Below are positions 1-64,000 of a DNA stretch of 64,000 bases, piece after piece. This stretch comes from an uncultured Planctomycetota bacterium (GTDB lineage: Bacteria; Planctomycetota; Planctomycetia; Isosphaerales; Isosphaeraceae). How positions within the stretch are numbered: position 1 is the stretch's first letter; each line of letters begins with the position of its first letter. The stretch covers positions 800,001-864,000 of the forward strand of contig CAWGMQ010000007.1 of NCBI GenBank assembly GCA_963823665.1, written 5' to 3'. The position numbers and the translations under genes were made by a program. The notes under the pieces are model-generated. The model was not told the origin of the DNA. It ran no database searches and worked only from the letters and a program-made list of their open reading frames with translations.

Positions 1-2
1 CC

Positions 3-3000
3 GCCATCCCCCCCACGCCGATCACCACCAGCACTCTGCTCTCGCAGTTGGGCGGCGGCCAGGGCGTCAACTTCTCGACCACGGGCGCGCCCGACCTCAC
101 CGTGACGTTCGCCGACAACAGCTCGCTCGACATCAGCTTGAGCGCCGCCTTGACCGTGGGCGACGTCATCAACCAGATCAATAGCGCTGCGATGCTCACG
201 CCGACCACCCCCATCTCGCAACTCAACGACGGCCGGGGCGTCGCGTTACCAAGCGGGACCGACCTCACCATCAACTTCGCCGACGGCAGCTCGCTCCCGA
301 TCGCGATCACCAGTACCACCTCCCTGACACTTGGCGGACTCATCAACCAGATGAACGACGACGCCGGCGGCAAGATCACTGCGGCGCTCGCCGGCAATGC
401 CCTGGTCCTCACCGCCGCGCAGTCGTTCTCGGTGGTCGCCTCGCAGACGGCCACAGACCTGGGTATTACCGGCTCGAGCACCGTGAACGTTCCCGCCGGC
501 ACCGGGTATACCTTGAACGGCAAGAACATCCAGACCACTCTGACGGCGGCGCTCAACTCGGCTGGGAACGCCCTGGTGCTCACTTCCACGCAGCCGTTCT
601 CCGTGGTGTCTGAGGGCGGGGGCACGACCGCCGCCAACCTGGGCATAGCGGGCGCCAGTATAGGGAACACCCTGACCGGCAAGAACATCAACCCGGCGGT
701 GCTGAACGGTCAGAACCTGAACGCGCTCGTGCTCGTGCTGGACGGGCAGAACGTCAACCGGATTGCCGACCTGACCACCCCGCTGTCGGACCTGGATGGA
801 GGTGCCGGCGTCTCGTTCCAGGGCGACACGGGCAACGACCTTCAGATTCAGGGCGGCGATGGCACAACCGTGATCAACGTCGGCCTGGGCTCGGCCACCA
901 CGGTCGGCGACGTGATCAATCTGATCAACGCCGCCGCAAAGCAGGTCGCGGGAGCCAACCCGCCCAAGATCGTGGCCAGCCTGGACACGACCGGGCACCT
1001 GGTCCTGACCGACACGAGCGGCACCAAGTTTCCGTTCACCGTACAGTCGCTGAACGGCTCGAGCGCCGCTGACGACCTCGGGATCGACGAAGCCCCGATC
1101 TCGGCGAGCCTCGACCTCAATTTCAATCCGGGCGGCCTGGCGTCGCTGGCGATTACCAATAGTAACGTCTTCGTCCAGGCAAACGTGAGCGCAAGCTTCA
1201 CCCTGGGGATCCTGCTGCGTCCCTTCAGCCAGGCCACGGCGCTATCGCCCGATACGTTGCTATCCACCCTCCAGTCCGGCGAGGGCATCCAGTTCGCCCC
1301 GGGCGGAAAGCCCGACATCAATGTGACGCTGCACAATGGCACCAGCGTGGACGTGGTCTTGAGCGGCTGCACCACGATCGGCGGCGTGCTCGCCCAGTTG
1401 AACGCCGCGGCGCCGAAAAACTTCATCGCGACCATCAGCTCCGACGGCCTCGGAATCGTCCTGACCGACACGACGACCGGCCCTTCGGCCTTCACCGTCA
1501 CGGCCCTCAACTCGTCCACGGCGGGCGCCGAACTGGGGCTGCTGGGCACCGGCGACGGCACCGGGACGATCCAGCGAACCGACTCAGACAGCGTTTCCTT
1601 CGGCGACAACATCTTCGTCCAGACCAACACTCCGCTCACGGCAAAGATCACTCTCGGAGCGTCCCTGAGTGCCATTGCCTCACTCGGGTTCTTCACCGTC
1701 CAGGTGAATGGCGGCACGGCCGTGGCCAGCGCAACCGCGAGCTTCGGCCTGGGCAACCTTGAGGGCACGCCTCAATCGGGCTACTCCACCTTGAGCGACC
1801 TGACGACCGCGCTCGGGGGGAACGTCGGTCTGTCGGTCATCGGGGCCAACCCCGGCCCGGCCAATGGGAGCACCGGGATCAACTTTGGGACCAGCACCTT
1901 CGGGCTCCAGCTCGGCTCCGGGCCCGTGTACACGATCCCGATCCTGAACACGGCCGTGCCCAACCCCAAGACCCTCGCCGACTTGATCACGAACTTGAAC
2001 GCCTCGCTGAGTGCCGTCAACGATTCGAGCGGGGTGTCCCTGGGCACTCAGGTGCGGGCCCTGGCCAGCGGGACGAGCGTCGCGTTCACGACTCTGGGAG
2101 GGCTCGCCCAGACGCTGACCATCCAGAACGCCCAGGTCCTGGGGTTCAACCAGGACGGCTCCGCGACGTCGGCGTACGTGATCCGGCCATCCGTGAACCT
2201 CACCGCCGACGTGAACTTGCCGATCTCGGCTGGGAACACCTTCAGCGGCGTGAGCACCACCAGCACAAGCAAGATCGAGTTCCACACCCGCCTGGCGGCA
2301 TCCCCTTCGACCTTGACCCCAGCATCCTGGCGGCGGCCTTCACCAACGGCAACAACTACACCATCGTTCTCCCCCCCAGCTCCAGAATCTCACCGGGTTC
2401 AACTTCACAACATTCGTCAATGCGCTCAGTCTGGGCCTCAACTTCCTTACCGATACGGTGGCCGGCGCCACCAACTCCGGCAGCACGAGCCTCGCGTTCC
2501 TCAACCAAAATCTGCCGCTGGTGAACGTGAGCCTCAAGGACATTCTGGGCTACGCCACCTCCTTCAGCAACTTCCTGGCCCGGCTCGTGAACGACCCGTC
2601 CTCGAGCCTCCAGGCCCTCGCCAATCAGATCGCCGGCCTGCTGGACGACAACTCGGTGACCGGCACCACGCTGGCCCCGGCAAACGGCGTCCTCTCGAGC
2701 GCGGCCCACTTCCAGGTCGTGCTCAACGGCGGCACCGGAGTACAGGTCACCGTGCCGCCGGACCCGAGCAATACGAGCGTGGCCGGCCTGGTGAACGACA
2801 TCAATACAGCCCTCGCGACCGCCGGGTTGGGGGGCTCGGTCGTGGCGACTTCAAGCGGCGGCTACATCACCTTGACCACGACCGGCCCCAACCCGGCATC
2901 CTCGATCGTGATCCAAGGCATTGCCTCAGGCGACCCCGCGTCCACCCAGTTGGGGTTCTCCAACACGATCGGCCTGGGGATTGTCACCTCGCTGACTGCC

Positions 3001-3290
3001 GCCAGCCCGGCCGCGCTCCTGACCAGTGCGGCGAACTTCCAGCTCGTCTTGAACGGTGGGACGGCGGTCCCCGTCACCGTGCCGGTTAACCCGAACTCGA
3101 AGAACCTGGCAGGCCTGGTCGCCGACTTGAATGCAGCGCTCCTGACCGCGGGGTTAGGTAGCGCGGTCGTGGCTTCTGCCAGCGGCGCCTACATCACCTT
3201 GACGGCGGCGGGCCCGGCCCCGGCTTCCTCGATCATGGTCCAAGGCATTGGTGCCGGAGCGGCCAACCTGGGGTTCACGAACGGTCAGAC
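3..3290 (+). repeat. N-terminal repeat modules of the giant protein (two repeat types)
   Basis: Type 1 'TP.S.L..G.GV...DL.....DG....I.L...TVGDVIN.IN' at ~3, 200, 770, 1240. Type 2 'SAA.FQ.VLNGGT.V.VTVP...GLV.D.N.AL.TAGLG' at ~2690 and ~3020. Confidence 0.7.
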
Positions 3291-6200
3291 CTCAGGCGAG
3301 GCCCTGCGGCTCGACCTCGATTACGAGATCGCCAAATACAGCGGCATGTTCAACCCCGCGCTCAACATCCCGGGAAGCGATTCCTTGGCGGCGAGCGCCT
3401 CGACGACGCTCGAGCTGTCGGCCTGGGCGACCTTCCAGCTTTCCCTGGGAATCTCCTTGACCGGCAACGACAGTTTCACGCCATTCCTCTATGACTTTAA
3501 CCCGGCGACCGGGCAGGGGACCGGGCTCATTCTGGACGCGATGGCCTCGGCGAACCCGCTCGATGCCAAAGCCGACCTGGGCCCACTTTCGGTGTCCGTG
3601 ACAAACGGCTTCGCCGTGATCAATAGCGACGGCAAGAACGACTCGACGGCCCCTGCGCAGCTTGTGATCGGGCTCCAGTCTCCGGCCACCGGCACCCCGC
3701 CCTCCAACCTCCCCGGCCGCCATACCCTGACCGACCCGATACTGCCCGATCTCGGGGTCGTGCAGGCGACCGCGTTTGTCGGCGCCGACCTGCCGATCTA
3801 TTACGCGATCGGTAATGGCACGCCCAAGGAGATCTACGACCTCCGGCTCACGGCCAATCTGACCCAGCCCTTGAGCTCCCTCGAATTCACCAACGGCCTG
3901 CCGGGCGGCGGTTCGCTAGAGGACGCAATCAATAACGCGCTCAATGGCGCTTCTGTCAGTGATCTGCTGAGAGGCTTATCGGCCGGGGTCGACGCCGTCT
4001 TCGGGCCGCTGTTCAACGGCATCGATGGCCAGGTCTTGGGCAGCAACCTCCCGCTGATCGGCTCAGGGATCGCCACGGCGGCGAGCTTCCTGGGAAAGTT
4101 GGAGAGCAGCCTGGTCACCGCGCTCAACACCGCGGCGGACACGCTGGATCAGATCGAGACGCAGATCTACAACATTTTCGGCCCCGGCCCCTTTGGAGGC
4201 CCCGCGGGGCTCAACTGGCTACAGCCGATTCCGGGCAATACCAAGACCGGCCCTGCCCATTACATCGTCGACCAAGCGTCCTTGAGCGGCGGCGTCCAGT
4301 TCTACATCCACCTGAAGAACGCCAGCCAGCTCACCCTGCCGCTGGCCGCTGGCCTGGGCATCCCCGGGCTCGGGCTCAACCTTGCCGGCAATGCCAATCT
4401 GAACCTCGGCTGGGACTTTCAGCTCGGCTTCGGGCTGAATAAAACAGACGGATTCTACATCAACTCGTCGCAGTACAATGCCACGACCAACCCCTACCCG
4501 ACGAGCTTCAACATCTCGACCGACGTGACGCTCCCTGGGCTGGCGGCCACCGGGACCCTGGGCTACCTCCAGATCAAGGCAGCCGACGACGATAAGCAGC
4601 CGACCAATTTCCAGGGCGCGTTCGCGATCACTCTGACCGACCCGGGCGAAAGCGGGGTGGTCGACCAGCACTTGACGTTTTCAAAGATCGCCGCCGCGGG
4701 CTTCTCGAACGTGGTCAACGTGGGGTTCACTGCCAATGCTGCGGTCAACCTCGATCTGTCAACCAACTTCGTCGACGCGTCTGGCAATCCCGACTCGGGC
4801 TTGCCCTCGCTCAGCACGATCTTCCGGCTCGACTGGCCGTTCAGCGCCACCACAATGGCCGGGATCTCGACCTCGGTGCCATCGATCACGTTCGACCAGG
4901 TCCAGATCAACCTCGGTTCATTCCTCAACGAGTTCGCGCGGCCGATCCTCACCGACGCCCAGCAGGTTTTGGCCCCGATCCAGCCGGTGATCAACGTGCT
5001 GATGAAGCCGATCCCGGCGCTCTCTGAGCTCGCCGGCCATGACGTTACCCTGGCTACGCTGGCCAGCCAGTTCGGTAATAACAACACCGCCAACTTCATC
5101 AACGCCGTCGTCAGCCTGAACAACCTCATCAACAGCTTGCCCGCCCCCGGCAGCGATATGGGGATCATGATCGACCTGGGCTCGTTCACCGTCAGCGGCT
5201 CGGCGGCCAAGGACCCGACCCAGGCAAACAAGATGACGCCCCAGCCCCTCTCGGCGGCGGCGCTCGCGGCGATCCAGGCGAAAATGAATCAAGAGGTCTC
5301 GAGCGCGGTCCCAGGTTTCTCAAGCATTGTCAACCAAAGCGCCACGACGACGGGAGGCGGCTTCGAGTTTCCGATCCTCAAGAATCCGCTCCAAGCCTTC
5401 CAGCTTCTCCTGGGCAACGACGACGGCGCCACCCCGCTGTCGCTCTTCCAGTGGAACCTGCCGACGCTCACCCTGAACCTGAGCTACACCCAGACCTTCC
5501 GCGTCCCCTCGCTGCCGGTGCTGGCCGCCCAGCTCTCAGGCCAGGTGGGCGCGCAGTTCTCGTTCGCCTTCGGCTTCGACACCGAGAGGCTTTCCGAGTA
5601 CCGCTCCAACCCCGGGGGCGGGATCATCCAGATCCTGGACGGGTTCTACGTCGACGACCCGCCGACGGCCAACCAGATCGTCCTGACGGCCGGGGTTGCC
5701 GCCACGGCGTTGCTCGACCTCTACTGGATCTCCGGCGGGGTAACCGGCGGGCTGTACGCCACCATCAACTTCCACCTGGCTAACGACAGCGACGACCCCC
5801 ACCTCCGCTTCAGCACGATCGCGAGCGAGCTCTTTACCAACCCGCTCTCGATTTTTGACGTCAGCGGCGACCTGACGGCGAGGCTGTCTGCATTCGTCCA
5901 GATCTATTACGTCTTCAGCAGTTCCCGCTGGGATTTCAACATCGCCAGCGCCACCCTGCTGTCATTCAACACCAATCCCAACGCCGGCCTGGCGCGCGAC
6001 GTCACGAGCTTGAGCGTCTCGCCCACTCCGACCACGTATGGACAGCCCGAGACGCTGACTGCAACCGTCAGCCCGACCTCGAGCGCCTCGAACGCACCGG
6101 TGCCCCAGGGCACGGTCCAGTTCGTCGACATGACGACCCATACCACCCTGGGCACCGCGGGCGTCGGGACGAATGGAGTGGCCATGCTCCCCGTCCCGTT

Positions 6201-9200
6201 TTTGAATCCCGGCAACCACGTGATCCAGGCGAGCTATACGCCCACGAACGCGTATCGAGCCAGCCAGACGACGCTGACCCAGGTCATCACGGCCGCACCG
6301 ACGACAACGACCGTGGGCGCGACTCCGGCCGCGCCGGTGAGCGGCCAGGCCGTGAGCTTCACGGCCACCGTGTCGGCGGGGGCCGGGCCTCCCCCGACCG
6401 GTTCGGTCGACTTCATGGACACGACGACCGGCACCGACCTCGGGTCGGTCAATCTGGTCAACGGCACCGCGAGCCTGCCCCCGATATCCACTCTCGGAAT
6501 CGGCTCGCACCAGATCACCGCCACGTATTCCAGTAGTGACGTCACCCGGTTCCAGAACAGCAGCACGGCCCAGCCGCTTGCGGTGACGATTATCGCCGCC
6601 AAGACCACGACGACACTGGCCCCCGGCTCGCCCAACCCATCGGTGTACGGCCAACCCTTGGTCGTCCAGGTGCGTGCGGCCGCGCCGGGCGTCGGGGTCC
6701 CGACCGGGGTGGTTGCCTTTACGACCTCGACCGGAGCCAGCCTGGGGTCGGCCGACCTGGTGAACGGCCTGGCGACCATGCCGATCACCGCGCTGGCGGT
6801 GGGCTCTTACCAGATCACGGCCAGCTACCAGGGCGACGGCAATTTCGCCTTGAGCTCGACGGCCCAGCCCATAGCGCAGGTTGTCCAGGCCGCATCGACC
6901 AGCACGTCGGTTTCCGCATCCGCCACCACAGAGGTGACCGGCAACGCGATTACCTTCACGGCGGTTGTCATGGTGATGTCGCCGAGCCAGGCCATGCCGG
7001 CCGGCACCGTGCAGTTCATGGATAACGGCACCGCCTTGGGCACCCCGCAGCCGATCGACCAGACCGGCACCGCGACCTATACGACTGGGGCGCTCGCCGT
7101 CGGCACTCACACGATCACTGCCGTCTATACCGACATGTTCGGCAACTTCTCGACCAGCACCGGAACGCTCGGCAATCTTCAGATCATCACCCCGATCGCG
7201 ACCAGCGTCACCTTCGCGACGACCTCACCGGTGAAGTTCGGCTTTTCGACCACGCTCACCGCCACCCTCGCGTACCAGCCGCTGATCGCCACGGCGCCTG
7301 TGGGGGCGATTGACTTCTTCGACACGACGACCAACACCGATCTCGGCTCGGCCGTGCCGGTCAATGGGGTGGCCACGCTGAACTACACAGTGGCTCTGGA
7401 GCCCGGTCCCCACGCGATCGTGGCCATGTTCGCCGGCGATTCAAGGTACCTGCCGAGCGGAAGCGCCGCCACGACCCTGAACGTCCGCAGCCTGACCGAG
7501 GTCACCTGGACCCAGGACATTTCGACCGACCCGAGCGAGGTCAGTCTGAGAGAGGCGATCACTTATGCGGACAGCAATCCCGGCCAAACGATCACCTTCC
7601 TGCCGTCGCTGGCGGGCCAGGCCATCACCCTGACGATGGGTCCTTTGCCCGATCTGACCCAGAATGTCGTCATTGATGGCCTGGGCGCTTCTCTACTCAC
7701 GGTTAACGAGGGGGGGTCGGGATCGGGTTTCTTCGTCGATGCCGGAGTGACCGCGGCCATCAGCGCGCTGACCATCACGGGCGGTAACACCTTGATGGGT
7801 GGCGGCATCTATAACGCCGGGACGCTCACCGTCACCGACTGCGCGATCACGAGCAATATGGCGAACTGGGGCGCGGGGATCGCCAACTTCGGAACCCTGG
7901 ACGTCGAGCACAGCACGTTCTCTGGCAACACGGCCTACGGATACAACGGCACGGATGGTCAGTCCGCCGGCGGTGGTGGCGGCGGCGGGGCGGCACTGGG
8001 CGGCGGCCTGTTCAACAGCGGCACGGCGACGCTGGTTGACAGCACGATTTCCGGCAACACCGCGCGAGGGGGAAACGGCGGGAATTCCGCATACCCCTAC
8101 GGAATATTCAACGGCGGCGGCGGCCCTGGCGGGACCGCCGGTAGCGGCTCCACGGCGTTTAACGGCGCGGCGGGCAGCTTTGGTGGTGGTGGCGCGGGGG
8201 GCGGAGCCTCATCTTTGACGGGGGCACCCGGCGGCGCCGGCGGGTTCGGCGCCGGCGGCGGCGGGGGTGGTGGCAGGACCTCCGGCAACTCCGGTGGCAG
8301 CGGCGGGGCCGGTGGTTACGACGGCGGCGCCGGCGGAAACGCCATCTTCTCGGGTGGCGGCGGTGGCGGCGGCGGGGCCGGGATCGGCGCCGGCGTGTTC
8401 AACAACGGCGGCACGATCACCATCACCGCCAGCACCATCGCCTACAACTCGTCCTTGGCGGGCGCCGCGGGGAACCACCGCGCGGCCGCCGGAGAAGGCC
8501 AGGCCGGCGGTGTCTTCTCTCTGGGCGGGACCGTACGGCTCGACAGCACCATCATTGCCAGCAACAGCGCGTCTACCCTCGATCCCGATGTCGCGGGCAC
8601 ATTCTCAAGCGCGGGCTACAACCTCGTCGGCAACACCGCCGGCGGCAGCGGGTTTGTGTCGACCGACCTCCTGAACATGAATCCGATGCTGGGGCCGTTG
8701 CAGTCAAACGGCGGACAGACCCAGACGATCGCACTGCTCGCCGGGAGTCCGGCACTGGGCGCAGGCGACGACTCCGACGGCGTCCTCTCCGACCAGCGCG
8801 GCGCCCAGCGCGGCTCGGCGGGCGTCAGTGCCGGCACAAACTCCGACATCGGCGCGTACCAGGCCAGCTCGTCGTACCTCGTCACGACCACCGATGACAC
8901 GATGGACGACGGCAGCCTCCGGGCGGCGATCGCCTGGGCCAACACGAGCACGAACTTCGTTCGGACTTTCGACATCGACAACTTCATCCGGTTCGATACC
9001 GGCGGCGCCTTCGCCACTCCTCAGACAATCGATCTCACAACGATCGGCGACACGACGGTCGGGCCGACGGCCCTCGCGATCACCGGGTACGTCGAGATCG
9101 ACGGTCCGGTGCTCTCTGGCGGCGGCGTGACGCTCTCGCCGGCCGCCTCTGGCCCGGACATGCGGCTGTTCTACGTGGCGCCCGGCGGCGACCTGACGCT

Positions 9201-12200
9201 AAGCGACCTGACGCTTGAGGGGGGCGTGGCGGAGGGGTTTGCCGGCGGGACCGGTAGTGGCGCCGGCGGCGCTGGTGGCGGCGGGGGCGGCGCCGCCGGG
9301 ATGGGTGGAGCAATCTTCAACCGCGGCATCGTCAGCATTCTCGACAGCACCTTGACCGGCAACCTGGCCCAGGGCGGCGCCGGCGGAAACGGCTCGAACG
9401 GCTCTCTCGGCGGTGGTGGCGGCGGGTTGGATGGGCCCAGCGGAGCCGGCAATGTCGGCGGCCCAGGCGGCGGAGGGAATGGTGGATTCTCCCCCACGGC
9501 CGGCGCGTTCGGCGGCGGTGGCGGTGGCGGCGGGTCCAGCGGCACGACCGGCGCGAGCGGCGGGTTCGGCGGTGGTGGTGGTGACTTCGGCATCCGACTC
9601 GCGAACGGCGGCACGGGCGGCTATGGCGCGGGCTACGGCGGCACCGGCCACGAAACCCTGGGTGCCGGCGGCGGCGGTGGTGCCGGCCTGGGCGGCGCTC
9701 TCTTCAACGATGGCGGCAACGTCTTGATCATCAACAGCACCTTGGCCGGAAACACCGCCGCCGGAGGAGCCGGCGGGACGTCTCCGAGCACCGGCTTGGG
9801 CCCCGGCGCACCCGGCGGCAACGGCCGTGGCGTGGGCGGCGCCGTCTTCGATCGCGGCGGACAGATCATCGTCATTAACTCCACGCTTGCCGGCAACACG
9901 GCGAGCTCCGCGGCGCGCTCTTCATCCTCGGCGACGGTACCTCGGGCAACGGCACGGCCACGCTGCAATTGACCAACACGATCCTCGCGGGAACTCAGGG
10001 GTCGCGAAGCGACTTCGAGTCCGGAACAACCAGCGGCGGCTCGATCGTCTTCAGCGGAAGCAATGATCTGATCCAAACGAACAGCTCCCCAGACGGCTTC
10101 CCGCCGTCTTCGACCATCATCACCGGCCAGGATCCGATGCTCGGGCCGCTGGCCTATAACGGCGGGGCGACGGACACCATGGCGCTGCTCCCAGGCAGCC
10201 CGGCCCTGGACGCGGCCTCAAACATTGCCGCGCCGGCGGCCGACCAGCGCGGCGCCCAGCGCGGGCCGGCCGCTCAGGGCGCCGGTCCGAATGCCGATAT
10301 CGGGGCATTCGAAGACACGTCCTCCTACCTGGTGACGAGCACTGACGACAGCATGAGCGACGGCACGCTCCGCGCCGCCGTGGCCTGGGCCAACGAAAGC
10401 GTGAACCCGCTGCTATCTGTCGCGACAGCCAACGTCGTACGGTTCGACACCTCGGGCGCCTTCGCCGCGGGCGGAGTCATCGATTTGTCGACCGTCGGCG
10501 ACACGACGGTTGGTCCGACGGCGCTTCTGATCACAGGTGACGTCGAGATCGATGGGCCGGTGCCCTCCAGTGGCGGCCTCACGCTTTCGCCGGCCGCTTC
10601 TGCGCCCTTGATGCGGCTGTTCTACGTCGCGCCCGACGCGATCCTTACCCTCCAGGATCTGACGCTTGAGGGGGGCGTGGCGCAGGGCTTTGTGGGCGCG
10701 GCCGGCGAGGGCGCCGGCGGCGGCGCGGCCGGGCTGGGCGGGGCCGTGTTCAACCGCGGGACCCTGACGCTCGCTGACAGCACGCTCACGGGCAATCAGG
10801 CGATTGGCGGCAGCGGCGGGGCTGGTGGCGGCGGTGGAGTCGGCGGTGGTGGTGGCGGCCTGGACGGGGCCGGCGGCACGCCCGCCGCGGGTGCCGGCGG
10901 TGGCGGGGCCGGCGGCAACGAAGTCGCGGGCAATGCCGGTGGCTTCGGCGGCGGCGGCGGCGGCGGTGGCTTTAATGGCAGTTTCGGCTTGTACGGCGGC
11001 GCTGGCGGCTTAGGCGGCGGCGGCGGGGGCGCGGGCGGTTATGCCCCGACGGGCTTCCCAGGTGGCTCCGCAGGCTATGGCGCAGGCGCAGGCGGCAACG
11101 GGGGGACAGCACTCGGTGGCGGTGGTGGTGGTGGGGCAGGCTTGGGCGGCGCCGTCTTCAACGACGGCGGCTCGGTCATCATCACCGACAGCACGCTCGC
11201 CGCCAATTTGGCGATCGGCGGGGCCGGCGGGGCGGCCACGGGCTCCGGCCAGGGGGGCACGGCCGGTACTGGTCTTGGAGGCGCCGTCTTCAATCGCGGC
11301 GGATCCATCACCCTCGTCAACGCAACCCTCGCCGACAACACCGCCAATGCCGGCGGCGCCCTCTTCGTCCTCGGTGACGGCGCATCTGGCGACGGCACGG
11401 CCACGCTGCAATTGACCAATACGATCCTCGCCGGGACTGCGGCGTCGGCAACCGACTTCCAGTCCGCGACGTCCAGCGGCGGCTCAGTCATCGCCACCGG
11501 AAGTAACGACCTGATCCAGAACAATCCGTCGACGGGGGGATTCTCGGGCCCGGCCACGATCACCGGAGTCGCCCCGGGTCTCGGCGTCCTGGGCAACTAC
11601 GGCGGCCCGACCCCGACTCTCCCCTTGCTTCTCGGCAGCCCCGGGTTCGCCGCCGGGCTGGTCAACCCAGCCGGACAATCGACCGATCAGCGCGGCCTGG
11701 CCGGGCTCCTCGACCGCGGCAGCGGGGTGCCCAGCGTCGACATCGGTGCGTTCGAGATCCAGAATTACGTCGTCACGACCACCCTCGACGACCCGTCGGC
11801 GCCCTCCGGCTCGACCACTCTTCGCGACGCGGTGAATGAGGCGACTGCAGGCGGCAGCGGCTTCGTCACATTCGCACCGGGAGTCACCGGGACGTTCTCC
11901 CTCTCGGTCGTGGGCGACACCACAGTCGGCCCCACCGCCTTGCTGGTCACCGGCAGCATCGAGATCGACGGCCCCTCCGGCGAGGCCCAAGGGGTGACGA
12001 TCGCCCGGGCGGCGTCGGTCAGCGACCTGCGGTTGTTTTACGTGGCGCCCGGCGCGAGCCTGACGCTCAAGGACCTGACGCTCAGCGGTGGCGTGGCGCA
12101 GGGCTTCGCCGGCGGCGGCGGCGATGGCGGCGGCGGCGGCGCGGCCGGACTGGGCGGCGCCATATTCAACCGTGGGAACTTGACGCTGGAGAATAGCACG

Positions 12201-15200
12201 TTGTTCGGCAACGAGGCGCAGGGCGGTGCCGGCGGCACTGGCGGCACTGGCCACGCCGAGCCGATCGGCGGCGGCGGCGGCGGGCTGCTTGGGGCAGCCG
12301 GACTGCCCCCCATCCCCGGTGCAGGCGGCGGCGGCAAGGGTGGTGGGTCGATCTTCTCTCCAGGCAGCGGCGGCTTCGGCGGCGGTGGGGGCGGCGGGGG
12401 CCTCTTCGGCGTTGTCGGCCTGGCCGGCGGAAGCGGCGGTTTCGCAGGAGGGGGAGGAGGAGGAGGAGGAGGAGGCAACCCAATTCTGCCCGGCGCCGGC
12501 GGCGGCGCCGCCGGCTACGGTGCCGGAATCGGCGGAGTCGGCGCGCCGACTGGCGACGGAGGCGGAGGCGGCGGAGGCGCCGGGCTGGGGGGCGCCGTCT
12601 TCAACGACGGCGGATCGGTCATCGTCACCAACAGCACACTGGCAGACAATAGCGCTATCGGTGGCTCTGGCGGCGCGTCGCTCCTCAGCGGGCATGCGGG
12701 CACCTCCGGAAGCGGGCTGGGCGGCGCCATCTTCAACCGGGGCGGATCGATCACCGTACTCAACTCCACTCTCGCCGACAACACGGCCAATGCCGGCGGC
12801 GCTCTCTTCGTCCTGGGCGACGGCACGTCCGGGAACGGCGCGGCCACGGTGCAAGTGATCAACACGATCCTGGCCGGCACTGGGGCCTCGGCAACCGACT
12901 ACCAGTCTGCAACGACCAGCGGCGGCTCGGTCGTCGCCAGCGGAGGCTATGACCTGATCCAGAATAACCCGGCCTCGGGCGGCTTCCCGCTCTCCTCGAC
13001 CTTGATCATCGGCCAGGATCCGATGCTCGGGACGCTGGCGCAAAACGGCGGGCCCACGCCGACGATGGCGTTGCTTCCCGGTAGCCCGGCGCTGGACACG
13101 GCCTCAGACAGTGCCGCGCCGGCGGCCGACCAGCGCGGCGGCCAGCGTGGGCCCGCCGGCCTCTACGCCGGTGCGCACGCCGATATCGGGGCGTTCGAGG
13201 ACACGTCTTCATACCTGGTTACGACCACTCTCGATAGCTTTACCGACGGCACGCTCCGCGCCGCCGTGGCGTGGGCCAACACCAGCGTCAACCCGCTAAA
13301 GGCAGGCAGCTACTCGAGCCCGTTCGTGCCGGGCGCGGCCAACATCGTGCGGTTCGACACCTCCGGGGCCTTTGCCACGGGGGGAGTCGTTGCGTTGTCG
13401 ACCATCGGCGACACGACGTACGGTCCGACAGCGTTCTCGATCACCGGGGACGTGGAGATCGATGGCCCGTCCGGAACCGGCCAGGGGGTGACGATCTCCC
13501 CGTCGAGCTTGGTGTCCAACCTGCGGTTCTTTTACGTGACGGACGCCGGGTCGTTGACCTTGCAAGACTTGACGCTTGAGGGCGGGGTGGCGCAGGGCTT
13601 TGGCGGCGGCGCCGGCGACGCGGGCGGTGGCGGCGGCGCGGCCGGACTGGGCGGGGCTGTGCTTAACCTGGGCAGGCTGGCTCTGCGGGACAGCACGCTG
13701 ACGGACAACCAGGCGATCGGCGGGTCCGGCGGCGAAGGCGGCGAGGGGCCGGCCGGGCTCGGAGGAGGTGGAGGCGGGCTGGCCGGGCCAGGCGGCACGC
13801 CCCAAGGCGGCCAGGGCGGCGGCGGAACGGGCGGCGACATCGCCGGCGGAACCGGCGGCGGCTTCGGCGGCGGTGGTGGCGGCGGCTACGGCTTCTCTCA
13901 AGGCATTCCGGGTAATCCGGGCGGGATGTTCGGCGGCGGCGGCGGGGGCAGCGGCGATAACGCGCTCGGCAACGGCCTCGGCGGCGCCGCCGGCGGCTAT
14001 GGCGCAGGTGCCGGCGGCGGCGGCGGAACCGCCGTTGTCGGTGGCGGCGGTGGTGGTGGCGGCGGCGCCGGGTTGGGCGGTGCCATCTACAGCAACGGGT
14101 ACATCGAGGTCGTCGACAGCACATTCACGGCCAATGCGGCCGTCGGTGGGACCGGCGGGGCCGCGGCGGGCAACGGTCAAGCTGGTTCAGCCGGAAGCGG
14201 ACTCGGCGGAGCCATCTTCATCCTGGGCGGGACTGCGAATTTGAACGCCGCCACGATCGCCGGTAATAGCGCCGACTCGGGAGGTGGCCTCTTTGAGCAG
14301 GGCACCTTCTTCGGCGGCTTGTTGCTGATGTACAATACGATCCTCGCCGATTCGACTGGCGGCACCGACGATTTCGATTCGGCCGGCACAGGTCTTGATC
14401 TGAACGGCAGCAACGACCTGATCCAGACCAACCCGACGTCGAATGGCTTCCCGGTCGACTCGACTTTCATTACCGGCCAGGACCCGATGCTGGGACCGCT
14501 GGCCGACAACGGTGGCCCGACCGCGACCATGGCCCTTCTCCCTGGTAGTCCGGCCATCGACGCAGGGGCCAACAACGAAGCGTACAATGGTTTTTCCATA
14601 CCAGTATCAACCGACCAGCGCGGGCAGCCGCGAATCGCCGACGGCGGCTCGGGCCAGGCGATTGTCGACATCGGGGCCTACGAGCTCAACCTCGTGCCCA
14701 CGACGATCACCTTGTCTCCTTCCGACCCGGCCCCGAGCCCCGGCGAGGCAGTGACGTTCACGGCCATCGTCTCGAGCGCTACCGGGGCGACGCCGACCGG
14801 GACGGTCCAGTTCTTCATCGACGGCAAACCCTTCGACGACCCGGTGCCGCTGGTTGGCGCCGCGGCCACGAGCGATCCCGATTCCATGCTCAGTCTGGGG
14901 CCTCACACGGTCACCGCGATGTATGTGAACGACGCTGATTTCGCCTCGGGTACCGGCACGCTGCCAGGCCCCTTCGCGGTACAGGCCGCGACCAGCACCA
15001 CGGTGGCCGCCAGCGAGGCGTCGGTCCAGTACGGCCAGGCCGTGACGTTCACGGCCACCGTCTTCGACCAGACTTTGGACGCCGGCACGCCCGACGGCAT
15101 GGTCGACTTCACCGACGCGATTACCGGGTTCGATTTCGGGACGGCCCGCCTGGTCAATGGTACGGCCGTGCTGACGGCCACACTTCCGATCGCCATCGAG

Positions 15201-18200
15201 CCGTACCAGATCGTCGCCAGTTACCTGGGCACCTCGCAGTTCTTGGCCAGCGCGTCGTCGCCGCCGGCCCCATTGGTATCTGTAGTTCCGGCCCAGACCG
15301 CGACCGTGGCCAGCGCCTCGACGGTCAGCTCGGTCTATGGCCAGCCCGTGGTCTTTTCGGCCACCGTGACCTCCGCTCTCGGCAGCCCCGGCGGATCGGT
15401 CGAGTTCGTCGACACGACGACCGGCACCGATCTCGGGTCGGCCCCGCTCGTAGATGGCACGGCGACCCTCCCCCCCATCGCCACGCTCAGCGTGGTCATG
15501 CAGGGCGACATGGCCGTGCCGCAAACGATCGCCACGACGTACCTGGGCGGCGGCAACTTCGCGGTCAGCTTCGCCACAACGAGCGTGACCGTCATGCCGA
15601 GCGCGAACGCAACCACGATTGTCGCCGCGCCCGCCAAGCCGGAGTACGGCCAGCCGATCGTGCTCTCGGCCACAGTCGCGGCCGTGTCGCCGGGGGCTGG
15701 GGTCCCGACCGGCACGATCAACTTCGTGGACACGACGACCGGAACCCTTCTCGGGTCAGCCCTCCTGGTAAACGGCGCGGCCAGCCTCGCCCCGATCTCG
15801 ACGCTCGGCGTCGGGTCGCACGCGATCACCGCCACTTACTCCGGAGATAACAACTTCTCGTCCGGCCCCGGCATGCTGAGTGTCACCGTCGTGCAGGCCG
15901 CGACGACCACCGTGGTCGTTGCCACGCCCGATCCCGCGGTCTACGGGCAAACCGTTTTCGTCCAGGCTACGGTCACCACCGACGCCGCCAGCACGGCCAC
16001 GCCGGCCGGCACGGTGCAGTTTGAGATCGATGGCGTCAACTACGGCAGCCCCGTCTCCCTGGTCGGCGGCAGCGCCGGCATTCCGGTCAGTTCGCTCACA
16101 TTGGGTCGTCACACGGTCGCCGCAAGCTTCGTTGGAAACGGCGGATTCGTCTCCAGTTCGGGCGCGATCGCCGGCGGCTTGCCCGTCCGGGCCAGCACCA
16201 CGACCACGATCACCGCATCGGCGGCCACGATCGCGGCAGGCCGGCCGCTAACCTTCACAGCCCACGTGACGACCAACCCAACGGGCGTCGACACGCCGGG
16301 CGGCACGGTCAGCTTCATCGATACCTCGGTCGGCCTGACCACTCTGGGGGTCGCGACCTTGTTCAATGGTGTTGCCACGTTCATTCCGGCGACCCCGCTC
16401 GGGATCGGCGTGCACACCATCGTTGCGGTCTACAGCGGAGATTCGACCGATCTGGGCAGCACAAGCTCCTCGCTCGGGGCGATCTCACCCATCACCACCG
16501 TCGCCGGTGACGGCGCGTTGGATACACTCGGGGATGGCGGCCCGGCGACCACGGCGGCGATCGCCGGGCCGGGCGGGGTGGCGGTGGACCCCTCGGGCGA
16601 CCTGTTCATCGCCGATACGGGCAACAACCGGGTGCGGATGGTCAGCCCCCAGGGTGTGATCACGATCGTGACGGCCAACGTGAACGGGCCGACGGGTCTG
16701 GCGGTCGACGCCCGAGGCGACCTGTTCATCGCCGACACCGGCGATAACCGGGTCCTGGAGGTGTATATCGACCCCGCCACCGGCGCGATCTCCCCGGCGA
16801 GCGTGATCGGTGTCGTGGCCGGCACCGGGACGCCCGGCTATTCCGGGGATGGCGGCCCGGCCACCGCCGCCGCGCTCAACCGGCCAACGGGAGTGGCTGT
16901 CGATGCAGAGGGCGATCTGTTCATCGCTGATAATGGCAACAACGCGATTCGAGAGGTCAGCCCTTCGGGCGTCATCACCACAGTCCAGGCCGGCATCGCT
17001 TCCCCGTCCGGCATCGCGGTCGACGCCCTGGGTAATCTTTATCTGACCCAGTCTGGCGGCGGTGTGGTCACCGAGGTGACCGCCGCAGGTACGCGCTCGA
17101 CGTTCGCATCCGGATTCAGCTCAACGGGGGGCGTTGCGGTCGACGCCCTGGGAAACGTCTACGTCGCCGATTCCGGCAGCAACCGGGTCTTCGAGGTCAG
17201 CCCCCGGGCGCGATCACGACCGCGGCCGGGACCGGGACCGGGACGGCGAGCTTCGCGGGGGACGGCGGCCCGGCCACCGCCGCGGCGCTCGACGGGCCGT
17301 CGGCCGTCGCCGTCGACTCGTTCGGCAAGCTGTTCATCGCCGACGCCGGCAACAACCGGGTCCGCGTGGTGGGAACAGACATAAACCACACGATCCAAAG
17401 CGTGGCCGGCAGCGGCAGCGCCAGTTACGCCGGCGACGGCGGCCAGGCGACTGACGCCAGCCTGGATCAGCCATACGGTTCCGCAGTCGACGCCCGGGGC
17501 GACCTGTTTATCGTCGACGCCGGCGACAATGTGATCCGCGAGGTCAGCCCAAGTGGCGTGATCACCACGGTCGCCGGCGACGGCGTCGCGGGCTTCTCCG
17601 GCGACGGCGGCCCGGCCACTCGCGCCGAGTTGTCCGATCCCACGGCGGTCGCCGTCGACTCAGCCGGCGACCTGTACATCGCCGACTTCGGCAACAACCG
17701 CGTGCGCATGGTCAGCCCTTCGGGTGTGATCACCACCATCGCCGGCAACGGCACGTTTGGCGACAGCGGTGACAATGGCCCGGCCACGGCCGCAGCGATC
17801 TCCGGCCCGGCCGGCATCGCGGTGGACGCCGCCGGGGACGTCTTCCTCACCGACCCGTTCCATGGCCTGGTCCGCAAGGTCAGCCCCTCGGGCGTGATCA
17901 CCACCGTCGCCGGCGGCGGAGAACCTGGCGTCCTGGGCGACGGCGGCCCGGCAACTGACGCGACCCTCACAGACCCCGAAGGCATCGCGGTGGACGCCTT
18001 CGGCGATCTGTTCATCGCGGATTTCGGCGCCAGCCGGATTCGCGAGGTCAACAACGTTGGGATCATCACCACCGTGGCCGGAAGCGGCATCGCCGGTTAT
18101 GCCGGCGACGGCGGCCCGGCAGCGGCCGGATCCGCCCAGCTCAACTTGCCGTCTGGCGTCGCGGTCGACGCGGCGGGCAACTTGTTCATCGCCGACACCT

Positions 18201-21010
18201 TTAATCGCGTCATCCGCGGCGTCGCCCCGGACGGCGCAATCTCAACGGTCGCCGGCAACGGCGCCCCCATTTACTTCGGCGACGGCGGCCCGGCGCTCGA
18301 CGCCTCGTTCGACAGCCCGGCGAGCGTCGCGACCGACTCCGCCGGCGACCTGTTCATCGCCGACCCGGCCGAAGGTCGCATCCGAAGGGTCGCCAACGGC
18401 ATCACTGTGACGATCGCGGGCATGGCGCCTTCGAGCGTGTACGTCGCCCCCGCCTACGCCAGCGACGCGCCTTTGACGCCGGTCGTCTGGAGCGACGGCA
18501 GCACGCATTACGTGGGCGTCGACGCTTTTGGAACGATCCAGGATGCGATCAACGCCGTCGCCTCAAGCGGTACGGTGAATGTCGCCAGCGGCACCTATAC
18601 CGAGCAGCTCAAAATCAACGAGAGCTTGAGCATTCTGGGCGCGGGCGCGTCCTCCACCACGATCCAGACGCCCGCCAGCGCAAGTGGCAACGAGATCGAG
18701 ATCAAAAGCGGCGTCACCGTCACGATGTCCGGCTTGAGCATGGACGGCGCCGGCAGCTCGACCGCGATCGACTCAAACGGTGCCGATCTCGTGGCCATCG
18801 GCATCGCCATCACCGGGTACAACGTCGGCGTTTCCGTCGAGAACGGCGGTGCCGCCACCATCACTGCCAGCACAATCAGCAACGCGAACACCGCCATCCT
18901 GGCCGGCTCGGGATCAAACGATACCGCGACCCTCGCGGCCAACAACGACAGCTTCGCGGGCGACCCGGTCGGCATCCAGAACAACCAGACAACGGGGCTG
19001 CTCACCGCCATGTCGGACTGGTGGGGCACCAGCACGGGCCCAACTAATGCCAGCAACCCCGAGGGCACCGGCGCGAAAGTAGTCGGCAGCGTCAACTTCA
19101 GCCCCTGGCTGGGCGACGCCAAGATCGTCGCACCCGATTACCTGGTTTTCCTCGCAACGGCTGGAAATGCCTTCGTCGTGACGCCAAGCGCCAGCGACAC
19201 GCTCCTGGGTGTCAGCCTGAGCGGCAGGCCTGTCGGCACGATCACGGGCGGCGGCACGATTTCGTTCGACGGCACAGCCGCAACCGTCACCATCAACGGC
19301 GAGTCCGAGCCCGGCAGCACAAACGTATTCACCATCCAGAATACGTCGGTCCAGTATAGCGCCGCTTATGCCCTGACGGGCACGACGATCAACTTCCTCG
19401 GAACCGGCATGAGTCGATACGTCGATGCCGGTGGAACCACCAACACGTTCAACATCCGGGGTTCCGGCGCCAGCGGACCATCCGGAAGTCTGATCGGCGA
19501 CTCGGGCGCAAATGCGTTCGTCTTCAGCGGCTCCTCGAAGCTCAACGGCGGCATTCAAGGCGCTGGCGCAAGCACGCTGAATTTCGCGTCCTACTCGAGC
19601 GCGGTGAAGGTGAACCTCGGGAATGGCACGAACGGAACGGCCACAGGCGTCAGCGGCAAAGTCGCGGGCATCAACGCCCTCGTCGGTAGCAACTTCAACG
19701 ACACATTGAATGCGGGCGCCGTGCCCAGTGTCGCGCTCACCGGAGGATTGGGCACCAACACTTTGAGCGGCACAGGCACCGGCGACAGCGTCGTCGAATC
19801 GCTCGCGTCGACCTACACGCTGACCAACACCAAGTTGACCGGGACCGGCGCCGGGTTCACCGACAATCTAACCGGCATCACGATCGCACATCTGACCGGC
19901 GCCAGCACCACCAGCAATGCCTTCACTGTCAGCGGCTGGACCGGGAGCGGGACATTGTCGGCTCCGGCGGGCACCGGTACGGTCACCGCGAGCAAGATCG
20001 CCGGCTACACTCTCTTGAGCACGTCCCTGTCCTCCACCGATAAAATGACGCTCGGCTTGAGCGGAATCACGACCGCCAACCTCACCGACACCGGCAAAAC
20101 CCACACATTCACCATCACCGGCTGGACCGGGAGCGGAACGCTAAAGGGTGCCACAGAAAACCTGGTTGATAGCGTAGCGACCAGCGTCGTGCTCGCCAGC
20201 ACGTCCCTGGCAGTGACAGGTCTGCCGAAGTTGACCCTTAGCGGGTTCACGACGGCCAACCTGGCTGACACCGCGGGTGGAAACACCTTCACCGTCAGCG
20301 GCTGGACCGGCAGAGGTTCGCTCACGGACAGTGCAGCCACCGCCGACACCGTGACAGCCAGCAAGCGCGCCGGGTACACCCTGACCAACTCTCTCCTGTC
20401 CTCCACCGATGGCATGACGCTCAGCTTGAGCGGGATCACGACCGGCAACCTCACGGTCACGGCCACAACGGGCAGCCCCTCATACATCGTCGACGCCAGT
20501 GCGTTCACGGGCGTCACCAACCTGACCGCGGGCGGGACCGTGAACGCAGTTCTATTTGGAGGTTCTGCCAATGGCGGCACTCTGAGCGCAACCGGTTCGG
20601 GCAATGACGTGCTGATCGGTGGGGCGGGTAAGTCCACGCTCACCGACAAGGGGACAGGTTACAATATCCTGATCGGTGGGCCAGGTGCCGACACCCTCAC
20701 GGGCAACGGCAACGACATCCTGATCGGCGGGACCACCAGCTATGACAGCAATACAGTCGCGAACATCGCGGCGCTCGACGCCATCCTGGCCGAATGGTCT
20801 TCGAGCGATTCCTATTCGCTGCGAATCAGCAAGATCATGAACGGAGTTGCCCCCGGCGGCACGGACGCCCTCAATTCGTCGACGTGCCAGTCAGACGGCG
20901 TTGCCAACACGGTGAGCGATGGGGCTGCATCGATGCAGAACAACTGGTTCATCGTGACTTTGAAGGACAAGTTGACAAAGAAGACCAACGAAACAGTCAC
21001 CATCGTCTGA
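3..21010 (+). CDS. Giant repetitive exported/surface protein (adhesin-like), >7000 aa, 5' end outside the window; split by apparent frameshifts at ~2287, ~2372, ~9910 and ~17204
   Basis: Frame is open from base 3. ORFs 48-3089, 2458-9972, 9969-17384 and 17366-21010 join into continuous Thr/Gly/Ser-rich sequence when single bases are restored. For example, at 9910 'tccgcggcgcgctcttc' matches 'gccggcggcgccctcttc' in the parallel repeat copy. Confidence 0.85.
6001..7490 (+). repeat. Five tandem Ig-like (Big_3-type) domains
   Basis: ~95 aa units 'TTT.......P..YGQ.V.FTATV......PTG.V.F.D......LG...L.NG.A.L....L..G.H.ITA.Y'. Confidence 0.8.
7490..14690 (+). repeat. Five ~1.44 kb CSLREA / choice-of-anchor-Q beta-helix modules with long Gly-rich inserts
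   Basis: Units start at ~7500, 8870, 10320, 11760 and 13205 with 'SLREAI/TLR.A.', contain 'GGGGAGLGGA.FN.GG' and end 'LG.L..NGG.T.T..LL.GSP....DQRG...DIGA.E'. Confidence 0.8.
14695..16480 (+). repeat. Six further tandem Ig-like (Big_3-type) domains
   Basis: Same consensus as 6001-7490. Confidence 0.8.
16490..18400 (+). repeat. NHL-repeat beta-propeller region
   Basis: Repeated 'GDGGPAT.A.L..P.G.AVD..GDLFIAD.GNNR.R.VSP.G.ITTVAG'. Confidence 0.85.
20590..21010 (+). other. C-terminal RTX-like Gly/Asp repeats and terminal module of the giant protein
   Basis: 'GNDVLIGGAG..TL', 'NILIGGPGADTLTG', 'GNDILIGG' followed by 'AALDAILAEWSS...RISKI'. Confidence 0.65.
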
Positions 21011-21458
21011 TCGCGGGCTCGGAGAACGACGGCCGCACGCGCTCGGCCGCCCACGCAAGCAGACCCCGTCGATATTCATCTTCGAAGAGCGCCGACTCTT
21101 CACAGCCAGGGTCCGGTTGCTCCTCGATCAGCTTCTGGATATCGGTTTCGCCAGTGCCTCGCGGATGCCTGCGCTGGGCGACCAGGAGGTTCACGATCAG
21201 GTTGCTCGCGATGCGGGAGAGCCACCCGCGAAACGACCCCCGGCTCCGGTCCGTGTCGAATCGGTCAATCGCCCGAGCGACGGAGCGAAAGACGTCTTGA
21301 ACGAGGTCCTGAGCGTCGGCTTCCTGCAGCCCTCGCCGTTTCGCAAGTCGATACGCCAGAGGACCATAGATCTCGGTGAACTCGCACCACGCTTGCTCGT
21401 CATTGCGGTCGCGCAGGCGAACGAGCAAGCTCGGATGCGTCGCGGGTGCGTCGGTCAT
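20997..21458 (-). pseudogene. ECF sigma-70 factor truncated before region 4
   Basis: MTDAPATHPSLLVRLRD..EQAWCEFTEIYGPL...DAQDLVQDVF...GSFRGWL..IA.N with a strong GGAGGAGG RBS (21467-21476). Reading ends at 'FSEPA' where it runs into the stop codon of the giant gene. Confidence 0.8.
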
Positions 21459-21874
21459 TCGATGATCTCCTCCTCCTGCATTCACAGTCGGAGGGCGAAG
21501 ATTTGAACGGGAAATCCGAGAATTCGCCCCGGCGAGTGCCTGCGTTGCCCAATGGCGACCAACGTACCGCCGCCGATGCCGCGACAGTTTGGACGCGAGG
21601 TACTGCCAAACCGCCATCGTCGAATACACCGGCCGCCTCTTCCGTGACGGCAATGCAGTCACCTCGGCCGAGCGCACGGCCCAAAAAGGCGCCCATTTGC
21701 CGCATTGACGCTTTTTGAAGTTTCGGCAAAGATCCCCGCCTCTCTTGCTCGCTCGGAAATTGATCCGGTGCGGCATCGACGAGAGAGTGGGGACAAGGAT
21801 CGTCTCCACCGCGGCTGCGACCGTCGCCTGCTCCCCCGACCGGAGCTGGCATCGACAAGACAGGGGGGACAACG

Positions 21875-22927
21875 ATGTCCAATGATTCGTGCCACAGGTC
21901 ACGCCATCGCAGGCTCATCCAGGTCGAGCTGCTCGAGAGCCGCGCGCTTCTGAGCGCGAACTCGGCGTCCTCTACGGAAAGGTATCTGCTCATCACCCCA
22001 TCGAGCCAGTATGTGAACCAGCAGCAGGGTTCGTTCACGGTTACCCTGACTCTGACGCAAGCGCAGCTCGTAGGGCACGTGGTGGCCGCAGGGGGGCACA
22101 CGCCTGCTGCGCTCGATGAGCCGGTGACCGTCGACTTCAGTGCGTCGCTCGAAGGGACCAGCGCCGGGCCCACGCCGGCCGCGAGTCCATTTTTCGCGCC
22201 CTTTAACGAGCCGGTCACATTCCCGGCGGGCGTATCGACCGAAACGGTCACCGTCCCGATCATATCGACCGCGGCCACGACTGGCTCGGAGACGATCTCG
22301 CTCTCGGCGACGACGACCTCCTCGTCTGTAACAACCATCGTGCCGGCGAATTCTAGAGGCGGCTTGCCGACGGCACTCCTGACTTGGGTAGATCTCTACA
22401 GCACCCCGGACGCTGTCCCACCGACGATCACAGGCGTTCAATTGGTGACACATGGCCAGCGTGCGTCAGCCGTCGTGCTCGACTTCAGCAAACCGATGGA
22501 CCCGGCGACTGTCGAGAATATCCACAATTATCGGATTCTGTCGCCGCCCACTACGATCCAACATGGCGGCGGTTTTGAATTCTCGTTTCAGGACGGGCCG
22601 GGTTCGTACCAGTCGACAACCACAGAATACCGATCCTTTCCCATTGCGGCGGCGACGTACGATCCCTCGACAAACGCGGTCACCTTGACGCTGAAGCGTC
22701 CCGTCACGGCGTCGAAGCTGTACCAAGTCTCCAGCGCGTACCCACTCAGAGGACATATCCTTCTCGATCTGCAAGGGCAGCCGCTTCTTCAAGGGTCGTC
22801 CACCGCCACGACGAAGTTTACCGGGGGATTTTCCGTCGGAGTCCGCGGAGTGATCGCCCCGACCCCGTGGGCTCCCGGCGCGCTCAAGTCCACCACGGGA
22901 GGTGTTCAAAACTGGTTTTCCGGTTAA
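21875..22927 (+). CDS. Exported protein with planctomycete N-terminal motif and a Calx-beta-like segment
   Basis: 'RRLIQVELLESRALLS'; 'VTVDFS...EPVTFPAGVSTETVTVPII'; 'VVLDFSKPMDPATVENIHNY'. Confidence 0.75.
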   Translation: MSNDSCHRSRHRRLIQVELLESRALLSANSASSTERYLLITPSSQYVNQQQGSFTVTLTLTQAQLVGHVVAAGGHTPAALDEPVTVDFSASLEGTSAGPTPAASPFFAPFNEPVTFPAGVSTETVTVPIISTAATTGSETISLSATTTSSSVTTIVPANSRGGLPTALLTWVDLYSTPDAVPPTITGVQLVTHGQRASAVVLDFSKPMDPATVENIHNYRILSPPTTIQHGGGFEFSFQDGPGSYQSTTTEYRSFPIAAATYDPSTNAVTLTLKRPVTASKLYQVSSAYPLRGHILLDLQGQPLLQGSSTATTKFTGGFSVGVRGVIAPTPWAPGALKSTTGGVQNWFSG

Positions 22928-23085
22928 CCGCCAAGTTGCGCAGTCCGCGGCAGCCGCTCCGCGCCAACCAGATCCGCCAACGCCGACCCCGAATCACGAC
23001 GGATGTCGCATGCTTCGTCGAGCCTTCTTCCGCGAGGTTGCGTTCGATTGCCCCCTTTCAACCAAACGGAATCTCGGCCTTCGCG

Positions 23086-23203
23086 GAAAGAGGGGACATA
23101 GCGATTATTGCTTGATGCGAGCAGTCAACTGCATGATTTATCGCAGGTGAGGACCGCAGCCACGTGCGGCTCATGCGAAAAAGGGGACATACCGAATATT
23201 GCG
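23086..23203 (+). repeat. Two copies of a RAYT-flanking motif (AAAGGGGACATA.CGA.TATTGC)
   Basis: GAAAGAGGGGACATAGCGATTATTGC at 23086; GAAAAAGGGGACATACCGAATATTGC at 23177. Confidence 0.75.
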
Positions 23204-23234
23204 AGTCCTTCCGAGCGGATGATAGGATTTATGA

Positions 23235-23900
23235 ATGAATCGAACCGCACGAGCATCTGTGGCTGATACGTGGTACCACGTTCTGAATCGTGGAAATCGC
23301 CGAGAAGCCGTGTTCCACAAGGCGGCTGATTACGATGCGTTAGTACAGACCGTGGTTGACGGTCAATCGCGCTTCGCAGTGGACATTCTGGGCTATTGTC
23401 TGATGCCAAATCACTTTCATCTGATACTTCGAACTCACGCTGATGGTGACCTTGGGCGCTGGATGCAGTGGCTGCTCACTGCGCATGCTCGCCGATATCA
23501 TAGCCATTAATATACGTCCGGCCATGTACGGGAGGGGCGATTCAAGGCGTCCCCAATCCAAGACGATGAACACTTGGTGTCTGTGCTGCGGTACGTCGAG
23601 CGCAATGCACTTCGGGCAGAGTTAGTTCAGCGCGCGGAGGATTGGAAGTGGTCGAGCGCGGGCGGCTGGTTGCGTGATGAGACGCTTCTATGGGGCGGCT
23701 TACCGCCAATCCGGGATGAAGAGTGGCTCGATCGAGTGAACGAGTCGCTGTCTGCAAGTGATCTAAAGCGGCTTCGGCTCTCTGTCGAGCGCGGGCGTCC
23801 ATACGGCGATGACACGTGGACCGCCGCGACCGTCGCGCGCCTGGGGCTCGAATCCACGCCCCGTTCGAGAGGCCGACCGCCAAAAAGGGGATGCTGGTGA
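23235..23900 (+). pseudogene. REP-associated tyrosine transposase (RAYT / Y1_Tnp, IS200-like HUH), in-frame TAA at 23508-23510
   Basis: 'YHVLNRGNRREAVF', HUH motif 'YCLMPNHFHL', then in the same frame 'GHV.EGRFKA.PIQDDEHL..VLRYVERNALRA.LV..AEDWKWSS' and a C-terminal 'RGRP'. Confidence 0.88.
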
Positions 23901-23917
23901 CAGTGGCCGTCTCTCCT

Positions 23918-24241
23918 AAAGAGGATCATTCGCGAACTGCGTTTCTCGGATCCCAGATTTCAACGTTATCGCCGTATACCCGATTCAAAGTTCGAGAACG
24001 GCGAGTAATCTGCTATGTCCCCTTTTTCAAAGACGATCATTCGCGAACGGTATTTCTCTGATCCTAGGTATAAACGTCATCGCCGTAACACTCCATTGCT
24101 CAGAGTTCGAGAACGGCGAGTAATGTGCTATGACCCTTTTATGCGGGCTGCCTTTCACCGACCCAGCGGTTAGAGGCCATAGACTCAAAGGCGACTGATT
24201 ATCATTCGAGAGCGACGAATAATTCGCTATGTCCCATTTTC
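23918..24241 (+). repeat. Two ~112 bp direct repeats plus a third motif copy, each ending in the inverted form of the upstream motif
   Basis: Units at 23918-24028 and 24029-24142 ('AAAGA.GATCATTCGCGAAC...GTTCGAGAACGGCGAGTAAT.TGCTATG.CCC.TTT'); third 'GAATAATTCGCTATGTCCCATTTT' at ~24217-24240. Confidence 0.8.
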
Positions 24242-24367
24242 TGGCCTTTCTCGGATCACCCTGAATCCAGAAGTCGGCAACGGCAGGACAGCTGCCGGAC
24301 CGTCGGCGTTCCAGCGTCCGTCGGGCTGCACTTGGACCGCTCCCCAACTAGCTGTGAGTGGGTGCCT

Positions 24368-24510
24368 ATGCGTCAGGTAAAGCTCGAGAAAGGCAGTAGT
24401 GACTCGACACACAGAAATCTTTTAACGCGACCCTGCGGGTTAACGAGCCCCGCCCGGCCAAAGCTTGGCCGGCAGCCGGAAGCGAGGCTTCTGTAAGGAG
24501 GGGTGATAGC
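24368..24510 (+). mobile_element. Probable 5' fragment (domain I) of a group II intron; no RT ORF follows
   Basis: (A)TGCGTCAGGTAAAGC..GAAAGG...GACCCTGCGGGT...CCCGCCCGGCCAAAGC.TGGCCGGCAGCCGGAAGCGAG resembles, from memory, 5' ends of bacterial group II introns (GUGCG start). Confidence 0.55.
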
Positions 24511-24933
24511 CGGGGAACCACTCCAGGTGACTTCTCGACAGCAAGCTAAGAGGATGGGTGTCGGGCTCCTCCACGAACTGACCTCGATGGAAACTGCGCT
24601 CAACTGCTTGGTCCGAACACGTACTGATGTCGGTACATATTGCTTCGGGCGGCCGCGCACGTCGGTCATGTCGACCACCGAGGCCAAGGGCGCGGGTCCG
24701 AAGTCGGGAAAGTGCAATGAGCACGGTCAGTCCATTGATCGGCTGAGAACGCTCGTGTATTCTGGCCCTTCTACCGGTCGACCACGATTGCCAGCGACCG
24801 GGGGCTCCTCTGAATCGTCATTTCGCGGCCGGGTCGCTCCGCGTGGACTTCGCTGCCAAGACGCGCGTGACCGAGGTTTGACGCGGCAGCTCGGGCCGCT
24901 GGGAGCGAGGCATGGCAACTCCGGACCCCGATC

Positions 24934-26316
24934 GTGCCCCCTCCCACCGCGTTCATCTCGTACTCGTGGGACAACGACGCGCACAACGACTGGGTCAAGC
25001 GCCTGGCCGCCCGACTCCGCAGCCAAGGGATTAAGTCGATCCTCGACCGCTGGCACGTCGTGCCTGGTGACCCCCTCCCGGCGTTCATGGAAACGTCCAT
25101 CCGGGAGAGCGACTTCGTCATCGCCGTCTGCACGCCCAAATACAAGGAGAAGATGGACAATCGCACCGGCGGCGCGGGTTACGAAGGCGAGATGATGTCG
25201 GCGGAGGCCTCGACGCTCCGGAACAACCGGAAGTTTATCGCCGTCCTTCGCAGCGGGACTCCAGAGACCGCCTTGCCCTCGTGGCGCACGGCCTCATATT
25301 GGATCGACCTCCGCGGCGACCCGTACTCCGAGTTGCACTACCTCGACTTGTTGCAGACGCTCCACGGCGCCCGTGAGACGGCCCCAGACATCGGGTCGGA
25401 CTTCCCGGACTGGAGTGCGCGGAAGGCGAGCCCGTATCCGCTACAACCAGACAGAGCGCCGCCCCCTACGGAGGCACAGCTTCCGCCCGTTCTGAAGGCG
25501 TCTGAACTTCCCCCCGCGGTCCATTTTGATCAGGCCGTGTCCGGTGAAACCGCGACCCCGGACACGGGCTCGCACCCGAGCGAAGCCATCGCTGTCGTAA
25601 GCACCCCCGAGCGCCCCGAGGAACCAGCCCGCCCGCCTTTGTCGAAGACGCGGGGCCTCCGACGGTGGTGGAGGCTCACCTGGCGTCGGGCGGCGGTCGC
25701 CGCCGTCCTGCTTGCCGTGATCGCTTCAGGCTACCTTTTCTTCGAGTCACCCCGCGGGCAGATCATTTTCAACCGTCTGCGCCTCGTTCTCAACCCGGCG
25801 TCGGCTGTGACATGGGGAAACTTGGCATGGAGCTATCGAGCGATAGATGACTTTACGGAGGCGGAAAGGTGCTTCGATAAGGCGGTCCGGCTGGAGCCGG
25901 AGGACGGCGAGCGCCACAGCAGCCGGGCAATTCTCCTTATGAATATGGCAGATTCGCAGGAACCTGAGCTGAAAAGTGCAGAAAGAATCCGGCTCGGGGA
26001 GAAGGCGATCGCGGACTTCGACCGGGCATTCGCCCTCGGGTACGACATGATTTATGGCCACATGGAGAAGGCCACACTCCTGATAAAAACAGGGCACCCA
26101 GAGCTGGCCATACCCGAACTGAACGGGGCGGTCAAGTCGTACGAGGAAGTCGTCCAGAAAACCCGGAGGGATTTGTCCTGGATGCGGGGCGAGGCGTACT
26201 TTCTGCGGGGCGTGGCTTATCTACGGAAGGGCGAGGGCGAAAAGGCGGACGCGGATTTCCGGAAAGCCCAAGAATTCAAATACTGGCGGAATGTAGAAAC
26301 GTTTCATGATTATTAA
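24934..26316 (+). CDS. TIR/SEFIR-domain protein with single TM helix and C-terminal TPRs
   Basis: 'AFISYSWD..AH..WV..LA..LR..GI...LD.W...PGD.LP.FME..I..SDFVIAVCTP.Y......GGAGYEG'; Pro-rich linker; 'RRAAVAAVLLAVIASGYLFF'; TPR helices. Confidence 0.85.
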   Translation: MPPPTAFISYSWDNDAHNDWVKRLAARLRSQGIKSILDRWHVVPGDPLPAFMETSIRESDFVIAVCTPKYKEKMDNRTGGAGYEGEMMSAEASTLRNNRKFIAVLRSGTPETALPSWRTASYWIDLRGDPYSELHYLDLLQTLHGARETAPDIGSDFPDWSARKASPYPLQPDRAPPPTEAQLPPVLKASELPPAVHFDQAVSGETATPDTGSHPSEAIAVVSTPERPEEPARPPLSKTRGLRRWWRLTWRRAAVAAVLLAVIASGYLFFESPRGQIIFNRLRLVLNPASAVTWGNLAWSYRAIDDFTEAERCFDKAVRLEPEDGERHSSRAILLMNMADSQEPELKSAERIRLGEKAIADFDRAFALGYDMIYGHMEKATLLIKTGHPELAIPELNGAVKSYEEVVQKTRRDLSWMRGEAYFLRGVAYLRKGEGEKADADFRKAQEFKYWRNVETFHDY

Positions 26317-26605
26317 GTGGGTAGCCGCAAGGGCAGGGCGGCGGGCGCGCACCTCGTCCGTTGATACGGCGAGGCGCCGGACCAGGCGGTTGGATGTGGT
26401 TTGTTTGGACGTCATTTTTCGAAACTGGAAGCGCTGACTGCCACGATCGGAACCAAGAAGTCCGCACCAGTTTTGGGCTTGGTCTCCGGCGTCTTCTGAT
26501 ACCCGTCGGCAAAGTCGATCGGCCGTTCAGGCCCTCCGCTCGTGCCCAGCACACCGAGACTTTGGCCTAATGGCAGTTTCTACTTCTCAATGCCTCAAAC
26601 CCGCC

Positions 26606-27430
26606 TCATCCAAACGCAATCCCCGCGTTCTTTAGAATCCCTTTGAGCGCATTCGCCGCATCGGCAAACCGGTCGGGCCCTGTAAACCCGAACGATTTCT
26701 CGGCTACAACGAGGTGCGGTTCGAGCGTGCAAAATCCGTCGTAGCCCCAGCCTGCTGCTTCCGCGAGCAGCCGCGGAATCTGGCCGTCGCCGGCGCCGGC
26801 GGGGACATTGCGGTGCAGCTTCGTGTCGTAATCCTTGACGTGGAAGTGCTTCACATGCGGGCGCAGCAGCGACCATGCTTCGTCGATCGACTGCCCGACC
26901 TCGAGGTAGTTGGCCGGGTCGAAGGCGTGGATCAAGAAGGGTGAGCTCACAGATTCGAGCACGTCCGCCACTCGCGCTGCGGTGTCTCCGTAGATTCCCT
27001 TTTCGTTCTCGAGGATCAGCGTGATGCCACGATGCGCCGCGAGGCTGGCAAGCTCGGTAATCCGGGCCACAACCGCTTCGCGGTGGATGGCTGGGTCATC
27101 TCCCGGCGGCATGTAAAAGCTGAAAATCCGGATCCGGGGTGCCTCGTAGTAGTCGGCGAGCTGCATGGCGATCTCGAACCGCGTGAGGTGCTCCTCGAAC
27201 TTCTCCGTTATCATGACTTTGCCGATTGGCGAGCCGATGGCGCTCAGTCCGAAACCACGAGATCGCAGAAGGTTGCGATACTCTGCGTGCTGGCTCTCGG
27301 AAAGGTCGAGGACGTTCGTTCCGTGAATCGCGCGGAACTCGATAAACTTGATGCCGTGCCGGGCCAGCACGTCAACTTGCTCGACGGGGTTCTGGGAGAT
27401 CTCGTCGGCAAACGCACTCAGGCGGATCAT
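26606..27430 (-). CDS. Sugar phosphate isomerase/epimerase (xylose isomerase-like TIM barrel)
   Basis: 'LSAFADEI', 'GSPIGK', 'IRIFSFY', 'LENEKGIYGD', 'FDPANY', 'HFHVKD', 'TLEPHL'. Confidence 0.9.
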   Translation of the reverse strand: MIRLSAFADEISQNPVEQVDVLARHGIKFIEFRAIHGTNVLDLSESQHAEYRNLLRSRGFGLSAIGSPIGKVMITEKFEEHLTRFEIAMQLADYYEAPRIRIFSFYMPPGDDPAIHREAVVARITELASLAAHRGITLILENEKGIYGDTAARVADVLESVSSPFLIHAFDPANYLEVGQSIDEAWSLLRPHVKHFHVKDYDTKLHRNVPAGAGDGQIPRLLAEAAGWGYDGFCTLEPHLVVAEKSFGFTGPDRFADAANALKGILKNAGIAFG

Positions 27431-27610
27431 CAGTTGTCTCCCGGCGGTTTTCCAGGTGGCGGCTGCTGCTCGAATCGCTACGATGGATCATATTCGACGG
27501 CTGGCCGAAAGAGCCAGGCACTGGTGGCTTGCCGCACAGGTCTCGGGTAGGATAGGAATTGCCACGGGTTGCTGGCTTCTGGACCCTCGCGGGAACACGG
27601 TTTCATTTCG

Positions 27611-28108
27611 ATGATGACGATCGTTTGGCCTCTGCTGATTTACTGGCTTGTGTTGTTCGTCGTGTGCTTCGTGCTGGTGGAGATCGGGCACGACCAGCTT
27701 TACGACGAAGCTCCCAAACACGCGGGTTTGAGGGTCGCCGGGGGGTCGCTCGTGTTGGCCGCTTTGTTGGCGGGCCTGCGCGCCTGCGGCTTTCCTTCTT
27801 CGTTCGAATTCATGTTCACCACCAACATCGGCTGGACGTTGCTTCAAGGCGTGGTCTGGTTCCTCGTCTTCATGTTCATTTTTCAATTTCATCCGTGGCA
27901 TGCCCTCGGACTGGGTGTCGCCGCGATGCTGCTGGTTTCGGGGCTGGCCACGATGGGTGTCGATAGCCTGCTTGCCAAGTCGCGTGATGTGTCGGCCGCA
28001 ACCCGGCCGTTAATCACGAACGACCCGGTGCGGCAGTCGCTCGGAGCCGGACCCGGTGCCGCAGCCCCTTCGGCCCCTCCGGCCAAAGAGACGGAAAAAG
28101 CGAAATAG
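27611..28108 (+). CDS. Hypothetical integral membrane protein (~4 TM)
   Basis: Four hydrophobic segments; 'FQFHPWHA' loop. Confidence 0.75.
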   Translation: MMTIVWPLLIYWLVLFVVCFVLVEIGHDQLYDEAPKHAGLRVAGGSLVLAALLAGLRACGFPSSFEFMFTTNIGWTLLQGVVWFLVFMFIFQFHPWHALGLGVAAMLLVSGLATMGVDSLLAKSRDVSAATRPLITNDPVRQSLGAGPGAAAPSAPPAKETEKAK

Positions 28109-28181
28109 TCGAATCGGGTCTTTCGCCGGCGAGCGACAGGCCGGTCATGTTTCAATAGAGACAATGTGGAGGATCAAGATC

Positions 28182-28577
28182 GTGGGATACGTGACTCGTG
28201 AATTCGCCCATGCGGAAACGCTGGAACGAGCAAAGCGCTGGTTGATCGAAGTGGGTTTCCTTCCCAGCCGGATCGAAGTGCATGCGCATGGCACTTACCG
28301 GATCACGGTCTCCGTCGAATCGGGCCAGGCAGATGAAGTTGAACGCATACTCGATGCCGTTGCCACCGCCGAGCCGGATGGGCCCCCAAGCTTCTGGGAC
28401 CACACCCACCATCATCACAGCGGCCCGAAGCAAGGCGTGCCCGCCGCGCCCGAGGCGGGTCCGCTCCAAGCGGAAACGTTCGACATCACCTGGCGCCCCG
28501 TCGACCCGTCGAGCGAAGTGACACAAACGTCGACTGAAATCGAGAAACAAAAGGCGTACCGGGAAGACCGTGAGTAG
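28182..28577 (+). CDS. Hypothetical protein with a short His cluster
   Basis: GGAGG RBS before GTG at 28182; 'FWDHTHHHHSG'. Confidence 0.65.
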   Translation: MGYVTREFAHAETLERAKRWLIEVGFLPSRIEVHAHGTYRITVSVESGQADEVERILDAVATAEPDGPPSFWDHTHHHHSGPKQGVPAAPEAGPLQAETFDITWRPVDPSSEVTQTSTEIEKQKAYREDRE

Positions 28578-28589
28578 TGGGCGGTCGAC

Positions 28590-28694
28590 TGGACGCTACG
28601 GCTCTTTGGCCGACGAAATGGCCGTCCCGGGTCTGGTCGATTCGATTAGCACCCGAACGGTGTGGCAGACGCTAAAGAAAACGACATCCAGCCC
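28590..28694 (+). mobile_element. Degenerate IS630-family transposase remnant
   Basis: With small indels it translates to 'WTLRL.ADEM.V.GLVDSIS..TV.QTLKK.DIQP', the winged-HTH/frameshift region typical of IS630 ORFA ends. Confidence 0.55.
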
Positions 28695-28797
28695 AAAGTC
28701 TTGAGGCGCCATTCCGCATTCACGGTCTCGTCGTGCTGGCGTGATTGGGCGCGCGTTCGCAGCGCCGTCAGAGCTCGTCGTCGAAATGGAAAGTCGG

Positions 28798-31700
28798 TCA
28801 ATCCGGATTGCCCGCCAGAACGAACGCAGCCCAATAGTGGGGCGACGCATACGGCCGCTCGGTGTCGCCGCCGGGCGGAATCGCCGCCGCGGGCGTGCGG
28901 GCCTTGCTCCCTTTGCCACGCTCGACGCCTCCTCCTGATAGCTCCGCGGTCAGCGCGAGCGCCTCATCGCGGCGCAGACCACGCAACCACGTCTTCGCCT
29001 CTCGCAGCGCCTCGGCCTTCGGCATCGGAGCATCGAGCCCCTTCCTCTTTCCCAGCAAATTGGCATAGAAACGCTGCATGAGCAAGGCCGTAGCCGTGTC
29101 GTCCACCTTCCAGAGCGACAAACACACGCTCCGCGCGCAGAGATCAACAGCGCCTGCGTGAATCCTACGAACCCCTCTCCGCCGAGATCGCGTCCCAGCG
29201 CCGTCTCGCACGCCGAAAGCGTGACCATTTCGGCCTTCAAGTCCCAATCATGCTGAATTTCGCGCACCAACAGCCGGCCGTCGAACACCGGCTTGTTGGC
29301 CAGAGCCTGCTCGAGTGGGTCAGGCAGGCCCGTTTGAGCCAGGATTATAGCGGAACGAGTGGGCCTATCTTCATCGATCACGCCGTGAGTTGCCAGATGG
29401 ATGAAGCCGTATCTCTCCAGCTCGCCGGAGGTGGCGAGGCGGTCCAGCTCGGGCTCGCTCGCCTCTGTTTCGAGGAGGGTCCGGACTGGCCGATCATCCA
29501 ACTTGAAGAGTCGCGCAAGTGCTTCGATCTCGTATCGCGTCCCCGGAAGCGGGGCGAAATCCTCGTCGCCACTCCGTGCTGCGACGAGCACCTTCTTCAT
29601 CGAGCGGTTCGCGGCGATCGCTTCGGGTGCAGGCCGCGCGTCGATCAACACGCCGAGCTTGCCAGGCGGCAGGCCTCGCTTGGAAGATCGTCCGTCTCGC
29701 CATACTTCCACGACGATCGGTTCTCCGCCTCCGTCGATGACTTTGAGATCCTCGATCTTGTTCAATTTCAGGCCGTTGTAGGCCAGCAAGACATCACCGG
29801 CCTTGAAGCCGTTTTTCGCAGCGCTGGACCCTGGCGCCACGACATTGACGAGGAGGCCATGATCCGGAACCGGCCCCGGATCGCTCGACTTCTCTGGTCG
29901 CTCGTAGACCGGGTCGCCCAGAGCCAACAGGCCCGCACGGCGGACTGGCCGCGTTTGCTCGCGCAGATACTTGAACACCGTCCCCGACGGGGCGTAACTC
30001 ACTACCCGCGTGTCACCGCGGTCGAGCAGCGCCTCGACCGGAATGCCCCTCATCGAATGCGAAGGAAGGACAATCACCGTGCGAGTTGTCGCTCCCAGGG
30101 CTTGCGCGAGCGGCTCGAGTCGCTGAACACGGAGCTTCTCGAGCAGCGGTAGCAAGTCGGAAGAGGTACCTCCTGGCGTCTTGCGCAGCTCTGCCCGAAC
30201 GCGATCCGCGAGCGCGTTATCACCCTTGGTCCAGAGCCCGTTCGGACCAGTCCCGACGATTGGCACCCATGCAGGAACTCCTTCCGGTCGGACGACCACA
30301 CCCCAATGATCGCCGTCGGGATCAGCCGCATTCGGGCCGCGTGGCGCATTATCGACCCAGGAGATCAGGGCAGCATCGGCAGGCAGCGCGGATTGGATCT
30401 TGCTCAGCCTGGCAACCTCGCCCGCGAGCGCACCGTGATCTTTGGCTAGCTTCGTCTGGAACTCACCCAGAGCAATGCTGGCCAGCTCGCGCTCGCGCTT
30501 CAAGTCTTCAAATCGCTTTGCTCTCTCGGTCTGATCAAGGCCTTTGGGCGTTGCTTCCACCAGCCGATCGAGCCGTTCCAGCTCGGTCGTCAGTGCGCGT
30601 AGACGGAGGCGCTCCTCGGGGTTGAGACGGCTGTCATCGCGGGCGGCCAAATCGTCGAGCAACCCGCGGCCGAGTTCTTCTTCAAGCGCCTGCCAGGCCT
30701 CGGCGGGCTGACCGAGCCTGGCAAGCACCGCCGCGAGGGCACGACCCACGGAGCACCGAGCCCCCGCGCGTTCTAGTCCGGTGAACGCAACAAGCCGCCG
30801 CGCCGCGTCCAGGCTCGTCACGGCGCGAATCCAATGCTCGCGCGCTTCAGTGTATTTCCCCTGCGCAGCGAGATTCAATGCCAGCAGGCCCAAGCCAGTG
30901 CCAGTATCCGGGTGGTCGTCTCCCAGCAACTGGAGCTGAATACTCAGCGCCTTCTCGTATAACGGCTGGGCCTGCGCGTACCGCCCTTGGGTGTCGTGGA
31001 TTGACGCCAGATTCTTATAGCTTAGCGCGGTTTCCGGGTGGTCATCGGTAAGCAGCCGGCGACGGATCTGAAGCGCCTTCTCGTAAAGCGGCTGGGCCTG
31101 CGTGTACTTCCCCTGGGCGTCGAGGTTCGCCGCCAGATTGTTGTAGCTTCGTGCGGTGTCAGGATGGTCATCAGTGAAAAGTTGACGGTATATTTCCAGC
31201 GACTTCTCTAACAGGGGCTGGGACTGGATGTACTTCCTCTGGTCGTTGAGAGTTATCGCCAGGTTGTTGAGGCTCAGGGCGGTGTCGGGGTGCGCGTCGG
31301 TAAGTAGACGGCGACGGATTTCCAGCGCCTTCTCATACAGCGCCTGGGCCTGGGCGTACGTCCCCTGGGCATTCAAGTTACGCGCCAGGTTGTTGTAGCC
31401 CGTTGCGACGGTGGGGTGGGCCTCGGTGAGAAGACGACGGTTGATCTCCAACGCCTTCTCGCAAAGCGGCTGGGCCTGGGCATACCTGCCCTGAGAATTC
31501 AGATTGTATGCCACGTTGTTAAAGCTCAGCGCGGTGTCGGGGTGGGCGTCGGTGAGAAGACGGCGACGAATCTCGAGCGCCTTCTCAAGCAGCGGCTGAG
31601 CCTGGGCAAGTTTACCCTGTTGACTGAGGTTCATCCCGACGTTGTTAAAGCTGGCCGCGGTGAAGCGGTGGTTGTCGGTAAGCAAACGTCGGAGGATCTC

Positions 31701-32522
31701 CAGCCCCTTCTCGTAGAACGGCTGAGCCTCGGCGTATTTTCCCTGCGCGTTGAGGTTGACCGCCACATTGTTATAGCTTTCTGCGGTGGCGAAATGTTCG
31801 TCCGTGAGCAGGCGGCGGCGAATCTCAAGCGCTTGCTCGAGGAGTCGCGCGGCCTGGGCGTACTTCCCTTGCGCATGAAGGTTGGTTCCGATGCTGTTGT
31901 AAGTTTCGGCGGTGTCCGGGTGATTCTCGGTAAGCAAGTGGCGGCGGATTTCCAGCGCCTTCTCGTACAGGGCCTCAGCCTCGGTGTACCTCGCCTGGGC
32001 GTTCAGATTGATCGCCAGATCATTGTAGCGTGCTGCGGTGGTGGGATTTTCGTCTGTAAACAGGCGCCTTAGAATATCCAGGGCCTGCTCAAAAAGTGGC
32101 TGGGCTTCCGCGTACTTCCCCTTCCTGTGCAACGCCACGGCCTGCTGATGGATTGTCTGGCTCGACACGACGATCGCGCGATCCTCCTTCGACATCGCAG
32201 CCGTCCGCCGTAGCGAGCGGAGACGGAATTCTTCGGTTACTGTTTCAAAGTGCTTCGCTCCCAGCACTCGCGACCGCAGCTCGAGTAATTCCTCTCCCCG
32301 CGCGATCACCTCGTCCCAGCGATCCGACTCAATCGCGGCGCCGATCGTTCTCTCCAACTCCTCCGCCCGTTTGTAGTCCTCGCCGGTCAGCTTCCGCGCG
32401 CCGGCGACCGCAGACTGCGAGTCCTTGGGAGTTGCCGTTTGGGCGTGCGAACTCGATGCCAGAACCACGCCCGCGAGATTGATCAACAGCCCAATTGAAA
32501 CCGCAGTGCGACAAGCCGTCAT
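28798..32522 (-). CDS. Signal peptide-TPR-CHAT (caspase-like) protease with PDZ-like insert, copy 1; frameshift at ~29138
   Basis: Signal 'MTACRTAVSIGLL...SSSHA|Q'; ten 42-aa TPRs; 'IHLATHG' and 'VTLSACET' His/Cys dyad; 'YASPHYWAAFVLAG' end. One C is missing relative to copy 2. Confidence 0.88.
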
Positions 32523-32553
32523 GTGGAACCTCATCAACGATGCGGAAATTCGA

Positions 32554-35500
32554 TCAATCCGGATTGCCCGCCAGAACGAACGCAGCCCAATAGTGCGGCG
32601 ACGCATACGGCCGCTCGGTGTCGCCGCCGGGCGGAATCGCCGCCGCGGGCGTGCGGGCCTTGCTCCCCTTGCCACGCTCGACGCCTCCTGATAGCTCGGC
32701 GGTCAGCGCGAGCGCCTCATCGCGGCGCAGACCACGCAACCACGTCTTCGCCTCTCGCAGCGCCTCGGCCTTCGGCATCGGAGCATCGAGCCCCTTCCTC
32801 TTTCCCAGCAAATTGGCATAGAAACGCTGCATGAGCAAGGCCGTAGCCGTGTCGTCCACCTTCCAGAGCGACAAGCACACGCTCCGCGCGCCAGAGATCA
32901 ACAGCGCCTGCGTGAACCCCACGAACCCCTCTCCGCCGAGATCGCGTCCCAGCGCCGTCTCGCACGCCGAAAGCGTGACCATTTCGGCCTTCAAGTCCCA
33001 ATCATGCTGAATTTCGCGCACCGACAGCCGGCCGTCGAACACCGGTTTGTTCTGGATCGCCTGCTCGAGCGGGTCGGGCAATCCGGCCTGAGTCAGGATC
33101 ACTGCCGAGCGCGCGGGTTGGTCTTCGTCGATCACACCGTGGGTGGCCAAATGGATAAAGCCGTACTTCCGAAGCTCACGCGAAGCCGCAATACGCTCCA
33201 GTTCCGGCTCGCTCGCGCCGGCTCCGAGCATGATCCGGGTGGGCCGACCATCCGAATTGAATAGCTGCGCGAGCGACTCGACCTCATACCGTGTGCCTGG
33301 CAAGGGCGGCAACGCCTCCCCGCCGCCACGCGCCGCAACCAGCATCTTTTGAACTGCGCGATGCGCAGCGATCGCCTCGCGAGCCGGCCGCGAATCCAGC
33401 ACCACGCCGAGTTTGCCCGGCTCCACATCACACCGCGATGACTTGCCATCCCTCCAGAAGTCGACTCCGATCGATTTGTTGCCATCCGCGACGACCTTGA
33501 GGTCGTCCTTGACCTTGAGCGCCAATCCATTATAGGCCAGCAGCACGTCTCCCGCTTTCAGGCCGTGCATGGCGGCGTTGGAACGGGGCATTGCCACGTT
33601 GACCAGCAGGCCGTGATCAGGCAACGGTTCCGGATCGCTCGAGGGCTGCGGTTGCTCGTACAGCGGATCGCCGAGCGCCAGCAGTCCCGCATGGCGGTCA
33701 GCCCGAGGCTGCTCTCGGAGGTACTTGAACACCGTGGCTGACGGGGCATAGCTCACCGTCCGGAAGTCATCGAGGGCAAAGAGCGCCTCGATCGGCACAC
33801 CCGCGAGCATATAGGAAGGAAGGATAACCAGCCGGCGGGTTGCCGTGCCCAGGGCCTTTGCCAGCGGATCGAGCCGTTGAGCGCGTAGTTTCGCGAGCAT
33901 GGGTTGAAGGATCGATGCGCCAGCCGGCGCGTTCTTGCGAAGTTCCGTCCTGACACGCTGCGAGAGAGCAACGTCGTCGTCGCTCCATAGCCCGTCCTTA
34001 CCGGTCCCGGTGATTGAGATCCATTCCGGAACGCCTTGAGACCGAACGACCACGCCCCAGTGCTCGCCGCCGGAGTCGGCCGCCGTCGGGCCGAATGGCC
34101 GAATATCCACCCAGGCAACCAGGACGGTGTCGGCCGGCAACGCGGCCTGGATCTCGCTCAGCTTGGCGACCTTCCCCGCCACCGAATCATGCTTCTCGAC
34201 AAGTTTCGTCTGGAATTCACCCAGAGCAACGCTGGCCAGCTCGCGATTGCGTTTCAAGTCCTCGAACCGTTTTGCCCGCTCGACGTTGTCGAGTCCCTTC
34301 GGGGTGGCCTCCACCAACCGATCGAGGCGATCCAGCTCACTCTTCAGCTCGCGAAGGCGGACCTGGTCCGCGGGGCCGAGGCGCTGGTCCTGCCGCGCGG
34401 CCAATTCGTCAAGCAGCCCTCGGCCCAGGCCTTCCTCCAGCGCTTGCCACGCATCGGCCGGTTGGCCCAACCGGGCGAGTACGGCGGCCAGGCAGAGGCG
34501 CGTCGAATTCTTTGTCCCCGCGCGTTCCAGGCCGCTGAAGGCCAACCCCAATCGAGCCTTATCCAGGCTCTTGGCTGCGCTCATCCATCGGTTCCGCGCT
34601 TCGGTGTATCTCTCCTGAGCCGCCAGGTTGGCTGCCAGGCGATTCAAGCTGATGGCGAGATCCGGGTGATCGTCGCTGAGCACGCGGTGGCGGATCTCGA
34701 GCGCTTTCTCATACAGGGGCTGGGCCTGGGCATACTTGCCCTGTCGCGTGAGGTTCGCCCCCAGGTTCTCGTAGCTTCGGGCGGTGCTTGGGTGGTTGTC
34801 GCCAAGCTGCCGGCGGTGGATCTCGAGCGCCTTCTCATAAAGGGACTGCACCTGGGCGTACTTTCCCTGGGCCGTGAGGTTGTTCGCCAGATTGTTGTAG
34901 CCCAAGGCGGTGTCCGCGTGGTCGTCTGTAAGCAATCTCCGTTTAACTTCCAGGGCCTTTTCCAGGAGCGGCTCCGCCTGGGCGTGCTTCCCCTGCGCCT
35001 CGAGGTTAGTCGCCAAGTTGTTCAAGCTGAGGGCGGTGCTCGGGTGACTATCCGGGAGCGCGCGGCGTTTGATTTCCAGGGCCTTCTCCAGGAGCGGCTC
35101 GGCCTCGGAGTACTTCCCCTGGGCGTTCAAGTTCATTCCGACGTTGTTGTAGCTCAGTGCGGTGTCGGCGTGGTCGTCAGTGAGGAGGCGGCGCTTGATT
35201 ACCAGAGCCTTCTCCAGGAGCGGCAGGGCCTCGGCGTACTTCCCTTGGCGGCTCAGGTTCACTGCCAGAGCGTTGTAGCTGGCGGCGGTGTACGGGTGAT
35301 CGTCCGTGAACGCGCGGCGGTGAATCTCGAGCGCCTTCGCGAAGAGCGGCTGCGCCTCGGCGTACTTTCCTCGATAGGCAAGGTTTGCCGCCAGATTGTT
35401 GAAGCTGATGGCGAGATCCGGGTGGCCATCGGCGAGCAACCGGCGGCGCATCTCGAGCGCCTGTTCAAGCACGGGCTGGGCCTGGGCATGTTTCCCCTGA

Positions 35501-36276
35501 GCGTCGAGATTGGTTCCCAGGTTGTTGTACATTGTGGCACGTAACGGGTTATTCTCAGTGAGCAGCTCGCGGTAGATCTCGAGCGCCTTCTCGAGCAGCG
35601 GCTGGGCCTGAGCACGCTTCCCCTGGGCATTCAAGTTCATCGCCACATTGTTGTAGCTCGCTGCCGTTTCGGAATGGAGGTTGGTGAGCAGGCGGCGGCG
35701 AACCTCGAGCGCCTGCTCGAACAGCGGCTGGGCCTGGGTGTACTTCCCCTGGCCGTTCAAGATCGTCGCCAGGTTGTCCAGCAATTCTGCCGTTTCGGGG
35801 TGCTCGTCGGCGAACAGCCGGCGGTGGATCTCGAGCGCCTTTTCGAGCAGCGGACGAGCCTCGGCGTACTTCCCCTGGCTGCGTAAACTCACCGCCTGTT
35901 GATTCAGGGCGCGGCCGGATGCCAGCAAGGCACGGTCCTCGTTCGACATCGCGGCCGTTCGGCGTATCGATTCGAGACGCCATTTTTCGTTCACCGTTTC
36001 AAAGTGCTTCGGCCCCTGGACGCGCAACCGCAAGGCGAGCAGATCCTCCGAAGGAGCGATCGCCTCGTCCCAGCGATCGGCCTTCAGGGCCGCGTTCACA
36101 GCCTTGTCTAGCTCCTCTGCCCGCGTGGCATTATCACCGGTCAGCTCCCGCAATCCCGCGGTGGGAGGCTGTGCTTCTTTCGGAGACGAGGTCTGGGCCG
36201 ACCCGGGTGAGAACGGAAGCGCGGCGACCAGAGTGATCAACAACCCGAACGAAACCACGTTGCGACAAGCGATCAT
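32554..36276 (-). CDS. Signal peptide-TPR-CHAT protease with PDZ-like insert, copy 2 (intact, 1240 aa)
   Basis: Signal peptide, ten 42-aa TPRs, 'GLLVNVAMPRSNAA.HGLKAGDVLLAYNG', 'IHLATHG', 'LSACETALG', 'SLWKVDD'. Confidence 0.93.
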   Translation of the reverse strand: MIACRNVVSFGLLITLVAALPFSPGSAQTSSPKEAQPPTAGLRELTGDNATRAEELDKAVNAALKADRWDEAIAPSEDLLALRLRVQGPKHFETVNEKWRLESIRRTAAMSNEDRALLASGRALNQQAVSLRSQGKYAEARPLLEKALEIHRRLFADEHPETAELLDNLATILNGQGKYTQAQPLFEQALEVRRRLLTNLHSETAASYNNVAMNLNAQGKRAQAQPLLEKALEIYRELLTENNPLRATMYNNLGTNLDAQGKHAQAQPVLEQALEMRRRLLADGHPDLAISFNNLAANLAYRGKYAEAQPLFAKALEIHRRAFTDDHPYTAASYNALAVNLSRQGKYAEALPLLEKALVIKRRLLTDDHADTALSYNNVGMNLNAQGKYSEAEPLLEKALEIKRRALPDSHPSTALSLNNLATNLEAQGKHAQAEPLLEKALEVKRRLLTDDHADTALGYNNLANNLTAQGKYAQVQSLYEKALEIHRRQLGDNHPSTARSYENLGANLTRQGKYAQAQPLYEKALEIRHRVLSDDHPDLAISLNRLAANLAAQERYTEARNRWMSAAKSLDKARLGLAFSGLERAGTKNSTRLCLAAVLARLGQPADAWQALEEGLGRGLLDELAARQDQRLGPADQVRLRELKSELDRLDRLVEATPKGLDNVERAKRFEDLKRNRELASVALGEFQTKLVEKHDSVAGKVAKLSEIQAALPADTVLVAWVDIRPFGPTAADSGGEHWGVVVRSQGVPEWISITGTGKDGLWSDDDVALSQRVRTELRKNAPAGASILQPMLAKLRAQRLDPLAKALGTATRRLVILPSYMLAGVPIEALFALDDFRTVSYAPSATVFKYLREQPRADRHAGLLALGDPLYEQPQPSSDPEPLPDHGLLVNVAMPRSNAAMHGLKAGDVLLAYNGLALKVKDDLKVVADGNKSIGVDFWRDGKSSRCDVEPGKLGVVLDSRPAREAIAAHRAVQKMLVAARGGGEALPPLPGTRYEVESLAQLFNSDGRPTRIMLGAGASEPELERIAASRELRKYGFIHLATHGVIDEDQPARSAVILTQAGLPDPLEQAIQNKPVFDGRLSVREIQHDWDLKAEMVTLSACETALGRDLGGEGFVGFTQALLISGARSVCLSLWKVDDTATALLMQRFYANLLGKRKGLDAPMPKAEALREAKTWLRGLRRDEALALTAELSGGVERGKGSKARTPAAAIPPGGDTERPYASPHYWAAFVLAGNPD

Positions 36277-36309
36277 CAGGGACCCCTTCGTCGATGTTGA
36301 GAAACTCGG

Positions 36310-39300
36310 TCAATCAGGATCACCAGCGAGTACAAACGCCGCCCAGTAATGGGGCGATTCGTAGGGCCGACCATTGTCGTCAGTGCCGGGGATCGTGGCC
36401 GGCGTCCGGGCCTTGGCGCCCGTGCCGCGCTCGACGCCGCCCGACAGCTCCGCGGTCAGCGCGAGCACCTCAGTGCGGCGTAGCGTGCGCAGCCAGGTCT
36501 TCGATTCGCGGAGGGCCTCGGCCCTGGGCATTGCCGCTTTGAGCCCTTGGCGCTGGCCCAGGAGGTTGGCATAGAACCGCTGCATCAGCAAGGCCGTCGC
36601 TGTGTCGTCGACTTTCCAGAGCGAGAGGCAGACGCTCCGCGGACCTGAAATCAAAAGCGCCTGCGTGAACCCCACAAATCCTTCCCCGCCCTGGTCGCGG
36701 CCCAGCGCTGTCTCGCAGGCCGAGAGCGTCACCAATTCGGCTTTCAATTCCCAGTCATGCTGGATCTCGCGCACGGAAAGACGGCCGTCGAACACGGGCT
36801 TGTTCTTCAATGCCTGCTCCAGCGGGTCCGGCAGGCCGGTCTGGGTCAGGATCACGGCCGAGCGTGATGGGATATCTTCATTGATTACGCCGTGGGTCGC
36901 CAGATGGATGAAGCCGTATTTGCCGAGCTCCCCCGCGGCGGCGATTCGGTTCAGCTCGGGCTCGCGCGCGTCGGTTTCCAGGAACGTGCGCACGGGTCGA
37001 TCAGCGGATTTGAAGAGTTGGGCGAGTGCGTCGACCTCGTATCGTGTGCCTGGGAGCGGGGCGAAGTCTTCATCGCCGCCGCGTGCTGCCACCAGAACTT
37101 TTTGCAGCTTGCGTCCCTCGGCGATCGCCACTGGGGCCGGTCGTGGATCGATCACCACACCGAGCTTGCCGGGAGCCAGGTCTCGCGCGGACAGCCGGCC
37201 GTCGCGCCAAACCTCGACTGCAATCGGCTTGTCGCCTTCATCGATCGTCTTGAGGTCTTCCTTCTTATTCAACTTCACACCGTTGTACGCCAGCAACACA
37301 TCACCCAATTTGAATCCGTGCTTCGCGGCGTTCGAGCCTGGCACCACGACGTTGACCAGCAGCCCGTTGTCCGGCATCGGCGCGGAGTCACTCGACTTGT
37401 CCGGTCGCTCATAGAGCGGGTCGCCCAGAGCGAGCAAACCGGCGTGGCGGTCGGGGTGGGGCTGCTCGCGCAGGTGTTTGTAGACGGTGGCTGAGGGGGC
37501 GTAGCTCACGGTTCTTGTGTCGTCGGGGGCGAGCAGGGCCTCGATGGGAACTCCCGCCATTAAGCGAGAAGGCAGGACGATGAGCCCCCGACACGTCGTC
37601 GTCAAGGCTTTTCCGAGCGGCTCGAGCCGTTGAGTGCGTAGTTTCTGGAGAAGGGCTTGCTGGTCTGGCGAGCCGCCGGCTGGTGTCTTGCGCAACTCGC
37701 TTCGCACACGCCAGGCGAGCGAAACGTCGCCTTCGGTCCACAGCCCATTCGGGCCGGTCCCGGCGATCGGGAGCCAGACCGGAATGCCCTGCGACCGGAC
37801 GACCACGCCCCAGTGCTCGCCATCGGGGTCGGCCGAATTTGGCCCGGTCGGAGGGATGTCGACCCAGGCGACCAGTGCGGTATCGGCGGGCAGCGCGGCC
37901 TGAATCTCGTTCAGAGTGGCGACCTCGCCGGCCAGAGCGCGGTGATCCTTGGCAAGCTTGGTCTGGAATTCACCGAGCGCAATACTGGCCAGCTCGCGCT
38001 GGCGCTTGAGCTCCTTGAACCGCGTCGCGCGCCCGGCCTGGTCAAGGCCTTTGGGGGTGGTTTCCACCAGCCGGTCGAGTCGCTCGAGTGTCGTTGTCAG
38101 CTCGCGAAGGCGGGCTCGCTCCTCGGCGCGAGCCGCCGGTCCTGGCGGGCTGCCAGCTCGTCGAGCAGGCCCCGGCCCAGGTCTTGCTCCAGCATCTGCC
38201 ACGCCTCGGCCGGCTGGCCGAGCCGGGCCAGCACGGCGGCCAAGGCGGGGCGCACAGAACCCGCGTTCACGGCACGCTCGAGCCCGCTGAAGGCGATCCA
38301 GAGCCGGGCTGCGTCCAGGCCGTTGACGGCATGGAGCCATTGGGCGTGCGCCTCCGCGTACTTCCCCTGGGCACTGAGATTGAACGCGACATAACTGAAG
38401 CTGACCGCCGTGTCGGGGTGGTCGTCGGTGAGCAGACGGCGGCGGATCTCCAGTGCCCGTTCGAAAAGCGGCTGGGCCTCCGCGTACTTCCCCTGCTCCG
38501 TCAGATTCGACGCCAAGCTGTCGTAAGCAACGGCGGTATTGGGGTGGTCGTCGGTAAGCAGCCGGTGGTAGAGCTTCAGAGCCTTCTCGAGCGGCGGCTG
38601 GGCCTCGGCGTACTTCCCCTGGGCGCTGAGGTTGCGCCCGACGTTGTTGTAGTTCCCAGCGGTGTCGGGGTGGTCCTCGGTGAGCAGACGGCGGCGGATC
38701 TCCAGTGCCCGTTCGAAAAGCGGCTGGGCTTCCGCGTACTTCCCCTGGGCGGCGAGGTTGGACGCCAGATTGTTATAGCTCGCGGCCGTGTAGGGATGGT
38801 CGTCGGTAAGCAGACGGCGCAAGATCGCGAGTGCCTGCTCGTACAGCGGCTGGGCCTCCGCGAACTTCCCCTGGGCGGCGAGATTGAACGCCAGATTGTT
38901 ATAGCTCAGGGCCGTTTGGGCATGGTCGTCGGTAAGCAGTCGGCGGTGGATCTCCAGCGCCTTTTCGAATAGCGGCTGGGCCTGGGCGTACTTCCCCTGA
39001 GCGTTCAGATTGGTCGCCACGTTGTTGTAGCTTACCGCGGTGGTGGGGTCGTCGTCGGTGAGCAGCAGCCGCTCGATCTCAAGCGCCTTTTCGTGCAGCG
39101 GCTGCGCCTGAGCGTACCGCCCCTGGGAGTTGAGGTTGTACGCCAGGTTGCTGTAGCTGATAGCCGTGTGGGGGTGATCGTCAGTAAGAATGCGCCGGCG
39201 GATCTCCAGGGCTTTCTCGAAGAAGGGCTGCGCCTGGGCATACTTCCCCAGTCCGTTCAGACTTTTGGCCACGCCGCTGTAGCTTATGGCAGTTTGGGGA

Positions 39301-39782
39301 TGGTCGTCGGTGAGCAGACGGCGGTGGATCTCCAGCGCCTCTTCGAATAGCGGCTGGGCCTGGGCGTACTTCCCTTGTGCATAAAGTGCATTGGCTCGCG
39401 AGCTCGATTGATGGGCGGATCGGTAGGCTTCTCGGTCTTCGTTCGACATCACGGCGACGTGTCGCAGTGCCTTGAGAAACCACGCCACATTCACGGTCTC
39501 GAAATGTGCAGGCCCCAGAGCCCGCGCCCGCAGCTCGACCAGTTTGGCGGTCTGCGTGATCGCATCATCCCAGCGATCTGACGCAACCGCCGTGTCGATG
39601 CCCTTGTCCAATTCCTCCGCCCGCTTGGCGTCGTCGCCGGTCAGCTTCCGCAAGCCCATGGCGGCTTGCTGCGCATCCTTCGAGGCCGTTGTCTGCGCCG
39701 TCGCCGGCACGGCGAGGGCCAGGGCTCCGATGACGACCACGATCAGTCGCTTCCATCGCAGCGAAACGTGACGCAGTTTCAT
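36310..39782 (-). CDS. Signal peptide-TPR-CHAT protease with PDZ-like insert, copy 3; frameshift at ~38125
   Basis: ORFs 38097-39782 and 36310-38340 join at 'QDRRLA/ EERARLREL' as in the paralogs; eight 42-aa TPRs; dyad intact. Confidence 0.88.
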
Positions 39783-39876
39783 GGTGTGACTCTCCGTGCT
39801 TCAGGGAGTTCAGGATCCGATTAGTTGCTGTTTACATGCATCTGCGTTTTAGTTTCCAGAATCGCTTGCGCGGAAC

Positions 39877-39899
39877 GTCAGGCTGAAAGCCTGACCTAC
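39877..39899 (-). repeat. GTAG-type REP palindrome
   Basis: Minus strand GTAG-GTCAGGCT-TTC-AGCCTGAC: GTAG tetranucleotide followed by a perfect 8-bp stem, intergenic. Confidence 0.75.
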
Positions 39900-39909
39900 T
39901 GCGGCGACT

Positions 39910-41835
39910 TCAACGGCCCTTGGCCGGCTCTACGGGGAATGCTTCGAGAGTCACAACATCGACGCCGGGCAGGCCGCGGAGCCAGGTGCCCAGCTTGGCG
40001 GCGGGCCCTCCCGAGTCGCGAGCCTTCGCGCCTTTGCCTCGCGTTACGGCGGCGGCTTCGGCCAGCAAGGGCTCGAGACCTTGGCCTTCGTCTCGCCAGA
40101 CGACCCCGGCTTCGCACGGCAGCCTCGCCGACCAGGCCATCTGGCCAACGCGCCGCTTCCACTCGCGATACGGCGGCAGCGGCTGGCGCGACACCACCAG
40201 TGCAAACGCACACAACCCCGCCCCCTCGCTCAGCCGGTACCGGTCGTCGCTCTTCGAAGGCGGAGGATAGACAGGCTGCCGCTTCTTGACAGGCTTCGTC
40301 TCCTCGTCGTCAGGGTCGCAAAGCTGATCCGTCCCGTCGGGACGGAAAGCGATCAGATACGAGTAAGCGGGTTCGGAAAGCTCGGCCTCCACCGTCACGT
40401 CGTCGTCCTCGCGCGCGGCGAACGACGTCCGGCCGAGCACCCCGGATCGTTTGTTGTCGTACTTGTCTTCACCGGCAAGCTTGGCGAAATGCGGGATTTC
40501 GAAGCGCGTCACGCGCAGGCGCGGCGGGCGTCGCTGGTTCCGACGCCGGTTGCTGGCTACTCTTCCCCCGGCCGGCGACTGGCGGGACCGACTCGTCCGG
40601 GTCGCTTCCCGAAGACCTCGGCCACAATGCCCAAGCAGGTACACAGAGCGCGAGCAGCACGGCGAGGGTCCCAAAGAGCGGTGCTGCGCGGCGCACGAGC
40701 AGATATTGGCGCAACGCTAGCCGCAACTCGCCGGCGGACTGGAACCTCGCTCTTGGATCAGCCGCCATGGCCTTCAGACACACCCGCTCGATCGTCCTTG
40801 GGATGCGCGGACTGAGCCGGCGCGGCGGGACGATCGATGCCTCACGGGCCTGTTCAATCGTCTTTTCCACCGTCTTGCCCTCATGCGGCGGCTGCCCGGT
40901 CACCAGGTAGTACAGCACCGCCCCCAGCCCGTAGACGTCCGTGCGAACGTCGACCCGCTCACCCTGCCCGCGAGCCTGCTCCGGCGCCATGTAAGGGGGC
41001 GAGCCCGCCAGCCCATGCAGCGATTCACTGGCAAGCGGCACGGCCAGACCGAAGTCGACCAGCCGCGGCAGACCGTCGTCGCCCAGGATGATGTTCTGCG
41101 GCTTGATGTCACGATGCAGCAGGCCGCAGGCATGCACCTCGGCCAGCCCCTCGGCAACCTGGGCGACCACCTTGGTGCAAAACTCGAAGTCAGCCAGCTC
41201 TGCCGCTGTCACGTCTTTGAGCGTGCGGCCGGGAATGTATTCCACGACAAGGTCAATCTCGTCGCCCTGGATCTCAACTCCGTAGCAGGGCGCCACGAAC
41301 GGGCTGCGGACCCGCGCCAAGGCGCGCCCTTCGCTCAGCACGGCGTCACGGCGCCGCTGGAGGCAACGTCGTGGTAACGCTTGAGAACCACCAGACGCTG
41401 CAACGCTCGGTCGCGCGCCAGGTACGTCGTCGCCTGGCCCCCTTTTCCCAGCATCCGGATCAGCTCGTAGCCCGCGGCCATCGCAGCCGGATTCTGCCCG
41501 GCAGTCACGGTGGCCGTCGCCTGGGGATCGGGTTCGGTGTCCTTCAATCCGTCAAAGACGTCACGGACCGCTTCGGCCCGGTCGGGGAATCGAGCAAGAT
41601 AGGAATCCGACTCCGCGGACCGCCCGGCGCGGCGGGCTAGCTCGATGTCGAGGGCCAGCAACTCGCGGAAGAGGCGACTGCGGCTCGATTCGCCGACCAC
41701 GGCGGCGAGCTCATCCTCGATGCGTCGCGGCCGGCCGGCGTTCAAATCCGCCTCGAACCGGTCGCAAACCGCAATGACTCGCGCCAGGTCGTCCGGCGGC
41801 AGCGAATCGTCGTTGGGTCGGCTCGCCAAAGACAT
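39910..41835 (-). CDS. Membrane Ser/Thr protein kinase with C-terminal DUF4384-like extracytoplasmic domain; frameshifts at ~41345 and ~40540
   Basis: Planctomycete N-terminus 'CDRFEA...LFRELLALDIEL...YLARFP'; 'LGKGGQATTY', 'VVLK', 'HRDIKPQN', 'DFGLA', 'YMAPEQ'; TM 'LFGTLAVLLALCVPAWALW'; 'VTVEAELSEPAYSYLIAFRPDG'. Confidence 0.87.
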
Positions 41836-41959
41836 CCTCAGTAACTCCGTCGTCGCAACAAGGGCGGTGCACGCTTCAAGCTCAGCGTGCACCGCCCCCC
41901 GGTGATAGTTATCGTACAGAAGGCCGCGGGTCGCGGCAAAACAATTCGACCCGCCAGGA

Positions 41960-43656
41960 TCAACCCTGGCGATGGTCCTTCAGACCGCGATCGGCATGCC
42001 GCGGGAGATGCCGGACGGGCATGTGGACTCGCGCCTTGCGCAGCGCTTTCTTCGGTAGCGTCTGGCTGGGGCTCGGACTGACAGGCTGCGGGGTCGCGAC
42101 CGAGGGGCTTGGTGTCGACGGACTCGGGTTCGACGGAGTCGAGACCGACGGCGATCCGGAAGGAGTGCCCGACTGTGCCTTCACCTGCGAAGCCGCGGCG
42201 GTGAGCTCTGTAGTTTCGGCCGCGTTGTTGTACGACACAACGAAGCTCGTTCCTGAACTCAAGAGATTCGACGTGATGTCCTGAACGACGGAACTGGTGC
42301 CGATGTCCAGCGCCTGAGACTGCCAGCTTGAGCTGTTGATCGGGCCCGAGACGCCGTCGATCACGGCCGAACAGTTTGAGAACGTCGTACTTCCGAAGTC
42401 AGCCAGATCCGCGAGCGTACCTCCCTGAAGGGTCGGGGCCTCAACGATCCACTCGGCACAACTTCGCTGGGCGAGCGGGCTCTGGTACTGGGCCGACGTG
42501 ACATAGATGCTGAATGAGTCATTGGCCCTGCTGTTGTCAACGATATACAGGAGATATTGACCCGCATGGGCACCCGAGGTGATGTACTGGACCACGCCGG
42601 TCATCGAATCGCCGGGTTCGACCGTCATCTGAGCGATGGGCTGCTCCGTCTGTCCTTTGCCGGACGAGTACATCTCCCACCATGCGACATAGACTGTCTT
42701 GCCGTTTTCCAGCGCTTCCTGGGTCCCGACTTGCTCCACCGTCCCGTTGCCGTAGCCGTCGATTCCCACCCAGACGGATGAGTCGGTGTTGGCACCCGCT
42801 GGCCCGGTGACCGCGGGAACGATCCACGAGCCGACGACTTCTGTCACCGAATTCGGCTGCGGGCTGGAGAGATTGGCCGCAGCGACGTAACCTGACCAGT
42901 TGTTCATTATCACCACATTCGGGTTCGGGGTCGGCGCAGACGACCCACCGATGTAAAAGAGCTCCAGGCCGTTCGACACATTCTCGAATCCGTAGGGCGT
43001 GGCCGCCGTCGCAGGTGGCGTGCCCGTGCCCGTCCACTCACCGTAGCCTTGCGCCAGCGTGACCAGCGTATCATTGCCGGTCGTCGTCGTCGCGTCGAAG
43101 TAAGTCTGGGGCGTCAGACCGCTCGAATACGTCGTCGAGAAGATCTCAGACTGGCCAGGCGCCTCGGTGTAGAGTGTCCAGGGCGAGGACGGGGTCCACC
43201 TGAAGTCGAATCCAACGGTGTAGCTGCTGTTGTTCGTGATCGACACGACGGCATCGGTCGAGGCCGGCGGGGCGCTGGCGGCACGTAGAAGAGGTTCACG
43301 CCGGTTGCCGTATTCTGGAACTCGTAGAGCTTCGCGGCGGATGCCGGCGCCGTGCCAGTTCCAGACCACTCGTTGTACCCCTGCGCCATCGTGACCACCT
43401 CGTCATTGCCAGGCGAGGTCGTCGGGTTGAAGTAAGCCTGAGGCGTGAGGTTGCTCGAATACGCCGTCGACAAGATCTCACCCTGGCCAGGCGCCTCCGA
43501 AAAGGAGCTCCAGGCCGAGGACGGACTCCAACGGAAGTCGAAGCCCACGTTGTACTTGCTCTCGTTCAGGATCTCCACGACCGCCACCGACATCAGGCAA
43601 CGGTCCTCGACACCCTCGAAATTCGGCCGGAAACGCGGTTTGCTGCGAGTTTTCAT
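41960..43656 (-). CDS. Exported G1-family glutamic endopeptidase with two N-terminal repeats; frameshift at ~43283
   Basis: 'MKTRSKPRFRPNFEGVEDRCLMS' export motif; 'NWSGY', 'WVGIDG', 'EQVGT', 'AWWEMY', 'AEWIVEAP', 'LADFG' (catalytic Gln/Glu motifs of family G1). Confidence 0.88.
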
Positions 43657-43765
43657 CGTTGCGTCCCTCAAGAGTTGTTGGTGCACAGCCGGATGACTGG
43701 TCAATTCCCAAGGGTCAACCGCCAACGGCTCGCACGATGCGCAACGAAATCGGGCGTGGGGACTG

Positions 43766-44542
43766 ATGAACTGGCCCGCGACCCGCGATAAAATGCCAAC
43801 CTACCTGGTGCTTCAGTCCCCGAGATGGAGAACCTTCGTGGACGAGACGAGTTCCCCCGGAGACGACGGAAAGGCTCCGCCGATCGACACGCAGGAGCAC
43901 CCGGCTGGATCAGTCACCCAATGGATCGGCGACCTGAAAACCGGCGACGAGCAAGCAGTCCAGCCGCTGTGGGACCGATATTTCGCCAGCTTGGTCCAGC
44001 GGGCGCGGACGAAGCTGCGCGCGATCCGCAGCTCGACCGCGGTCAACGACGAAGAGGACGTCGCGTTAAGCGCGTTCCAGTCGCTGTATGAGGGTATTCG
44101 TGAAGGCCGATTCCCGCGGCTCGAGGACCGCGACGACCTTTGGCGGCTGCTCGTCCACTTGACCGCGTGCAAGGCCGTGGACCGTCATCGCGCCGAAAAT
44201 CGCCAGAAGCGAGGCGGCGGAAAGGCACTGCGAGAAGTCGACCTGCTCGCGGCCGGCGCCTCGGATCTGGACGAGGCGAACCCGCTCGAGCGGATCGTCG
44301 GCAGCGAGCCGAGCCCGGATTTCGCCGCCATGGTCGCCGAAGAATACGCCCACCGGCTCGACGCACTGGGCGACGCGACGTTGCGCCGGATCGCCGAGCT
44401 CAAGCTGGCGTGCCACAGCAACGACGAAATCCGCCAGCAGCTTGGCTGCTCGCTCCGCAGCGTCACGCTCAAGCTCGAGCTCATCCGAAAGATCTGGCGG
44501 GGCGGAAATCCGAAATCCGAAACGCGAAATCCGAAGGCGTGA
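43766..44542 (+). CDS. ECF-type sigma factor of the planctomycete kinase-associated type (true start may be downstream)
   Basis: 'GSVTQWIGDLK.GD..A...LW.RYF..L...AR', 'DEEDVALSAF', 'GRFP.L.DRDDLWRLL', 'QKRGGG', 'EPSPDFAA', C-terminal HTH. Confidence 0.88.
   Translation: MNWPATRDKMPTYLVLQSPRWRTFVDETSSPGDDGKAPPIDTQEHPAGSVTQWIGDLKTGDEQAVQPLWDRYFASLVQRARTKLRAIRSSTAVNDEEDVALSAFQSLYEGIREGRFPRLEDRDDLWRLLVHLTACKAVDRHRAENRQKRGGGKALREVDLLAAGASDLDEANPLERIVGSEPSPDFAAMVAEEYAHRLDALGDATLRRIAELKLACHSNDEIRQQLGCSLRSVTLKLELIRKIWRGGNPKSETRNPKA
44505..44535 (+). repeat. Heptamer tandem repeat (GAAATCC)x4
   Basis: GAAATCC GAAATCC GAAACGC GAAATCC GAA at the junction of two convergent genes. Confidence 0.8.
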
Positions 44543-44549
44543 ATCTCTC

Positions 44550-46028
44550 TCAGGCCAGAAGCTTCGTGACCACGTTACCGGCAACGTCCGTCAGCCGGAA
44601 GTCCCGGCCCTGGAACCGGAATGTCAGCTTCGTGTGTTCCAGGCCGAGCAGGTGCAGGATCGTGGCCTGGACGTCGTGGATGTGAACGCGGTCGGAGACT
44701 GGGGCGAAACCGAACTCGTCGGTCTCACCCAGGGTGAAACCTGCTTTCACGCCGCCGCCGGCCATCCACATCGTCATCGCGTCGATATGATGGTTGCGGC
44801 CCACCGTTTCGCGAATTTCGCCCATGGGGGTGCGTCCGAATTCGCCGCCCCAGACCACCAGCGTGTTTTCGAGCAGGCCGCGAGATTTCAAGTCCTTGAT
44901 CAGGGCCGCACAGGGCTGATCGATGTCGCGGCAGACCTGGTCCAGGTCGCGCGTCAGCGTCTGGCCGGGAACGCCGTGGTGGTCCCAGTCGGTGTGATAG
45001 AGCTGCACAAATCGCACGCCGCGCTCGACCAGACGGCGGGCGAGCAGGCAGTTGTTGGCAAACGACGCCCTGCCGGGGACCGCGCCGTAGAGATTGAGCG
45101 TCGCGGGTGTCTCCGAGGCGAGGTCGATCAGTTCCGGAGCACTCGTCTGCATCCGCGCTGCGATCTCGTAGGCTGTGATCCGCGTGGCGATCTCAGGATC
45201 GGCCGTCGCATCCAGGCGGGCCTGGTTGAGCGCGACCACCGCGTCGATCGCGCGCCGCTGCTGCGCCGTTGAAATTCCAGGCGGCGTGCTCAGGTTCAAG
45301 ATCGGCTCGCCCCCGCTCCGCAGCGGCACGCCCTGATAGGAAGAGGGCAGGAAACCGCTTCCCCAGTTGACGGCCCCGCCGCGCGGCCCGCGCGAGCCCG
45401 ACTGCAACACCACGAAGCCGGGCAGATCGGCCGACTCGCTGCCGATACCGTAAGTAACCCAGGCGCCCATACTCGGCCGCCCGAACTGCGCTGTGCCGGT
45501 ATTGGCGAAAAGCTTGGCCGGCGCATGATTGAAGACGTCGGTCGCTGCCGATTTCACGATTGCCAGGTCGTCGACAACTTCAGTCATGTGCGGCAAGAGA
45601 TTCGAAACCCACGCACCCGATCCACCGTGCCGGGCGAACGAACGATAAGTTCCCAGCAACCTGGGATGCTCTTTCGTGAACATATCCATGAACGCGAATC
45701 GACGGCCCTGTATGAACGAGTCCGGAATCGGCTGGCCGCTAAATTTCTGAAGCTCCGGCTTGAAGTCGAACAGCTCGAGCTGGCTGGGGCCGCCGGCCAT
45801 GAACAGGTAAATCACGCTCTTCGCCCGCGCCGGGAAATGCCCGGGCCTGGGCGCGAGCGGGTCGCGACTGCGCTCGGCGGCCGACGCCGGCCGGTCGCCG
45901 GCCAAGAGTGTGGATAAAGCAGCCGCGCCCAGCCCAAGGCCACACTCCGCGAAAAAGTGGCGGCGTGTTTTATGATGCAACGCGCGGGCAAGCATCTCTT
46001 CGGCGTTCAAACGGGCGGCCATGGTCAA
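44550..46028 (-). CDS. DUF1501 family protein (Tat-like signal)
   Basis: 'TRRHFF', 'AKSVIYLFMAGGPSQLELFD.KP', 'GRPSMGAW..YG.GS', 'CLLARRLVERGVRFVQ', 'GGEFGRTP'. Confidence 0.93.
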   Translation of the reverse strand: MTMAARLNAEEMLARALHHKTRRHFFAECGLGLGAAALSTLLAGDRPASAAERSRDPLAPRPGHFPARAKSVIYLFMAGGPSQLELFDFKPELQKFSGQPIPDSFIQGRRFAFMDMFTKEHPRLLGTYRSFARHGGSGAWVSNLLPHMTEVVDDLAIVKSAATDVFNHAPAKLFANTGTAQFGRPSMGAWVTYGIGSESADLPGFVVLQSGSRGPRGGAVNWGSGFLPSSYQGVPLRSGGEPILNLSTPPGISTAQQRRAIDAVVALNQARLDATADPEIATRITAYEIAARMQTSAPELIDLASETPATLNLYGAVPGRASFANNCLLARRLVERGVRFVQLYHTDWDHHGVPGQTLTRDLDQVCRDIDQPCAALIKDLKSRGLLENTLVVWGGEFGRTPMGEIRETVGRNHHIDAMTMWMAGGGVKAGFTLGETDEFGFAPVSDRVHIHDVQATILHLLGLEHTKLTFRFQGRDFRLTDVAGNVVTKLLA

Positions 46029-46040
46029 TGACCCTCTTCC

Positions 46041-48567
46041 TTACTCACGCGTGACGAATTCATCAAGATTGAGCAGGACCCGGGCCACCGTGACCCACGG
46101 GGATTTGTCCGACGACGGGCCTGCGCCGGGTGCACTCACCTGGGGGTCCGTTTTCAGCTCGTTGCGCTCCTGCGCAAGCACATTCTCGAGAGTTTTGAGC
46201 TCACCCGCGGAGGCAGGGCGGCCCAGGCAGAGCAAGAAGCGCTCGCTCGAGGCGATCGCGGTCCGTGGCGGGGGCCGGCCGTTCGGCAAGGATGCGCGCG
46301 GCCAGAGCCTGGGCGATCTCGACTGATGCCGGGTCGTTCAGAAGCGTCAGCGCCTGGAGCGGCGTGTTGGATCGCAATCGCCGCGTGCACGACTGCACGC
46401 CGCCGGGAGCGTCGAAGGTCGTCAGGAACGGATGGGGCGTGGCGCGCCAGAAGTAGGTGTAAAGTCCGCGACGAAAGCGGTTCGGGCCGATGTCCGCCAC
46501 CCAGGGACGCTTCATCTGGCCCAGGGTCATCACTCCTTCGGGCTGGGGCGGGAAGACACTCGGGCCGCCAATCTTTGTCGTGAGCAGACCGCTGCACTGT
46601 AACGCCGCGTCTCGAATCAGCTCGGCATCCAGCCGCAGCCGCGATTGCCGCCAGAGCAAGCGGTTGTCGGGATCGACCGCGTGCGCGCCCTTCCGGTGGC
46701 GCGACGACTGGCGATAGGTCGCCGAGCCCACGATCAGCTTGTGGATCCGCTTTTCGTTCCAGCCGCAATCCATCAGCTCGCAAGCGAGCCAATCGAGCAG
46801 CTCGGGATGGCTGGGGTAAGAGCCCTGGGTGCCGAAATCGTTATCGGTCTCCACGAGCCCGCGCCCGAAGTAGACCTGCCAGATCCGGTTGACCACCACA
46901 CGGGCCGTGAGCGGGTTGCGGCGATCGACGAGCCAGCGTGCCAGGTCGAGACGGTCAGGAGGCGTCCCCGGACTCTCGTTCACGAGAGGGGGCAACACAC
47001 GCGGCGCGCCCGGGTCGACGCGGTCGCCCTTGCGCGTGAAGTCGCCTCCCAGGTGGATGTGGGTGGGCCGCGGGGTCCCCTTGTGCTCGCTCACCACCAT
47101 CGTCTTGACGAACTTGGGCTCGGCGGCGCGGAGCTTCACAAGCGATTCAAATTCGGGCCGAAACACGCTGTCTTGCGCCATCAATAGCTCGATGAGCGCA
47201 CTTCGCTGTGCCGTCGACCGCTTTTCGCGCGGCAAATCGAATGCGACCCGCACGTCGGGATCCTGCGCCTGAGTGAACTCGAGTTTGAGCGTCTTCTCCC
47301 AGTTCCGCTCGCGCTCATCCAGGTCGGGGTATTTCCTGGCGAGCACACGATGGAGCTCGTTGATCTGAGCGCGCACCTTGCGCCGGGCTTCGATCTGGCG
47401 CGGACTGGCAAGCTCGAGCTCGGGCTCATCGACATTGTTGAAGAACGCGAAGAGCTGATAATACTCGCGCTGCGATATCGGGTCGTACTTATGATCGTGG
47501 CACTGGGCGCAGCCGACCGTGAGGCCGAGGAAGACCGTACCGGTGGTGTTGACGCGATCGACGATCGAATCGACCCGGAACTGCTCGACGTCGATCCCCC
47601 CCTCCTGGTTGATCAGCGTATTTCGATGAAACCCCGTGGCGATGCGCGGGGCGAAGGCGTCGCCCGGGCAGAGGTCGCCGGCAAGCTGCTCAGTGGCGAA
47701 CCGGTCGAACGGCATGCCGGCATTGATGGCCACGATGACCCAGTCGCGATACTTCCAGATCGAGCGGGGAGCGTCGATGCTGTATCCGTTGGAATCAGCG
47801 TACCGCGCCTGATCGAGCCAGAGCCGCGCCCAGCGCTCGCCGAAGTGAGGCGACTCGAGCAGCCTGTCCACGACTCGCTCGGCCGCACCCGGCGCAGTGT
47901 CGCTCACAAAGGCGTCGACTTCGTCGGGCGAGGGGGGCAAGCCGGTCAAGTCGAGGCTGAGCCTGCGGAGCAAGGTCCGCCGATCGGCTTCGGGCGAGGG
48001 CCGAAGGTGAGCTTCTTCGAGGCGCGACTGAATGAAGGAATCAATGGGGTTGCGAGACCAGCCGGTGCGAGAGAATTTCGGCAATGCCGGATTCGCGGGC
48101 GGCACGAACGCCCAGTGCACCTTGGCCGGCGGCACGCCCGGTTTTTCGCCGGGCTGGGCCTTCGCCCCCTGGTCGATCCAGGCTTCGATGAGCTTGATCT
48201 CGGCCTCCGGTAGCGGCGGCCGGTTGAGGGGCATCCGATCGCCCGCCCCGTCGCCCCTCAGGGCTTCAATCAGTGGGCTCGAAGCGCCTTTGCCGGGCAA
48301 GACCACCGGCCCGCCCTTGCCGCCGGTCATCGCCGCTGCGGCCGTGTCCAGTCGCAGTCCGCCGCGCGGCTTGGCCGCGCCGTGGCAGCTCACGCAATGA
48401 CGGGTCAAGATCGGCTTGATCTGGCTCGTGTAATCAATCGATTTCGGCGGGGATGACGACGGCCCGTCGCCGGCTTTCGCAGCGAGTGCGAAATAAGCGG
48501 CAAAGAGCGCCGGAGCGAGCGAGACCACGGTGAAAAACGCCCCGATTCGAGGGTGCAACTTGCCCAT
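46041..48567 (-). CDS. Planctomycete cytochrome c + DUF1549/DUF1553 (PSD1) protein; frameshift at ~46240
   Basis: 'CVSCHG', 'HWAF', 'LRRLSLDLTGLPP', 'CAQCHDHKYDP', 'PSHPELLDWLA', 'SNTPLQAL.LLN'; end 'VARVLLNLDEFVTRE' lies in another frame. Confidence 0.92.
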
Positions 48568-48809
48568 TCGAGGAATCGCCGGCGGTGGTGAGGAAAGAAA
48601 TCGGCGTGAGGGATATTCGGCTGGATCAAGAGTCCCAGCCGCGCAGGATCGCAGAACACCTATCAAGATACCGCAATCGACCGACAATAAGCCAGCACTT
48701 TCGTGGAAACGCCGCTCGGAGCCGAGCCCGCGAACGGGTCTGACTCTCGGGCGAAGATCGACCGATGGGGCTTCCCGGTCGCAGCGTGATACATAAGTCG
48801 TATCCAACA

Positions 48810-49511
48810 TCACGAGCTCGGAACGACGCATGTGCTGCTCCGCGTTCCGCCCGCGCTCGAGTCGCTCGCAGCGCCAATACGCTGCTCAATCATCTCAATC
48901 ATCTCCTCCACTTCAAGAATGCGCTCTTCCAGGTCCGAGAACTTGGAACCCGCGATAAGGTCCGAGAAAACGGCCCGGGCTGCCTTCAACCGGACCGCTT
49001 CGGAGTCGCTTTCGACCGCAATCCTGACGATGATTTCCGCCGCCCGTGCCGTGTTCGGCGTCATTCGGCCGAGGGCCCGACTCATCAGACGCCGGCGACA
49101 ATTCGCGACCTCCTTGCGAACCTCCGGCTCACGTGCCCACCGCTGGGCCGTCCGCTCGGCGACCCCGTTCTTCCGCGCCCACGCCGCGACAGATTGGCCG
49201 CGCGCGATAGCAACTCCAAGCGAGGATTTCTTTTCTTCCATCTCGGAAGCTACTTCATGCATTTCGGCCGTGTTCCGCCACGACGGCTGGGTGGTCTCCA
49301 GGTACGGCCCGTCCGTGATGGGCACCCTACCATCGGGCTTCGCCCGCAGCGACTTCGCGCTGCGAGCCGGGTGCAGGCCGCCCGCGAAAACCCTGACACC
49401 AGCAGCAATCATCTCTTCGTTGAGCACGTCGATATCGCGCTCCATCTCTTCGTCCTCTGCGATGGCTGGGTCGTAATCGTCGGGGTGGTGAATAGCAACC
49501 AAATACTGCAT
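48810..49511 (-). CDS. In-frame chimera of a truncated YciI/YCII-like N-terminus and an HTH-like helical protein
   Basis: 'MQYLVAIH...LNEEMIAAGVRVFAGGL.P...ITDGPYLET' stops before the usual second half, then 'AIARGQSVAAWARKNGVAERTAQRWA.EPEV...SEAVRLKAARA' (own ATG possible at 49241). Confidence 0.6.
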   Translation of the reverse strand: MQYLVAIHHPDDYDPAIAEDEEMERDIDVLNEEMIAAGVRVFAGGLHPARSAKSLRAKPDGRVPITDGPYLETTQPSWRNTAEMHEVASEMEEKKSSLGVAIARGQSVAAWARKNGVAERTAQRWAREPEVRKEVANCRRRLMSRALGRMTPNTARAAEIIVRIAVESDSEAVRLKAARAVFSDLIAGSKFSDLEERILEVEEMIEMIEQRIGAASDSSAGGTRSSTCVVPSS

Positions 49512-49652
49512 GATGAGTTCTCCAATGACGGTCTTCGAGTGGCCCGTTACTCTGACTTCACCATGTTAGACGAATGGCCGGACCGGAATTCGACAACCCG
49601 ATTATACTTGTGATCTGCCGCGGCGGTAGCCTGGGCAGCAGGAGGGGAAACT

Positions 49653-50474
49653 GTGGAGCCAAAGCTTGCCGCGGGCATGTTTTACGGGAAAACACAACGT
49701 CAGCGCCGCGTTCTTGGCCTCGGACTAGCGGAATCTCTGTACTCACCGTCTTTCACTATTCCCAGGCACTCCCACGAGTCGGCCTACTTCGGGCTGGTCT
49801 TGCAAGGGAACTATCTCGAAACCTACGACGGCCGGACACGCGAGTGCGGGCCTTCTACGCTGCTGTTTCACCCCGCCGGAGAACTCCATGCCGAGCGCCA
49901 CGACGACGTGCTCGTGCGCATCTTCAGCATCGAACTCTCACCGGCGTGGCGTGACCGCCTGCCCGAGCACGCTGCCGCCCTGCGTACTCCCGGCTGCTTC
50001 CGATCGGGGGCGTTCGTCCGGCTAGCGCTCAGACTGTACGAAGAGTTCCAGACAAACGACCCGGTGGCGCCCCTGGCGATCGAGGGCTTGATGCTGGAAC
50101 TCCTGGCGGAAACGTGCCGGGAGTGTGGACGTTCCGACGATTCACGTGCGCCGCGCTGGCTGAGCCAGGTGCGAGACTTCCTGACAGAGCAGTGCACGGC
50201 GAGCCTATCCTTGGTGCAGATCGCCAGCTCGGTGAACGTTCATCCCACTCATCTGTGCCGTGCCTTTCGCCAGCATTACAACTGCACCCCCGGCGATTTC
50301 GTTCGTCAGTTGCGGATCGAACGCGCACGGCACTACCTCGCGGAGTCCGACACCCCGCTGGCCGAAATCGCTCTCCGGGTCGGGTACAGCGACCAGAGCC
50401 ACTTCACGACAGCGTTCAAGCGCCTGACCGGCCTCACGCCGTCTCAGTTCCGCAAGACAAGCCGAGATCGCTAA
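49653..50474 (+). CDS. AraC family transcriptional regulator
   Basis: Cupin 'PRHSHE..YF.LVLQG.Y.E'; 'VHPTHLCRAFRQ', 'LAEIALRVGYSDQSHFT.AFKR.TG.TP'. Confidence 0.93.
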   Translation: MEPKLAAGMFYGKTQRQRRVLGLGLAESLYSPSFTIPRHSHESAYFGLVLQGNYLETYDGRTRECGPSTLLFHPAGELHAERHDDVLVRIFSIELSPAWRDRLPEHAAALRTPGCFRSGAFVRLALRLYEEFQTNDPVAPLAIEGLMLELLAETCRECGRSDDSRAPRWLSQVRDFLTEQCTASLSLVQIASSVNVHPTHLCRAFRQHYNCTPGDFVRQLRIERARHYLAESDTPLAEIALRVGYSDQSHFTTAFKRLTGLTPSQFRKTSRDR

Positions 50475-50504
50475 TCGAACGCAAGTCGCTAATCCCAGAC
50501 AAGA
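50467..50504 (+). promoter_or_regulatory. Tandem direct repeat TCGCTAATC-N5-CAAG, putative AraC-type operator (copy 1)
   Basis: ATCGCTAATCGAACGCAAG TCGCTAATCCCAGACAAGAC; recurs at 51369-51407. Confidence 0.55.
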
Positions 50505-50606
50505 CGCGGACGTCGGTTCGCGTGGAAACTGGGCTCGTAGGCGGACCCACCACCTCTCGGCCTGGTGGCCGGCTCGGCAGCGTCGGCGCAAACGGAGGCT
50601 TTACCG

Positions 50607-51313
50607 ATGCTGAACATTCGATGCGCCGCGGCGGCGCTATTCTGCTTCACGTCGCTAGCGTTACTGCCCCAGGACAAGACACCGTCACCTTCGAGTCGGC
50701 CGGCCCAGAACCAGCCAGCGCTCGAGTTGCCGGATACCCCAGCAAGCAAGCGACTCGCCGACTTTCTGAAGGCGTTCAACTCTGGCCGAACCGAATCGCT
50801 GCGGCAGTTTTTCACGACTATGATTACATCCGGGAGCACGTCTACGGTCCGGCAGGCATGACGAATTCCGACAGCTACGATCTCGATTCTGACGTGCCGA
50901 ACCTGGCAGCGGGCTACATTGACGGCCCCAACGGAACGCGCCGCAACAATGTCTTCACCCAACCCGTCAAGGGCCTGCCGTATGGCCTCGGATACTCGAC
51001 GGTGGGGGATCTGCTGAAGTTTGGCGACGCGCTTCGCAACCACCGACTGCTCAACGCAAAATCGATCGCCATCATCTGGAAGCGTAAAACCGACCACCTC
51101 CGGGGTAGCCAACGGTACGGCTACGGCTTCTTTATCAGCCGATACAACGGCGCTCGCGCTGTGGGACATGGCGGCGGGTGCGCCGGCGCCACGAACCAGA
51201 TGGATATGTTCCCCGACCTCGGCTACACGTACATAGTCCTGTCGAATTACGATGCCGACACTCCGGCCATCTCGTTCAAGCTTCGGGAATGGATAATCCA
51301 AGGTCATCAGTGA
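50607..51313 (+). pseudogene. Internally deleted serine hydrolase / beta-lactamase-family gene
   Basis: Signal peptide and 'LPDTPA.KRL..FL.AFNSG' jump (frame change ~50815) to 'YIREHVY.PAGM', 'YSTVGDLLKF..AL', 'YGYGF', 'GHGGG'. The SxxK and YxN region is absent. Confidence 0.75.
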
Positions 51314-51368
51314 CTGACACTCCGCCTGGCTGGCCTCACCCCCTCCCGATTCCGCAAGATGAGCCGAA

Positions 51369-51407
51369 ATCGCTAATCGCACGCAAGTCGTTAATCTCGG
51401 GCAAGAC
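51369..51407 (+). promoter_or_regulatory. Second copy of the putative AraC operator
   Basis: ATCGCTAATCGCACGCAAG TCGTTAATCTCGGGCAAGAC. Confidence 0.55.
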
Positions 51408-51508
51408 CCGACTGCGACCCTCGCGTAAAGTTACCGCGTAACTGGACCAGATGCACGCCGGCCCGGCGGCGGGTCCAGGAGGCCTGAACGCGAACGGAGA
51501 TCCTTCAA

Positions 51509-52279
51509 ATGCTGAACTTCCGTGGTGTCGCCGTCGCTACTCTTTTCTTGTCGTTTGTCACGCTGCCGGTTTCCGCACAGGAGCCGGGGCGTAAGCTGTC
51601 TAACGCGGCCACTGGTCGCCACCGTCTCTCCATGGTGGGAATGGTCGCGCCGGCCGACGAGGGCTCGTCGTACCAGTATGTCGATCTCGGGCCGAAGGGG
51701 AACCAGGCACTCGGGCAGGACATCGGGGTTGAGGGGAACAACCTGAAGGAGGTCCCGCAGGGCAAGCACGATTTCGCGGGGACGAAGTTCAAGGTCGGCG
51801 AAAAGATGGTCCACGTCCGGGGGGCGAGCAAGCCCGAGTTGCCCGAGAAGGTCGAGGGGATCAAGGTCGGCGCCAGGTTCGACAAGCTTCACATCCTCCA
51901 GTCCACGGAGTTCGGCGAAATGTCCGGCAAAGTCGAGGACGGCATTGCGATTGGCGCTTACGTCGTCCATTACGCCGACAAGACCGAAGAGACGATCCGC
52001 ATCGTCTACGGCGAGGACGTGCGCGACTGGTGGGACTCGATGATGGACCAGAACAAGCTAAAGAGGGCCAAAGTCGCCTGGCGGGGCAAGAACAACTGCT
52101 CGGCGGAGAACGGCTACGAGATCCGGCTGTTTTCCGAGGCCTGGACCAACCCCCACCCTGACAAGATGGTCGCCACCATCGACGTCGTCTCGAAGAAGAC
52201 TGCGTGCGCGCCGTTCCTCGTCGCATTGACGCTCGAGACCAAGAGGAAGCGAGTCCCGCCGCGTGGGCCGGTCCGATGA
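51509..52279 (+). CDS. Hypothetical exported protein (beta-sandwich-like)
   Basis: Signal 'MLNFRG...LPVSA|Q'; 'KLHILQ', 'YVVHYAD...IRIVYGEDVRDWW', 'WTNPHPD..V.TID', 'PFLVALTLE'. Confidence 0.75.
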   Translation: MLNFRGVAVATLFLSFVTLPVSAQEPGRKLSNAATGRHRLSMVGMVAPADEGSSYQYVDLGPKGNQALGQDIGVEGNNLKEVPQGKHDFAGTKFKVGEKMVHVRGASKPELPEKVEGIKVGARFDKLHILQSTEFGEMSGKVEDGIAIGAYVVHYADKTEETIRIVYGEDVRDWWDSMMDQNKLKRAKVAWRGKNNCSAENGYEIRLFSEAWTNPHPDKMVATIDVVSKKTACAPFLVALTLETKRKRVPPRGPVR

Positions 52280-52568
52280 CGCGATGCCGACTCTGACGCC
52301 GCTGGCCGGCCTCAATTCCAATCGAATTCCGCGTCTGCCGCTGCGACCAGGGCTCGCAAGTGCGCGAGCGAGCCGCTTACTTACCGAAACGCGACCTGCG
52401 CGGCCGCCTTGCCCTGAAACCAGCGCCGTGACCAACGCGGCGCAGCGCGCACAAGCGAACTCGATCGACCTGCCGCTGCTTGAACCTGTGACCGAAGTCG
52501 CGCACCGTGTGCACCAGCCCGACTCGTTGGGTTTGCGACGACGCGTCCTATCTTTGCGATGAACGTTT

Positions 52569-54764
52569 CTATCGAGAAAGCGCGGATTCATCATCCCGCG
52601 GCAAAGCGGCGAAGAGGTCGGCCAGCGCCGGCTCGTAGTTCTTCCAGCGCGCCACCGACCGCTGATAAACTGGCTGCCGAACCTGCATGACGCTGGCGGT
52701 GCGAATGGGGCGCTCGGTGCGATGGAATTCGAGGCACGCCGGCTCCCACGAGAGCCCGCACGCGTCGATCATCCGGCGAGCGGTTGACTCCAGGTCGGTG
52801 ACGGTGTCTTCGTAGTTCACGTCCAGAATCGGAATGGGCAAGACTTTCTTCCAGTGGCTCATCACGCGGTGGTACTGGAGGAACCGCGCGGCGATGTTTT
52901 CCTGGGCGTTCGACCAGCGGATGCTGCGGAAATCGGTCATCCAGCACGAAACCGCGATGTCACGCAGGTCGCGGCGGCAGTGGATGAACGTGGCGCGGGG
53001 AAACATGATTGCGAGTAGCCCGATATACATGTAATTGTCCGGCATCTTGTCGACGACGCGGCTCGACCGGCCGCCGTCGATCGCGGCCAGGCGGTCCAGA
53101 TGGGTCTCCGACAGGCGCAAGATCGCCGGGTGGTCGAGGAATGTGACGCAGTCGCGCGGGGCGGCCGAGCGGCCGAGCACGCCGGGTATCCCCTCGAACG
53201 ACCGGCGGGCCAGCCGCAGCTCGCCGGCGCCGTGGACCTGCGAGTGGCTGGCGAGCACCTGCTCGACGAGTGTCGTGCCCGAGCGCGGCAGGCCAAAGAC
53301 GAATACCGGTTTGCGCGACGGCGAGCCGGCGCCCGCGAGCCGGGCGAACAATTCCGTGTCGAAAGACCGGATCAGACCGTCGACGAAACGCTCGTGATCG
53401 GCCGGCGCGTAATCCTTGCGGAGCCGGTTGGTCTCGAGCGTCAGTGCGTTGCTCTCGCGGAGGCATTCGCCTGCCCGCGCGTACTCGCCCTTGCCATCCA
53501 GGGCATGGGCCAGCGCGAAGAGCAGCCGGGCACGCGGGTTCTCGGCGAGCTTTTCATCCTTCAAACGCTCTTCCAGCGCCGCCAGGTCGGATTCGGGCAG
53601 CTTGGAGCGAAGCAAGGTCGCCAGCCGGGCATGCGGCAGCGCGTAAGTGGGCTGTTTCTCGAGCGCGGTGCGGAACGAAGCTTCGGCCGCAGCCATGTCG
53701 CCCAGCTCTTCCTGCAAACCGCCCAGGTTCAGATATGCGGCGGCAAAATCCGGCTGAAGCTGGATGGCGGCATCGTAATGCTCGCGAGCCTCCGTGAACC
53801 GCGATTCATCCTGCATCGCCCAGCCCAGGGAGAGATGCGCCGATGCCCGATCCGGATCAAGCGCAACGACTCGCTCCCAGCAGGGAATCGACTCGGCCGA
53901 CTCTTCCATCTCGTCGTGCAGCTCGGCCAGCCACTGCCAGAACTCGACGTTGGCGGGCTCGAGGTCGACCGCCTTCTTCAGCCACACCAGAGCATCGCTG
54001 AGTTGGCCTTCCTTCTGCAGCACCAGCCCGAGATGGGCGTTCGACAGCGCCAGCTTCGGGTCGAGCCGCAGCGCTTCGAGGTAGGAAACCTTCGCATCGA
54101 CCAGGCGTTCGAGCACACGAAACGTATTGCCCAGGTTGTGGTGCAGCACCGCCGAGTTCGGGTCGAGGCGAACCGCCTCCTGGCTGTGCGGTAGAGCCTC
54201 GTCGGCCTGGCCCAGATCGAGCAGCGTCTGCCCCAGGTTCGTCTGGGCCGGAGCGAAGGTGACATCGAGCTCAACGGCCTTGCGGAAATGCTCGAGTGCC
54301 TCTTCCTTGCGGCCGAGGTCACGCAGCGCGATTCCCAGGTTGCTATGGGCGACCACGAAACCCGGGCGCAGCTCGAGAGCGCGGTTGAGATGATCGACCG
54401 CCTCGGCGCTCTTGCCCAGACCTTGCAGGGCTGCGCCCAGGTTGCAAAGAGCCTCGGGATAATCGGCCCAGATCGACAGTGCGGCACGGCAGCAGCCGGC
54501 GGCACGCTCGAAGTCACCGAGCGCGCGATAGGCCTCTGCCAGATTCGCGTGGTAAATATGGGAGTTGGGCTTGATCGCCACCGCCCGGCCGATCAGCTCG
54601 ATTGCGCGGGTGTGATTGCCCTGTTGATGGTGCAAAACCCCCAGAAGATGAAGCGCCTCGGCGTTCTCCTGCTCGCGCGCCAGCACCCGCTGATACAACT
54701 GAGAGGCGGCTCCCAGTTGACCCGAACGATGCATTTCGATCGCGGCTGTCAGCACATCTTGCAT
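52569..54764 (-). CDS. TPR-containing sulfotransferase family protein
   Basis: ~11 TPRs then 'PVFVFGLPRSGTTLVEQVLASH', 'DKMPDN', 'RDLRD.AVSC', 'YEDTV.D', 'TASVMQVRQPVY'. Confidence 0.93.
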   Translation of the reverse strand: MQDVLTAAIEMHRSGQLGAASQLYQRVLAREQENAEALHLLGVLHHQQGNHTRAIELIGRAVAIKPNSHIYHANLAEAYRALGDFERAAGCCRAALSIWADYPEALCNLGAALQGLGKSAEAVDHLNRALELRPGFVVAHSNLGIALRDLGRKEEALEHFRKAVELDVTFAPAQTNLGQTLLDLGQADEALPHSQEAVRLDPNSAVLHHNLGNTFRVLERLVDAKVSYLEALRLDPKLALSNAHLGLVLQKEGQLSDALVWLKKAVDLEPANVEFWQWLAELHDEMEESAESIPCWERVVALDPDRASAHLSLGWAMQDESRFTEAREHYDAAIQLQPDFAAAYLNLGGLQEELGDMAAAEASFRTALEKQPTYALPHARLATLLRSKLPESDLAALEERLKDEKLAENPRARLLFALAHALDGKGEYARAGECLRESNALTLETNRLRKDYAPADHERFVDGLIRSFDTELFARLAGAGSPSRKPVFVFGLPRSGTTLVEQVLASHSQVHGAGELRLARRSFEGIPGVLGRSAAPRDCVTFLDHPAILRLSETHLDRLAAIDGGRSSRVVDKMPDNYMYIGLLAIMFPRATFIHCRRDLRDIAVSCWMTDFRSIRWSNAQENIAARFLQYHRVMSHWKKVLPIPILDVNYEDTVTDLESTARRMIDACGLSWEPACLEFHRTERPIRTASVMQVRQPVYQRSVARWKNYEPALADLFAALPRDDESALSR

Positions 54765-54911
54765 GGCAGAGAAACCATCTCAGGAAACCCAAGTTTGCAC
54801 CGGTGCGACACGACCGCGCCGATTGCGCTGCCGCATCGCGGCGACAGCATTCTCGGAAATAACTCCTCTCAATCTATCACGGTCGTGAGCGGCCGGCCAA
54901 CGTGTGCTCGT

Positions 54912-55414
54912 TCAGTTCTGATCGATCCAGTTGATCGCGTTCGAACCCCACGGCAGCGCGCGCGGGCGGCGCGGACCGTAGTAATAGTTGGCCTCGGTGG
55001 GATAGCGTACGCTCGAAAGGACGGGAAGATTGGGATTGGAAAACGAAATCGCCTCGCTGACAGTGGTTTGGCCATCGTAGCCGCGAACGTAGGTCAAGAC
55101 GGGGGCGGTCATTGTTCGGAACGGCGACAACGGGCCGTACAGCGAGAGGGTTTGATCACCGTAGATCTGGAGCGGAGAATAGCCGGCACCGATCGGGGAA
55201 TTACCTTGCACCGTGATCACGGGCGTGGGATAGAACGTTCCCAGGGTTGAAGCTCTCCGAGGCGCAGCACATGGTTGCATACCGCTGGGCGCGGCAACCC
55301 TCCGCGTCCGCCGCGGCGGTGGACCTGCCCAGGCGAACCCCGCGACAAGCTGGAGCTCGAGCACGGCCAAGCTGAAAACAAGCATGCGCGCGCAGCGCGG
55401 GTACCGCGAGTCAT
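54912..55414 (-). CDS. Hypothetical exported protein (start uncertain: 55385, or 55414 with a frameshift)
   Basis: Hydrophobic N-terminus followed by a Tyr/Pro-rich domain 'LGTFYPTP...GYSPL..YGD..LSLYGPLS'. Confidence 0.6.
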
Positions 55415-55544
55415 GGGTGTGCCTCAAAGGATGCCGGAGCCGGGCAGTAACGAGATCGGCCGTGGAAGCGGAGTCTCGGCTGCTGTTTGTCTCTTCTTGA
55501 GGAAATCTACCCGATAAATCGCGACCCTGTACCAAATCCGTGAA

Positions 55545-56075
55545 TCAAATCGAAGAACGGGCTCGGGGAAGCAGCCCGTGAAGCTCTTCAAGGATTCGCA
55601 CCACGCCGCTGCCCATTGGCGAATGGAGCAGTTCGTACAGTTTGGATATCAGCTCCCCCTCACGTAGATAGAGCGATTCGTGCCCGTTGGTCCTGGCCGG
55701 GATCTCTGACTCGACCGCGAATCGCGATTCTTCCGCCGTCGCCAAGGAGACCGGCTTCACACCCGCACCGTTGGGAATCGACAAAGGGCCTCCTTCAGCG
55801 GGCACCCAATCATAAACGCCGCGGATCCGACGGTTGGGCTGCCTCTCCAGGTGGGACGCAACCGGCTCGGCTACTTCTTCGAATCCCAGGAGATCCTCCA
55901 TGGGAACCTCCAAAGCCACCGCGATCCGACGTAGCGTGCCGGCACGAGGCAGACCCGTCTTGCCGCTCTCGATCTGGTAGAGGGCAGTCCGGGAAATCTC
56001 GGCCCGGTTGGCTAGCTCATCGGGACCCCAGCCCTTGGCGTACCGAATATCGCGTACTCTCTGCGCTAACGACAT
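55545..56075 (-). CDS. XRE/HTH_3 transcriptional regulator
   Basis: 'LAQRVRDIRYAKGWGPDELANRAEISRTALYQIESGKT..PR..TL.RIA.AL.V...DLL'. Confidence 0.9.
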   Translation of the reverse strand: MSLAQRVRDIRYAKGWGPDELANRAEISRTALYQIESGKTGLPRAGTLRRIAVALEVPMEDLLGFEEVAEPVASHLERQPNRRIRGVYDWVPAEGGPLSIPNGAGVKPVSLATAEESRFAVESEIPARTNGHESLYLREGELISKLYELLHSPMGSGVVRILEELHGLLPRARSSI

Positions 56076-56543
56076 CGAAGAGTCTCCTCAACGCTGAGGT
56101 CCAGGGAAATTCGTCCATGCCCTTCCGATCCGCAATTCGTCGCTGGCGTCAAAGACCCGAGCATTTCCGCGAACGTGGTCACAAAAAGCGTGATCGGATT
56201 TCTAAAAGCTAACAAATCATAGCATTCCACGTCAAGCCAGTTCAACAGGAAAAAAAAGGCCATCGATCTCGCCAAAGCCCAGAACAGCGTAACTGACATT
56301 GGTCAAGTCACTTAACGCAGATCGTTCCTTATTTGAGCGGACCTCGATTCACACCGGATTAAGCAAGATCGCACGTTTTGAAAGGGTGAAAACTTTGCAA
56401 ACAAACTGTGAGCGAATGCGATGACCGGAGCGCGGACGTGCGGTAGCCGACTCTCCGGTTCGGTACGAATCGGATCGATTGAATGACGTGATAACGCGAG
56501 CTTGCCGGCGAAAGCCGGCTGAGGAAAGGGGGAGCGGCGGAGG

Positions 56544-56803
56544 TTACGAGGCGCTCTCGAGCTCCTTGAGGATGGTGACCAGCATGGCAGGGTCGCGGTG
56601 CTCGATGAGCTCGGCGATTCGCGGCTCGGGGAATTCGAGCTTCCGGAGGCTCAATTCGACCTGAGCCCAGAGGCGATCCTTTTTTTACCCTCGGCGAGGT
56701 AGAGATCGGTGGCCAGCTCGGCGAGGCGCTGGCACTTGATGGCGTCGAAGTTCTTGTAGTATCGTTCGATGATTTTGCGCTGATACGGCGTGTGGTCGGC
56801 CAT
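56544..56803 (-). CDS. Small hypothetical protein; frameshift in an A7 run at 56680-56686
   Basis: Adding one A gives MADHTPYQRKIIERYYKNFDAIKCQRLAELATDLYLAEGKKKDRLWAQVELSLRKLEFPEPRIAELIEHRDPAMLVTILKELESAS. Confidence 0.75.
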
Positions 56804-57009
56804 GGATATGCCCTCGTTGCGTTCGGCGTCGGCGCCACATTCTCCCGTGGTGAAGTGTTTTTCCGCAAGCCGGTAGCCGCGCGGCATCCTGCTGGTTGAG
56901 GCCTGTGGGGCTTGACCGGGAGGGCCGCGTCGCGAGGAGTCGCTTCGCGGCCCACCCGCAAAAGGGAAGGCGGACGACCACCGAGGCGGCGTCGCCGGCG
57001 GAGGTCCTC

Positions 57010-58591
57010 TCAGCTTGCGAGATCCTCCATGCTGTGCCTGAGGCGGACGGGGATCTTCGTCTGCTCAACATGCTCAGGTTCGCTGCGATCGATTGCGACG
57101 ACGGGTCGCACCTTCACCTTGACGGCGTCGACGTTGGCTTTGTGGCCGACCGCTGCCAGGGCCGGGGTGTAGTCGACCTTGACCTTGGCGATGCCGTGGG
57201 CGTCGGGGTTTCTGGACGCGAGCACCACCGGTGTGTTCGAGACCGAGATGACGGTCGAGGGATTCTTGCGCCTCGATCTTGGAAAGTGCCTTGTAGAAGG
57301 AGAGGTTGCCCATCTTCTTCTTGAGGATTCCGAAGGCGCGGGCCGAGTCGGGAATGTTGAGCACTTCCTTCTGCGACTCGAAGGTTTGTCCGGTTTTGAG
57401 CTCGCCGGTGAGGGTGGCGGTGGTCAAGCCGAATGGAAGGTTCAACTGGTCGGCCACGAAGACGTAGGTTTCAAACGGGAACTCGTCTCGCTTGACTTTC
57501 CGGTGGATGACGGCGACGGCATGCGCACCATTGAGCTCGACCGAGGCGGGATTGATTTCGCTCACGGGGAAGCCGGAGGTGCCGAAGACATACACCCGGA
57601 CGAGATCGCGGTGGTTGGTGTCGATGATGCGGTGTTCATGCGGGTTGATCAAGATGGGCGGCGAAGGTGGAGGATTTGGGGGGACAACGGTCGCCTGGGC
57701 CAGTGTGAACGTGTTCTCGGGGAAGTACGAGTCGCTGATGCCGCCGTCGTGGAGTGAGAGGCCGAATGCCCCGATTCCGATCGTGCTCGTGGACGTGAGT
57801 GGATGGCCGGTCTCTTCCTGGTAGAGTTGCGAGAAATTAGTGATCGAGAACTCGAGGTTCGGGTGGGCTGCCTGATTGGCGAGATAGACGTTGCCCGTGT
57901 TGTTCGGGAGCATGGTGGAGAACGTCGGGATGCCCGTCTGCGGATTGATGGAATTGGGGATCGCGATCGCCACCTGATATGGCTTAGGTGCCAGGGGGTT
58001 GGGCGCCGGAGAAGGCGACATGTTTGGCGGGAGCGGGGGCTGGGTTGGCGAGAAACCCGCAACGATGTCGGGCACGCCGGCACCGGTCAGGTCGAGAAAG
58101 GCGGCCATCTGGATATCCTGGCCTTCGAGCGCCGGGTATTCGTTGAAGAGTGGGTCGAGCGCCAGAACGGCGGGATTGACATTTCCGGCGTTGCCATTAT
58201 CATCCGCATCCCCGGCGATCACCGACTCTGAAGAAGGGTTGGACGGATCGGCGGGGGGTTGGTTCAGCCCGATGCTCAATGTGTCGTCCGCGGCGTCGTA
58301 TGACACGCGGATCTCCGAGATGGCGTAACCCGACGTCTTGATGAGACTCGCAAAGGGCGGTGGGATGATGGGCAGCGTGATTGGAGTCGTGCTGTTCGAG
58401 GCGTTGAAAATAACGACGCCTGGGGATTCTGTAGCGGGAAAATCGATTGGAACATTTCCGGTGAAGTTAACGCTGAGCAGTCGCCGATGATCTAACTGTT
58501 CCATAGCCACGACGGAGCGCTTGGCGGACTTGTGGCCGTCACGGCGCCGCCACGCTCTGGCGGCTTGGAGCAGCTTGGTGATCAAGAACAT
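57010..58591 (-). CDS. Exported protein with planctomycete N-terminal motif; probable frameshift at ~57265
   Basis: 'KRSVVAMEQLDHRRLLS' motif; ORF 57074-58591 continues plausibly into 57010-57228. Confidence 0.75.
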
Positions 58592-58860
58592 TTCCCCTCA
58601 TCCTTTCTTGACGACTCCGCTCCCGAGCGGAACGGCGGTCTACAGGGAAGCGGCGCCTGGGGACTCAGTGAACGAGTCGCCGAGACCCAGGAGAAACCGC
58701 TGTCTGAACCAGATTGCCGAGTCGTCCGTCCGATGACGGTCGCCTTTGAAGTCCTGTTCGTGCTCGAATTGGAATAGCGTGTTCGTACCCAGCCAACCCT
58801 CGGTACTAGAGGGAGCGGACAAACTGGGGCGAGTGAGCAAACAGAGGAAGGAGCCTCGAC

Positions 58861-59727
58861 ATGGCTGGCCGAACGGTGTTCCGCTCTTGCTTGGTACTGG
58901 CCGTGCTCTTTGGAGCGCGGTCCGTCTTCGCGGACCCAATCACCTTTACCGGGAACGTTGCCAACGATTTTAATCCGACGACTAACCCGGGTGTCGTGGT
59001 CATCACGGACAGTCTTCACCAGAACGACCCTGCGCACATCGCCCAGCCCGCGTGGATGACGAATGAGGGTCTCGTCTCGGGCTGGAACATCAAGGATGTC
59101 CGCCTGGACTACAACGCGGCCACGGACACGATGTATGTGGGAGTCAATACGTACGGCGTCGCCGGCGACGTTTACGGAGGCGGCACGCCGCCGCCGGGGA
59201 CGCCGAACGTCGGCAGCAACCCGGCCAACTTCGGCGGTGACAAGGCAATGGCTGTCGCATTCGCCCCGCTCTCCGGCGCGTTCAGCACGTTCAATCTTCC
59301 CACGCCCGTGATTGTCGCGGGTGTTTCCGGAGACAAAGCACAGACCGGGACAGGTCTCGACGGGTTTACCGTCGCGAAGTATGCGGGAGGAACAGGCCCC
59401 GGCAACCTCGACCTGGTGACCGGGTTCGGTCAAACGCTCGCGAACGGGGGAAACCTCGCCTTCAATCCCGACGCTCAACATCCCGGCTTTGAGTTCACGA
59501 TCACGAATTTCAGCCAGCTCTTGGGTGCCAACCCGGCGAACGGTCTGGTGGTGATGACCCAAGACGGTTCGACGAGTGCGGTCACGTTCGGCAAAGACGA
59601 ACTGGTCGGTGTCGTGCCTCAGTTCGAGGCGCAGCAAATCCCCGAACCGACCACCTGGATGGTGTGGGCGGGCCTGGCCGGCGCGCTCGCCTGGCGGCGA
59701 ATTCGCTCGCGACGAGCCAGCGCTTGA
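58861..59727 (+). CDS. PEP-CTERM protein
   Basis: Signal '...ARSVFA|DP'; C-terminus 'IPEPTTWMVWAGLAGALAWRRIRSRR'. Confidence 0.9.
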   Translation: MAGRTVFRSCLVLAVLFGARSVFADPITFTGNVANDFNPTTNPGVVVITDSLHQNDPAHIAQPAWMTNEGLVSGWNIKDVRLDYNAATDTMYVGVNTYGVAGDVYGGGTPPPGTPNVGSNPANFGGDKAMAVAFAPLSGAFSTFNLPTPVIVAGVSGDKAQTGTGLDGFTVAKYAGGTGPGNLDLVTGFGQTLANGGNLAFNPDAQHPGFEFTITNFSQLLGANPANGLVVMTQDGSTSAVTFGKDELVGVVPQFEAQQIPEPTTWMVWAGLAGALAWRRIRSRRASA

Positions 59728-60224
59728 CGATTTCCTTCTCGCCACCATGAGCATAAACGCATCCCTGCGCAACCCGGCGGATGTTCCACGGTACCGCCGT
59801 TTTGATTAAATCGGCCTCGTACGACGAGCAGTGCGGCCGATTTGGCATCGAGAGGCGCCGTCTTCCCTCCCGTCCCCACTTCCCAGATTAATCGCATCCA
59901 ATCTTTCGACCCTCATTGCCGGCAGCACGCGAAGAAGCGGGCGAGCACGGCGCGACGGTCATGCGGGTTTGACGGGTTCTGCCGATGGTCGCGAACGCAC
60001 CGACATCAAGATGCTCGCATCATTTTTCCGGACCGGCATCTTCACATTGATTTACGGATTCGATCGCGTTATGCTTCAATGTGGAGTGGTGCGTGCGCGC
60101 CGTAGGCTCAAGCGGACGTCGACTCATCCACCGGACGGTGCAGACCATGAGAGAGGGCTTCGCGGCAGACGGGCAACGCCAGGCACGGTCGTGTGCTCCT
60201 GCGGCTCTGAATCAAGGGGCGTTG

Positions 60225-60755
60225 ATGCCCCGAGTTCATGCTGGCGGACCCGACGGCGCGCGGCTGGTGATCATCGGTCGGGAGCGTTGCACGAGCTCGA
60301 AGCTTCGGCGTCGCGCCGCTGTTCGCCTTGCGTTCGTCGCGGCGATCGCGATGGGTGGAGCGTGGGTTGCGCGCGGCATCGTGGCGCGCGGGGAAACGGA
60401 CGATCGGCATGGCGCAGCCCAAACGGCAGTTGCCCACCGGGGTGAACCCGACTCGCCCGTCGGCGACGCCCGAGCGGGGGGTCATTCTCCCCACCGGTGG
60501 CACAAGCGTCTTCACAAGTTTCCCAAGAGGATCGCGGCCAACGACCCTAGCGACGACGGGACGTCGAGAGACCCCGACGACGAAGACGACGACGCATCGG
60601 ACGACCTGACCTGCGACGACGACACGGAAGTGACGGTTGTAGCCTGCCTCGGCGATGTTGCACTCTACGTAATCGCCACGGAAAGTGCAGGAGGCACGTC
60701 CCGGATCGAACCCCATTCTCCGCTCTTCCTGACGCTGCAACGGTTCCGTTGTTGA
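60225..60755 (+). CDS. Hypothetical His/Asp-rich protein upstream of the RND operon (start uncertain)
   Basis: Hydrophobic segment, 'HSPHRWHKRLH', acidic tract 'DPDDEDDDASDD', ends 'PLFLTLQRFRC'. Confidence 0.5.
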   Translation: MPRVHAGGPDGARLVIIGRERCTSSKLRRRAAVRLAFVAAIAMGGAWVARGIVARGETDDRHGAAQTAVAHRGEPDSPVGDARAGGHSPHRWHKRLHKFPKRIAANDPSDDGTSRDPDDEDDDASDDLTCDDDTEVTVVACLGDVALYVIATESAGGTSRIEPHSPLFLTLQRFRC

Positions 60756-61254
60756 GCCACCGTCAAGCCAGCCTCACCTCGACCGACGACGTCGATTTGG
60801 TTGCTGAGCCGCGCGTTTGACGGACAAGTGGCGCGCTTCGACGTGCGCAGGGTATGCCCCATCCAGCTCGGGAAAATCCCCCCTGCTGGGTAGGAGCGCC
60901 GGCGCCCGCCAGCGCTCGAACACAATGTCCTGACCAGCGTTGCGGTGCTCCGACGTCGCGGTGTTGGCAGCTAGAGCCGTCACGCTCTGAAGCGCTTGGC
61001 TATCCGAGACACAGGGGCTGGCGGGAGCCACCTCGTGCTTCGTGGCTACAACCGTGTCGAACCACCGTTCAATTCACTCGCCGCTGGTGGACGCCGCCCA
61101 ACGCGCGGCGCTCGCCGGACCACAAGGCCGCAGCCCAAGTCACCCCAATCCGAGTGCACAAAATGATCAATACCGAACAAGACCATGAATTGCTCCATGC
61201 TCAAGGTGACGCGCACCTCATCCCAGCGGCGGCGGCTCCGCGGCGCCGCGGAAA

Positions 61255-62856
61255 ATGGGCTTCGGCCAGAAAGCCGTCGTCGCGCTGCTTTTGACCGTCG
61301 TCCTGGTCCCGCCGCTTCTCGGTTTTTACAGCTACTTCTCGGGTATTCCATTCCATTTGCTTGCCTCCGCCAAGAAGGACGACAAGGATGGAGACAACAG
61401 CTCCTCGTCGCTGGCCTCTGGCGTCGCACTGGTCTCGGGCAGCAGCCACACGCTGGAGGTTCCGGAGGAGGTCACCACCACCCTGGGAATTGCCAAGGGC
61501 GGCCACGACTCGATCGCGATCGCGCAGCCTCCGAAGATGATGCGGCCGCTTGTGCTTCCTGGCTCCACGCGGTTCGATCCCGCCCGCCTGGACCGAATTC
61601 GCGCTCGTTTTGCTCCGGCCAGAGTCGTTCAACTGGCCCAGATCCAGGATCGCTCCCCCAAGAACGGATTCACCGAGTACCGCGACCTGCGGCCCGGCGA
61701 CCCCGTCCTCAAGGGCGATCTCCTGGCCACTTTCTACAGTGTCGACGTGGGCTCGAAGAAGAACGATCTCCTCGACGCCCTGGTGCAAGAGGAGCTGGAC
61801 CAGAAGATCTTGGACGCGGCCGAGAAACACGACCAAGCTGTTCCACCGGTCTTCATGCTCACTTACGAGCGCGCAGTGCAAGGCGACCGCAACGCCATCA
61901 GCCGGGCCCTCAACAACCTGAGGTTGTGGGATATTCCGCAGGACGAGATCGACTCGCTGCACGACGAAGCGAAGAAGATCTGCGCCGACAAGAAGTCGTG
62001 GCTGAAAACCCCGGAGGGCCAGTGGGTCAGGGGCGTGAAACAAGCCAACGGAAAGATCGCTTTTCCTCACAATGACACGGAAAATCCCTGGGGCAAGGTG
62101 ACCCTGCGCGCCGACCGGGACGGCATTGTTGTCGAAAGCAACGTCGTCACTGGCGAGATGGTGGTTGACAACACGGTCAACCTGTTTCAGATCGCCGACG
62201 TGAGCCGGCTGCAGGTCGTCGCCAACTGCCCCGAGGATTCCTTGCCGGCCCTCGAGTCGCTCCACCGCGGACAACGGAAGTGGACGGTGCGAACGGTGAG
62301 CGCGCCCCAGGATGCGGGGCTGCCCGGAACGATCGACGAGATCGGTTTCATGATCGATCCCAATCAGCACACGGCGGTGATCAAGGGGTATATGGTCAAC
62401 CCAGGGCAACGAATCCGGGCGGGCCAGTACATCACTGCCACAGTGGAGATTCCCCCGCCAGACGACGTGGTTGAGATTCCCACCGATGCTCTCCTTGAGG
62501 ATGGCCTGCAGAGCGTGGTGTTTGTGCAGCCTGATCCGGCGGTGCACAAATTCGCCATGCGGCGCGTGCAGGTTACCCATCGCTTCGAAAAGTCGGTATT
62601 CGTTCGGTCTTCGCCCATCCCGAGCGGAGAGCAATTGACGGACCGCGAAGCCGACGAGGGGCTCTTGGCCAAGGAGCCCCTCAAGTCCGGCGAGCGCGTC
62701 CTTCTATCGGGTGCGGTGGAGCTCAAGGCCGCCCTGCTGGAGCTCGAGTCGCGACCGGTGACAAGTTCCGCAGACAAGCTCGCCCGGGCGAAAGCACCGG
62801 CGGCGGCGGGCGTCGAGTCGCCACCCGAAGGTACGCCGAAAGCGGGCAAGGGCTGA
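61255..62856 (+). CDS. RND efflux periplasmic adaptor (CzcB/CusB-like); may start at 61163 with a frameshift
   Basis: N-terminal TM; 'GDPV.KGDLLA', 'DGIVVE.NV..GE.V', 'LFQIADVSRL.V.AN..E', 'IDPNQHT'. Confidence 0.88.
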   Translation: MGFGQKAVVALLLTVVLVPPLLGFYSYFSGIPFHLLASAKKDDKDGDNSSSSLASGVALVSGSSHTLEVPEEVTTTLGIAKGGHDSIAIAQPPKMMRPLVLPGSTRFDPARLDRIRARFAPARVVQLAQIQDRSPKNGFTEYRDLRPGDPVLKGDLLATFYSVDVGSKKNDLLDALVQEELDQKILDAAEKHDQAVPPVFMLTYERAVQGDRNAISRALNNLRLWDIPQDEIDSLHDEAKKICADKKSWLKTPEGQWVRGVKQANGKIAFPHNDTENPWGKVTLRADRDGIVVESNVVTGEMVVDNTVNLFQIADVSRLQVVANCPEDSLPALESLHRGQRKWTVRTVSAPQDAGLPGTIDEIGFMIDPNQHTAVIKGYMVNPGQRIRAGQYITATVEIPPPDDVVEIPTDALLEDGLQSVVFVQPDPAVHKFAMRRVQVTHRFEKSVFVRSSPIPSGEQLTDREADEGLLAKEPLKSGERVLLSGAVELKAALLELESRPVTSSADKLARAKAPAAAGVESPPEGTPKAGKG

Positions 62857-62894
62857 AAAAAGAAGGTTGACTCTCGATCTCGGGAAACGTCTCC

Positions 62895-64000
62895 ATGATT
62901 CGCAAGCTTATCGCGTGGGCTCTCGACAACCCGCTCGTGGTCATCCTCCTCGCCATCTTTCTGGCGGCGATCGGCGTCAGCTCGTTCTTGAACGTCAACG
63001 TCGAAGCCTATCCCGACCCCGCTCCGGCCATCGTCGAAGTGCTCGCTCTCTTCCCCGGCGCATCCGCCGAGGAGGTCGAGCGCCAGGTCACCGTCCCCCT
63101 CGAGGTGACGTTCTATTCCATGCCCGGGCTGAAGAAGATCAACAGCAAATCGCTCTTCGGCCTCTCCGACCTCAAGATGACCTGGAACTACGGCAGTGAG
63201 TTCACGTACCAGACGGCCCGCCAGGAAGTGATCAACCGCATCGCCACGATGTCCCAGCCGCTGCCGGCCAACGTGACGCCGGTGATCTCCCCGGAATCAC
63301 CCACCGGCGAGATCTTCCGCTACGTCCTCAAAGTCCCCAAGGAAAAGTCCGGCAAAGAGGTCTACACGCTCAACGACATCAAGGCCATGCAGGACTGGGT
63401 GCTGGAGCGTGAGTTCCGGAAGGTGCCGCGGATCGTGGACATCACGAGCTTTGGGGGCACAGTGCGGCGGTACGAGGTTCAGCCCGACCCCGACCGACTG
63501 AGGCGCTACGGCATCACCCTGCCTCAGCTCCAGGCGACCCTGAACAACGCCAACGCCACGGTGGGCGGCGACTACATCAACCCGGGTCAGGTTGCCATGA
63601 CGGTTCGGAGCGTCGGGCTCTTCGGCGGCGCTCTCGACCCGGTGAACAAGGTCCTGGGGATGACGAACCCGACCGCCGCCGCCGCGACGCTCCGCGCAGA
63701 GGAAGTGCGGCGGATCATGGAAATCCGCAGCCTGGTGATCACGTCGATCAACAACCTGCCGATCCGCGTCGAAGACGTGGTCGAGGGGGGACGGCTGCTG
63801 CCCGAGCAGTTGGCCGGGGAAAAAGGCGTGGTCGTTGCCTACCAGACCCGCCTGGGGCGGATCGGCTACTACAGCGCCGACCACGAGCGACCCTCCCAGT
63901 CACCCCTTTCTCTCAAGGACGTCGGCCACGACGACGACGATCGGGTGACGTGCATCGTCCTTCTCCGCAAAGGCGAGGAGACGTGGCCGGCCCTCAAAGA
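62895..64000 (+). CDS. CusA/CzcA-family RND permease, 5' part (runs off the window; absent from the ORF track)
   Basis: MIRKLIAWALDNPLVV...NVEAYPDPAP..VEV...PGASAEEVERQVTVPLE...SKSLFGLS...SPTGEIFRY...QDWVLEREFRKVP. Confidence 0.92.
   Translation, partial: MIRKLIAWALDNPLVVILLAIFLAAIGVSSFLNVNVEAYPDPAPAIVEVLALFPGASAEEVERQVTVPLEVTFYSMPGLKKINSKSLFGLSDLKMTWNYGSEFTYQTARQEVINRIATMSQPLPANVTPVISPESPTGEIFRYVLKVPKEKSGKEVYTLNDIKAMQDWVLEREFRKVPRIVDITSFGGTVRRYEVQPDPDRLRRYGITLPQLQATLNNANATVGGDYINPGQVAMTVRSVGLFGGALDPVNKVLGMTNPTAAAATLRAEEVRRIMEIRSLVITSINNLPIRVEDVVEGGRLLPEQLAGEKGVVVAYQTRLGRIGYYSADHERPSQSPLSLKDVGHDDDDRVTCIVLLRKGEETWPALK

Follow-up and report, generated by a model that had tools for sequence, protein, structure and literature searches.

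An ECF sigma factor, a transmembrane (TM) Ser/Thr kinase and predicted exported TPR-CHAT proteases form a recurrent planctomycete gene cassette, and we judge it moderately probable that the protease cuts the kinase ectodomain at a lineage-specific, Arg-led peptide, thereby switching on the sigma factor. We analysed a 64,000-nt stretch of DNA (the window), in which the cassette consists of a divergent ECF sigma factor gene, an inserted gene for a secreted G1 peptidase, a gene for a kinase with a DUF4384-like ectodomain, and three TPR-CHAT genes (Table 1). A broader reading, which we hold tentatively and regard as plausible, would make this a protease-activated receptor kinase with private address codes: exported caspase-fold sensors would detect foreign or damage-derived peptides in the envelope through their NLR-like variable repeats, activate themselves at their own copy of the peptide, and cut that peptide on the DUF4384 bait domain of their own receptor kinase, which would insulate the many parallel cassettes of a cell from each other. 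On this reading, bacterial CHAT and C14 proteases would generally have their substrates presented by DUF4384, and sites of cleavage would be readable from sequence.

For most TPR-CHAT proteases of bacteria, neither substrate nor trigger is known. In this family, sequence is enough to name a predicted substrate, scissile bond and specificity code, so the question can be tested on a pair of purified domains plus a point mutant. If the proposal is true, DUF4384 gains a function, the upstream input of some planctomycete ECF-kinase pairs is explained, and protease-to-sigma relays become a broader family that takes in Craspase, DdvA and the PCaspase cluster. Engineered signalling could also draw on orthogonal protease-peptide pairs as parts.

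Table 1. Features of the cassette, in window coordinates
Feature	Position	Strand	Description
CHAT1	28798..32522	-	Leader, 42-aa TPR array, CHAT with PDZ insert (~29649-29858); frameshift ~29140
CHAT1 peptide copy	28897-28923	-	
CHAT2	32554..36276	-	Intact, 1240 aa; leader, TPR, CHAT (PDZ)
CHAT2 matching peptide	32653..32679	-	Arg-led, disordered C-terminal loop; Arg in 74/74 aligned rows
CHAT2 Cys motif	32956-32973	-	
CHAT2 His motif	33136-33153	-	
CHAT2 PDZ	~33403-33612	-	
CHAT3	36310..39782	-	Leader, TPR, CHAT (PDZ); single frameshift ~38130
CHAT3 peptide copy	36406-36432	-	
Kinase	39910..41835	-	Hanks-type Ser/Thr kinase with a single membrane pass; in order, a helical N-terminal module (~100 aa), the kinase domain, the TM helix, a linker and the DUF4384-like domain; frameshifts ~41350, ~40520
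DUF4384-like domain	39913-40518	-	
Kinase ectodomain peptide	40018..40044	-	Arg-led, disordered loop; Arg in 70/71 aligned rows; predicted to be cleaved or to act as bait
Kinase TM helix	40622-40678	-	
Glutamic peptidase A4/G1	41960..43656	-	Secreted, planctomycete-type N-terminal leader motif; frameshift ~43265
Bipartite DNA element	43715..43744	.	ECF-side intergenic region; aligned in 8/8 orthologous regions; candidate promoter
ECF sigma factor	43838..44542	+	PF07638 (E 8e-33); probably starts at the GTG at 43838, in an ORF open from 43766

Components and recurrence of the cassette

Along the minus strand, the kinase gene is followed by CHAT3, CHAT2 and CHAT1. This agrees with the original prediction of a kinase that carries a DUF4384-like domain on the outside, followed by three co-directional TPR-CHAT proteases, which is borne out by the ORFs, Pfam and the ESM Atlas; the signal peptides and His and Cys motifs that it assigned to all three proteases are present as well, the leaders by a hydropathy heuristic. 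It also placed an ECF sigma factor about 2 kb upstream. The distance holds (2.0 kb from the ECF start to the kinase start), but the gene is on the opposite strand, i.e., divergent and outside the operon, with the G1 peptidase gene in between.

Matches to the Pfam CHAT family (PF12770, cut-off 24 bits) score 192 bits for CHAT2, 189 for CHAT3 and 105 + 70 for the pieces of CHAT1. Each protease starts with an N-terminal hydrophobic leader followed by an Ala-Gln junction (by hydropathy), has 8-10 TPR_10 stretches and a PDZ domain inserted within its CHAT region, and keeps the His-Cys dyad motifs, which are retained in 113 of 120 CHAT homologues. A structural model (pLDDT 79.8) matches Csx29 best (8EEY, E 9e-9), as well as DdvA (E 3e-7) and separase, and with this fold and the dyad motifs in all three, the CHATs fit the clan CD, separase-like proteases. 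The family comprises more than 1,700 protein clusters. Its TPR arrays differ in repeat count and at groove positions: across 507 of the 42-aa repeats, positions 7 and 14 have an entropy of 3.6 bits, compared with less than 0.7 over most of the scaffold, and array lengths fall on 42-aa steps in 60 of 82 cases (17.6 expected).

The kinase retains its catalytic Lys, catalytic loop, DFG and APE motifs and has one TM helix. Full-length homologues have the TM helix without exception (93/93), and 89 of the 93 retain the catalytic motifs. PADLOC matches to PD-T4-6 reflect generic kinase similarity, and we do not adopt that identity. The ectodomain scores 21-24 bits against Pfam DUF4384 (PF14326; E 3e-4 to 6e-4; cut-off 27 bits), its nearest ESM Atlas clusters are DUF4384 (0.91-0.92), and 77 of 79 PF14326 loci are recovered by a profile built iteratively from it. 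Its predicted structure is an Ig-like sandwich (best Z 6.2, rmsd 3.1, 88 aligned); a Foldseek search with the ectodomain returned no match. Matches to complement and alpha-2-macroglobulin (Z ≤6.2) are ordinary for an Ig-like fold, so we claim no homology to bait-region proteins.

Gene neighbourhoods were sampled within Planctomycetota. Family loci were selected on the kinase ectodomain alone; of a further 52 family loci, 12 are not included. A same-strand CHAT gene lies within 6 kb at 32 of the 36 family loci with downstream room (23 genomes), with a PDZ domain in 26 of the 32, and an ECF gene lies within 5 kb at 30 of 40 family loci. Among the 36 kinase-DUF4384 loci of the phylum sample, 13 have CHAT, compared with 0.81 expected from CHAT density, and 21 have CHAT or a C14 caspase (1.27 expected). 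The available stretch holds no protease at the other 15, some of which end at contig edges, and an ECF occurs at 10 of 36, a count made with a profile that may miss some. All four DUF4384 matches in the window genome are within approximately 10 kb of a CHAT match. A search for related loci in metagenome contigs and genome contigs gave no match.

The CHAT proteases are predicted to be exported: a leader-like stretch (by hydropathy) is found in 70 of 80 N-terminally complete homologues, compared with 1 of 87 kinase N-termini. Where the partner N-terminus is intact, TM kinases are paired with a leader-bearing protease (18/18), and the three soluble kinases (L001, L059 and L064) are each paired with a leaderless one. 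As judged by these sequence features, the localisation of protease and kinase co-varies. Recurrent synteny and, as a sequence-based prediction, the export that the original prediction called for both extend beyond the window.

The shared peptide and what it may do

The CHAT and kinase ectodomain families have one eight-residue, Arg-led consensus in common, and in both proteins it lies in a loop with pLDDT <50. Across 29 family pairs, 3.97 of the 7 residues after the Arg are identical between partners, compared with 1.91 ± 0.26 when pairs are permuted (p<1e-4). This test was not blind, as the peptide-extraction patterns were written after the loci had been seen. With each of the 11 motif classes represented by a single locus (the classes are not taken as independent events), p is approximately 0.005. 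In an Arg-anchored rank test, which is symmetrical, the cognate protease was within the top 5% at 15 of 44 loci and outside it at 29, while control anchors reached the top 5% at 3/48 (Leu), 2/40 (Glu) and 2/34 (Lys). C14 partners carry the shared peptide too (L065, L069 and L077), the soluble pair at L064 retains matched peptides, and many different motif classes are found side by side in one family and even in single genomes.

Codons at identical peptide residues are themselves identical in 42 of 87 cases (34 expected from codon usage). This rules out DNA copying as the origin of the peptide and points to concerted change at the protein level. A peptide that changes in step between lineages suggests that the protease likely cuts the kinase there, and its near-invariant first residue would put cleavage after Arg (P1).

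The same peptide would fit capture equally well. In that case, the DUF4384 loop would dock in the active site and restrain the protease (or be cut and remain bound), with the kinase reading occupancy or clustering and stand-alone DUF4384 proteins acting as threshold-setting decoys. Leader-bearing stand-alone DUF4384 genes do follow CHAT genes at L003 and L163, 41 of 77 phylum DUF4384 loci are non-kinase, with 20 of these beside or within a protease, and PCi is both inhibitor and substrate of PCaspase (bioRxiv 2023.06.23.546230). We nevertheless consider capture unlikely: the protease dyad is conserved, the near-invariant Arg in a disordered loop is substrate-like, and an inhibitor has no need of an active kinase, yet the kinase motifs are nearly always kept.

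We propose that cleavage works as follows. The variable TPR array, perhaps with the PDZ insert, would bind an envelope cue, either a peptide or a protein, and three CHAT paralogues would broaden the range of cues with a common output specificity. The protease's own copy of the peptide could be a pseudo-substrate that holds it off or a site that is self-cleaved upon activation. Once active, the protease would cut the DUF4384 loop after Arg, and because the loop is internal to the domain, before its last helix and strand, the ectodomain would be nicked and rearranged, not shed. The kinase would then switch state and phosphorylate or release the ECF, which would act on the conserved intergenic element and drive the cassette and passenger secreted proteins (e.g., the G1 peptidase).

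The original prediction had already linked the protease to the ectodomain and cast the TPRs as sensors; the co-varying peptide lends the first idea specific support, and repeat variability favours the second. It had also called the system immunity-like, for which only the variable repeats speak; the locus neighbourhoods give no support to an anti-phage, CBASS or CRISPR island: 3 of 140 neighbouring ORF representatives match PADLOC at 1e-20, and none recurs.

Reading frames and the ECF side of the locus

Only CHAT2 and the ECF gene are whole ORFs. The other four of the six genes contain five frameshifts: two in the kinase and one each in CHAT3, CHAT1 and the peptidase. The final ~500 nt of CHAT1 are almost the same as in CHAT2, and by this comparison the CHAT1 frameshift is one G missing from a GG. 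The frameshifts are probably assembly errors, because rpoB is also broken in this assembly and intact relatives are abundant. We looked for the indels in four soil-metagenome contig sets and saw none among the 32 pieces listed, none of which crosses a frameshift. With so many broken genes, the window copy might instead be a decaying pseudogene cluster, whatever the state of the family elsewhere. We think this distinctly unlikely, as rpoB is likewise split by a frameshift, the breaks are single-base with no in-frame stops, every catalytic and peptide residue is retained, and the same pattern is seen in other long-contig genomes.

The peptidase (A4/G1 Pfam match, E 2e-30) fills the gap between kinase and ECF. 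It has a homologue at no other fetched locus, so it is not a core component, and it is an insertion at the window locus. ECF orthologues (69-77% identity) adjoin the kinase divergently in seven other genomes, which refutes an inversion of the ECF and peptidase block in the window genome. The window ECF, which may resemble ECF59, retains an acidic sigma-2.2 motif with a Ser a few residues downstream; ECFs at other loci fall in other subfamilies. Both points weigh against the proposed relay. A Ser/Thr kinase gene is adjacent and an anti-sigma gene is absent. Scans of the locus for sigma-70 promoters and terminators gave chance-level results.

Relation to known systems

The closest parallel is DdvA-DdvS of Myxococcus xanthus. 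DdvA is a characterised periplasmic TPR-CHAT (PMC11506125; PDB 8ROT, 8RW5), contrary to the earlier premise, drawn from CRISPR-linked TPR-CHAT and SAVED-CHAT, that characterised CHAT proteases are cytoplasmic. Both systems combine an extracytoplasmic TPR-CHAT (in the window, with a leader by hydropathy only) bearing a His-Cys dyad with a linked ECF across the inner membrane (in the window, with an orthologue in seven other genomes), and in DdvA-DdvS the TPRs are proposed to read signals. However, DdvA is one chain with a zinc anti-sigma domain, a TM segment and TPR-CHAT, proposed to cleave itself next to the membrane before RseP acts (PMC11506125), whereas the CHATs here are separate, predicted exported proteins in up to three paralogues, with a PDZ insert and no anti-sigma domain, signal transduction would fall to a kinase bearing a DUF4384 domain, and there is no recurrent defence island.

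With DdvA as precedent, the CHAT cut could be a site-1 cleavage after which RseP cuts the TM helix and the N-terminal module frees the ECF, phosphorylation not being the switch. The acidic motif of the ECF, the conserved module ahead of the kinase domain and the presence of DUF4384 on single-pass ECF25 anti-sigma factors (supplement of PMC7826278) all suit this scheme. It is very unlikely in our view: the loop is ~190 residues past the TM helix and in a folded domain, so a cut there would leave the membrane anchor unbared; the juxtamembrane linker is unconserved, the kinase motifs are conserved, and the N-terminal module has no anti-sigma match in Pfam or NCBIfam. We regard as highly improbable a tripwire in which a foreign or host Arg-specific protease cuts both loops, that of CHAT (which is thereby activated) and that of the kinase, with CHAT having other targets, for although this would likewise yield matching peptides in two unrelated proteins and trypsin-PDZ genes lie near two loci (L003 and L160), no third gene recurs among the neighbours of 62 loci (largest non-cassette clusters 5/62), the soluble L064 pair keeps its matched peptides out of reach of outside proteases, and the many coexisting motif classes suit private pairing.

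Cleavage of the kinase by CHAT, the reading we favour, also resembles type III-E Craspase (Csx29, Csx30, Csx31 and RpoE), in which an ECF is controlled by a partner that is encoded next to the TPR-CHAT and cleaved by it; among the Csx30 C-terminal domains, one group belongs to DUF4384 (bioRxiv 2022.08.17.504292). Craspase, however, is cytoplasmic, is triggered by RNA via Cas7-11, lacks a kinase and cuts the linker of an anti-sigma substrate after Met or Leu, so Arg specificity is not general among CHAT proteases. No Cas families were found in 36 window ORFs (Pfam) or 9 (PADLOC), and the DUF4384 carrier is the kinase. For cleavage after Arg there are other precedents: separase does so within unstructured motifs (PMC11506125), and the orthocaspase MaOC1 activates itself at an Arg (PMC7475262).

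SAVED-CHAT/PCaspase clusters, in the available parts of their descriptions, also group caspase-fold proteases with a sigma factor and a Ser/Thr kinase, and kinase activation by proteolysis has been hypothesised for them. They are described there as cytoplasmic, triggered by cA3 via SAVED and linked to CRISPR/CBASS, and a TM kinase, a TPR array and a shared peptide do not feature in those parts. The window CHATs bear leaders, and Pfam finds no SAVED domain in the window ORFs.

In DegS-RseA, envelope proteolysis is gated by a PDZ domain, and the PDZ insert could be a similar gate. In Xanthomonas, according to the available part of the source, a periplasmic protease alters the output of the membrane receptor kinase VgrS (PMC6237974). 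Both systems differ from the window locus in having unrelated protease and kinase classes and, for VgrS as far as that part describes it, no co-varying peptide dedicated to recognition.

Kinase-coupled ECFs (EcfP/PknT and EcfK/PknS of ECF43, and the predicted planctomycete groups ECF59, 61, 62 and 217) share with the window a single-pass Ser/Thr kinase gene adjoining the ECF gene and the lack of an anti-sigma gene (PMC7826278, PMC8999054). The available descriptions of ECF59-62 mention neither CHAT nor DUF4384, and those available note CHAT neighbours only for actinobacterial ECF54, which has no kinase. ECF43, with proven phospho-activation, lacks the acidic sigma-2.2 motif (PMC8999054), whereas the window ECF has it.

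Gene layout and integrity

The source genome is a 16.5-Mb assembly of 12 contigs, and named homologues belong to Isosphaerales/Isosphaeraceae. The original prediction placed three signal-peptide TPR-CHAT proteases beside a transmembrane (TM) Ser/Thr kinase, and the leaders, domains, motifs and gene order bear this out. All three CHATs begin with a hydrophobic leader and carry 8-10 TPR_10 stretches; a PDZ domain sits inside the CHAT region of each, the His and Cys motifs are intact, and the paralogues share 71-73% DNA identity. The kinase and three co-directional CHATs stand as described, but the ECF gene is divergent. Five single-base frameshifts break four of the six genes, which leaves CHAT2 and the ECF as the sole intact ORFs among them. 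Because rpoB of the same assembly is also split by a frameshift (locus L140, source-genome contig G000:C3, ~1400) and kinase homologues are mostly full-length (93/120 among the best 120 of 138 matches), these frameshifts are probably assembly errors. A TM helix is present in 93/93 of the full-length homologues, and the catalytic loop and DFG in 89/93. At window 48-22927 (+) there is a very large surface protein region with Ig-like (Big_3_5) and NHL repeats in five ORFs, probably split by the same indel errors.

Features of the cassette (window coordinates)
Feature	Position	Strand	Remark
Glutamic peptidase A4/G1	43656-41960	minus	first in transcription order
Ser/Thr kinase	41835-39910	minus	after peptidase
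Kinase ectodomain peptide loop	40018-40044		same eight-residue consensus as CHAT loops
TPR-CHAT CHAT3	39782-36310	minus	after kinase
CHAT3 C-terminal peptide loop	36406-36432		
TPR-CHAT CHAT2	36276-32554	minus	after CHAT3
CHAT2 C-terminal peptide loop	32653-32679		
TPR-CHAT CHAT1	32522-28798	minus	after CHAT2
CHAT1 C-terminal peptide loop	28897-28923		
ECF sigma	43838-44542	plus	divergent from the five minus-strand genes

Recurrence and co-targeting of kinase and protease

In the source genome, 4/4 PF14326 (DUF4384) matches have a PF12770 (CHAT) match at a distance of about 10 kb or less, giving three cassettes. The window kinase ectodomain has matches in 34/121 genomes, and our family set comprises 40 additional non-own loci (about 10 from the CHAT-selected set and 12 others are outside this count), 36 of which have room downstream. 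CHAT, kinase, ECF and C14 (caspase family) genes were called using profiles built from sequences gathered in this analysis. A same-strand CHAT lies within 6 kb at 32/36 family loci with downstream room, spread over 23 genomes, and this CHAT includes a PDZ at 26/32; a kinase domain is found at 35/40 loci and an ECF at 30/40 (24 same strand, 6 divergent). All three occur together at 25/36, and the predicted synteny does recur in other genomes; kin are not independent, either here or in the phylum sample below. Across the phylum, PF14326 occurs in 54/301 genomes, and kinase-DUF4384 in 36 (25 genomes) of the 79 stretches that span all non-own matches. Beside it are a CHAT at 13/36 loci (0.81 expected from per-genome densities), a CHAT or C14 caspase at 21/36 (1.27 expected; L049 doubtful) and an ECF at 10/36. 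The module is very probably a functional unit.

Leaders were predicted with a hydropathy heuristic only. CHAT export is predicted as first proposed, with 70/80 N-terminally complete homologues passing (among the best 120 of 1,701 matches); of the ten that fail, six have scores of 1.8-1.97 and the other four seem to be mis-started. Just 1/87 kinase N-termini passed. TM kinases with an intact-start neighbouring protease pair with a leader-bearing one in 18/18 cases. This count excludes L100, which is cut off by its contig end, the distant C14 in L106, and L133, L139 and a gene of L003, where the start lies in another frame. Loci L001, L059 and L064 have neither TM helix nor leader. This matching location argues that the protease and the DUF4384 domain must meet.

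Several variants were seen. L001 (G000:C4, 10720-19810) is a cytoplasmic version: ECF, TM-less kinase-DUF4384, GDSL-type hydrolase and leaderless TPR-CHAT. L003 (G000:C11, 6659-17180), a second source-genome cassette, has an ECF, a TM kinase-DUF4384 and two leader-bearing TPR-CHATs that lack the PDZ; after these comes a DUF4384 gene that stands alone, has a lipoprotein-like leader and resembles one in L163. L133 (10804-13545) holds ECF, kinase, TM and DUF4384 in one open frame, as a fusion or frameshift artefact.

A shared, co-varying peptide and the proposed relay

The kinase ectodomain and the CHATs share an Arg-led octapeptide, its leading Arg present in 70/71 aligned kinase rows and 74/74 CHAT rows. 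Both loops are disordered in structural models that are otherwise confident (ectodomain pLDDT 89, residues 149-158 under 50; CHAT half 79.8, residues 599-613 under 50). In a symmetrical ranking test over phylum, family and own loci, the cognate protease was in the top 5% at 15/44 loci (two with low absolute scores), and top-ranking matches include C14 partners and one soluble pair; other anchor residues reached the top 5% in 3/48, 2/40 and 2/34. Post-Arg identities in 29 family pairs (21 genomes) were 3.97/7 vs 1.91 +/- 0.26 permuted (p<1e-4), using extraction patterns that were written after viewing the loci and mis-picked about five peptides, which weakens the signal. With one locus for each of 11 motif classes, p was about 0.005. 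At identical residues, 42/87 codons were the same vs 34 expected (14 hand-picked pairs), so the constraint acts on the protein.

Common descent of the loops is ruled out, as ectodomain and protease differ in fold. Since the proteins are unrelated, one reader would have to recognise both loops, and the active site of the protease itself would be the simplest candidate. To a specialist, such a putative cleavage-site code in both enzyme and receptor would be unexpected. A second near-invariant Arg (73/74 rows; region of CHAT2 residue 984, window 33322-33336) falls just after the PDZ insert, ahead of the active CHAT half; this region is a candidate self-cleavage site, and several distant loci have the shared peptide near it instead.

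The 42-residue TPR scaffold is nearly fixed over 507 repeats, with 3.6 bits reached at positions 7 and 14 and about 2.8-3.1 at 4, 17 and 36 (the anchor pattern introduces a bias at positions 1-6), and homologue lengths fall on 42-residue steps in 60/82 cases vs 17.6 expected. Judged from sequence, repeat variability has the pattern of a ligand-binding groove that may be under diversification. Over their C-terminal ~160 residues (window 28798-29300 and 32554-33056), CHAT1 and CHAT2 are 98-100% identical vs 59-71% elsewhere, which suggests varied input with a common output. These ends reflect either a recent gene conversion that spanned the catalytic Cys and the peptide loop or a chimeric assembly.

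In the proposed relay, a ligand would trigger protease activation, the protease would cut after the Arg of the kinase loop, and the kinase would switch state, leading to ECF output. Because the predicted cut lies inside the ectodomain, with the final helix and strand still to follow, the domain would more probably be nicked than shed. We consider cleavage of the kinase loop reasonably likely, and the whole relay slightly less so. The original interpretation is supported in part and has become more specific.

Known systems and genomic surroundings

Protease-gated transmembrane control of an ECF is already known, DegS-RseA being one comparison system, and the window ECF may resemble ECF59. In 7 other genomes the kinase has an orthologue of the window ECF as its divergent neighbour, at 69-77% identity vs 37-53% for the 14 own-genome paralogues.

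The following comparisons draw on portions of the cited papers, which also include PMC8195603 and PMC7475262. The original prediction took the characterised CHAT proteases to be cytoplasmic, but Myxococcus xanthus DdvA is a periplasmic TPR-CHAT (PMC11506125); the paper mentions neither planctomycetes nor a signal peptide, and a kinase once, irrelevantly. DUF4384 sits on the kinase in the window, whereas in the Craspase system it forms the C-terminal end of one Csx30 group (preprint 2022.08.17.504292). The PCaspase cluster of sigma, kinase and caspases is cytoplasmic (preprint 2023.06.23.546230), and kinase-DUF4384 architecture occurs in Proteo1 (preprint 2025.01.12.632604). ECF59-62 adjoin kinases, CHAT neighbours belong to ECF54, and ECF25 anti-sigmas may bear DUF4384, with no one group joining all three in the part of PMC7826278 covered; that of PMC11032199 mentions neither CHAT nor caspase. 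The window ECF retains the acidic sigma-2.2 motif, unlike EcfP, and other kinase-linked ECF groups retain it with Ser/Thr nearby (PMC8999054). The literature searched on DUF4384 + CHAT, DUF4384 and TPR-CHAT since 2023, with subscription journals and bioRxiv supplements outside its scope, showed no account of the cassette or the peptide.

The suggested immunity-like character holds only for the variable TPR repeats; phage defence is unsupported, with 3/140 neighbour representatives (140 of 270 clusters, 62 loci) matching PADLOC and none recurrent. A TIR/SEFIR-TM-TPR gene at window 24934-26316 (+), 2.5 kb from CHAT1, matches PADLOC bSEFIR (E 1e-57 over the N-terminal 165 residues) and is not among the recurrent neighbours of related loci. 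Another genome carries 33 C14 caspase matches, most clustered in about 0.5 Mb (G128:C1, 6.13-6.60 Mb).

A bipartite DNA element aligns in 8/8 intergenic regions on the ECF side, and the glutamic peptidase is an insertion into the ECF-kinase intergenic region. This slot, downstream of the conserved element, is filled by different secreted proteins in two genomes (L144 3286-5477; window 41960-43656), both with a planctomycete-type leader motif, and a second short conserved element remains ahead of the kinase (window ~41911-41917). The cassette has DUF1501 and PSCyt1/PSCyt2/PSD1 genes as neighbours at window 44550-48831 and likewise in L120, L142, L147 and L178, so its chromosomal position is stable across genera.

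Follow-up and report, generated by a model that had tools for sequence, protein, structure and literature searches.

A shared arginine-glycine word in TPR-CHAT proteases and a DUF4384-like receptor kinase of Planctomycetota

The C-terminal domain of a membrane kinase and the tails of three proteases encoded next to it carry one short motif, which raises the question of what the two kinds of protein share it for. The locus lies in a 64,000-nucleotide stretch from an uncultured Isosphaeraceae bacterium, the whole of which is referred to here as the window. A preliminary description gave the motif as V[TE]RG[KT]G[AS]KAR and held that it couples the genes; the portion beginning at the Arg is called the word below. 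A six-frame search of the window confirmed that the kinase C-terminal domain and all three CHAT protease tails carry the motif, with exactly four matches, all on the minus strand, at 40018-40047 (kinase) and at 36406-36435, 32653-32682, and 28897-28926 (tails), and a relaxed pattern returned the same four places and no others. The probability of finding seven fixed letters in the 198-aa domain by chance is ~9e-6, a figure to be taken as a guide only, the pattern having been set post hoc.

Layout of the locus and its proteins

The kinase gene and three TPR-PDZ-CHAT protease genes follow one another in an operon-like run on the minus strand, with an ECF sigma factor gene in divergent orientation. 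The features are as follows.

39910..41892, minus strand: Ser/Thr kinase gene, in three reading frames (Gly loop 41422-41448, HRD 41093-41116, DFG 41042-41056)
40619..40681, minus strand: single transmembrane helix of the kinase, predicted from sequence
39913..40518, minus strand: DUF4384-like ectodomain, a beta-sandwich and likely reader of the word (Pfam, Atlas, structure model)
40018..40041, minus strand: kinase ectodomain word RGKGAKAR in an exposed loop; Arg at 40039-40041 is the predicted P1
36310..39782, minus strand: TPR-PDZ-CHAT protease copy 3, with signal peptide and one frameshift
36406..36429, minus strand: copy 3 tail word RGTGAKAR
32554..36276, minus strand: TPR-PDZ-CHAT protease copy 2, intact, 1240 aa (His motif 33136-33153, Cys motif 32956-32973)
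32653..32676, minus strand: copy 2 tail word RGKGSKAR, in a disordered loop before the last strand
28798..32522, minus strand: TPR-PDZ-CHAT protease copy 1, with one frameshift; last ~155 codons near-identical to copy 2
28897..28920, minus strand: copy 1 tail word RGKGSKAR
37075-37092 (copy 3), 33322-33339 (copy 2), 29568-29585 (copy 1), minus strand: linker R-[G/S] site after the PDZ domain, VAAR[SG]G
43766..44542, plus strand: ECF sigma factor, divergent, likely output (Pfam Sigma70_ECF E=8e-33)

With a Pkinase domain containing the Gly loop, HRD, and DFG elements, one transmembrane segment, and a C-terminal ectodomain, the kinase has the layout of a membrane Ser/Thr receptor kinase. Its gene occupies three frames in the assembly, and those of CHAT copies 1 and 3 occupy two frames apiece; these frameshifts are probably assembly indels, because full-length intact homologues exist (~640 aa for the kinase, with ectodomain identity up to 86%). 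At the DNA level, CHAT copies 1 and 2 are 98–99% identical over the last ~155 codons (32554-33021 vs 28798-29265) and 59–81% identical elsewhere, which in sequence terms marks a recent gene conversion or recombination of their 3′ ends. As the three copies are paralogues and two of them are homogenised in this way, the window offers one independent comparison rather than three. Related sequences belong to the Isosphaeraceae, Gemmataceae, and Pirellulaceae. An ECF-like gene is found on the upstream side of the kinase in 55 of 83 loci, and 10 of 45 relatives have a zinc-anti-sigma-like H-x3-C-x2-C element ahead of the kinase.

Several other elements surround the run. A peptidase A4-family gene (41960-43725, minus strand, two frames; Pfam E 2e-30) sits between the ECF and kinase genes and looks inserted, since the ECF gene is ~1.4–1.6 kb closer in close relatives. 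An inverted repeat (GTCAGGCTTTCAGCCTGAC) lies at 39783-39912, directly past the kinase stop and ahead of the first protease gene. At 24934-26316 on the plus strand, 2.5 kb from the protease array, a TIR/SEFIR-TM-TPR protein of defence-like architecture is encoded, and four very long overlapping ORFs with Big_3_5 and NHL repeats (48-21010, plus strand) are probably one or two giant surface proteins split by frameshifts.

The ectodomain matches Pfam DUF4384 (PF14326) with E=3e-4 and 21.2 bits, under the curated cut-off of 27, and its top Atlas clusters are DUF4384 (0.90–0.91); PF14326 is carried by one kinase homologue (P0118), and a hydrophobic transmembrane segment is found in all 99 homologues examined. 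In the ectodomain model (mean pLDDT 92.7) the word loop is the lowest-confidence block (pLDDT 63), and the kinase's own word is modelled as coil, not as a bound strand. Foldseek returned nothing for this model at E≤0.001, and the best structural matches, macroglobulin and Ig-like domains, are not specific (Z 6.5 or less). Among 120 near homologues the loop Arg is kept in 113 of the 116 rows with a residue and the five residues preceding it are variable. In distant kinases (best 150 of 1042 representatives, the ectodomain family forming 1042 clusters at 50% identity) the Arg is present in 136 of 143 and the next residue is G, A, or S in 137, with variation at later residues. The motif as first drawn therefore stands in part: R-[G/S/A] and about seven following residues are conserved, but the leading V, found in 3% of kinase homologues where G occupies 76 of 116, was rejected as a component.

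On the protease side, the CHAT domain is recognised by Pfam with E 1.7e-56, and 2431 CHAT matches were found among 8000 scored. The protease model (mean pLDDT 84) matches Csx29, separase, and DdvA in Foldseek; in a sequence search of solved structures, separase was not among the matches. The dyad motifs HLATHG and LSACET occur in all three copies, and across 49 rows the Cys is invariant and the catalytic His is present in at least 90%. Also invariant is D450 of the SLWKVDD loop, a putative counterpart of separase Asp2151, the S1-pocket residue that binds the P1 Arg; Csx29 has Ser at this place (weak alignment, E 0.12–0.75). All three window proteases start with a signal-peptide-like sequence, and a hydrophobic N-terminus of this kind is found in 81 of 85 full-length proteases, so that the family is predicted from sequence to be exported. 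The tail word (model residues 507–515) has pLDDT under 50. An Arg followed by a small residue, placed in a low-confidence loop in both models and accompanied by an intact His-Cys dyad, fits a predicted cut site.

The tail Arg is kept by all of the best 120 CHAT homologues, and the linker Arg by 119 of them. This second Arg-small site after each PDZ domain, pointed out in the preliminary description, is indeed present and conserved (R-[G/S/A] in 46 of 52 loci), but it shows no co-variation with the kinase word (p 0.42) and was set aside as a part of the code. It is a candidate for a generic maturation site.

Agreement of words within modules

The 123 fetched loci and the window gave 110 readable ectodomain ends, 89 of them unique; 58 of these had a downstream CHAT tail, 57 in frame, and 55 pairs remained after removal of two frameshifted kinase loops. 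Automatic alignment misplaced the Arg column in short loops, and the tail Arg was located by a partner-blind first-R rule and by a best-R score. The former picks the wrong Arg in tails with a doubled R-G, which lowers the signal. Clusters were drawn on ectodomain identity with the loop masked, and each was represented by one locus.

Across the 55 kinase/CHAT pairs, words vary between modules and agree within a module, as in the kinase/tail pairs RGKGVKAR/RGKGTKAR, RGKDAPIR/RGKDAEAR, RGEVRPLA/RGDVRPLA, RGEPRARS/RGEPRAKQ, and RGDILRRE/RGEIVRRE. For 19 clusters the cognate score was 11.3 against 1.6±1.5 for shuffled pairs (p≤0.0005), and cognate pairs exceeded shuffled ones at all thresholds from 55 down to 14 clusters (p≤0.001). 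Identity is enriched at P2′–P8′ only (0.52 and 0.49 at P3′ and P4′, against 0.14 and 0.09), with no signal on the N-terminal side of the Arg (p median 0.31). Within genomes, cognate pairs scored above swapped ones every time (16 of 16 comparisons, 10 genomes), the pairs not being independent. Six or more pairs match poorly, among them L081, L087, L092, L093, L101, and L111. The test suggested for coupling of the genes, namely co-variation of the motif between cognate pairs in other genomes, has accordingly been made, and the motif proves to be both conserved on each side and co-varying. In one clade the match reaches N-terminal of the Arg as a doubled R-G-[T/S/K]-R-G, seen in tails of L085, L086, L092, L094, and G414 (L175–L233) and in the L094 kinase loop.

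A CHAT neighbour accompanies 63 of 69 kinases that carry the motif and one of six that do not (Fisher p 1.5e-4; 12 short and two frameshifted loci dropped), a link that weighs little because the losses amount to one or two events: of the five loci lacking both motif and CHAT gene, four look like relatives of one another and the other, L056, contains a weak CHAT fragment. The kinases of L074, L079, L106, and L121 have neither an R-G word nor a neighbouring CHAT gene; in L074 the conserved acid at ectodomain position 94 is missing as well, and L106 is shifted there.

One genome, G042, encodes two ectodomain kinases and 46 CHAT matches. Of these 46 stretches, 38 were read and 33 gave a word: 28 scattered tails closely match one kinase, and the other five, of R-[GS]-K type, match the second kinase loosely and only at R-[GS]-K (scores 7–11). 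Protease cores in this genome are up to 97% identical across word classes. Among the 28 tails, silent differences per codon come to 0.30 and replacement differences to 0.10 within the word, against 0.13 and 0.69 in the stretch just downstream; by this sequence measure the word is under purifying selection in these paralogues. In a second genome, G414, all 11 tails score higher against their own genome's kinase words than against those of G042. At the sequence level, then, each module in a cell has a word of its own, and a single kinase can be served by many proteases. Taken as sequences, the words are real, selected, and co-evolving between TPR-CHAT proteases of predicted secretion and the DUF4384-like receptor kinase.

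The window's own genome holds further modules. In L167 (5659-16180, contig C11) kinase and tails share only R-G-x-P; this module comprises an ECF factor, a kinase-TM-DUF4384-like protein (RGIPSPKTRKSDDP), and two TPR-CHAT proteins with tails RGTPDFDK, together with a stand-alone DUF4384-like protein whose start resembles that of a lipoprotein, whose word is almost the kinase's (RASPSPKTRKSDDP), and which is possibly a decoy receptor. In L169 (4723-13807) the kinase C-terminal domain has TRDMKRV twice and faces a TPR-CHAT protein with the linker SRDLDR, and L171 (5274-6734) has the linker SRDMDR; the two are possibly an R-D version of the code, sited in the linker.

Which partner reads the word

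With the catalytic core controlled for, tail-word similarity correlates with ectodomain identity (partial r 0.39, p 0.002, 38 loci). The reverse test shows no such relation to the catalytic core (partial r 0.06, p 0.11), and there is none to the N-lobe (0.03) in the same 38 loci, or to the TPRs and linker in 30 loci (0.02, −0.01, −0.02). The helices just ahead of the tail word travel with it slightly (partial r 0.11, p 0.02). In trees of 36 rows, from which L044 and L115 were excluded for local frameshifts, a protease-body clade of 10 rows (support 100) contains three word types, while the ectodomain tree sorts by word. AU tests reject monophyly of the word groups on the body tree (p 2.6e-4 and 1.9e-4) and of the body clade on the ectodomain tree; these p-values are optimistic because the groups were named after identities and trees had been seen. 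Natural chimeras, with protease bodies 83–88% identical and the word swapped, are found in L059, L065, L068, and L090. The first three have cores 86–88% identical to a protease of another word class, L090 being more diverged, and L059 and L047, from the same genome, are 77–97% identical up to residue 460 and 20% identical in the word window. Since the word follows the ectodomain tree and not the protease core or TPRs, the kinase ectodomain, and not the protease active site, is quite probably the reader.

Within the ectodomain, P4′ is weakly coupled with positions 36 and 91 and P6′ with 38 and 89, near the conserved acids D35 and E94. These signals (Z 3–4.6) are unequal between two subclades and include clade markers, and their location is a lead, not a result, pointing to a groove. 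A predicted complex of the ectodomain with the CHAT domain (548 aa, without TPRs) scored 0.00, which counts neither way.

We consider it somewhat better than an even bet (about 0.55) that the motif is a module-specific R-G word serving as an address label, read by the DUF4384-like ectodomain and probably exposed by a predicted cut after the Arg. The strongest competitor, which we regard as unlikely, is docking with no cut at the motif: the uncut word would bind the ectodomain with its Arg as anchor, displacing the kinase loop, and any cut would fall elsewhere or be unneeded. The phylogenetic evidence for an ectodomain reader fits this equally, and D35 and E94 could hold a guanidinium as well as an amine. 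Yet the protease conserves its catalytic dyad and a second, wordless R-[G/S] site, and the match usually starts exactly at the Arg.

Next in order, and also unlikely, is a cognate substrate code of the separase/securin type, akin to the shared cleavage site proposed in the preliminary description, with prime-side subsites of the protease or an exosite of its last helices reading the word, the tail as self-cleavage site or pseudo-substrate, and the kinase loop as substrate. The invariant Arg and small residue that open the word in flexible loops would suit such a code, as would the recognition by Csx29 of the part of Csx30 that lies C-terminal to the cut (PMC10028731, from the accessible text), the DUF4384 domain of one Csx30 group (10.1101/2022.08.17.504292, likewise), and the slight co-variation of the protease tail helices, which could form a small exosite. 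Against it, proteases of different word classes exchange core, N-lobe, PDZ, and TPRs with no change in the word, and the linker R-G site is conserved without a word. In its simplest form, where the cognate active site reads the shared site, the proposal agrees poorly with a word that tracks the ectodomain and neither the protease core nor the TPRs.

It is very improbable that an outside protein, an invader's or a host protease, cuts or binds both loops as bait. The exposed, basic loops and the word's independence of the protease body would be explained, but the word follows ectodomain phylogeny over long distances, 28 paralogues retain one word, and the loci hold no conserved third gene among the markers searched. 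Chance, or the copying of short DNA between neighbouring genes, has in its favour a low-complexity G/K/A/R composition and the gene conversion that does occur between CHAT copies, and is refuted by the many different words that co-vary, the lack of codon-level excess (identity 0.48 for cognate pairs and 0.51 for related pairs that are not cognate), the purifying selection on the word, and its presence in unlinked paralogues.

Proposed mechanism, related systems, and meaning

For the address-label reading, we infer that cleavage at R↓G is Arg-specific, that the ectodomain binds the word, that the free N-terminus plays a part, and that the kinase becomes active and has an ECF output. Exported TPR-CHAT proteases would sense variable cues through divergent TPR arrays. 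Once activated, a protease would cleave exposed loops at R↓[G/S/A] whatever residues follow, those of its own linker and tail among them. The cut tail would stay tethered by the last core strand and expose a new N-terminus, G-x-x-x-x-x-x, which would bind a putative groove of the cognate ectodomain, the reader indicated by phylogeny, that otherwise holds the kinase's own word. By analogy, docking could lead the protease to cut or cluster the kinase and so turn on the adjacent ECF sigma factor. Membership in the family does not in itself imply Arg specificity, because the structural relative Csx29 cuts its substrate Csx30 after Met in the type III-E Craspase (10.1101/2022.08.17.504292), and in the accessible text of a second study alanine scans of the Csx29 cut site revealed no essential residues (PMC10028731). 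Tentatively, and at somewhat short of even odds, we extend the reading to dozens of variable TPR-CHAT sensors that self-cut at R↓G and unmask a tethered peptide as a swappable address for one kinase, with DUF4384 as the peptide receptor whose own latent copy relays the signal once cut.

Several known systems resemble the module in part, as judged from the accessible portions of the sources. In Craspase, a TPR-CHAT protease (Csx29, the best fold match, E 1e-9) acts on a loop in the folded C-terminal domain of the sigma-controlling Csx30, of which one group has DUF4384. Craspase, however, is cytoplasmic, RNA-triggered through Cas7-11, cuts after Met, and involves no kinase, whereas both parts here are predicted to be extracytoplasmic; those portions mention no word shared between Craspase and its substrate. 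The window module does not look like a type III-E Craspase: its proteases have signal-peptide-like N-termini, and the 20 window ORFs scanned gave no Cas-family matches.

DdvA–DdvS of Myxococcus xanthus is similar in that a periplasmic TPR-CHAT protein, a fold match here, controls an ECF sigma factor across the membrane, with self-cleavage proposed (PMC11506125); it differs as a single fused anti-sigma protein, for which the available text describes no kinase, DUF4384, or many-to-one code. The DdvA-type layout of zinc domain, TM, and TPR-CHAT in one chain contrasts with the separate genes and kinase found here. Closest to it is L093 (6280-11556), where one ORF of 1759 aa with a zinc-anti-sigma-like N-terminus fuses kinase, TM segment, ectodomain, TPRs, and CHAT; in L109 (3838-8742) a single ORF fuses kinase, ectodomain, and TPRs. 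The Haliangium type III-B SAVED-CHAT/PCaspase/PCk/PCc-sigma system also clusters a CHAT protease, a Ser/Thr kinase, and a sigma factor, with kinase activation by cleavage hypothesised, but it has a cyclic-oligonucleotide trigger and two proteases, and its kinase could not be cloned or tested (10.1101/2023.06.23.546230, accessible part).

Separase shares the TPR-like and caspase-like fold, and its P1 Arg, its autocleavage with fragments remaining attached, and its own loops that mimic substrate (PMC10317155) parallel what is predicted here, but it reads ExxR N-terminal of the cut, whereas the shared information here is C-terminal; the N-side residues are variable and do not co-vary. IAP-binding motifs offer an analogy without homology: caspase N-termini and Smac AVPI place one N-terminal word of unrelated proteins in the acid-anchored XIAP BIR groove (PMC3760131), although they are eukaryotic, four residues long, and received by an inhibitor rather than a kinase ectodomain. 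In the kinase-associated ECF groups (ECF43, 59–62, 217, 267, 283) the ECF gene adjoins a Ser/Thr kinase and direct phosphorylation is proposed, but the accessible text gives no protease input (PMC7826278). The kinase-DUF4384 architecture has been noted in the Proteo1 family (10.1101/2025.01.12.632604, accessible part). No description of this shared kinase/CHAT word module was found in the literature searched, which included accessible parts of the DUF4384 literature, PMC8195603, and PMC11032199 and left subscription journals largely uncovered. The module adds to protease-to-sigma signalling, and tethered-peptide reading, plausible if not quite probable, would be categorically new.

For the biology of these bacteria, the address word provides DUF4384 with a function that can be tested, allows cut sites and partners to be predicted across the large, untested TPR-CHAT protease family of bacteria, and explains how one genome can wire ~30 variable sensors to one kinase while parallel modules are kept apart. 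If tethered-peptide reading is true, bacteria would have their own equivalent of tethered-ligand and IAP-motif signalling, and DUF4384 would gain a function; if a seven-residue swap does redirect a protease to another receptor, the module would be a programmable transmembrane switch.
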